This document shows positions 1 through 44,781 of a stretch of DNA of 44,781 nt, piece after piece. Positions within the stretch are counted from its first letter, which is position 1; every line of letters starts with the position of its first letter. The DNA is taken from assembly GCF_004010195.1 (NCBI RefSeq), contig NC_057719.1, forward strand, positions 33,784,276 through 33,829,056, in the 5' to 3' direction. The stretch comes from Chiloscyllium plagiosum. Taxonomy: Eukaryota. The translations under genes and the position numbers were made by a program. The notes beneath the pieces are model-generated. The model had not been told where the DNA came from. It ran no database searches and saw nothing but the letters and a program-made list of their open reading frames with translations.

Positions 1-262
1 GCCATGGTGGTCAGGCTTGTGGATCTTGGGAAGGAGGTAGAACTGGGCAGTGCGGGGTTCCCGGACTATGAGGTTGGAAGCTGTGGGTGGGAGATCTCCT
101 GAGGTGATGAGGTTGTGTATGGTCTGGGAGATGATGGTTTGGTGATGGGGGGTGGGGTCATGGTCAAGGGGGCGGTAGGAAGAGGTGTCCTCGAGTTGGC
201 GTTTGGCTTCAGCGATGTAGAGGTCAGTGCGCCAGACTACCACTGCGCCCCCTTTGTCCGCA
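1..262 (-). mobile_element. Penelope-like element, N-terminal RT fragment (runs off the window start)
   Basis: Minus strand reads ADKGGAVVVWRTDLYIAEAKRQLEDTSSY...PRTAQFYLLPKIHKPDHHG without stops. The DKG and YLLPKIHK motifs are typical of PLE RT. Confidence 0.9.
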
Positions 263-497
263 GTCAGTTCTAGGATACATAATTTCCAAATTAACTCTAA
301 CCTCTCCCCGTCCTTTCCAGAAAGTTGACCATACTGGAGTAGAGTTACTGACTGCAAGACTATCAACTGTTGGGATTGGCGAGTGTCCTTCTCCTTTTCC
401 TCCGCCCCAAACTGATCTGCAAAGCCACAAATTCAATGAACTAGGTCAAAATAATTTTCTTCTCAACAATTATCATCATATTTGCAACGCTTCCCTT

Positions 498-1128
498 TGT
501 TAGGGACTGGGCCAGACAACTCAAACCATTGTTAAGCAGGCAGCCCTAGACCTAACTTCGCAGTTTGTTTTGATAAGTGTGCAGTGAAAATTACCCAGAG
601 TAAGATAGCTAGGTTGCCTACTAGATTTTAAAATGACAACAAAAATGTATTCACAAAATTACACAATGAAACACAAAGAACAAAATGAAGAACTCCTGCA
701 GAACTTAGCCTATCCAACTAGACTTAATTATGCTGTTCCAAATATACACAATAGTTCCAATCAGCAAACTCCTTTTAAAGCCCAGTGTAAATGGAACACA
801 TGCTTACAGGTTGAAGTTGAAGGACAGAAAAGAGAGAGAGTTTCCACACAGCTCCCTGTTGACTTCCCACTTCAAGACTGAACTAATGTTGCTCAGCTCA
901 GCTAAAGAGCTGACCACTCCACTTTCACTATACAGGTCACTTCTAAAACATGACCACTTTGGCCTGAGGTCTCATCTGTTTACATAGAAACAAAAGGCCT
1001 CGCAAAATCCTTTTCATCTCTGTACCAAATCAGACTGATCGGATCCCGGCCCAGTTTATTGCCACTCTGAAAAAAATCAAGGACAGAGTCTCCCTGAGCC
1101 AAGGAAAAAAGGGACTAGCTTTGTGACA
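498..1128. mobile_element. Probable solo LTR (~630 bp)
   Basis: Bounded by TGTTA...TGTGACA (TG...CA), with LTR-like size and no meaningful ORF. No clean TSD seen. Confidence 0.4.
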
Positions 1129-2384
1129 CTGGAAAATTAGGCTGTGTAGCATTTTTTTAAAATGAACTATAATTCCTCTGTTGTTTACAAAGTTGCTTTA
1201 ACCCCAACTCAAATTTGCATCTACAGGGGTATAAATAAATTTAAGTGAAATTTGCTTGATCACAAGCCTTGTTACATTGTCAAATAATTTATATTGGATG
1301 ATTTTTGGAATGATTTATTTTGTATCATGCTGGTATAAAGGTATAAAGTCCTTACATTACTTGCTGTTAGCTTTTTTCTTATCTCTGACCTGAACTGTGA
1401 ACGGAGCTCATAAGAAGATTAAGCTTATCAATGTAGAACTCTACTTGTAGATTTTGTTCATGTTCAATCTCATGCTTTTGAACTGAAGGTGAAAAACCTT
1501 TCAAATAAGTACTTAAGAGGCAACCTCTCATAGCATCTATAAATCTGGATTACAGGGATGTTGGTTAAAATTATTGACTTAGTGATTATCAATTTCCTCA
1601 GCATCATTAATGTATAACAAGCCAAGTAAAAATGAAAACTAGCTGTTTCATAGTATAGGGCAGCAATAAATAAAATAAGCCACTTCTAATATTCATGTGT
1701 TAAGCAACAGAAAAATCACCAAGGTATAATGTCTCTCTCTGGTCACTGGGTCAACATATCATGACCTCTAACCATTACTCAAACTTCAAGGAAATCCTGT
1801 CATTAAAAATGTATTCAAATAAAAGCATTATTTCTGAGAATCCATGAAGCAATCATCACAAGATTTAAACACAATATTTTGCTGTCTTCTTTTAGGAAAA
1901 AGGTGAGTTTCATTAATGCAGATTGGGCTAGATTAATAGATATCCTTCAATGAAAGTTTTATCTTCAAAATAATATTTCAACTGGAAGTGGCGACTACAT
2001 GTTTCATTTAAATAGGAATCTCTTGGTTCATAAAATTGAACCACTTTGCTCCTTATAGTAATTAACATTCTGTACATTCAAGGTGAAAGAGACAAATCCA
2101 AACTAAACAAAGGCTCCTCTTATTCTAATGTAAAGCTTTGTCAAAAAAAAATTCATCTTATAATTTTAGCTCTTTTTTCAGTCAGTTTCACTTGAGCTTT
2201 TGGGACAGAACACAGGTTAAGTGAGGCACTGCCTGAGTGAGTGTGCTTTTTGGAATTTGGAACTGTGTGAAAATTGAACTGGCTTTTTTTCCCTCTCCTT
2301 TTTGAAGGTTAAAGTTCAGTAGTCTAGTTAAATATTTAATAACTGACTATCAGTATTAGTCAAAAAGGATAACTAGGGAAAGAA

Positions 2385-3325
2385 TAGGACCTATTAAGAA
2401 CCACAGTGGTAATTTGTGCATGGAACCAGAATTCATAGGTAGAGTTCTAAATGAACAGCTTGTGTCAGTATTTACGAGTGAGAGAGATGATGTGGACAAA
2501 AATATCAAGGAGGAGGGCTATAATGTACTTAAAGTAGTTAGTTTAGACACAGAGGAGGTTCCGTGTGGACTGGCAGGCTTAAAGATAGATAAATCTGCAA
2601 ATCTGGATGAAATATTGTGCAAGCTGTTGAGTGAGACAAGGGAGGAAATAGCAGAGCATTAGCAATAATTTTCAATTCCGCTTTGGCCACAGGAGCAGTG
2701 CCAGTGGACTAGAAGATAGCCAATTTGGTACCACCATTCAAGAAGGGAGTAAGGGATAAATCAGGATACTACAGGCCAGTCAGTCAGGCTAACCTCAGCG
2801 GAGGGGAAACTATTGAAAGTAATTCTGAGGGACAGATTTAATCTGCATTAATTAATCAGAATCAGCAAGGCTTTTGACAAGGTCCTACATGGGAGACTAA
2901 TAGTGAAGGCAAGAGACCACGGGATCCAAGGTAAAAACAATGACTGCAGATGCTGGAAACCATATTCTGGATTAGTGGTGCTGGAAGAGCACAGCAATTC
3001 AGGCAGCATCCAAGGAGCTTTGAAATCGACGTTTTGGGCAAAAGCCCTTCATCCTGATGCTGCCTGAACTGCTGTGCTCTTCCAGCACCACTAATCCAGA
3101 ACCACGGGATCCAAGGAAACTAGGCAAATTGGTGACAGAATTGGCTGAGTGGCAGGAAGCAGAAGGTGATCTTCGAGGGGTGTTTTTGTGACAAGAAACC
3201 TGTATCCAGTGGGGTCTGCAATGATTAGTATTGGGATCTTTGCTGTTTGTGGTATATAAATGACTTAGACTTGAATGTAGGTAAGTTGATTATTAAGTCT
3301 GGGAATGATACAAAAGTTAGTTGTG
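2385..3325 (+). mobile_element. Old CR1/HER1-like LINE ORF2 fragment (pre-RT and RT part); continues at ~4150-4300 and ~7045-7306
   Basis: ORF 2414-2662 contains VLNEQLVSVFT...LKIDKS. Downstream degenerate KAFDKVLHGRL and YRPVS motifs with many stops and frameshifts. Confidence 0.85.
2932..3100. mobile_element. Inverted PLE pLTR (hairpin) insertion with 16-bp TSD
   Basis: The arm tctggattagtggtgctggaagagcacagcaattcaggcagcatc has its near reverse complement at ~3055-3100. ACCACGGGATCCAAGG occurs at 2916-2931 and 3101-3116. Confidence 0.85.
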
Positions 3326-3479
3326 AATAAATGAATGATTGACTTGAATGAATTATTTTATTGCCAGATGTATTCTACATTAAGAATCCAACAAAATACA
3401 GTGAAAAGCTTTCATTTGTGGCCATGATTTGGTGCCATTTTGAACAGCTTAAGAATAAGGAAAAGAAAAAACAAAGACG

Positions 3480-4140
3480 TAGCTTAAAGAGAATCCATCA
3501 GTCCAGTGCCAGCTCATCATCACCAACAACGCCTGCATCACCAACCCTCGTCCACTGCTTTGCCATCGTCTACACTGGACCTAACCAACATTGAAGTCAC
3601 CGATCCTCATGCGCCATTTTTCGCTGTTGGGCTGATACTCCTCAACTACCGCCTGCACAGGACCAACCAGCATCAGAGTCTCATCTCTCGCCCACCTCAT
3701 CGATGTTGCTGCGATGGCCTTCTGCTTCTGCTTCACCACTACCAGTGCCAGACCCAACCAATGACAAAGTCACCAATCCTCAGGTACCATCTTTCACTGC
3801 TGGGGTTACCGCGCCAACATCACCTCCGCCAAGGTGGCAATGGCCAATTCCAATGCTCACCCCAGAAAAGTAAGGGCTCTCTTGAGAGCCACGTGCTAGC
3901 TCCATTCGAGGTCTGCAAGCTGGGTCCACTCAAGTTCCAAGCAGTGGACCCATTCAAGGTCCGTGTGCTGGGCCGACTCAAGGTCTGTCCACTCAAGATC
4001 CACGCTGGGCACTTGCAGTTATTGATGCCCACCAAGCTCAGGGTCAAGAGGTTAATAAAGATATTGACAGAATAAAAAAAACAAAAATGGCCAGAGCAGA
4101 TGAGCTCCAACTGGGGAGCCCTACTCCAATGCCATCTTTC
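3480..4140 (-). mobile_element. GC-richer insertion resembling the 5' UTR of a non-LTR retrotransposon; family unassigned
   Basis: Minus strand begins gaaagatggc, similar to the AAGATGGCG starts of fish LINEs. Degenerate repeats of (g)ctgggtccactcaaggtc at ~3895-4010. It interrupts the old CR1. Confidence 0.35.
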
Positions 4141-4307
4141 TAATCTAACTAAATAGTAAGGAGGATAGCCTTAGATTACAGAAGGATAAAGGTTTGAGCT
4201 GATGCACTCGGGCAGGACAAACAAGAGAAGCGAATACTTGATGAACAGTAGGAGCCTGGGAGGCACTGGACATCAGAGGTAGCTTGATATGCATGTTCAC
4301 TGGTCAA

Positions 4308-4492
4308 TTCGTCACCATACTAGGTAACAGCTGCGGGGGTCTCCGGATGAAGCACAGGTGGTATAGCCTGCTTTCTACTTATGTGTTTGGGTTTCCTTGT
4401 GTTGGTGATATCATTACCTGTGGTGATATCATTTCCTGTGGTGATGTCATTTCCTGTTTGTTTGGGGTGGTAAATGGGATCCAAGTCATCAA
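4308..4492 (-). mobile_element. PLE pLTR part (second family), split from 6375-6855 by the CR1 insertion
   Basis: Collinear with the copy at 31140-31595 (gggatccaagtc / gggatctaaatc). Contains HHR stem II GTTACC-TAGTAT-GGTGAC on the minus strand. Confidence 0.7.
4403..4456. repeat. 18-bp tandem repeat x3 inside the pLTR
   Basis: tggtgatatcattacctg / tggtgatatcatttcctg / tggtgatgtcatttcctg. Confidence 0.9.
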
Positions 4493-4494
4493 TT

Positions 4495-6368
4495 CATAGA
4501 GTCATAGAGATGTACAGCATGGAAACAGACCCTTCGTTCCAACCTATCCATGCCGACCAGACATCCAAACCCAATCTAGTCCCACCTGCCAGCATCCAGA
4601 ACATATCCCTCCAAACCCTTCCTATTCATATACCCATCCAAATGCCTCTTAAATGTTGCAATTGTACCAGCCTCCACCACATCCTCTGGCAGCTCATTCC
4701 ATACATGTACCACCCTCTGTGTGAAAAAGTTGCCCCTTAGGTCTCTTTTATATCTTTCCCCTCTCACCCTAAACCTATGCCCTCTAGTTCTGGACTCCCT
4801 GGTCCCAGGGAAAAGGCTTTGTCTATTTATCCTATCCATGCCCCTCATAATTTTGTAAACCTCTACAAGATCACCCCTCAGCCTCCGATGCTCCAGGGAA
4901 CACAGCCCCAGCCTGTTCAATCTATCCCTATAGCTCAAATCCTGCAACCCCGGCAACATCCTTGTAAATCCTTTCTGAACCCTTTCAAGTTTCACAACGT
5001 CTTTTCAATAGGAAGGAGACCAGAAATGCACACAATATTCCAACAGTGGCCTAACCGATGTCCTGTAGAGCCGCAACATGACCTCCTAACGCCTTTACTC
5101 AATACTCTGACCAATAAAGGAAAGCATAACAAACGCCTTCTTCATATCCTATTTACCTGCGACTCCACTTTCAAGGAGGTATGAACCTGCACTCCAAGGT
5201 CTCTTTGTTTAGCAACACTCCCGAGGACCTTACCATTAAGTGTATAAGTCCTGCTAAGATTTGTTTTCCCAAAATGCAGCACCTCGCATTTATCTGAATT
5301 AAACTCCATCTGCCACTTCTTAGCCCATTGACTCATCTGGTCCAGATCCTGTTGTAATCTGAGGTAACCTTCTTCGCTGTCCACTACACCTCCAATTTTG
5401 GTGTCATCTGCAAACTTACTAACTGTACCTCTTATGCTCACATCCAAATCATTTATGTAAATGACAAAAAGTAGAGGGCCCAGCACCGATCCTTGTGGCA
5501 CTCCAATGCTCACATGCCTCCAGTCTGAAAAACAATACATGTACATCCTGTCCCTCAGGATTCCCTCCAACAACTTGCCCACAACTGAGGTCAGGCTCAT
5601 CGGTCTATAGTTCCCTGGCTTGTCTTTACCGCACTTCTTAAACAGTGGCACAAAGTTTACCAACCTCCAGTCTTCTGGCACCTCACCTGTGACTATCGAT
5701 GATACAAGTATCTCAGCAAGAGGCCCAGCAATCACTTCTCTAGCTTCCCACAGAGTTCTAGGGTACATCTGATCAGGTCCTGGGGATTTATCCACCTTTA
5801 ACTGTTTCAAGACATCCAGCACTTCCTCCTCTGTAATCTGGACATTTTGCAAGATGTCCCCATTTACTTCCCTACAGTCTATATCTTCCATATCCTTTCC
5901 ACAGTAAATACTGAAGCAAAATATTCATTTAGTATCTTCCCCATTTTCTGTGGCTCCACACAAAGGCCACCTTGCTGATCTTTGAGGGGCCCTATTCTCT
6001 CCTTAGTTACCCTTTTGTCCTTAATATATTTTTATAAACCCTTTGGATTTTCCTTAATTCTATTTGCCAAAGCTCTCTTATGTCCCCTTTTTGCCCTCCT
6101 GATTTCCCTCTTATGCATACTCCTACTTCCTTTATACTCTTCTAAGGATTCACTCGATCTATCATATCTATACCTTACATATGCTTCCTTCTTTTTCTTA
6201 ACCAAACCCTCAATTTCTTTAGTCATCCAGCATTCCCTATACCTACCAGCCTTCCCTTTCACCCTGACAGGAATATACATTCTCTGGATTCTTGCTATCT
6301 CATTTCTGAAGGTTTCGCATTTTCCAGCCGTCCCTTTATCTGCGAACATCTGCCTCCAATCAGCTTTC
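4495..6368 (-). mobile_element. Relatively young CR1/HER1-like LINE, 5'-truncated, with internal RT deletion
   Basis: ORFs 6032-6349, 5142-5891 ([40 protein letters not shown]) and 4576-4995 (LERVQK...RTRGH...FFTQRVV). 3' tail (ctatgact)n at ~4495-4510. Confidence 0.95.
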
Positions 6369-6374
6369 GAAATT

Positions 6375-6855
6375 TTTGACAGAGTTCCGGTTGGAATGCC
6401 TTGCTTCTAGGAATTCTCTTGCGTGTCCCTATTTGGCTTGTCCTAGGAAGGATGTGTTGCCCCAGTCGAAGTGGTGTCCTTCCTTACCCGTATGTAAGGA
6501 TACTAGTGAGAGTAGGTCATATCTTTTTGTGGTTAGTTGATGTTCATGTATCCTAGTGGTCCGTTTTCTGCCTGTTTGTCTAATGTAGTGTTTGTGACAA
6601 TTCTTGCAAGGTATTTTGTAGATGACATTAGTTTTGCTTGTTGTTTTTCAAGTTCATTAGCTGCTGTTTTAGTGTGTTGGTGATTTTGTGGGCTACCATG
6701 ATGCCAAGGGGTCTGAGTAGTCTGTCATTTCCGAGATGTCTTTGATGTAGGGGAATGTGGCTCAGGTTTTTGGACATGTTTTGACTGCTTGTTTGGGCTT
6801 GTCACTGAGAAATTGGTGGGCTGTGTTTATTAGCTGCTGTTTTAGTGTGTTGGTG
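6375..6855 (-). mobile_element. PLE GIY-YIG endonuclease region, degenerate
   Basis: Minus strand reads TSKTNVIYKIPCKNCHKHYIRQTGRKRTTRIHEHQLT, a GIY-YIG-type motif. Confidence 0.85.
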
Positions 6856-7043
6856 CATTTGTCATCACGAAACGAAACAAATTAGAGGAAAGCTTCAAGA
6901 CCATCAATAATACCCTTACTGGCATTAAATTTACTAAAGAGAAGGAAAACAACAACAAACTGCCATTCCTAGATGTCACAATAGAGCAAACAGCCAATGG
7001 GGAACTTCAAACTAGCATCTACAGGAAAACGACACATACAGAC
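6856..7043 (+). mobile_element. PLE RT C-terminal fragment, inverted relative to the adjacent GIY-YIG part
   Basis: FVITKRNKLEESFKTINNTLTGIKFTKEKENNNKLPFLDVTIEQTANGELQTSIYRKTTHTDQ contains the IKFT, LPFLDV and YRKxTHT motifs. Confidence 0.88.
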
Positions 7044-7044
7044 C

Positions 7045-7306
7045 AAGGGGCAGATGACTTGAAGAGACATGAAGATTTCTTTCTACCCAGAGGAGTGAGA
7101 ATCTGGAACTCTCTGCCTGTAAGGGTGTTAGAGGCAAAAACCCTCATAACATTTAAGAAGTGTTTTGATATGCACTTATGATGCCAAGGCGTACACAGCT
7201 ATACACCAAGTGCTGGCAAATAGTATCAGAATAGTTATGTGATTGTTTTTATCCATCAGACTCAATGACTCAAGGGCCATTTTTCAATGCTGTAGACCTC
7301 TATGAT
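7045..7306 (+). mobile_element. 3' end of old CR1-like LINE
   Basis: Degenerate FFTQRVVRIWNSLP-coding segment and tail gacctctatgatg. Confidence 0.75.
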
Positions 7307-8920
7307 GTTAAAATTTAGGCACGTTAGACTTTTACAGTCCAATAGAACTGCTGAGACCATAATTTGGCTGTTTGATATTAAAAAGGACACATCATTGTAA
7401 GCTGCAGTGTGTTAATGCTGTCAGTAGATGGCAGATGCTTTCTGGATGCATTCCAATCAGCATCACGAAAACAGATTTATTTGTATTGTTGCTTGTAATC
7501 AACGAGCACTTTTGACTTGAAAGAATCAATTGAAATGCTCTAAATGTCAATAAGTGGGAATATTCATTTAAAGGGAACAAGTATCAATTTACTTCTTATA
7601 TATTTCAATGGCAATGCAATAGCAGTAAGGGTTTACAACCTTTCTTGACTGACTACTTCAGGCAATAATGTATGAGTGGATTCACATAAATTAATCAGAA
7701 ACCATATGCAGGATGTCACTAGTATGTAACTGGTAAAGTAATGTAACCTTGATTGAACACAAATTTCGTGTTCAACTATTTTACGTTTGATTAAGTGAAT
7801 CCATTGGCTTCTGATTCTCACTCAGTTAAACTTGGATGTGGACTCAGGGAAAATTTTAAAAAGCTATAGAAAGAGCTGGAAGATGCTAGCAGCATGCAGT
7901 AAACAACTGTAAGTGAAGGCCAACACAAACATTGCAAATAACATCATCTTTTTATGCACCTGAGCTATTACATAGACAATAACTAGGACTTACATAATTG
8001 TATGATACCTCTGCTCTGTACTTCTTATTAAATGTAGCTTAGAGATTTAAGTTGAAACAGCAACAAAGTACATGAATGCCAAAGGTAATTTGATATATAT
8101 TTTATGGTTCTGATTGTCATTGTCCTGAAATGTTGTGGTGGAATTTATGGGTCAATTGGTTAGTGTTGTGTTATAGATTTCTGACCAGGCAGGTAATGTA
8201 CTTTTATGGCAGTTATATGACATCACAGCATGTGCTGTTCTGGCATAAGAATACCCACCTTGGCTCCAATCAGTCTCTGAATACGATGGAGTATGTGTCA
8301 TGTGTTCAATTATATTTACGTCATGAACTATAACATCAGTAAGCACGGCACACAGACTCTGTATAAGTCCGTCATAGAATAACAACGTTAATACATAACA
8401 TTATTAATAAACTTTAAGATGTCTGACTCAACAAGGACCCAATATTTGTAGTATATGTTATATCCGTTAGCAAAGAGGACGGCATTCAGACCAGAGCATA
8501 CTGGCTGCGTGGTAAGACTTAAAAAACCATGTCACGATGCCATATATTGATGGAATTGTGTGGGTACTAAAAGCTAATGGTCACAGTAAAGCAATGCCAG
8601 TTGTTTGGTACTGAAAGGCTAAAGTGGTGATTACAGCAGTGTCAATTTAATAGTCACTGTTCATTATTTACCTAAATCCAGAGGTGAAGTTACATCTACA
8701 ACCAAGACTAAATTTCAATAAATCTGCACTGAATAATAAGAACCATAACCAAAGAAACATTTCTGGTATACATGCTTCTTCAAAAGGGGTGGTCACACCT
8801 GACCCAATTTAAAATCAGGATTTTAAATGGTGTTGAAGGACAACGCCAATCCATCAACTTTGCCCTGGAGCAAAATAAGGCCGAAATAAAACTGTGTTTT
8901 ACATTAGAAAGGCTTGCCTG

Positions 8921-9019
8921 CGAGGAGAAAGTGAGGGCTGCAGATGCTGGAGATCAGAGCTAAAAATGTGTTGCTGGAAAAGCGCAGCAGGTCAGGCAGC
9001 ATCCAAGGAGAAGGAGAAT
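8921..9019 (-). mobile_element. PLE pLTR terminal fragment
   Basis: Same sequence as the arms at 29028 and 17726. Flanked by a degenerate 10-bp repeat gcttgcctgc / gcttacctac. Confidence 0.8.
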
Positions 9020-9769
9020 GCTTACCTACATCTAGATGTCAGTCAACTACGCACCGTTACTCTTGAAATGGTGTGAAAATTAATGGAGAGGTACAAATTA
9101 TATCATGACTTTTTTTAAAATGAAAACACCATCTATCATTACAAGCATAAAATGTAAAGTTTTATGTAAAAATTACTCTACAAGTACATACTACTTTTCA
9201 ATACCTATTTGCACACTGATATAGTAAAAAAAACACAGAGTTGAGAAAAAATGGAAAGCAAATACTTGAGAATGCTGATCAATCTGAGATGGATACAGTT
9301 GAAAAAAGAAATGAGTCAAACATTCAGGGCAGGCAGGGACAAAGCAGAGAACAAGGTAGGACTGATAAATTAAACTGCATTTATTTCAATGCAAGGAACC
9401 TAACAGGGAAGGCAGATGAACTCAGGGCATGGTTAGGAACATGGGACTGGGATATCAGAGCAATTACAGAAACCTGGCTCAAGGAAGGACAGGATTGGCA
9501 GCTTAATGTTCCAGGATACAAATGCTTCAGGGAGGACAGAAAGGGAGGCAAGAGAGGAGGGAGAGTGGCATTTTTGATAAGGGATAGCATTATTGCTGTA
9601 CTGAGGAACCTCGATTATCTGAACAAAATGGGCGGGCATTATTTTGTTTGGATAAGTGATTATTCAGTTAATTGGTTCAATGCTTCTCCTCTATGGCTCG
9701 GAGTTTTCTGTTAAGTCCACTCCCGTTCAGGAGACTGGGCAGCAGCACACCGTGCTCGAGACCCTGCTT

Positions 9770-10730
9770 CTCCACCCACTCCCAAAACCATCCAACACCA
9801 CCCCACGCCCTCTCCCCCGCCACCCCCCCAAGCCCAGTCCAACATTGCCCCATGCCCTCTCTCCTGCCTGCCCCCCCCAAACCCAGGTCCAACATTGCCC
9901 CATGCCCCCTTCCTGCCTGCCCCCCCAAACCCAGTCCAACNNNNNNNNNNNNNNNNNNNNNNNNNNNNNNNNNNNNNNNNNNNNNNNNNNNNNNNNNNNN
10001 NNNNNNNNNNNNNNNNNNNNNNNNNNNNNNNNNNNNNNNNNNNNNNNNNNNNNNNNNNNNNNNNNNNNNNNNNNNNNNNNNNNNNNNNNNNNNNNNNNNN
10101 NNNNNNNNNNNNNNNNNNNNNNNNNNNNNNNNNNNNNNNNNNNNNNNNNNNNNNNNNNNNNNNNNNNNNNNNNNNNNNNNNNNNNNNNNNNNNNNNNNNN
10201 NNNNNNNNNNNNNNNNNNNNNNNNNNNNNNNNNNNNNNNNNNNNNNNNNNNNNNNNNNNNNNNNNNNNNNNNNNNNNNNNNNNNNNNNNNNNNNNNNNNN
10301 NNNNNNNNNNNNNNNNNNNNNNNNNNNNNNNNNNNNNNNNNNNNNNNNNNNNNNNNNNNNNNNNNNNNNNNNNNNNNNNNNNNNNNNNNNNNNNNNNNNN
10401 NNNNNNNNNNNNNNNNNNNNNNNNNNNNNNNNNNNNNNNNNNNNNNNNNNNNNNNNNNNNNNNNNNNNNNNNNNNNNNNNNNNNNNNNNNNNNNNNNNNN
10501 NNNNNNNNNNNNNNNNNNNNNNNNNNNNNNNNNNNNNNNNNNNNNNNNNNNNNNNNNNNNNNNNNNNNNNNNNNNNNNNNNNNNNNCCACCCCTGTGCCC
10601 CAACCCCATCAAACACTGCCCCCAACTCCGTCCAACATTGCTCCCGCCCATCCCCAACCCTGTCCAACACCGCCTACTACCCCAACTCCCAACCCCATGC
10701 AACACCGCCACCACCCCAACCCCCGCCCCA
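9770..10730. repeat. C-rich minisatellite (~50-bp unit) spanning an assembly gap (N 9941-10586)
   Basis: Repeated gtccaacattgccccatgccc...cctgcctgcccccccaaaccca, with degenerate units after the gap. Confidence 0.85.
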
Positions 10731-10853
10731 TGGACCTTCCAGCACCCCCGGTGCGCTCCCCGTCTGCCCCACCGCCTCTCAGGGGCAGCCGAACTAGATA
10801 CCAACAGCAAGACTGCAGCTGCTGCCTTTGGGGTGAATGAGTCTCCAACGTGT

Positions 10854-10880
10854 ACACACACACACACACACACACATACA
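10854..10880. repeat. (CA)n microsatellite
   Basis: acacacacacacacacacacacataca. Confidence 0.95.
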
Positions 10881-11935
10881 ACTTTTTACAACAACTTTTT
10901 GACAGGTTCCATCTTTGCCCTGTACAGGACAATGTTGGAGAGATTATCTGGGGAAAGGGGATTTAGGGTCCACCCCTGTGTCGAACTCCAGGGAAAGTGT
11001 GGGGGGGGAGAGCAAGAGGGCAAGAGGTCAGTCATTTGCAGACGGTGCTTGGGCTCCCATCAATGACCAGGACTATTTCGACAGCATTTCAGTAAGCCGA
11101 GTTCACTTTTAATCACTATAAACAAATGAAGCGATCATGTTGGAAACATGTCTTTGATGTAATGTTTCTATCGGGACCTCGAGATCTCCTTCAAATAATC
11201 TGATATTCGGATAATCGAGGTTCCTCTGTTCTTTTGGGAGGATATTCCTGGGAATACATCGAGGGAAGTTATTTGTGTGGAAATGATAAATAAGAAAGGG
11301 ATGATCACCTTGTTGTGATTGTAATATAGACCCCCTAATAGTCAGAGGGAAATTGAGAAACAAATTTGAAGGAGATCTCAGTTATCTGAAAGAATAATAG
11401 GATGGTTATGGTAGGGGATTTTAACTTTTCAAACATAGACTGGGACTGCCATAATGTTAAGGGTTTAGATGGAAAGGAATTTGTTAATTGTGTACAAAAA
11501 AATTATCTGATTCAGTATGTGAATGTACCTATTAGAGAAGGTGCAAAACTTGACCTACTCTTGGGAAATAAGGCAGGGCAGGTGACTGAAATGTCAGAGG
11601 GGGAGCACTTTGGGGCCAGCGACCCTATTTCTATTAGCTTTAAAATAGAGATGGAAAAGGATAGACCAGATCTAAAAGTTGAAATTCTAAATTGGAGAAA
11701 GGCCAATTTTGACAGTATTAGGCAAGAACTTTCGAAAGCTGATTGGAGACAAATGTATATCTGGTTGGTATGAACGAGTTGGACCAAAGGATCTGTTTCC
11801 ACTCTGTACATCTCTGTGATTCTATGACTGGAAATCCACTGACATTCTGTCAGAATTTTGTCGTTTAAAGAAAGAATCAATCATTCCCCCTTAGATCAAC
11901 AAGTAGCTGCCAAAGAAAGACAGGCAGTAAAACCT

Positions 11936-11972
11936 GGTTCTGAGGAAGGGTCACTGGACCCAAAACATTAAT
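11936..11972 (+). ncRNA. Degenerate minimal HHR motif in a PLE pLTR fragment (~11935-12050)
   Basis: ggtt-CTGAGGA-A-GGGTC-ACTG-GACCC-AAAA-CATT-aatt. GAAA>AAAA is compatible with CpG decay. Confidence 0.55.
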
Positions 11973-12189
11973 TCTGATTCCTTGCCACAGATGCTGTCAG
12001 ATCTGCAATTTCTGTTTTTGTTTCTGATTTCCAGCATCTGCAGTTTTATGATTTTTACTAAAACCCCTGATTACTTTATTAAAGAGTAAGAAAAAAACAG
12101 AATTTCTAATGCTGATTGTAAAGATTGACCAGACATTGTCAAGATCTTAAAAGATATTCCAAGTTTGGGTCAACTTCAGGATAGCTTTA

Positions 12190-12322
12190 GGAAGGAGTAA
12201 GTGAGGACTGCAGATGTGGAGATCAGGAATGTGATGAAGGACTTATGCCTGAAACATTGACTCTCCTGCTCCTTGGATGCTGCCTGACTGGCTGTGCTTT
12301 TCCAGCACCACACTTTTTGACT
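12190..12322. mobile_element. Old inverted PLE pLTR insertion with decayed HHR
   Basis: Short minus arm (gtgaggactgcagatg...gatcag), then plus arm tgatgaaggacttatgcctgaaacattgactc... Confidence 0.7.
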
Positions 12323-13157
12323 CATATACCAGCTTGAGTCCATTTCATATCAACAACAGCCAGGTGAAACAATTGACCAATACAAAGGCAGGTTTTGATG
12401 TAAAGGTGTGGTACATATTTTAATCAAAGCTAACATAGCTGAAAGGCTAATAGAACTTGTAATTGGTTCTACATTTTATTATACCCTTCAGAATACAAAA
12501 TTCTCGACCCAGCCCATGGATCATTGATGTACGAAGGAGTGTTCAACACAATTATAGCTGGTCAGTAGCATCTTCAGGTGATTGACTGTCCAACAACTAA
12601 TGCATCCTGTTAGAATCCTCACTGACTTTTCATGATTTTTATTTTTATTCTTTTATCAATTTTGAATTATGAGCTGGAACTGACTGATGGATTTTGGGAC
12701 AGTTTGAGGTAAAAGGAAAAGAACAGAGCAAATGAGCCTTGTTTGTTTTGCAGCCAGGGGTTGGTAATTGAGCCTTGATTAATGAAAAGTTCTAACAGAC
12801 ACAGTCCCACCAGGAAGAGCATTGGGTTCAAACAAATAGCAGATGTTGGCTATTAATGAGATCAGTACCTGGAAATTGGTGCAGTGAAATCTGGCAGAGA
12901 TCCAATGTTCAAGCAGATGGCACTTGTTGAATGGTAATTGAGGACTTTAACAGTCGATCAAGGCAGAACCTGAGTTAAAATTAGTTTTTTTGAACCATGT
13001 TTTCTGTGAGATGGTCCTGGGTTGTTGCTGAGACAGCATGCAGATTTGAAAGCTCCCTGCCTAATCTGATACACCAACTTCTAGAATCCCAAAAGAAGAA
13101 AGTTGAGTTAGATGCATTGTTGTCTATGCTTAGGTGAACTGAGAAAGAGACTCTTAG

Positions 13158-13988
13158 GTGAGTGGGGGAGGGGATGAAGGTGATAGGTCAGGGAGGAGAG
13201 GGTGGAGTGGATAGGTGGTCCTTGGCTGAGTGGGAGGGGGAGTTGAAATGTTGGGCCACGGGGCGGTGTGGTTGATTGGTGCGGGTGTCCCGGAGATGTT
13301 CCCTAAAGCGCTCTGCTAGGAGGCGCCCAGTCTCCCCAATGTAGAGGAGACCGCATCATCTGCCAACATTTCCGCCACCTCCAAAAAGTCCCCACCACCA
13401 GGGATATATTTCCCTCCCCACCCCTTTCCCTCTTCCGCAACGACTGTTCCTTCCGTGACTACCTAGTCAGGTCCACGCCCCACTATGACCCACCCTCCCA
13501 TCCTGGCATTTTCCCCTGCCACCGCAGGAACTGTAAAACCTGCGCCTACACCTCCTCCCTCACCTCTATCCAAGGCCCTAAAGGAGCCTTCCACATCCAT
13601 CAAAGTTTTACCTGCACATCCACTAATATCATTTATTGTATCCGTTGCTCCCGATGCGGTTTCCTCTACATTGGGGAGACTGGGTGCCTCCTAGCAAAGC
13701 ACTTTAGGGAACATCTCCGAGACACCCGCACCAATCAACCACACCGCCCTGTGGCCCAACATTTCAACTTCCCCCTCCTACTCTGCTGAGGACATGGAGG
13801 TCCTGGGCCTCCTTCATCCCGCACCACTAGTCCAGAATCTGGTTTCCAGCATCGTCCTCATTCCTAAAGAAGGGCTTTTGCCCGAAACATCGATTTCGCT
13901 GCTCCTTGGATGCTGCCTGAACTGTTGTGCTCTTCCCGCACCACTAGTCCAGAATCTGGTTTCCAGCATCTGCAGTCATTGTTTTTAC
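13158..13988 (+). mobile_element. PLE 3' part (Zn finger, GIY-YIG, pLTR) with inverted 5' segment 13158-13336
   Basis: CHRRNCKTC and FTCTSTNIIYCIRCSRCGFLYIGETG...FREH...VAQHFN. Positions 13225-13336 are the reverse complement of ~13653-13782. Decayed HHR at ~13864-13892. Confidence 0.92.
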
Positions 13989-14009
13989 CCAGTTTAATAA
14001 CACCCTTCC

Positions 14010-14912
14010 TCTAACAAGGTGACCAAAACTGAATACAATGTTTCAAGCATGGCCTCACCAACATTCTGTACAACTGCAACATAACCTCCCAACTTCTATA
14101 CTTAGTGCCCTTACTGATGAAGTCCAGTGTGCCAAAAGCCTTCCTCACTGCCCTGTCTACCTGTGACTCCACTTTCAGAGAACTGTGCACCTGAACTCCA
14201 AGGTCCCTCTGTTCCACTACACTCCTTAAGGCCCTACCATTCACCATGAAACTCCTACCTTGATTTGACTTTCCAAAATTCAAGACCTCACACTTATCTA
14301 TATTAAACTCCGTTTACCTTTCTGGGTTTACTTCCCCAGCTGATCAAAGTCCTGCTGCAATTTCTGATAACCTTCCTCACTGTCCACAATACTGCCCTTT
14401 CTAGTGACATCAGCAAACTTACTAATCATGCCTTGTACATTTTTATACAAATCATTGATATAGATAATAAACAGTAATGGGCCCAGCACTGATCCCTGAG
14501 GCATTCCATTAGTCACAAACCTCCAGTCTGAAAAGAATCCTTCCACTACCATTCTACCAACAAGCTAACTTTCTATCTAGTTTGCCAGCTTGCCCTGGAT
14601 TCAATACAATCCAAACTTCCAGAGCAGCCTACCATGTGGTACCTTATCAAAGGCCTTACTGAAATCTATGTTGACCACATCTACTACTCTGCCCTTGTCA
14701 ACCTTCTTGGTCACTTTACCAAAGAACTCTAACAAATTTGTGAGGCATGATCTCCCACTCACAAAGCCATGCTGACTACTCCTAATCAATTCATGTATAT
14801 CTTATCATTCAGAATCTTCTCAAGTACCTCACCCACAACAGATGTTAAGTTTACTGGTCTATAGTTCCCAAGTTTTTCTTTGCAGCCCTTCTTGAATGAT
14901 GGCACAACATTC
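14010..14912 (-). mobile_element. CR1-like LINE RT fragment
   Basis: ORFs with SQHGFVSGRSCLTNLLEFF...[24 protein letters not shown]...KFAD and QRDLGVQV. Confidence 0.95.
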
Positions 14913-15399
14913 GTTCTTTTTCCTTTCAAAGATTTACTGCTTAGTTTGTTTTTCTGTCTATCTATTGTGTGTATGGGACTGAAACCAAAGGTAATGGGTT
15001 TAAATCATAGACATTAATTAGATTACTTTATTGCTCAACTTTTCTCTGCTAAAGCTACTGCACTGTTAACAAATTGTTAAGTATTTTGTTTAAACTATAA
15101 ACCTGGTGTCTAGGATTGATTATTTACAAAGTCTAGGACTGGTTATTCAAAATGTCTGGTTAGAAACCATTTGGTCAATTTTTAGGGTCTTTGAAAGTTT
15201 TAGTTTTACTGTTTTTCAAATACAAACATAATGAGGTTGATTTGATTTATCTGTCTGGCTACGTGTTGAAGGCTGATAGGATACTATCATTTATTAAGAA
15301 AGGAATTAAACATAAAAGTTTACAGTCACAATTATAATATCAAAGTTACATGATATTATAAAGATGTGCAGGTTAGATGGATTGGCCATGCTTAATTGC

Positions 15400-15499
15400 T
15401 GTCAAGATGAGAGTGGTGCTGGAAAAGTACAGCAGGTCAGGCAGCATTGGAGGAGCGGGAAAATTGATGTTTCGGGCAAAAGCCCTTCATCAGGAATGA
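15400..15499 (-). mobile_element. PLE pLTR fragment with HHR core
   Basis: Minus strand CTGATGA-A-GGGC-TTTT-GCCC-GAAA-CATC. Flanks gcttaattgc (15390-15399) and gctaaattgc (15500-15509). Confidence 0.8.
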
Positions 15500-15671
15500 G
15501 CTAAATTGCCCGATAGTGTCCAGGATTGTGCAGGCTAGACAGATTAGCTCCAGTAAATGCAGAGTTATGGGGAATGGATGTGGTGTGGTGTTGCTGGAAT
15601 GCTATTTGGTGAGTCAGTGCAGACTAAATGAACTGAACAGCAATTCAGGCAGCATCCGAAAAGCTTCGAAA

Positions 15672-15704
15672 TCGACGTTTCGGGCAAAAGCCCTTCATCA
15701 GGAA
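15672..15704 (-). ncRNA. Minimal type I HHR motif, intact core
   Basis: Minus strand ttc-CTGATGA-A-GGGC-TTTT-GCCC-GAAA-C-GTC-ga. Palindromic ACGT in place of helix III; stem I is very short. Confidence 0.75.
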
Positions 15705-16420
15705 TAAAGGCAGAGAGCCTGAAGCGTGGAGAGATAAGCTAGAGGAGGGTGGGGGTGGGGATAGAGTAGCATAGAGTACAATAGGTCAGTGGGGGAGGAG
15801 ATGAAGGTGATAGGTCAGGAAGGAGAGGGTGGTGTGGATAGTGGAAAAGGAGCTGGGCAGGTCGGACAAGCCCGGACAAGNNNNNNNNNNNNNNNNNNNN
15901 NNNNNNNNNNNNNNNNNNNNNNNNNNNNNNNNNNNNNNNNNNNNNNNNNNNNNNNNNNNNNNNNNNNNNNNNNNNNNNNNNNNNNNNNNNNNNNNNNNNN
16001 NNNNNNNNNNNNNNNNNNNNNNNNNNNNNNNNNNNNNNNNNNNNNNNNNNNNNNNNNNNNNNNNNNNNNNNNNNNNNNNNNNNNNNNNNNNNNNNNNNNN
16101 NNNNNNNNNNNNNNNNNNNNNNNNNNNNNNNNNNNNNNNNNNNNNNNNNNNNNNNNNNNNNNNNNNNNNNNNNNNNNNNNNNNNNNNNNNNNNNNNNNNN
16201 NNNNNNNNNNNNCTAAACTTCCAGCTCAGCACTGTCCCCATGACCTGTCCGGACTTGTCCTACCTGCCTAGCTCCTTTTCCACCTATCCACTCCACCCTC
16301 TCCTCCCTGACCTATCACCTTCATCTCCTCCCCCACTGACCTATTGTACTCTATGCTACTCTATCCCCACCCCCACCCTCCTCTAGCTTATCTCTCCACG
16401 CTTCAGGCTCACTGCCTTTA

Positions 16421-16453
16421 TTCCTGATGAAGGGCTTTTGCCCGAAACATCGA
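16421..16453 (+). ncRNA. Minimal HHR motif (GUC>AUC variant)
   Basis: ttc-CTGATGA-A-GGGC-TTTT-GCCC-GAAA-C-ATC-ga. Confidence 0.68.
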
Positions 16454-16639
16454 TTTCGAAGCTTTTCGGATGCTGCCTGAACTGCTGTGCTCTTCCAGCA
16501 CCACTGATCCAGAATCTGGTTTCCAGCATCTGCAGTCATTGTTTTTACCACCTAAATGAACTGAACTCTATCTGCACTGTAGGATGCTATGACTCTATGA
16601 TATCTGTTTTACTATAGAGATATCACTTTTGTTACACAA

Positions 16640-17160
16640 GGCATTGGTGAAACCACATTTTGCTTAGTATGTACAGACTTGATCTCCTTATTTAAGGAAG
16701 AAAGCAAATGCTCTGAATTTTGTTCAGAGGGGGTTTATTTGATCAATAACTGGAATGAGTGGATTGTCTCATGAAGATAGGTTGGACAGATTGTCCTTGT
16801 TCCACTGGAGTTTAGAAGAGGTGAGAAGCGATTTGATTGAAGCGTATAAAATCCTGAAAGGTCTCAACAAGTGGACATGGTAAAGAAGTGACCCCAGAAC
16901 TGCTTTAAATTTAGTTGTCACTCTTTCATGGCAAGGATGAGGAAAAATGGGGTTTCTCCCAGAGGTGTGTAGGACTTTGGAACTTTCTGCACTTGAAGGG
17001 GTTGGAAGCGGGATTATTGAGTTTTGTTTAAGAAGTGGTGGATAGATTCTTGTTAACAAAAGGAATGAAAGGTTAAATGGGAATGTGGAAATAAAAATAC
17101 ACTCAGATCAGCTGTGATCTTATTGAATGGTTGACTTCTGCTCCTATTTTGTATGTTTCT
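16640..17160 (+). mobile_element. Old CR1-like LINE 3' fragment
   Basis: Degenerate YKALVRPHL / LFPLEFRRVRSDLIEAYKILKG segment plus CR1-type 3' UTR. Confidence 0.8.
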
Positions 17161-17639
17161 ATTTTTCCTTGTCAAGAATGGTAAGTTCCATAGAAATAAT
17201 TTTGTATTAGCAATCACTGCACTTTGAAATTATTAACTAGGAGTAATTTTAGCCTAGTATAATGTTGTACAATGGTGTAATTAGAATTAACAGCTTATTT
17301 TGTATTTTCTCCATTGTTACATACATTGACTTTACAACAAGTGGAGCTTATGTAAGTAGATGTAGAGAATTTGGTAAATATTCTTTCGTTTCATGTCAGG
17401 CAGTGATGGGTAGCAGCCTTGTACAATCAAATAACAAGACTTGGACTGGAATGTGATTAAAGTTGGAGTGCACTGGGTTATAATTAGCAGAGTAATACCA
17501 CCTTGTATATATTATAATTAGAGTTGTACAATTTGCATTGACTTCTTTGCTTTCATCAGCCATCTAATATTCTGCAAATCAAAGAAAATCCATAGTATTT
17601 CAGAGATGTGATCAATGCAGATCATTGAAAGAAAGAGAT

Positions 17640-18110
17640 AATGTTTACACAGCAGCCTTCATGTCCTCAGGACACCCTGAAATGCTTCATCAGTTGTCAC
17701 TCTTGTAAAGCAGGAAGAGATAGTAGCTGAAAATGTGTTGCTGGAAAAGCGCAGCAGGTCAGGTAGCATCCAAGGAACAGGAGAATCGACGTTTCGGGCA
17801 TAAGCCCTTCTTCGGCTTTTGCCCGAAACGTCGATTCTCCTGTTCCTAGGATGCTGCCTGACCTGCTGCGCTTTTCCAGCAACACATTTTCAGCTCTGAT
17901 CTCCAGCATCTGCAGTCCTCACTTTCTCCAGGAAGAGATAGTACCCTATTTATGCAAAGTGAGATCCCACAAAAATCAATGAGATGAATATCCAGGTAAT
18001 TTAGTTTGGTGATGTTGGTTAACCGATAAATATTCAGTAAAAGTATTAAACAATCCCCTCCTTACTGCTTTTTGGTGAGTGCTATGCAATTATTTACATT
18101 CAGCTAAACA
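17640..18110 (-). mobile_element. Ancient DeuSINE/SacSINE1-like relic
   Basis: Motifs gcaaagtgagatcccacaaa...aatgagatgaat...ggtgatgttggtt resemble the reverse of the Deu domain. Similar to 18345-18725 and ~19690-19865. Confidence 0.5.
17726..17928. mobile_element. Inverted PLE pLTR hairpin insertion with 15-bp TSD
   Basis: Near-perfect arms ~17725-17800 and ~17820-17895. CAGGAAGAGATAGTA occurs at 17711-17725 and 17929-17943. Confidence 0.92.
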
Positions 18111-18344
18111 GTGAAATGGGTCCAACACAGGCCTCCATGACTGTCAGGTGAATTTTACATCCCAGACATTTTAAAATCACGTTGGATTCCTAGGTAAACC
18201 ATTAGAATTTATTAATAAGACTCCCTTCTAAGTTTGACAGGCATCTGCCATTAGTAAAGAACAAGAATAAGATTGAAGTTGCAAATGGAGGCACTTGCTT
18301 TTAATCCCTTTGCTGCCTAAGTATCAGACATGGATCAGGCTGCA

Positions 18345-18725
18345 GCATGCTTGCTACTGAGTTAAAGGGCTATGAATTCCAATCTTACATCAAAGTCTTG
18401 AACAAAATACTGCATTACTGAATGAGTGCTACACTGCTCAAGGTGTTGTCTTGAAGATAGGGCCCTACACTGAGAATTAAACTACATTAAGGAGGATGTG
18501 ACAGATCAATTTTGAAGAGAAGGTGAGATATTCCTGATGTATTGATTAATAATAATCAAGAACTCAACATCGCGAAAACCAAGATAAACTGATTAAGAGC
18601 ACATTGTTATTTGTGGTTCTTACTGTACACAAATTGGCTGTATCCTATATTGTATTATTGCAGTAATTCCCTCATAAGTACCAAACTGACTACAAAATGC
18701 TTTAGAATATCCTGGGGTTGCAGAA
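18345..18725 (+). mobile_element. Ancient DeuSINE/SacSINE1-like relic
   Basis: tttgaagag...ctcaacatc...cattgttatttgtggttcttactgtacacaaattggctg...atgctttagaatatcctg. Confidence 0.55.
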
Positions 18726-19994
18726 GACACAACAAAAATAAAAGAATTTAATTTCATTTTTGCAAATAAAAGGAGTTAAATTCCCCAGTTGAGGCCTAAA
18801 CCTATAATGTTCTGTGTTGGATAGGATACAATTAGATAGCAAACTATATTGAGTATTTTCAGGCATTTCCCTTTCAACCTCTGAAAACTGAAATGAATAT
18901 GTTTCAGGAAAAGGACTGCCCCAGTTGTAATATATTTCTTTCAATCTTGAAGGCATAAGAAAAGACAGTGAAAGTCACTTCTAGTACAACAGCTACAATT
19001 GCTCCCTTGATAATTGCATTTGTGATTAATTGCAGTCTTTCCCATGCTGGGATTATGTGATAGTAATTAACGGGAGTAAACTGAATCCTTACTTCACATA
19101 GTTTGAAGTCTGCTGGGATTGACAAGGACACAAAAATGTCACTACTTTGTAGTGATATATCAATATCTAAGTAGAGCTAAATGTTCTTGTGCTTATCACA
19201 TATGAAAATACCAGCTGTCCTCCATCCAATGATTTCTAATACCTCAGAAGAAGTGGACATTTGTGCATCTATGGACTGTCTAAATTCAAAATATTTAAAG
19301 AGTTAAAAACATTCAGATTAAAGATGTCATGAGAGACATGTAAATGGTTGACTAATGAATTAAGACAAATACCTCTTCAATGTTCAATGGAATTATTGAA
19401 GTAATTGAATCAGGACATGTGAACTTGGTTGTCTGCTTTCCTAAGTGTTGAACCAGACTACGCAGATCGAAAACATTGATCAAAATATGCTTCACAACAA
19501 ATTAATCTTACACAATCATGTTTGGAAATGTTTGGAACAGGATTTAGTAAACAGACAAAAGGATCTCCATTGGAGATGGGGAAGGTTAAGAAGCGGCAAC
19601 AAATGCTTATTGAAGATGAACGGTAAAATAGTTCGGGGAGGGGGAATGGTTTGTGGGAGAAATGGAAAATAACTCGCATTACCCAATCTTGTTCAGACGG
19701 CATTCCAAAGCTCTTCACATGCAATAAATTCCTTTGGAACAAGAGTCGCTCCTGCTGTGCAGACAAGCACAGCTGCCATTTTGTAAAACATTGAAGTCCC
19801 AAAAACATAGGATGGATCTTTTTAATAGTGAATCTGTTTTCTATGATGTTGATTGAGGGAGGTGATGAGCTCACCTCCTGACTATCCAAACCCTTCACTT
19901 CACCGACAAGTGAGAAATACTCTCCACTTTCTTGGATGAGTTCACGTCGAACATTATTCAAGCAACCTGATATCATCCAGGAAAAAGCATTGTA

Positions 19995-20414
19995 AACAAA
20001 AAAAATACTGGAAATCACAACAAATCAGGCAGCATCCATGGAGAGAGAGCAAGCTAATGTTTCAAGTTTAGATGACTCTTCATCAGAGCTGACCTGGAAA
20101 GACTCCCATTCCTTCTCTTTCTTTTAGCTTTATTTGTTACATTCTGTGTCACCATGTCCTCTCTCTCTTCCCCCCACTGCAATGGGACAGTCTGGTGTTT
20201 TCTGTTTGGTAGTTATTGTTCTGTCATTCTCACATTCCAATCACTTAATCTGCACTATCAACACCCTTTCTTGTCCAGCATTCCACACCCCACCCCCAAC
20301 TCTCACTATTGCATAAATGCTACCCTCTCCACAGTTCACATCAGCTCTGATGAAGAGTCATCTAGATTATTCTCCCTCCATGGAGGCTGTCGGACCTGCT
20401 GTGATTTCCAACAT
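19995..20414. mobile_element. Inverted PLE pLTR insertion (third family)
   Basis: tggaaatcac...ccatggagagag...gatgactcttcatcagagctga is mirrored by tcagctctgatgaagagtcatct...ctccatgga...gtgatttcca. Confidence 0.75.
20052..20090 (-). ncRNA. Minimal HHR motif with 4-bp stem I
   Basis: Minus strand AGCT-CTGATGA-A-GAGTC-ATCTA-AACTT-GAAA-C-ATT-AGCT. Stem II is partly decayed. Confidence 0.62.
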
Positions 20415-23400
20415 CATAAAAACTCCCTTCCTTGATTTACATTGATTACTGCCCTTGTGGTCTTTTGTAATGAGCTGAAGCAGTAAAGTTATAAATATAT
20501 GATCTAAAACACAGCACCATTTATATTATGAAATCTTGCACCAAAGTGTGATCTTACCTTCTGTGTTAAGCCCTAGAGTAGATCTTAAAACTACAGCCTC
20601 TAATTTAGAAATGTGATGATCTCACTGGACTGCGCTGAATGTTGAAGGGCGCATGCATAATTAAAATGACAGTCATTAGAGATGGAGCAAAGAAAATGGA
20701 AAATCTATCATATCTTCATTCTAATTGCAGCAGGAGATGGTGGGGAAGAAATTGTTTAGATGGGATGGTGTGACACTTACTGCAATGCTGTCTGCATCTA
20801 GATCCCCTGAAAACACATACTTATGCCATTATTTACCAACTTCTCTTTACTGTCAATCAACTCCCATTCATACCCTTCATCATACTCTGTCAGACCTTTT
20901 GAGGAATTCTGCCTGCGTTTCTCATTCTTATTTCACTGGAGATGGTAACTGGGTTTTGCACCACATTTCTGAAGAAGAGGAGCAGCTCCATGGAAATTCT
21001 GGACCAATATCTGCATGTTAGCCTAATTTGGTTTGAAGTTCGTAGTTTGTGCATATGTGCGTAATGCTTCTTACTACTGTAGTTCTGCTTAATTACAGTG
21101 TGTAAAGCAGGTGCCTATGCCTTTAACTTCTGTTGTTTGTGAATTCACTTTCTCGTGGAAGCTGAGTGCTAAGGTCTGCTACAGGGAGCACCTCATTTCC
21201 TATTTTGTGGGAAGCTGGACCATGCGTCTTTTCAGCTACATGTTCTAGTGTTGAGTTGGAGGGCACATGTACTGTAATCATCATCCATGTTTCCTTCCTG
21301 GTGTACTGTTAGTAATGGTTCTCTTGTTTCTACAATATCATTAATCTGAAGGAAGGTGTACATAATAGTCTCAATGAACTAAGTGAAAGGCTGCATCTAG
21401 GTTGTTTGCAAATGGTTATCAAGCCTGTCAGTAGTGGAAAGATGGCCCTCTCCAATCTGCTGCCTGAAGTCACTGGAGCAACTCTGAATAGGGAGCATAG
21501 ATTGATATAAAGCCTTCTGAGGTAGAATTGACTGCTGAACAATTTCTTGGAACTCCTTTTGCTCCATAGTAGATTGCTGTACAAACTCCTCCTTATAAAC
21601 TCCCACACTGCCACCTAAGGTATGACTTACAGAACTCAGATTGACAAGGATTCTAGTACCTGCAGTACTATTTCTATCAACATAGGCTATGAAAAATAGC
21701 TTAAAGGGGATGCATTCTGATTTACTGTACCTTCCTGCACACATGCCACTACTCTCTGCTCCTATTGATTTGTGCTCTGTGTATCATGAAGTGTACATGA
21801 GTTAGTGAGGACTCTTTACTTTCTGACGGTGAGGGACAATGTAGTAATAACACATGATTGATTGCACTCTCCAGGAGATGTTAGGTCATTTTCAACTTTA
21901 TATTGTCTGCTGTAGAAATGGTGGATGCTAATAAATTCAAATATGTCTGTCATTCAGCATTAAGGTGGTCACAATGGAAAACATAATGCAGATGATATAT
22001 GACGATTTGTTGATGCACTCCATAACACAGAGTAACAGAAGAAAATGAATGTGGAGGTACATATAGACAAGGACCCATTCCAGGATTGCGAGAAAACTGA
22101 TAAAACTCAAACAAAAACTGCTGCTTGTCTAATGTAGTAAGTGTGTGGACAGTGTGGCCAACTCCCTTTACCTTAAATGCCTTTTTACTTTGGCAGGAAA
22201 TTAAAGAGCCTGATTACCTCACTCTATAATCCCGAGATCCTATCATCCTTTAAGAAGCTACCCTCCCCTCTCCTGCTTCTAAATGCGGTCTGAATAATTT
22301 CCATATCAATTTTGTCAAATCTCAACTCTGTGCCCTGTAGTCAGTATGAGAAAAGCATGAAGAGCTTCAAACTCTCGGTTTAAAAGCTTGCTACAGCTTA
22401 TCCACTCCCAGTTAAATCAAATGACATTTAGAGTACTTGACATTTTCCTGTGCTTCACACATCAGGTGGGCCGAGAAATTGTTGTGGGGTCAGTCCAGCT
22501 AAAGTCTTCCCCATTATCTTGTGCTGGGAATCACACTTCCAGGAAAGCTTTAGATTCATGTCAGAGAATAGCACTAGGAATTTGATTTCTAAAAAAAAGG
22601 AACCTTAGTAAAAACAGAAAGATGAGAAATTAACTCAAACTTTCTTTACAACTGGTCATTCATATTTTAATATAAACATATTATTTGATGCAATTTACTA
22701 AAACTGAAACGCAATTGGCTCAGACATATTGAAGTATTTAAAAGCCAGGTTCAAAGGGAAGTGGCTTATTAGAATTCAAAACACATATTGAATTTTCACT
22801 TCAATCTTTTAGTTCAACATCACAAATTCCCTATGTCTTGGAAAATATAACGGAAATATCTATTGAATTGTAATCCCTCTTATGTTGTAGAAAGAATAAT
22901 TGCCATTTTAATCAATATGCATCAGCTCTCTTTTCAGCTGAGGCAAGTGTTGCAAAAACTGTCAGTTTCAAACAAGTAGTGTCTGCAGCGTGGAGATACA
23001 AACAAATCAGAAAGATGGAGCTTGTAAGCCAATGTCTCAGAGGAATTAATGCCCTGTCATAACACTCAATGCACGTTACAGGGTCTCTTGGTAAGCTGGA
23101 ATCCTATTGTTACATTGAGACCACCAAGTTCTGTCAGATAATTACTAATTTGAACATGCACATGAGATTCCCAAGTAGAAACTATTTCAGAGATTACTGT
23201 CATTGGAGAAAGACAGGATGCTTTTTTTTTACTTTAATAATAACAAAAGGAAATAGCAAAAATAGTTTACCTTGATATCTTGAAAAGCTGTTTGATTGCT
23301 TTGTCCTCACTCGTATATTTTGTATTTCAAATACTCTTTAAGCTCGTGTCTGAAATATATTGTCTCTGCTTCCACCATAACCGAAACCAAAGACATATTA

Positions 23401-23809
23401 GTTACTGCATCTGTATAGTTAGGTGTAATTAAATCAGCAAAATATTGTTCGCTGCTTCCAACTCAATACTATGGGAATAGATTTAAAAATGTCAAACTGT
23501 AAGAAAATGATAGTCAAGCTAGGTAAACTAGTTTGGTAAAACATAAGACAGAAAGGAAGAGGCAATAGTTGAGGCAAACAGCTTCAATGGTTTAAAAATG
23601 AATTAGATAAGCATAGGACAGAAAATAAAGCACTGTAAGGTGGGATTGTGCTAGATAGAAAGAAAGGAAATGTAGATGGAACGTAAGTGTCAGAATAGGA
23701 ATCTGTATCTATCACAAGGCAATATATACTGGATGCTTACATTTTTGAGAAAGTTTGTAGCTCAAATTGATGATATGGATGTGAGTTAGCTCACTGAGCT
23801 GGAGGTTAA

Positions 23810-24322
23810 GGGGGTAGAGGGGCAGGTTGGTGAGGTGAGGATAAGTGAAGACAGGTAGAGGGTACGACCCAGTCATTGCTCATTTTAATTCCCCTTCCCA
23901 CTCCCTTTCCGACATGACCATCCTTGGCCTCCCCATTGCTACAATGAATCAAACCGCAAATTGGAGGAACAAAACCTCATCCTCCGCCCTGGGCAGCCTA
24001 CAGCCTGGAGGACTCAATATTGAGCTCTCCAATTTCAAATAACCTCCCTTCCCTTCCCCGACTACCTTTCCAGCCCCTCCCTCCCTTCTATTCCTCTCAG
24101 ACACCAACCGGATTCATTCCTCCCATCGACCAATCAGGTTGTACTGTCTATTTGACTTCACCTATCCCTCCATCACCACCCTGCCCATTTCCCCCCAACA
24201 TTATCTGCAGCTCCCCTTACACCCACCCCAGCCTTGAAGAAAGGTTACACCTGAAACATTGACTTCTCCAATTCCTGATGCTGCCTGGCTTGCTGTGTTC
24301 TCCCAGCCTTCTGCTTGTCTAT
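23810..24322 (+). mobile_element. Old PLE 3' end (GIY-YIG C-terminus, pLTR, decayed HHR at ~24234-24262) with short inverted 5' piece
   Basis: PVIAHFNSPSHSLSDMTILGL...LGSLQPGGLNIELSNF, followed by ttgaagaaaggttacacctgaaacattgac. Confidence 0.85.
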
Positions 24323-25435
24323 TGACATTTATTGCTATCTTCCTCACTATATTATTACATTTCTGAGCTTTGTACCATTTGTAAATTTCAAACCTTACTT
24401 GCATATACCCTTACTTCCAATTCATCAGTATATATCAAAAACAATCATGGTCCTGATGCTGAACTATGTATGTCATTGATGCATTCTCTTTGAAATCTTT
24501 TGAAGTCTAACAGAAGTCCTTTGGATAGATAAAATGTATTGAAATAATACTTTTCACTAACGAAGGTATCTGAGTATTTGAGATGTTTCTTGTACCACAA
24601 CTAATTTTTTATTGACATCAAGGTGTTGATTTAGAGTCATAGAGTCATAGATGTACATTTGAAAAAGGTACATTTGGTAAACAGGAGAATGAAGCTGGAT
24701 AAATAGAAGAAGATAATGTCCCTACAGACTTTACCCATCTTGGTCACATGTGTGAAGTTATTTGATTCTGTTTTGCATTGTATGTCAAATTTTGGGATGG
24801 TAGCTACATAAATGCATCATATTGTCCAAGTGTTGTTTCAAAATTGGTTCAACTGTATTGAGCTTAGGTAATGATCCAATGATGACACCCTGTCCCCCAT
24901 CTAATTATTACCAAAGGCAACATTTCTCAAGATTTAATACATTTTGCAAAAATATCTCTTCAAAGGTACATTTCACTTCATGGCAAATTATTACATAACA
25001 AGTGTCTCAATAGGTGCTTCTATAACAAATACTATTCTGTACTTAGATTGCAGTTAATGCACCTTCCATATAAAATAACTATATTTCTAACATGGTTAGT
25101 TCTGAACACATTTGCTTTTGGTATTCATGTACTCGGCATGTATTTTATTTACTTTCTGACATTGCCTGCCAAGCATTGGAATAAAGTATCTAAGCACAGT
25201 CTATAAATAGACATAACCTGTACTTAAGTTTACCAATACTCCCTTCCAGTGCAAATACTTTAAAATGAATTGTTAGAAGCATGAGTTTTCTTGGTGATAG
25301 CTGCTTTAATTCTGCCCTTTCCATCAAGCATAAATATTGTTATGGATCATTTGAGCATTAGGTCAATTGTCAAAAAAGAATTAGAGTGTTTGCATGATGT
25401 TTACTTTAACCCAAAAACGTCAATGTGATAATGTA

Positions 25436-25635
25436 GCTGAAAATGTGTTGCTGGAAAAGCGCAGCAGGTCAGGCAGCATCCAAGGAGCAGGAGAATCGAC
25501 GTTTCGGGCATGAGCCCTTCTTCAGGAATGCTCATGCCCGAAACGTCGATTCTCCTGCTCCTTGGATGCTGCCTGACCTGCTGCACTTTTCCAGCAACAC
25601 ATTTTCAGCTCTGATCTCCAGCATCTGCAATTCTC
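25436..25635. mobile_element. Inverted PLE pLTR hairpin insertion with 15-bp TSD
   Basis: Arms ~25435-25515 and ~25530-25610. CAATGTGATAATGTA occurs at 25421-25435 and 25636-25650. Confidence 0.92.
25496..25528 (-). ncRNA. Minimal type I HHR motif, intact core
   Basis: Minus strand ttc-CTGAAGA-A-GGGC-TCAT-GCCC-GAAA-C-GTC-ga. Confidence 0.72.
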
Positions 25636-26884
25636 CAATGTGATAATGTATCAATGGTTTGAGAATTAAGTGAATATATATATTAGAAATGCTTTGTGAT
25701 GACAGCACAGCGTGAAATGTTAAAGCATTCTGCCTATTACCCTATTTATAAACAGTCAGAGAATGGTGTAAATGACATTTATTCCTACGTTTATGTAACT
25801 TTGCAACTGATACAGCAGCAGGTATGCAAGTGAATTCATTATGCCCTGTCCTACTCTACTGCAGGTAGCCATTATGGAGGTATATCATTTCCACCTCCCC
25901 AGCAGAGAAGGCAGTATAAGAAAATGCTCAGAACTTCAACATATTACACTCCCTTCCCACTTACTGGCAAAAATGTATGTATTAAGATGTGAAATGGTAC
26001 AAGTACAGAATTTCCTAGAATATATAAATAAACCAAAATCAACATACTGAAATTTAATAGGTTAGATTGTATGTCTCTTTTTAACTGTAATCATAACCAA
26101 AATACACATATAAATAACACACCAGAGTAATGTACATGGAAACAAACATTTTTCTTCAATGTCATCAAGTATTTAACAAAAGCGTCATCATTTAACAAGA
26201 AGTATTCAAATGCACAATTTATTTCTTCTTTCTACCTATGTATTTTAAGTTAGCCAACCCCCCCACCAACTCCCCAGCTTCTTTTTTCCTTTATCTATCT
26301 CCTTCTATTTCAAATTGCTCGACTAATCTCTCTCAACATCTCTGACTGCATCAATTTTGAACTTTTATTTTGGCTGCAAATTGCACTAGGACTTTACCAT
26401 TGGAATTCCTTCCTTAGTTAATTTATTGCTACCAAAAATCCTGACCCACTTTGTTCAAATAGTGGATTTTGTAGTATTAGAAAATGTTCTGTTACTTTTT
26501 GACTGTCACTTTATTTGGGTTGTTGGATTAATTTAAAGTTTGTATTTTTATCATGTTCTCTCTTTATCAGATTTCCTCTTTGAAGAAAATGAACTACATG
26601 ATACTAATGGAGTATTCATTCAATCTTAATTCAATATATGAATGCATCCAGTCTGTTTAAAACAACTTCAATTGCATAGTGCTTATCACCACAATGGTAT
26701 TTCACAATGAGTTTGAACCAGCACGGAACTCCTCATTTTTCATGCCTGCTCACAACTCAACTTTAGTTTGCATTGTTTTCTTTTATTTTACTATGATATC
26801 AGAGTTAAGTGAACTTAGCCCTGTCCTAGGAGTATGTATGAGTTAATTTCTCATCTTTCTGTTTTTATTAAGATTTATTTTTTT

Positions 26885-27283
26885 TCTCTCTGGAGAGAAG
26901 AAGGAAGAGAGGAGACCTGATTGAAATGTACAAAATAATGAGTGGAATAGATACCATCAATAGCCAGGGACTTTTCCCCAGGGCAGGATTGACTGGTACA
27001 AGGAGTCATAGTTTGAAGATAATAGGAGGAAGGTATAAAGGAAATGTCAGAGTTAGGTTCTTTACGCCGAGAGTTGTGAATGCAAGGAATGAGTTGCCAG
27101 CTGTGATGGTGGAAGCAGAGTCATTGGGGACATTTAAGTGACTGCTAGACATGCACATGGATAGCAGTGAGTTGAGGGGTGCGTAGGTTAAGTTACTATA
27201 TTTTACAATAGAATTAGACCTCGGCACAACATTTTGGGCCAAAGGGCCTGTTCTGAGCTGTACTTTTCTATATTCTATGTTCT
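26885..27283 (+). mobile_element. CR1-like LINE 3' fragment
   Basis: GDLIEMYKIMSGID...TRSHSLK...FFTPRVVNARNELP, with tail ttctatattctatgttcta. Confidence 0.92.
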
Positions 27284-27699
27284 AACTCACAGTGGCATTC
27301 TATTACACAGATTTAAATCTTTCCTACACCAACTGTTAAACTGAACAATCTGAAGGAAACTGAGGGGTTATTCGGGAAAGGAACAAAAAAAAGTCCAGCC
27401 TGCATTGAAGAGAAAGAGAAATTACTGCCTGTCAGAAAATACTTCTGCAAAGATCTGTTAACAAACCTTTGCAGCAGTATTCAGTGGTAAGTGGTAATAT
27501 TATAGTGTTCTTACAGTGACTCTGCTCTTAATTATAAATATTTCAAACTCTTCTGATGTAAACTACTTGCTGTAACTTATGACTAAAACAAGGTACTCTT
27601 TCCCTTCCAAATTAAAGAATTTGACATCGAGTCATTTCCACTGCTTCCTCGTATTTATTTGTAAATTGAAAGGAATCCTGGCTTGATTATTTCTCATTC

Positions 27700-29020
27700 T
27701 GAGACACGCTTCATAACTGCTCACCAACACATTAAATTCTCTACCTAGGTTTGAATATAAAGAAAGTTTCTTGTTACTACTTTCATACAGACTATCTCTT
27801 TGCGTTCATGTCGAAATTTCTCGAACAATCTTCCTCTAAATCTAGTTGGAGTAATGACCCTTAAACCTCATAAGAGACTCTTTAAGATATACTCAGGTTA
27901 TTTTTACATTTGCAATACTCTTGCAGTTTTGCATTGTTATACTCCAAGGCTATACTTAGCATCATATCCTTGTGAGTTTTTTTTTTTACTAATTTCTCTG
28001 ATAGACATTGTCATGTGATTCATATATAGAAAGTAATTTTCAGGTAAAGCTGTGGCTAAAAATAAATTGATCTCAACAGGAAATTTTAAGAGAATACCAA
28101 TAATTGTATGATCCACTGATTTCTTGTATTTAATCTTGTACTGATAAGCCATCAAAATCAGTGTCAACCTCTGAACATCTCCTGCTCCGAGGGATGGTAT
28201 TCTTTGGAAGGCAAGGTTAGACCACTTTGTGTACTACTGTGAATAATTCTCCCCTGTATCATCTACAGAGAATTCCTTCCATCAATGATACTTTCTTCCC
28301 TTTTACTACTCTGAACAGCAAGTAATAGGATGCAATATTGCAATCCACTTTAGTACAAACTCACCCAAAAAACTGTTAGTAGAGTCAGTTTTACACTGGT
28401 TTTACAATAATGGACATTTGTACTCTCTGATATTATGGACTCAGCTGCAGCTGTTTCAATGATAGAAATAAGTTATGAATCTCAGATTTTCCTGTGGACT
28501 GTGGATGATGAACTTTCACCATGGGCCCTAATATCCTCATTTTCTACGTGGTAATTGGTTTTTCTCCCTGACCTACGACAGATCTCTAGATATTCCTGCT
28601 CAATGACATTAACCTCTATTTCCACACCTACCATATGCACCTTCAAAAATTTATAGGCTCCTAAACTAGCTTTAGATCTTCAACAACATTAACCCTGGTA
28701 CATGGCTGAAGCTTGGAGCAGTGCTATTTCCTCTGCTCCACAACCTGGAGAGGACCAACTTTCCTGTAGACATTGTGCTTTGATTGGAAACAGACGATGG
28801 TGATCTAAATGGAAAAATCTAATTTCCTGACACTCAGGTAGTGAACTTGGCAAGCCTGGCCTAGATCATGCTGAAGTCTACTGAAACTCCCTGCTGGTCC
28901 CAAAAATGAACTTCCTTGTAGGCCAAAACTATTTCTTTCTGCCATTTCCATAGCTGTGCACATATCTTAGACCACTTCAATGTCTGCTTATTGTGTTTCT
29001 TCAAAAACTTGACCAATATT
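27700..29020 (-). mobile_element. Highly decayed Ty3/Gypsy LTR retrotransposon remnant (gag and RNase H-linker pieces)
   Basis: QRLTLILMAYQYKIKYKKSVDH...LLKFPV resembles the Gypsy RNase H C-terminus (QRWALxLxAYxYxIxYRK...ADALSRLP). TAMEMAERN near 28935-28960 resembles Gypsy gag. Confidence 0.65.
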
Positions 29021-29027
29021 TTATTGT

Positions 29028-29534
29028 GGAGGAGAAAGTGAGGACTCCAGATGCTGGAGATCAGAGCTGAAAATGTGTTGCTAGAAAAGTGCAGCAGGTC
29101 AGGCAGCATCCAAGGAGCAGGAGAATCGACGTTTCAGGCATAAGCCCTTCTTGTGGTTGGAAGGTTCCACAAGGGATGAACTCAGATTTCTCCAGTTTCC
29201 TCATTTCCCCTCCCCCCACCTTGTCTCAGTCAAATCCCTCGAACTCAGCACCGCCTTCCTAATCTGCAATCTTCTTCCTGACCTCTCTGCCCCCATCCAC
29301 TCCGGCCTATCACCCTCACCTTGACCTCCTTACACCTATCGCATTTCCAACGCCATTCCCCCAAGTCCCTCCTCTCTACCTTTTATCTTAGCCTGGTGGG
29401 CATACTTTCCTCATTCCTGAAGAAGGGCTTATGCCCGAAACATCGATTCTCCTGCTCCTTGGATGCTGCCTGACTTTTCCAGCAACACATTTTCAGCTCT
29501 GATCTCCAGCATCTGCAGTCCTCACTTTCTCCTC
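29028..29534. mobile_element. Inverted PLE pLTR pair
   Basis: 29028-29152 is a near reverse complement of ~29420-29534. The plus-strand pLTR runs ~29175-29534. Confidence 0.9.
29414..29446 (+). ncRNA. Minimal HHR motif (AUC variant)
   Basis: ttc-CTGAAGA-A-GGGC-TTAT-GCCC-GAAA-C-ATC-ga. Confidence 0.66.
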
Positions 29535-29604
29535 AATGGTTATGCACTACCCCAAAAGTGCCACCATTACAGTGAAGAAAAAAAATCCTTTTTCTCTGTT
29601 TTAT

Positions 29605-29955
29605 TTAGATTAGATTACATTACAGTGTGGAAACAGGTCCTTCGGCCCAACAAGTCCACACCGACCCGCCGAAGCGCAATCCACCCATACCCCTGCATTT
29701 ACCCCTTACCTAACACTACGGGCAATTTAGCATGGCCAATTCACCTTACCTGCACATCTTTGGACAGTGGGAGGAAACCGGATCACCCGGAGGAAACCCA
29801 CGCAGACACGGGGAGAACGCGCAAATTCCACACAGTCAGTCGCCTGAGGCGGGAACTGAACCCGGGTCTCAGGCGCTGTGAGGCAGCAGTGCTAACCACT
29901 GTGCCACCGTGCCACCCACTGCCACTGTGCTGCCCACTGCCACCGTGCCGCCCAC
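29605..29955 (-). mobile_element. Full-length HE1-like tRNA-derived V-SINE
   Basis: Minus strand has A box tggcacagtgg, B-box-like ggttcagttcc, V-domain gttctccccgtgtctgcgtgggtttcctccggg and a (tctaa)n tail. Confidence 0.92.
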
Positions 29956-30214
29956 TTTCAAACTTTATTGATACTTTATTGATACTTACACTCATTCTCT
30001 TTGTTAGGATTGAATTCCCCCATTTCCCATATCGCTGTAGCTATTGTAATGAAGCCAGTCAGCTGGATGTCATAGAATATGAATTCACTGATTTGTTCTG
30101 TATATCTGGTCCAATCAGAAAGCCCTGGCTGACATAAAAAAGGTTGCATGTCGGAGATACTGACACTCTGGTGCCTGACTGTGTATGGGGCAGTACTATA
30201 GTCAAAGCCTTGGA

Positions 30215-30895
30215 GTTCAGGTTCATTGTTCCTAAAAGTGGAGTCGCAGGTAGATAGGATAGTGAAGGAGGCATTTGGTATGCTTTCCTTTATTGGTCAG
30301 AGCATCGAGTACAGGAGTCAGGACATTGTGTTATAGCTGTACAGGACATTGGTTAGGCCACTTTTGGAATATTGTGTGCAATTTTGGTCTCCTTCCTATT
30401 GGAAGGATGTTGTGAAACTTGAAAGGGTTCAGAAAAGATTTACAAGGATGTTGCCAGAGTTGGAGAGTTTGAGCTATAGTGAGAGGCTGAATAGACTGGG
30501 GCTTTTTTCCCTGGAGCGTCGGAGTTTAGGGATTAAGCTTATCGAGATTTATAAAATCATGAGGGGCATAGATAGGGTAAATAGACAAGGTCTGTTCCCT
30601 GGGGTGGGGGAGTCCAGAACTAGAGGGCATAGGTTTAGCGTGAGAGGGGAAAGATATAGAAGGGACCTAAGGTGTGGCTTTTTCACACAGAGGATGGTGC
30701 GTGTATGGAATGAGCTGCTAGAGAATGTGCTGGAGGCTGGTACAATTACAACATTTAAAAGGCTGCTGGATGGGTATATGAATAAGAAGGATTTAGAGGA
30801 ATATGGGACTAGATTAATTTGGGATACCTGGTTGGCATGGACAAGTTGGACTGAAGGATCTGTTTCCGTGCTGTACATCTCTATGACTCTGTGAC
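30215..30895 (+). mobile_element. CR1/HER1-like LINE 3' fragment
   Basis: ORF 30349-30894 reads VRPLLEYCVQFWSP...LERVQKRFTRM...RTRGH. Tail ctctatgactctgtga. Confidence 0.95.
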
Positions 30896-30984
30896 AGTTC
30901 TTGTGTAAATAAAGGGTGACTGAGTGATGGGATACCAGCCTGTGTTTAGTTATTTCTAGAATCATTTTTGTCCATGTTTGAACC

Positions 30985-32160
30985 AAGGCTGGAATGAAGT
31001 CAGGGGCTGAGTGGTCCTGGCAAAACCCAAACTGAACTGCTTGTTGAGCTGCTTGTTGTTAGGCAAGTGCTGCTTGACAGCACTGTTGATGACACTTCTA
31101 CTGATGATTGAGGGAAAACTAATGGAGCAGTAATTAGTATGTAAGTTAGCTCGCTGAGCTGGAAGCTTTGTTTTCAGATGTTTTGTGACTAGGTAACATC
31201 ATCAGTGAAGCACTGGTGGTATGTCCCACCTCTCTACTTATAGGTTTTGTTTCTCAAGGTGGCTGATGTTATTTCCAGTTTTTTTTTCAAGACAAGGCAG
31301 ATGGGATCTAAATCGATGTGCTTATTGATGGTGTTCTGGCTGGAATCCCATGTCTCTAAGAATTCTCATGCATGTCTTTGTTTTGCCTGTGCTAGGATGT
31401 GTGCGTTGTCCCAGTCAAAGTGGTGTCCTTTTTTGTCTGTCTGTATGGAAACAAGTGATAGTGGGTCATGTCTTTTGGTGGCTAGTTGGCATTCATGTAT
31501 CCTGGTGGCAAGTTTCCTGCTTGTTTGTCCGATGTAGTGTTTTTCACAGTTCTTACATGATATCTTGTAAATGACGTTAGTTTTGCTGCTGCTGTTGTTA
31601 GTCCATGGTGCCTCATGGAGCTCAGTCTAGAGTATTTGAGCTCTGTCTCATTTGACAGAGTGGTAGTGCCACATAGCATGATGAAAGGTATTCTCATTGT
31701 GGAAATGGAATTTTCTCTCCACAAAGACTTGTGTGGTGGTCATTCTTATCAATACTATTATGGACAGATTCATCTACAACAGGCAGAGAAAGAGGTCAAG
31801 TATGTTTTTCCTTCTTGTTGGTTCCCTCATAAGCTACTGCAGACCCAGTCTAGCAGCTATGGCTTTTAGGACATGATCAGCTCAAACTGTAGTGCTTCTG
31901 CCAAGCCACCTTTGGTGGTGGGCATAGAAATTCCCCACATAGAGTAAATTCTGCACCCTTACCACCCTCTGTGCTTTCTCCAAATGTTATTCAACACGGA
32001 GAAGGATTGATTCATTAGCCAAAGGAGAACAACACATGTTAATCAGCATGAGGTTTCCTTACCCATATTTGACCTGATGACATGAGATTTCATCTTGACG
32101 GGAGTCACTGTTTGCAGGCTCCCAGGGCAACACCTTCCCAACTGTATACCGCTGTGCCTG
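30985..32160 (-). mobile_element. Second CR1-clade LINE family (endonuclease/RT pieces), interrupted by a PLE at 31140-31595
   Basis: 30985-31110 is the reverse of the QFGFRQGHSAP / KQHLL segment seen at ~34080-34150. ~31850-32160 resembles a decayed endonuclease region. Confidence 0.65.
31140..31595 (-). mobile_element. PLE GIY-YIG plus pLTR (same family as 4308/6375), with decayed HHR at 31172-31209
   Basis: Minus strand SKTNVIYKISCKNCEKHYIGQTSRKLATRIHE, and TTCA-CTGATGA-T-GTTAC-CTA-GTCAC-AAAA-C-ATC-TGAA. Confidence 0.85.
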
Positions 32161-33059
32161 CCAAACTTTGAAATTACCCAAACCTGCTCAAAATCAACTC
32201 TGGATGTTTCACTAAACCTGGCATAATGTCCTTCAGACTTTAACTTCTCAAAAGAAGCATTTTAGAAAAGGATTCCATTTCATCCATGTCATCCTACTTC
32301 TTTTGGTACTAACATTGTGGATCAACTCCACTACAGAGAAAATAAAAACAGGATAACAAAATTCTTAGCACCACATGCACTGCAGAAACGCTAATGAAAT
32401 TCATCCTGTCCATCTATGCACATTTCCACAGATGGTTTTTATCGCTATTTCTTCAGCAAATGATTTTGTTTTCTTTCCCATGGTTTATCAAATGTCATTT
32501 TCTCTTTCAAATCTCAATTTACCCTGATCTTCTCTTGGAAACCTTCAGCCCATCTCCTTTAGTACTGAGAGCTCAGGCACATGCTAGCCAAGACAAAGCT
32601 TAAGAATTCACCAATATGCTCAAGATAGTGCAACAATCAAATCTGTTAAGTGCACACAAGCTCAGAAAACTGACAGCATTTTTTTTTCCAGGGCTCTACC
32701 TTCTATTATCAGCTAGCAATTTTCTTACCACATGTCTTGGAATTGTCATGTTTCTGATATTATGCCCACAAGGGTTTAAATTTAAATTGTCGCTGCCTGA
32801 ATTTAGGCTGGAGCTGTGAGTGCAGTTTAATTAAGGTGAGTCACTTAGCAAACCAAATTGTGTTAAACCTCCCACAAACTTAATCCATGTTCTGAGCAGG
32901 GAACAGGGTTCCCTCAGGAAGAATGTGGGTTTTTAAAACAAATTCAGATTGGCCCATCTCTTCAAACTATAGCTAATGATATTATGAAATGATCTTCAAA
33001 ACATTGCAAGCCACAGCTGAATTGAAGGTCTGCGAGTAACGAGGTTCACTGTTACAAAT

Positions 33060-33412
33060 AGGGTAGGTTATTCTTCGGAGGGTCGGTGTGGACTTGTTGG
33101 GCCAAGTGGCCTGCTTCCACACTATAGATAATCTAACCTAAGCTAGGATGACCCTTTAGAACTGAGATGAGGAAGAATTTCTTCAGTCAGAGGGTGGTGA
33201 ATCTGTGGAACGCATTGCTACAGACAACTGTGGAGGCCAGGTCATTGACTGTATTTAAGACAGAGATAAATAGGTTTGAAATAGTAAGGGAGTCAAGGGT
33301 TACAAGGAGAAGGTAGGAAAATAGGATTGAGAAACATATTAGCTATGATCGAATGGTGGAGCAGAGTCGATGGGTCACATGGCCTAATTTGCTCCTGTAT
33401 CTTATGATCTTA
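33060..33412 (+). mobile_element. HE1-like SINE 3' end (33060-33140) followed by CR1 3' fragment (33150-33412)
   Basis: cttcggagggtcggtgtggacttgttgggcc...taatctaa, then FRTEMRKNFFSQRVVNLWN. Confidence 0.85.
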
Positions 33413-33999
33413 AGGCCTTAAAGTTATCATCCTTGAGCTGATCAACCAAGAAGACATCTTCATGAGCCCCATCAGGTTAAAGGTGATAGCCGGTTCCTAC
33501 CATCATTGGGGCCAATTATCACCACCTGAATGTGGGATCTCTGGGCAATTCCTAGCCAGCAGGTGCAGCAACAGAGCCATTAGTGAGGCAAAGACGGCAC
33601 CTATGAAGTAGGGTAAGCATGAGACATCAGTCTCCATGGCTGCCAGGATATGCCTGCTACTTGGAGTTAGATCCCTTGTGAAATACTTTTAACTGGATTC
33701 CACTGTTGCTGGTGGGTTAATGTCAAATCCTCTAGTCTACCTTTGGGAAATGAACTGGACAGCTGGAAAATTGGCAATATCCATGAAAGACACTGAAGCT
33801 GTTCAGGGAACATTGAAGGCTCAGGCATTGACAGAGAAAAATGGGATATCAAGGCCAAACCAAAGAGAGACACCCAATGTGTGTTCACTTGACGCTACAG
33901 AGGAATGCGAACCTTACCCTTGGTTGGATGTTCTACTTGCTGAGAGTTGGAAGCTGGATAGATTCTGGGAAGACTGGAAACAAAAAGTAGAACAAATCC

Positions 34000-34865
34000 A
34001 ATCTGGCCAATTACTGCCCAATCTGTCTACTCTCGATCATCAGTAAAGTGATGGAAGGCGTCAAAAATAGTGTTATCAAGCAGCACCTGCTCAGCAGTTA
34101 CCTGCTCAGTGATGTCCAGTTTGGATTCCTCCAGGGCCACTCAGCTCCTCTCCACATTACAGCCTTCTTCCAACATGGAGAAAAGAGTTGAATTCTAGAC
34201 AGTAGGTGCAGGAGTAGGCCATTCTGCCCTTTGAGCCTGCACCACCATTCAATATGATCATGGCTGATCATTCTTAATCAGTATCCTGTTCCCTGCCTTA
34301 TCTCCATAACCCTTGATTCCACAGTCTTTGACATGAAAGCCACATTTGACTGAGACCCGTTGTAAAACTAATTAATGCTATCAGGGCAAAATCTCTGCTG
34401 GTTGGAGTTTAGATTAGATTCTCTACATCGTGGAAACAGGCATTTCGGCCCAACAAGTCCACACTGCCCCTCCGAAGAGAAACCCACTCCTCTACCCTAT
34501 ATTTACCCCTGACTAACATATCTAACACTGTGGGCAATTCACCTCACCTGCACATCTTTGGATTGTGGGAGGTAAACCACACAGAGACAGGGAGAATGTG
34601 TAAACTCCACACAGACAGGTGAGAATCGAGCCCAAGTGCTGTGAGGTAGCAGTGCTAACCACTGAGCCACCGTGCCATTATACGTGGCACTTAGGAAGAC
34701 GGTTATGATTGTTGGAGCTCAGTCACCTCAGCTCCAGGACATCTCTGCAGGAGTTCCCCATGGTAGAGTCCTAGGCCCAACCATCTTCAGCTGTTTTATT
34801 AATGATCTTCCCTCTATCATAAGGTCAGAAGTGGGGATGTTCACCAATGATTGCACAATATTCAA
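34000..34865 (+). mobile_element. Second CR1-clade LINE RT fragment with nested CR1 3' end (34200-34322, minus) and HE1-like SINE (34410-34677, minus)
   Basis: ANYCPICLLSIISKVMEGV...QFGFLQGHSAP and ISAGVPHGRVLGPTIFSCFINDLP...MFTNDCT. Confidence 0.85.
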
Positions 34866-35215
34866 ATCCACTTTAGGATACTCTGAGATTGTTAAAAACA
34901 GGACAAAAGTGTTCTCTTTTTTTAATTGTTTTGTAGAAGAGAATACATAAATTCAGTTGTGTGACCTTTCTGAGTCCAGAACATAATCGAGTATCTGAGT
35001 TAGGGAAATGCACATTAGAAATGGAAATTATCAGAAATTCTCAGCAAGTGTGGCAGCAACTGTGAATAGCTCAATGATCTCTCATGAAAATTGGAAAATA
35101 TTAGTGGTATAACAGGTGATAAAGAAGTGCAGAGGGAAGGATAGGGATGAAGGAGAGGGATGAAGGTAAAATTCTGTAAAAGACAAGGGAGAGATAAGAC
35201 TGCAGTTTTCCAGTA

Positions 35216-35478
35216 TTAGATTCCCTACAGTGTGGAAACAGGCCATTCAGCCCAGCAAGTCCACACCAACCCTCTGGGATGCAACATTACACTATGGACA
35301 ACTTAGCATGACCAATTCACCTGACCCGCACATCTTTGGATTGTGGGAGGAAACCAGAGCACACCCACGCAGACACAGGGAGAATGTGCAAACTCCACAC
35401 AGACAGTCGCCCGAGGCTGGAATCGAACTTGGGACCCTGGTGCTATGAGGCAGCAGTGCTAACCACTGAGCCACCGTA
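35216..35478 (-). mobile_element. HE1-like V-SINE
   Basis: Minus strand A box tggctcagtgg, B box gttcgattcc and V-domain. Confidence 0.9.
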
Positions 35479-35574
35479 CCTGTTAAGTTTTGATGAGACC
35501 ATGTAAATCCTAATTGTATTCTAGAGGGATAGCTGTGTCATGGGCATCAAACCTTTGAGTAAATGAGGATTACT

Positions 35575-35850
35575 TAGAATCACAGAATCCCCATAGTGCC
35601 AATAGGGACCATTCAGCCCATCGGGTTTACACCAACCCTCCGAACAACATCCCACCCAGACCCAGCCCTGTAATCCCACAATTCCCATGGCTAATCTATC
35701 TGGCCTGCCACATCCCTGAACACTATGGGCAATTTAGCATGGTCTAACCTACCTACACATCTTCAGACTATGGCAGGAACCTGGAGCAGACACAGGAAGA
35801 ATGTGCAAACTCCACACAGGCAGTCACCCAGGGCTGGAATTGAACCCAGA
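35575..35850 (-). mobile_element. Older HE1-like SINE
   Basis: gcaaactccacacaggcagtcacccagggctggaattgaaccc and gggcaatttagcatgg. Confidence 0.8.
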
Positions 35851-36539
35851 GAGAGGTACGGATATTCAAAGAAGTCTGCAGAGGATCTTTTTGGTTCTGA
35901 CGAGGTTTTGTGTGGACATTAATAGCCTGACATAGCTACAGCAGAGGTTTCATGAGTGCAAGGGAGCCAAAGAGGAGAGCCTTGTCTTTCAATACAAGGA
36001 ACTGGTGAAGCTCATCTGCATCATGCTCCTGGATCCCTCCTTCAAATCTAACAGAGACAGGCAGTTGAAGGTGTACTGCATGAGTCTATGACTGCCCAGC
36101 CAAAGTGATGAGGGATGGGAATGTTCAGATAGAGTTGAGGAGCCTTAGTAGTGACAACCTTAATTATCTTGTGTTGATGTTCGGAATCATGTCAATTGGA
36201 TATTGGGAAAGTCTGAACTCCTGAAAACAGGATAAAGACCAGCATCTGACTGTGGAAGTGGATCAGGATGTAGATATCAAGTTGTAGAGGCAGACAGAAT
36301 AGATTGCTGACAGACTGTGCAGATCCAGTCCTTGCTTTCCTATCTCTACCATACAGCGCATGGTTGATGCTGTCCAAGGGATGTTCCAAAAGCTTGCAAT
36401 AGTGACAGTGCTGGCCACTTAAAATGAGACTGCCCTCAATAATGAATCATTTAAACAATTCACCGGAGAGGAAACACCTTAACATATCCATTTCTGTCTC
36501 CCCCAAAGGCCCCCTTAATAACATATGTCCGTCTTCAGC

Positions 36540-37080
36540 CAAATTCATTCACTCCATGTGATAGCAAGAAACTGAATACTGTAAAGGCAACAGGGCCAGA
36601 AAATTATTCAGGCAGCAGTACTGAAGATGTGCTCCAAAACTTGCTGCAACTTGTAGCAAAACTTCAGTCTACGGCAATCAGAGGACAACTCTCTGCTGTT
36701 TGGTGTCATACCTGGTACATAAGATAATGAGTGTGGTTGGGGAAGCTCAGTTATCTCAGCTCCAGGAGCTCATCAGAGTGATGTCCTAGGCCTGAACATC
36801 TTCAGCTGCTTCTTGAATGGCCCTCCCTCCATCATAAGGTCAGAGGTGGAGGAGTTGCCAAAGATTGCACAATGTTCAGTTCCATTCACAACTCCTCAGA
36901 CACTGAAGCAGTCAATTTTTAAATGAAGTAAGAAGTGGACAATTTCCAGACTTCAGTTGAGAAGTAGCAAGTGACATTTGTGCCACACATATGCCAGGCA
37001 ATAAGCATATTCAACGGGAGGGAATTTAACCATTATCACTTGACATTCAATGACCTTACCATTACTGAATCCCTTTTTCC
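36540..37080 (+). mobile_element. Decayed second-family CR1-clade LINE RT fragment
   Basis: Similar to 34680-34860 (ctcagctccagga...gtcctaggcc...catcttcagctg...catcataaggtcaga). Confidence 0.75.
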
Positions 37081-37354
37081 AATCATCTGCTATAAGATGA
37101 GAATGCTGGCACTAACATGAACCTGAACTTTCTTGCCATCATGGCACAATCAAACTGTTATAGTGTGCTGTTATACCGTGCCTTAAGAAATAGTCACTGT
37201 GTTTGTGTACAGCTTCATGAAATGGCAGGTCTCAAGCAAAGAAATACGTAGTAAGGTCTTTGCAGTAGGTACCAACGAAGAGGGAGAAAACTGAAGTAAG
37301 GGAATTTGACCAGTCAATTGGATCCTCTCTGGAGGAAAAGTAATCTTTGTCAGA

Positions 37355-37797
37355 ACATGAACCAGGAGCAGGAGTCGGCCATCTGGCTCTTTGATCCTGC
37401 TCCGCCATTCAATATGATCATGCCTGATCTTTTTGTGGCTTAAGCTCCACTTACCCGTCCTCTTACCATTACCCTTAATTCCTTTACTGTTGAAAATATT
37501 ATCTACCTTAGCTTTAAAAGCGTTTACTGAGAAAGCCTCAACCACTTCACTGGGCAGGGAATTCCATAGATTCACAACCCTCTGGGTGAAGAAGTTCCTT
37601 CTCAATTCAGTCCTAAATCTGCTCTCCTTAATTTTGAGGCTATGCCCTTTTGTCATAGCTTCATCCACCTGCAGAAACAACTTCTCTACTTCTATCTTAT
37701 CTATTCCCTTCATCATTTTATATGTTTCCATAAGATCTTCCCTCATTCTTCTGAATTCCAATGAATATATTCCCAATCTACTCAGTCTCTACTCATA
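37355..37797 (-). mobile_element. CR1-like LINE 3' fragment
   Basis: LGIYSLEFRRMREDLMETYK...TKGHSLK...RRNFFTQRVVNLWNSLP. Confidence 0.93.
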
Positions 37798-39711
37798 AAC
37801 CACATGTAAAGATGAAGAGGCAGATTAAGGATTTTCTCAAACACGCATGTTCTCACATATATATTCTGTATCTATAGTTTATCTTAATCTCACTTCATAT
37901 TTATAAATACCTCCTGCCAGTGGGCAGAAGAATTCCTGGTTCATAATCTTCATAATCTTTGAGCTGCCCATGTCCTTAAATATCATGGCTTCCCCTTTCA
38001 ATTTATCAAGATCACTTCAAGTAATTTGACACAATATATTTTTAGCAAGACTAGTAGAGTTCCTAACAAATACTTAATATTGTTAATTTCACTGAGCTCA
38101 TCAGTTCACAAAGAATATTTTGTCTCATTAACATCTAGAATAATCAGAATTAACTTTGTAGAACATATTTTACAAAAATTAACTCTGTATGCAGAGTAAC
38201 AACACTGCTTCAGCGTAGACAGATTTTAAGACCGTGGCTACCTCATAAAGCACACTTTACATATTGTAACCTATTCAAAAGTCCTTAATGCAATGTACCT
38301 AAGAGCTTCTGGATGTAGTCAGCTACGGATAACATGTCAACAAGTAAGCAAATTATGTTAAAAATGTACTAAAAGAGACTTCAAGAACTGTCAGACTCTT
38401 ATTTTCCACTGCACTATTGTGAACCAGCAGCTACCAAAACAAATACAGAATTCACATGAGGTTATACTGCTACACATTACCTTGGTAAAAGTATCCTTCT
38501 GTATAGACAGCACTTAACCCCATTTCCAATGTGACTAATAATGGAATACAATAACATGGATATGTGATGTGGGAAATGGCTCATTGGTTTCTCCTTTTCA
38601 GGTCTAAAGCTTAACGATCAGTCTAATTGATATTTTCATCATTGCCAACTATGCATTAAGTTAAGTTTAACTGGCTGTGGAAAAAGGAAGTATGAGGTAA
38701 TTGTGGTAAAGTAGGATTACAGCCAAAATAACTAATTTGTTCTGTAGCAAACAAGTGGCAAGATTACAGAAGGCAATACAATTTCACCCATGACTATTGT
38801 ATACTGATTGAATTGCATTCAGTCTACAAACATTGTTCTGCAAGTGATGCTAATAAATAAATTTCATGTTATTAGAGAGTGGAATATGTATTCTCTTACA
38901 GGCATCTGATTACCCTCATGTGATTACCGAGTTTTCCTCTTTCTTCTCCTGCCCCTTTTGCCTGGTGCAACCCAAGTCGCTTCAGCACATGTAGACAGGC
39001 TCCTCAGAACCCTGCTCCAAATGATGAGATCCTCTTTGCTTATTGCTTTTTAAAAAATAAATATGTGTTCTTCTGTATTTTGAACAGACTTGAAGTCATA
39101 GAATCATTCAGCACAGAAAAAGGACTTTTAGCCCATTCAGTCTGTGCTGGTCACCCAACAATCACTAACTATTCTCATCCTATTTTCCAGCAGTTAACCC
39201 ATATCCTTGGATGATTTGACATTGCAAGTGCATATTAAAATGCTTCTTCAATGTTATGAGGTGCCTTTGTGAATATATTCACTGGCTAACCAGCACGATA
39301 ACCAAATTGCAAAAATAAAACTTCCCTCCACAGGATCTAATGGATTTTCTCATACTATCTTCCCAAACTCATCCATGTCTCATTACCCCATGGCACCCAC
39401 AAGTTGTACTGACTTACTCACTGTAGGTGGATGTATCAGCCATTGTCATGTCCTCCCACAATTTGGTACCCTGCTTTGCTGACTGGGATCTGAAGGTCCT
39501 ACTGGATGGGGAGGTGCATGTAATTGCTGCCCATGGTGTGTTTCTCTGAGATGTTTGTGATGGAAGTGACTGGAGTCACCAGGTTTTTGTTCTGACTTTC
39601 ATGTTGGGAATTATTACGTCCTGGTTTCTATCTGTTGGGCAAGAGAATGGAAGCATGCATATCAATGAGGTAAAATGGCATTATACTGAGGATGGTAATA
39701 CAATGCTGAAG

Positions 39712-40035
39712 ATGGTAAATTGGCCACGAGCCACTCGCCAGTGAAAATCACCTCTCAGCATTTAATACTGGGTTGGAAAATAAAGCATTTTGCCTTCAAA
39801 GTTGAGAAGTTTCTCATTGGCCATCTCATACAATACTTCCTACTTAACTAGCTATTACCCATGTGATTAAGGGCCTGGGAGATTCCACACAATATTTTCC
39901 TTTTCCCAGTAGACTCAATAATTATTCTTGAGCAACATAATAAGACACTGAGAACAAAATGCTCTATTTTCCAACCCAGTATTAAATGCTGAGAGGTGAT
40001 TCTCACTGGTGAGCGGCTCGTGGTCAATTTACCAT
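39712..40035. repeat. 81-bp inverted repeat with 162-bp spacer
   Basis: 39712-39792 matches the reverse complement of 39955-40035 with about 5 mismatches. Confidence 0.93.
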
Positions 40036-41679
40036 TGAGGAGCTAGTGTTACACCTTTATTATTTTTGTCTTATCACCACAGCATCCATGCCACTGTTTA
40101 GTGCAGACTCTGGTTGAAAGTTGAAAATCTTCACCTCTTCAGAATTACAAGCCTCTGGTATTAATGGACATTCCAGGAGATGTTACATTGCTTGGATAGA
40201 TCTCCATACTTACTGTCAGTGGATTTTCTTTGGACTTCATGCACATGCATGATGGTGATGGTGCAGTAACAAATCTGAGTCTTGAGGTGACTGAGACAAG
40301 GCCAACTAATCTGTGATTTACTGGCTCCTGATGGAAGAGATTTCGCCAGATCATTAGACAACTCATGTGCCTTTGACTGTAGATGCACCAGAATGGTGAC
40401 AACAGTGTGGTGGTTCCAATTTTGGAGCTGTAGCTTAAGTTTCTTTGTCTTTCCCTTGAAGCAAAGTTGATGACAGTCTTTGGACCTCTCTTCTCAATGT
40501 AACTTGCCTTCTTTTGAGCAATAACAAGTGTAAGATACATATCAACTCGTTTTATTGGCTTCAAACAACCAGTAACGGAACACTACATTAAGCTGCTGAG
40601 AAACACAGAGAAAGAGTGGTTGTTTATAATATTCTCATATTGGTTACCTATTTAGAGTTCATCAGGTTTGTTAAGGTATAACTATCATCTTTGCTTCAAA
40701 GATCATATTATCAAAATAAAATGAAGGATGCTATTTAATATTATTCCAAGTTAAACTGATGTTAAATTGTGTGCTGGTATTCTCTCAAACCAACATGGGC
40801 TCTTACTTTATTGACCAATTTGCCATTAGGCAACTTATTAAAAGATTGTCTACATCATGGTTCCCATAATGTTATATTTCATCTGGAAAGCTATATCCAA
40901 CACTGATATTTCAAAAGGTAGATAGAAAATGTCAAGGAAAATGTAGTTCAGTTTGTATCATGTTAACAACAGGAAACGCATAGGAATCCCCAGTAAGGAA
41001 GGAATAGAAATATGTTGGAACGTAAAACAACATAACCATCAATGACAATGCAATGAACTTATAAAAATGTATTTTGAAAGGTTACTCTGCACAAACAAAA
41101 GATTGAAATTTAAAATGACTTCTGTAAAAGATGCCAGTCAGAATTATGGCTTCAAATTCTCCTTTAACTCAAGACAAAAGAACAGAAAACATTCCCAGAC
41201 ACAAAAGACTTTTCAGAATTCAGTGGATGTCCACAGAAGTAAATAGACTCATTTAAGCACAAAGATATTTAGTTAATAAGAATATTTAAGGTGTGAACAT
41301 CACCATCTACCTATAGACTGTGAGGTGGTGTGTGAGTTATTCAGATTGTGAAATGAAACTTCAACAATGTCTTATTTGAAAAACAATTCAGTATTTGTTA
41401 CAGGGTCCCATCATACAGTAGCCATCTTTCCTCCTTGTTTAATATCTGGCTGTGTCACAGGAATGCAACCACAAGGCGTATATAGACACAGAAACTCTAC
41501 CTGCAAGTGTTATATCATTACCAAGTGACAAACACAGCTGCCTTCCAACTCGAAGGGTAGTCTATTTAATCAGAACTTAGATGTCCAATGAAGCAGCAGC
41601 AACTGAAAGCAATGTTGGGGAATGTCTTTGGTACAGTCAGCTCTTCTTTAGATAATGTTACTGAATTCAAATATGTTGA

Positions 41680-41862
41680 TCTTGCTAATGTTAATCTTGC
41701 TTTGTGCACCTCCTGTGCAGCTGTAATGTTGTATGCCTCTCTCTGTCTAAGCACCCGATGACCGGTATTTCTGTGTTTGCTATGATCTGCCTGTACTGCT
41801 TGTAAAACAAAGCTTTTCACTGTACTTAGGTACATACAACTACAATAAATCAAATCAAAATC
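41680..41862 (+). mobile_element. 3' tail of a Rex1/Babar- or L2-like LINE
   Basis: aagcttttcactgtacttaggtacat...caataaatcaaatcaaaatc, ending in a short-repeat tail. Confidence 0.55.
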
Positions 41863-41954
41863 TCTCCCAAATCCAAAATCATTCCAGAGCCAATCTCTCT
41901 CTTTGCTCAAGATGAGGAACTGCCTGGCTGCATTACTCTATATTTTATTTATTT

Positions 41955-42712
41955 GTAGGATGTGGGCATCACTGACTGGCCACTATTTATTGCCCATCCC
42001 TAGTTGCCCTTGGGATGTTGGTGGTGAGCTGTCCTTTGGAATCACTGCAATTCACCTGCTGTGGGTTGACCTTCAACGCTGTTAGGGAGGGATTTTGACC
42101 TAGTGGGAGTGAAGGAATGGTGATGTATTTCCAAGTCAGAATGGTGAGTTACTTGGAGGGCAACATGTGTCTGCTGCCCTTGTCCTCCTAGATTAAAGTG
42201 GTCATGGATTTGGAGGGTGCTGTCTGAGGGTCTTTGGTGAATTCTTGCAGTGCATCTTGTACATAGTACAGTGCTTCTGAGCATTGGTGGTGGAGGAAGT
42301 GGATGCTTGTGGAGGTGGTGCTAATCAAGTGGACTGCTTTGTCCTGAATGGTGTCAAGCTTCTTGAATATTATTGGGGCTGCACTTGTTCAAGCAAATGG
42401 GGAGTATTCCACCACACTCCTGACTTGTGCCTTATAGATGATGGACTTGCTTAGGGGAGTCAGGAAGTAAGTTACTCATCACAATATCCCTAACCTCTCA
42501 CCTGCTCTTGTAGCCACAGTGTTTATGTGGTGAGTCCAGTTGAGTTTCTGGTCAATGGTGACCCTCAGGGTGTTGGGGATTCAGTGATGGTAACACCATT
42601 GAATGTCAATGAGCAGTGAATGATGCTGAACATTGTGCAATCATCGGTGAACATCTCCACTTCTGACCTGGTGATGGAGGGTAGGTCATTTGAAGAAGCG
42701 GGTGAAGATGGT
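41955..42712 (-). mobile_element. Second-family CR1-clade LINE 3' part
   Basis: 42620-42710 is the reverse complement of the TIFSCFINDLPSIIRSEVGMFADDCTMF segment. ~42350-42430 encodes YKAQVRSVVEYSPFA. Confidence 0.8.
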
Positions 42713-44479
42713 GCTCAATGGCCAGTGCTACTTTACTAGTCTTTTCCCATGCTCCTAGATTCTCTATCCTAGGCTCCCCTGTACATGCAGTAGTTTGGCA
42801 TCAATAGAGTGATTTGCGAATGCTTAGATGATGATGTTATTACACATGAAATGTAATAATGCTATACGCAAATGCACAAACTCATTCTAGGTCTAGGGAG
42901 ATCTGTTCGAGCAACTGATATTACCAGATTAGTAGTTTTGACCACCACCTTTGAGTTTGGGCTAATTATTTCGTAGCAAATATCTGCAAGCTGACAGTTT
43001 CTCTGAGCTGGCAATCTGTATGAAGGAAAGAAGGACTAACAGGCCCTGCTATCATATTGTAATTGACCAGGGTGCACAAGTGTCACACCTGTAGCACTAA
43101 ACTGTAACTAATTTCTCCATGAATCATACATATTAAGTTAAACTAGGGAACCTTCTTAAGTTCCACCCATCTCTATGACTACATAATAAAGAAGGGGAGC
43201 CTGTTCCTCCTTCCTCACCTGCAATTATAATGAATTGGTGCATTGTAATTGCAAAGGAATCAGCAAAAAATGGCCATTGCTCATTTACTAGTCCTTGCCC
43301 ATGCTTCTAGATTCTAATTTAACCTGGTGACACTTCATGAAATAATTTTGAATGTTCTACCATGTTAAAGATTCTATATTAGTGCAAGTTGCCAATGACT
43401 TCTGCTTTATTTTCAGTACAATTAGCTCGCTGCATTAGAATTTGGAGGGGAGAAAATAAATTAATTACAATATGTTGCTAAGCAGCATTAATGTGTGCCA
43501 CTAGAGGAATAATAAGCTCTTGTCATTCAGTATTGTGCTATTTGTTAATACAATGCTATCATGAAATTTCTACCACAATAAAAGCAAAGTAGAACAAATT
43601 GCATAAAATCAATGGCAATGGCTCCTGACTAGATGAAACCACAAGACCAGAAGAAGTGACATCTGGTAAATGCATAATCCATGTAATATCTGCACAGCAT
43701 CACAATTCTGGTAAACCCATTCAGATAATACATGCATGGAATAGAGCCACTGAAAGTAACTGGTACAGTTCAGTTGTCTTGAATGTGAGAGAGCAGAAGT
43801 GACATCTACTCCTGGTTCAGTTGTCAGGAACAATATTCCTTCGTTCAAATTTTAGACAAGGTGCCTGCAGGACCTTCAATAGTAAATGCAGGACTGATGC
43901 AGACCTTCAGCAACACGCTGCTGTATGCCAGCCAGCATACCCTTGATCTCACATTTTCTTTGAGAACCTCTGGTGTCTTGCATTGTCATATCTTTCTCTA
44001 TATTTTCCCTTCTCTCTTTTCTTGATACCTTCAAGTTGCTTTTCCTTGACATTTGTGTACTGAAGTCTTTGCTTTTCGTATTTTTTTCCTTTGTTCCATT
44101 TTCTCCTTTACATGTCAGTGGTCAAAATCCTGACAAAATGGTGAAGGTTGCTACAGGAACATTGACAGGTGCATGGTGCTCAAACTACATGTTTAAACAT
44201 CTTTGAGTTGCTTAAAGCCAAAGTTTCCAGCTTTGTAACCGACCTTAACGATTTGAGTCCAAGAGAGGATCATGCCGAGGCTCAGGAATGCAATTAATTT
44301 GAATTGCTCTCAAGAACACATGTTAACATTTCTTAGTGATTTTCAAATATTTTGAAACAATATTTATAAGCTTTTTTTGTGAAAAAGATATGGTTGAAGT
44401 CAATTAATTATTGTACATTGATTGAATTTTCATATTTCTCAAAGTAATAGGATGTCCAAGAATGTAGGGAGGCTGTGGA

Positions 44480-44781
44480 GAAGGTAGCACTGACAGGGAG
44501 TACTTGTGGACACAGAGATGGGCTCAAGTGCGTATACTTCAATGCAAGGAGATCAGAAATAAGGTGGGTGAACTTAAGGCGTGGATCGGTACCTGGGACT
44601 ACGATGTTGTGGCCATCACGGAAACATGGATAGAAGAGGGACAGGAATGGTTGTTGGAGGTTCCTGGTTACAGATGTTTCAGTAAGATTAGGGAGGGTGG
44701 TAAAAAAGGAGGGGGGGTGGCGTTGCTAATTAGAAATGGTATAACGGCTGCAGAAAGGCAGTTCAAGGGGGATCTGCCTTT
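44480..44781 (+). mobile_element. CR1-like LINE ORF2 start (AP-endonuclease), frameshifted; runs off the window end
   Basis: LKCVYFNAR, then a frameshift, then NKVGELKAWIGTWDYDVVAITETWIEEGQEWLLEVPGYRCF...GGGVALLI. Confidence 0.93.

Follow-up and report, generated by a model that had tools for sequence, protein, structure and literature searches.

The window analysed here, a stretch of 44,781 nucleotides from the genome of Chiloscyllium plagiosum, is dotted with short motifs resembling hammerhead ribozymes, which raises the question to which elements they belong and whether their RNA is ever cleaved in the animal.

Results and Discussion

Hammerhead motifs in the window

We searched the window with a descriptor consisting of CTGAnGA-N, a stem II of at least 3 bp and GAAAC[G/A]TH, using 200 Markov shuffles and the reversed window as controls. 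Six motifs with an intact core were found, compared to no match in all 200 shuffles and none in the reversed window, and genome-wide the core matched 225,390 times against 312 matches for the reversed pattern. The motif places given in a previous sequence-only reading are correct and the motifs are far above chance. Its count of at least ten copies is reached only if damaged motifs are included, as about 11 damaged pieces are present beside the six intact cores (Table 1). Only two of the six (15678 and 25502, both minus strand) keep ACGT. The 5' core is altered or lost at 13.9k, 17.8k, 24.2k and 29.1k, and the copy at 11.9k shows AAAA for GAAA. At 4.3k the proposed stem II (GTTACC-TAGTAT-GGTGAC) does exist but the core is gone on both halves. 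Instead of about six families the window holds five, or six to seven when the GGGC loop variants are split. No head-to-tail hammerhead array was detected within the window.

The suggested comparison with the Rfam models gave no hammerhead family among the 12 matches in the window at E values up to 5. The Rfam miRNA matches at 17.8k and 25.5k turned out to be arms of fold-back insertions, and a U6 match (30390-30482) reached 21 bits compared to a cut-off of 44 and lies within a LINE fragment. Folding of 36-mers with ViennaRNA gave no hammerhead fold, neither as monomer nor as dimer.

Table 1: Hammerhead motifs and Penelope-like element (PLE) remnants in the window.
Feature	Position	Strand	Remarks
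PLE RT N-terminal region, DKG motif	1..261	-	
Fold-back GGGC pLTR insertion	2916..3116	.	16-bp target duplication; outside the range of the earlier reading
Hammerhead remnant in 2916..3116 insertion	3024-3053	-	
Family H pLTR remnant	4308..4488	-	stem II present, both core halves absent
Minimal hammerhead, family D (GGGTC-ACTG-GACCC)	11936..11973	+	G12>A, CpG decay
Decayed GGGC-family hammerhead, short fold-back pLTR stub	12232..12262	+	not listed in the earlier reading
Inverted partial copy of PLE ORF fragment 13355..13774	13155-13355	-	
PLE ORF fragment: C-x4-C-x2-C linker and GIY-YIG endonuclease	13355..13774	+	tblastn to P0005, E=2e-33; 3' pLTR ends at ~13990
GGGC-TTTT-GCCC hammerhead, G5>A	13860..13895	+	in 3' pLTR of ORF fragment 13355..13774
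GGGC-TTTT-GCCC hammerhead	15462..15497	-	ACAT decay, short stub
Single inverted (diverging-arm) PLE insertion	15624..16566	.	15-bp target duplication at 15624 and 16552; the 15.7k and 16.4k hammerheads are its two arms; assembly gap inside
Intact-core hammerhead, ACGT, GUC	15670..15705	-	predicted cut between 15674 and 15673; TATA-like TTATCT ~32 nt upstream of 15705
Hammerhead, other arm of 15624..16566 insertion	16420..16455	+	ACAT decay; 16420 is the start point common to short copies
Fold-back pLTR insertion	17711..17943	.	15-bp target duplication
Hammerhead remnant in 17711..17943 insertion	17784-17815	-	U4>C; helix I 5' strand gone
Minimal hammerhead, family E (GAGTC-ATCTA-GACTC type)	20052..20090	-	helix I AGCT/AGCT
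Family G PLE 3' end: endonuclease C-terminus (23869-24030), 3' UTR, hammerhead	23868..24321	+	
Family G hammerhead	24230-24264	+	C3>T
Fold-back pLTR insertion	25421..25650	.	15-bp target duplication
Intact-core hammerhead in 25421..25650 insertion	25494-25529	-	begins exactly at ATTC
GGGC-TTAT pLTR stub	29029..29152	-	truncated within core
GGGC-TTAT-GCCC hammerhead	29413..29448	+	ACAT decay; 3' UTR upstream; pLTR to 29532
Family H PLE 3' end	31139..31614	-	endonuclease fragment 31303-31614 and hammerhead 31174-31208, internally deleted

Association with Penelope-like elements

The hammerheads are type I minimal motifs of PLE pLTRs, as had been proposed, with a GIY-YIG ORF just upstream. Downstream of the endonuclease, in the same orientation and at most 1.2 kb away, a hammerhead occurs in 24 of 33 rows, which correspond to 23 of 32 distinct loci, one of which is the window's own; the motif lies about 105 nt ahead of the element 3' end. 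An ORF encoding RT with a GIY-YIG domain at its C-terminus precedes the pLTR in families A, G and H, the last of which may be Poseidon-like by resemblance. The endonuclease was found upstream in 5/20 copies of family G and 2/20 of family H, plus the window's own copies, in 1/20 each for families D and E, in 1/37 for F4-6 and in none of seven for F7. Pfam gave no match for the PLE fragments of the window, which were placed via their relatives; the ORF fragment shares 51% identity with a 902-aa protein carrying RVT_1 and GIY-YIG domains. Its endonuclease is preceded by a cysteine-rich, zinc-finger-like linker (C-HRRN-C-KT-C, 13517-13546), a motif that marks the Neptune and Nematis clades according to the available part of PMC8557442. 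Further traits of endonuclease-bearing PLEs are present as well, namely inverted pLTRs, target duplications, a tail of 30-40 nt and partial tandems, in which the pLTR end continues into 5' UTR and ORF (L284, L334). Long open frames among the genome matches listed were assembly gaps, so no full-length ORF is among them, and no ORF-hammerhead splice junction is common to the copies, the deletions in 24 copies being scattered.

Helices, covariation and selection

The core CUGANGA...GAAA as well as U16.1 and H17 are present in the six intact window copies and in all family consensuses. Helix II has 4-6 bp including the G10.1-C11.1 pair, A9 is followed by an additional base, and in old families the majority line shows T at C11.1 owing to CpG decay. 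Positions 15.1-16.1 form a palindrome, either ACGT (ACAT after CpG decay) or AGCT, with one switch only. Helix I comprises 3-5 bp and its pairing was never a requirement of any search, yet the consensuses of the seven families pair at 21 of 21 positions (reached by 1 of 5040 permutations), or at 20 of 21 if the TTAT subfamily is used (2 of 5040), confirming a real covariation between families. Of the stem I variants proposed to change while pairing, TTCA/TGAA at 31.2k arose by a 12-nt deletion in a single copy of a family having TCA/TGA. A U-U mismatch occupies the third helix I pair (ATTC/GATT) in five GGGC loop variants including the most abundant subfamilies, among them the dominant TTTT, TTAT, TCAT and TAAT ones. 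The constructs suggested for cleavage assays (15672-15704 and 25496-25528) come from such mismatched subfamilies and extend only 2 nt past the cut site.

The covariation had also been read as selection on RNA structure. No selection is seen on the genomic copies, as in 38 of them the 5' core shows 25/228 differences versus 18/342 at nine invariant flank positions (counted by hand). Selection worked on the active master elements, and the genomic copies give no sign of it after insertion.

Relation to described hammerheads

The available text on the minimal hammerheads of Cervera and De la Pena (2014, PMC4209133) describes the same CUGANGA core with an extra nucleotide before G10.1-C11.1, a 3-4 bp helix I, palindromic positions 15.1-16.1 and no loop 3, as well as many families per genome with mostly solo copies and some opposite-strand pairs. 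Our 225,390 matches are far more than the ~4,000 and ~9,000 copies given there for coelacanth and Xenopus, but stem from a looser pattern than the descriptor used there and are not directly comparable. The portion of their alignment available to us includes no chondrichthyan, but the GAAA-CGU-H form occurs there in many invertebrates as well as in fish, lamprey and Xenopus (supplement). The supposed chondrichthyan variants with an extremely short helix III are chondrichthyan by host, the nearest named relatives being carpet sharks, but the ACGT helix III is not a shark variant. The hammerheads are worn copies of this published class and as motifs alone they are ordinary. Hammerheads of shark Penelope elements were not found in the literature searched, although subscription journals, Repbase/Dfam and supplements may list shark families.

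Short copies start at a probable promoter-defined point

The short copies start about 30 nt past a TATA-like box, which makes uncut RNA their likely template. The start equals the first base of the hammerhead in four families and lies ~15 nt earlier in the fifth, family H, where TATAAA is located at -48 and all five short copies break at -18/-15. Only 93 of 227 anchored copies were measurable for their start; 47 of 85 measurable copies begin between -5 and +9 with a mode at -4 (12 copies), and only four at the cut site. Loose ends also accumulate at -4 (140 and 137 RNA reads, 75 and 153 contigs). A sample of ~2% of a single poly(A) single-cell run showed no accumulation of read starts or read ends at either the cut site or the start point; the library being fragmented, this is a weak test. 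The 3' ends cluster at two points ~35 nt apart, and target duplications lie ~60 or 96-101 nt past the cut site (nine insertions). A G precedes ATTC in 63/100 of the copies listed and in 15/30 simple junctions, and fold-back junctions are mostly ambiguous in this respect (L142 carries it on both arms). This G belongs to the target duplication in 6/6 testable cases, and an untemplated cap G is therefore not supported.

A similar situation is described in the accessible text on PAc, the Poseidon element of Anolis carolinensis (Frangieh et al. 2024, PMC11167929), which also has its hammerhead near the transcript front, two 3' end positions separated by 30-40 nt that stem from internal RT starts, priming of both strands and uncut RNA as main template. 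Its ORF begins within the hammerhead, whereas here it begins past the pLTR end (L284). In the present families, the common start point would be where Pol II begins a capped transcript within the upstream pLTR; the RT would prime internally, as shown for PAc, 95-135 nt into this RNA, and run-off at the RNA front would give solo or fold-back stubs.

Alternatively, the folding of the RNA or self-priming of a fold-back at helix I could set the common 5' boundary; self-priming was proposed earlier for inverted pLTRs (PMC3846280). Fold-backs indeed make up 27 of 67 ATTC-starting copies without upstream UTR and show microhomology at their junctions. Nevertheless, nine simple insertions with target duplications start at -4 too and the boundary of family H tracks the TATA box, 15 nt off the hammerhead edge, which makes this explanation unlikely compared to a transcript start.

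U6 fusions mark the predicted cut

Fusions of U6 to a pLTR join exactly after GUC in 7/7 cases, six found by an exact pattern (6/6 at the first base past GUC) and one further among 30 U6 loci. None of the fusions retains the upstream core; they differ in flanks and U6 lengths, and one continues into the ORF. The cut site holds only 4/70 ordinary ends in the detectable range (counted by hand), and the fusions are likely an indirect record of hammerhead cleavage in vivo. U6/LINE-1 chimeras formed by RtcB ligation, in which the five-U end of U6 is joined to retrotransposon RNA and then retrotransposed, are described in the available text of Moldovan et al. (2019, PMC6789731); their junctions are variably 5'-truncated, in contrast to those observed here. 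A U6 fusion need not mean ligation to a 5'-OH, as about 11 of the 30 U6 loci join a SINE 5' end (read by eye). Chimeras of U6 and PLE hammerheads were not found in the literature searched, with subscription journals outside its scope. We suggest that the hammerhead is cut probably as a dimer via the 4-nt palindrome, perhaps aided by protein, and that the 5'-OH product would be joined to U6 by an RtcB-type ligation and then retrotransposed.

The motifs might instead be a conserved protein-binding or template-pairing RNA that does not cleave itself, with the +28 ends resulting from a host nuclease or RT pausing. Most copies derive from uncut RNA, the largest subfamilies have a weak helix I, and PMC4209133 reports, in the part available, low in vitro activity of minimal hammerheads and no evidence for their cleavage in vivo. 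Likewise, the PAc text (PMC11167929) describes no reads ending at the cut site, unlike the U6 fusions found here, and a ribozyme dispensable for insertion in vitro. Against this, all seven U6 junctions coincide exactly with the hammerhead bond, where ordinary ends are rare, RT would reach helix I at about +31 and not at +28, and every family consensus keeps the catalytic residues, so that we regard a non-cleaving structure as improbable.

Least probable, and in our opinion very unlikely, is a separate non-autonomous retrozyme- or SINE-like mini-element spreading via cleaved circular monomers: the copy number is very high and pLTR-derived type I retrozymes occur in one chondrichthyan (Li, Clavereau, Pollet 2026, bioRxiv 10.64898/2026.07.22.740005, text seen in part), but those form head-to-tail arrays whereas the copies here are dispersed solo or fold-back stubs without a tandem array in the window, with starts defined by the promoter and not by the cut, unpermuted around the cut, and the ORF is followed by identical pLTRs.

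Conclusion

In summary, the genomic evidence makes it quite probable that at least five PLE families with an endonuclease carry these type I minimal hammerheads in their pLTRs, that the copies in the window are dead stubs made mostly from uncut RNA, and that a minority of transcripts is cut after GUC in vivo. With somewhat less confidence, we favour the view that the genome is a fossil record of both PLE RNA states, in which run-off copies mark the capped start and U6 fusions the ribozyme 5'-OH end. If true, the run-off copies would number hundreds of thousands, the capped start would be the first base of the hammerhead and the cut would trim the front of the full-length transcript; metazoan minimal hammerheads would then cut in vivo, even with a helix I of two base pairs plus a mismatch. 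The function of PLE hammerheads is called unclear in the available part of PMC8557442. Exact-bond U6 junctions offer a cheap cleavage test for any PLE-rich genome, and the promoters of PLEs can be located from common start points with no need of RNA data.

Results and Discussion

The hammerhead motifs of the window are a real feature. A plain scan found them where the sequence-only reading had placed them, and a descriptor requiring the core, a stem II with 3 bp or more and GAAAC[G/A]TH gave six matches, against none in each of 200 shuffles and none in the reversed window; applied to 118 random 10-kb stretches of this genome, the descriptor gave 68 matches versus none reversed. Genome-wide, the sequence-only pattern CTGADGAWG-N7-16-CGAAANNT matched 225,390 times compared with 312 for its reversal, a single 30-mer of the GGGC family matched 48,069 times, and exact patterns of four smaller families had 333, 190, 1,069 and 743 matches. 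The earlier count of at least ten copies holds if damaged copies are included and otherwise not, the copy placed at 4.3k lacks the core, and ACGT is intact in two of the six descriptor matches. Several motif pairs are the two arms of a single insertion with target duplications of 15–16 bp. In the 17.8k fold-back the arms differ in loop II (TTAT and TTTT), which may go back to two templates or to later mutation. An Rfam search of the window returned no model matching the hammerhead motifs.

The ORF fragment of the window matches a 902-aa RT + GIY-YIG protein, with its nearest named relatives in Chiloscyllium, Rhincodon and Rhinoraja. A GGGC-TTTT hammerhead lies downstream on the same strand in 24 of the 33 rows of loci (32 distinct) fetched for this fragment, typically 381 nt past the matched ORF part and some 105 nt short of the element end. 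Families G and H have upstream endonuclease remnants in the window and in 5/20 and 2/20 fetched copies, while for D and E the link is one copy in 20 each and a common downstream motif. At one of the 30 loci fetched with an RT N-terminus (L284) a partial tandem is present, with the pLTR end followed by a 38-nt leader and the ORF. By the linker motif rule of PMC8557442, the Cys linker would fit Neptune/Nematis. A family absent from the window (F7; L086, L117, L138) has a longer stem II with an internal A-G or G-G mismatch. The window also holds a second PLE remnant of the family H type and an RT C-terminal-like frame that has a PFLD motif.

Features of the window besides the hammerhead motifs
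Feature	Position	Strand	Remark
LINE fragments	4576-5924, 9220-9714, 14011-14313, 30337-30894, 37183-37788, 44468-44779	see domains	which we take to be CR1-like
RVT_1 of LINE fragment	5145-5924	-	domain match
Exo_endo_phos of LINE fragment	9220-9711	+	domain match
PLE ORF fragment	13355-13774		
Family H-type PLE remnant and RT C-terminal-like frame	6373-6657, 6846-7181		
Endonuclease of this remnant	6399-6629	-	
17.8k fold-back	differing arms at 17784-17856		
SINE-like repeat, several copies	29610-29960, 34413-35845		repeat (not hammerhead) families D10, D12, D13, D20
Assembly gaps	~9941-10590, 15881-16212		978 N in all; the second inside an inverted PLE insertion

Helix I is a fair test of covariation because it is in none of the search patterns. 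Its first three pairs in seven families, from majority lines of 4–27 copies each, are TTC/GAA, GTT/AAC, GCT/AGC, GTC/GAC, TCA/TGA, GCA/TGC and CAC/GTG, so that 21 of 21 positions pair and the claimed covariation between families holds. Among 5040 reassignments, with a mean of 10.6, this result is equalled by 1, in a statistic that ignores kinship among families. With the TTAT subfamily the count is 20/21 (2/5040), since pair 3 is U-U in five GGGC loop variants. One family outside the window has AGCT in place of ACGT, a single switch that keeps the palindrome. The core is conserved no better than the flank across 38 genomic copies; selection on RNA structure, proposed from the covariation, therefore acted on master elements and is not seen among genomic copies. 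The motifs have the same form as the published minimal hammerheads of PLE pLTRs, as had been proposed, but the proposal of a chondrichthyan variant does not hold, as the alignment in the PMC4209133 supplement has GAAA-CGU-H for fugu, lamprey, Xenopus and many invertebrates, and for a turtle GCU.

To locate copy starts we anchored 227 distinct copies on the sequence that follows the hammerhead; 93 resembled a reference closely enough for measurement, and 8 of these were excluded because of N. Counting from C3 as 0, 47 of the 85 measured copies start between -5 and +9, with the mode at -4, the first base of helix I (12 copies), and four start at the cut site, +28. Loose ends in public data, which are genomic junctions and not RNA ends, likewise pile up at -4 (140 and 137 RNA reads, 75 and 153 contigs). 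Target duplications accompany nine simple insertions that start at -4, and the ends of these lie about 60 or 96–101 nt past the cut site, matching the PLE 'tail' spacing of PMC11167929. In families D, E and G, where copies were chosen for an intact core, most breaks lie at -8 to 0 (15/20, 12/20 and 11/20), with TATA-like boxes at around -33 to -37; in family H the box is TATAAA at -48, and the breaks of the five short copies lie at -18 or -15. The shared 5' boundary thus tracks promoter spacing and not the RNA fold. TATA and Inr motifs in PLE pLTRs are described in PMC3846280 and PMC2377424.

G precedes ATTC in 15 of 30 simple junctions. Of the 11,782 non-C matches the first 100, many of them fold-backs, were counted by eye, and 63 have this G. 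It lies inside the target duplication in all six cases with a duplication, and AT follows the downstream duplication copy in 6/9. Both patterns agree with pairing between a cap-derived C and the target, without proving it.

A second boundary is found in fusions to U6. Among the best 30 of 48 U6 matches four join PLE sequence, of which two do so inside the endonuclease region and two at the first base that follows GUC. An exact pattern that required the U6 tail to lie no more than 30 nt from the downstream pLTR block gave six matches genome-wide, all at this base after GUC, and one for fusions keeping the upstream core gave none. With one locus common to both searches, seven of seven distinct pLTR fusions lie at the bond, versus 4/70 ordinary ends in the pattern-visible range. 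The seven are not uniform: the pLTR variant, the length of U6 and the flanks vary among them. One of them (L334) extends for 531 nt, across the leader and into the ORF, and the cut RNA therefore derived from the upstream pLTR. At L339:1300-1560 two tandem U6 3' segments precede a pLTR starting at the cut site.

Hammerheads leave a 5'-OH on the cut product. Since U6 RNA ends in a cyclic phosphate and is joined by RtcB to 5'-OH RNA (PMC6789731), ligation is the likely route to these fusions. U6–SINE chimeras are frequent among the 30 U6 loci: U6 runs straight into the 5' end of a single SINE family at L308, L315, L316, L320, L325 and L328–L333, with the junction at about position 1607 of the locus (U6 strand). 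At L311 a tRNA-like sequence directly follows the U6 3' end. Template switching may thus also produce U6–pLTR fusions, as about 11/30 U6 loci, read by eye, join SINE 5' ends, but an RNA end at +28 is needed there too. Two results speak against cutting: no read ends at +28 were found in the small portion covered of one poly(A) run, and energy folding of the hammerhead RNA did not give the active fold.

Conclusion

The class itself being known, the main contribution is the two boundary patterns, the copy start and the U6 junction, neither of which was found in the literature searched. Judged from the genomic junctions, the joining of U6 to pLTRs at the GUC bond is likely a sign of ribozyme cutting in cells.
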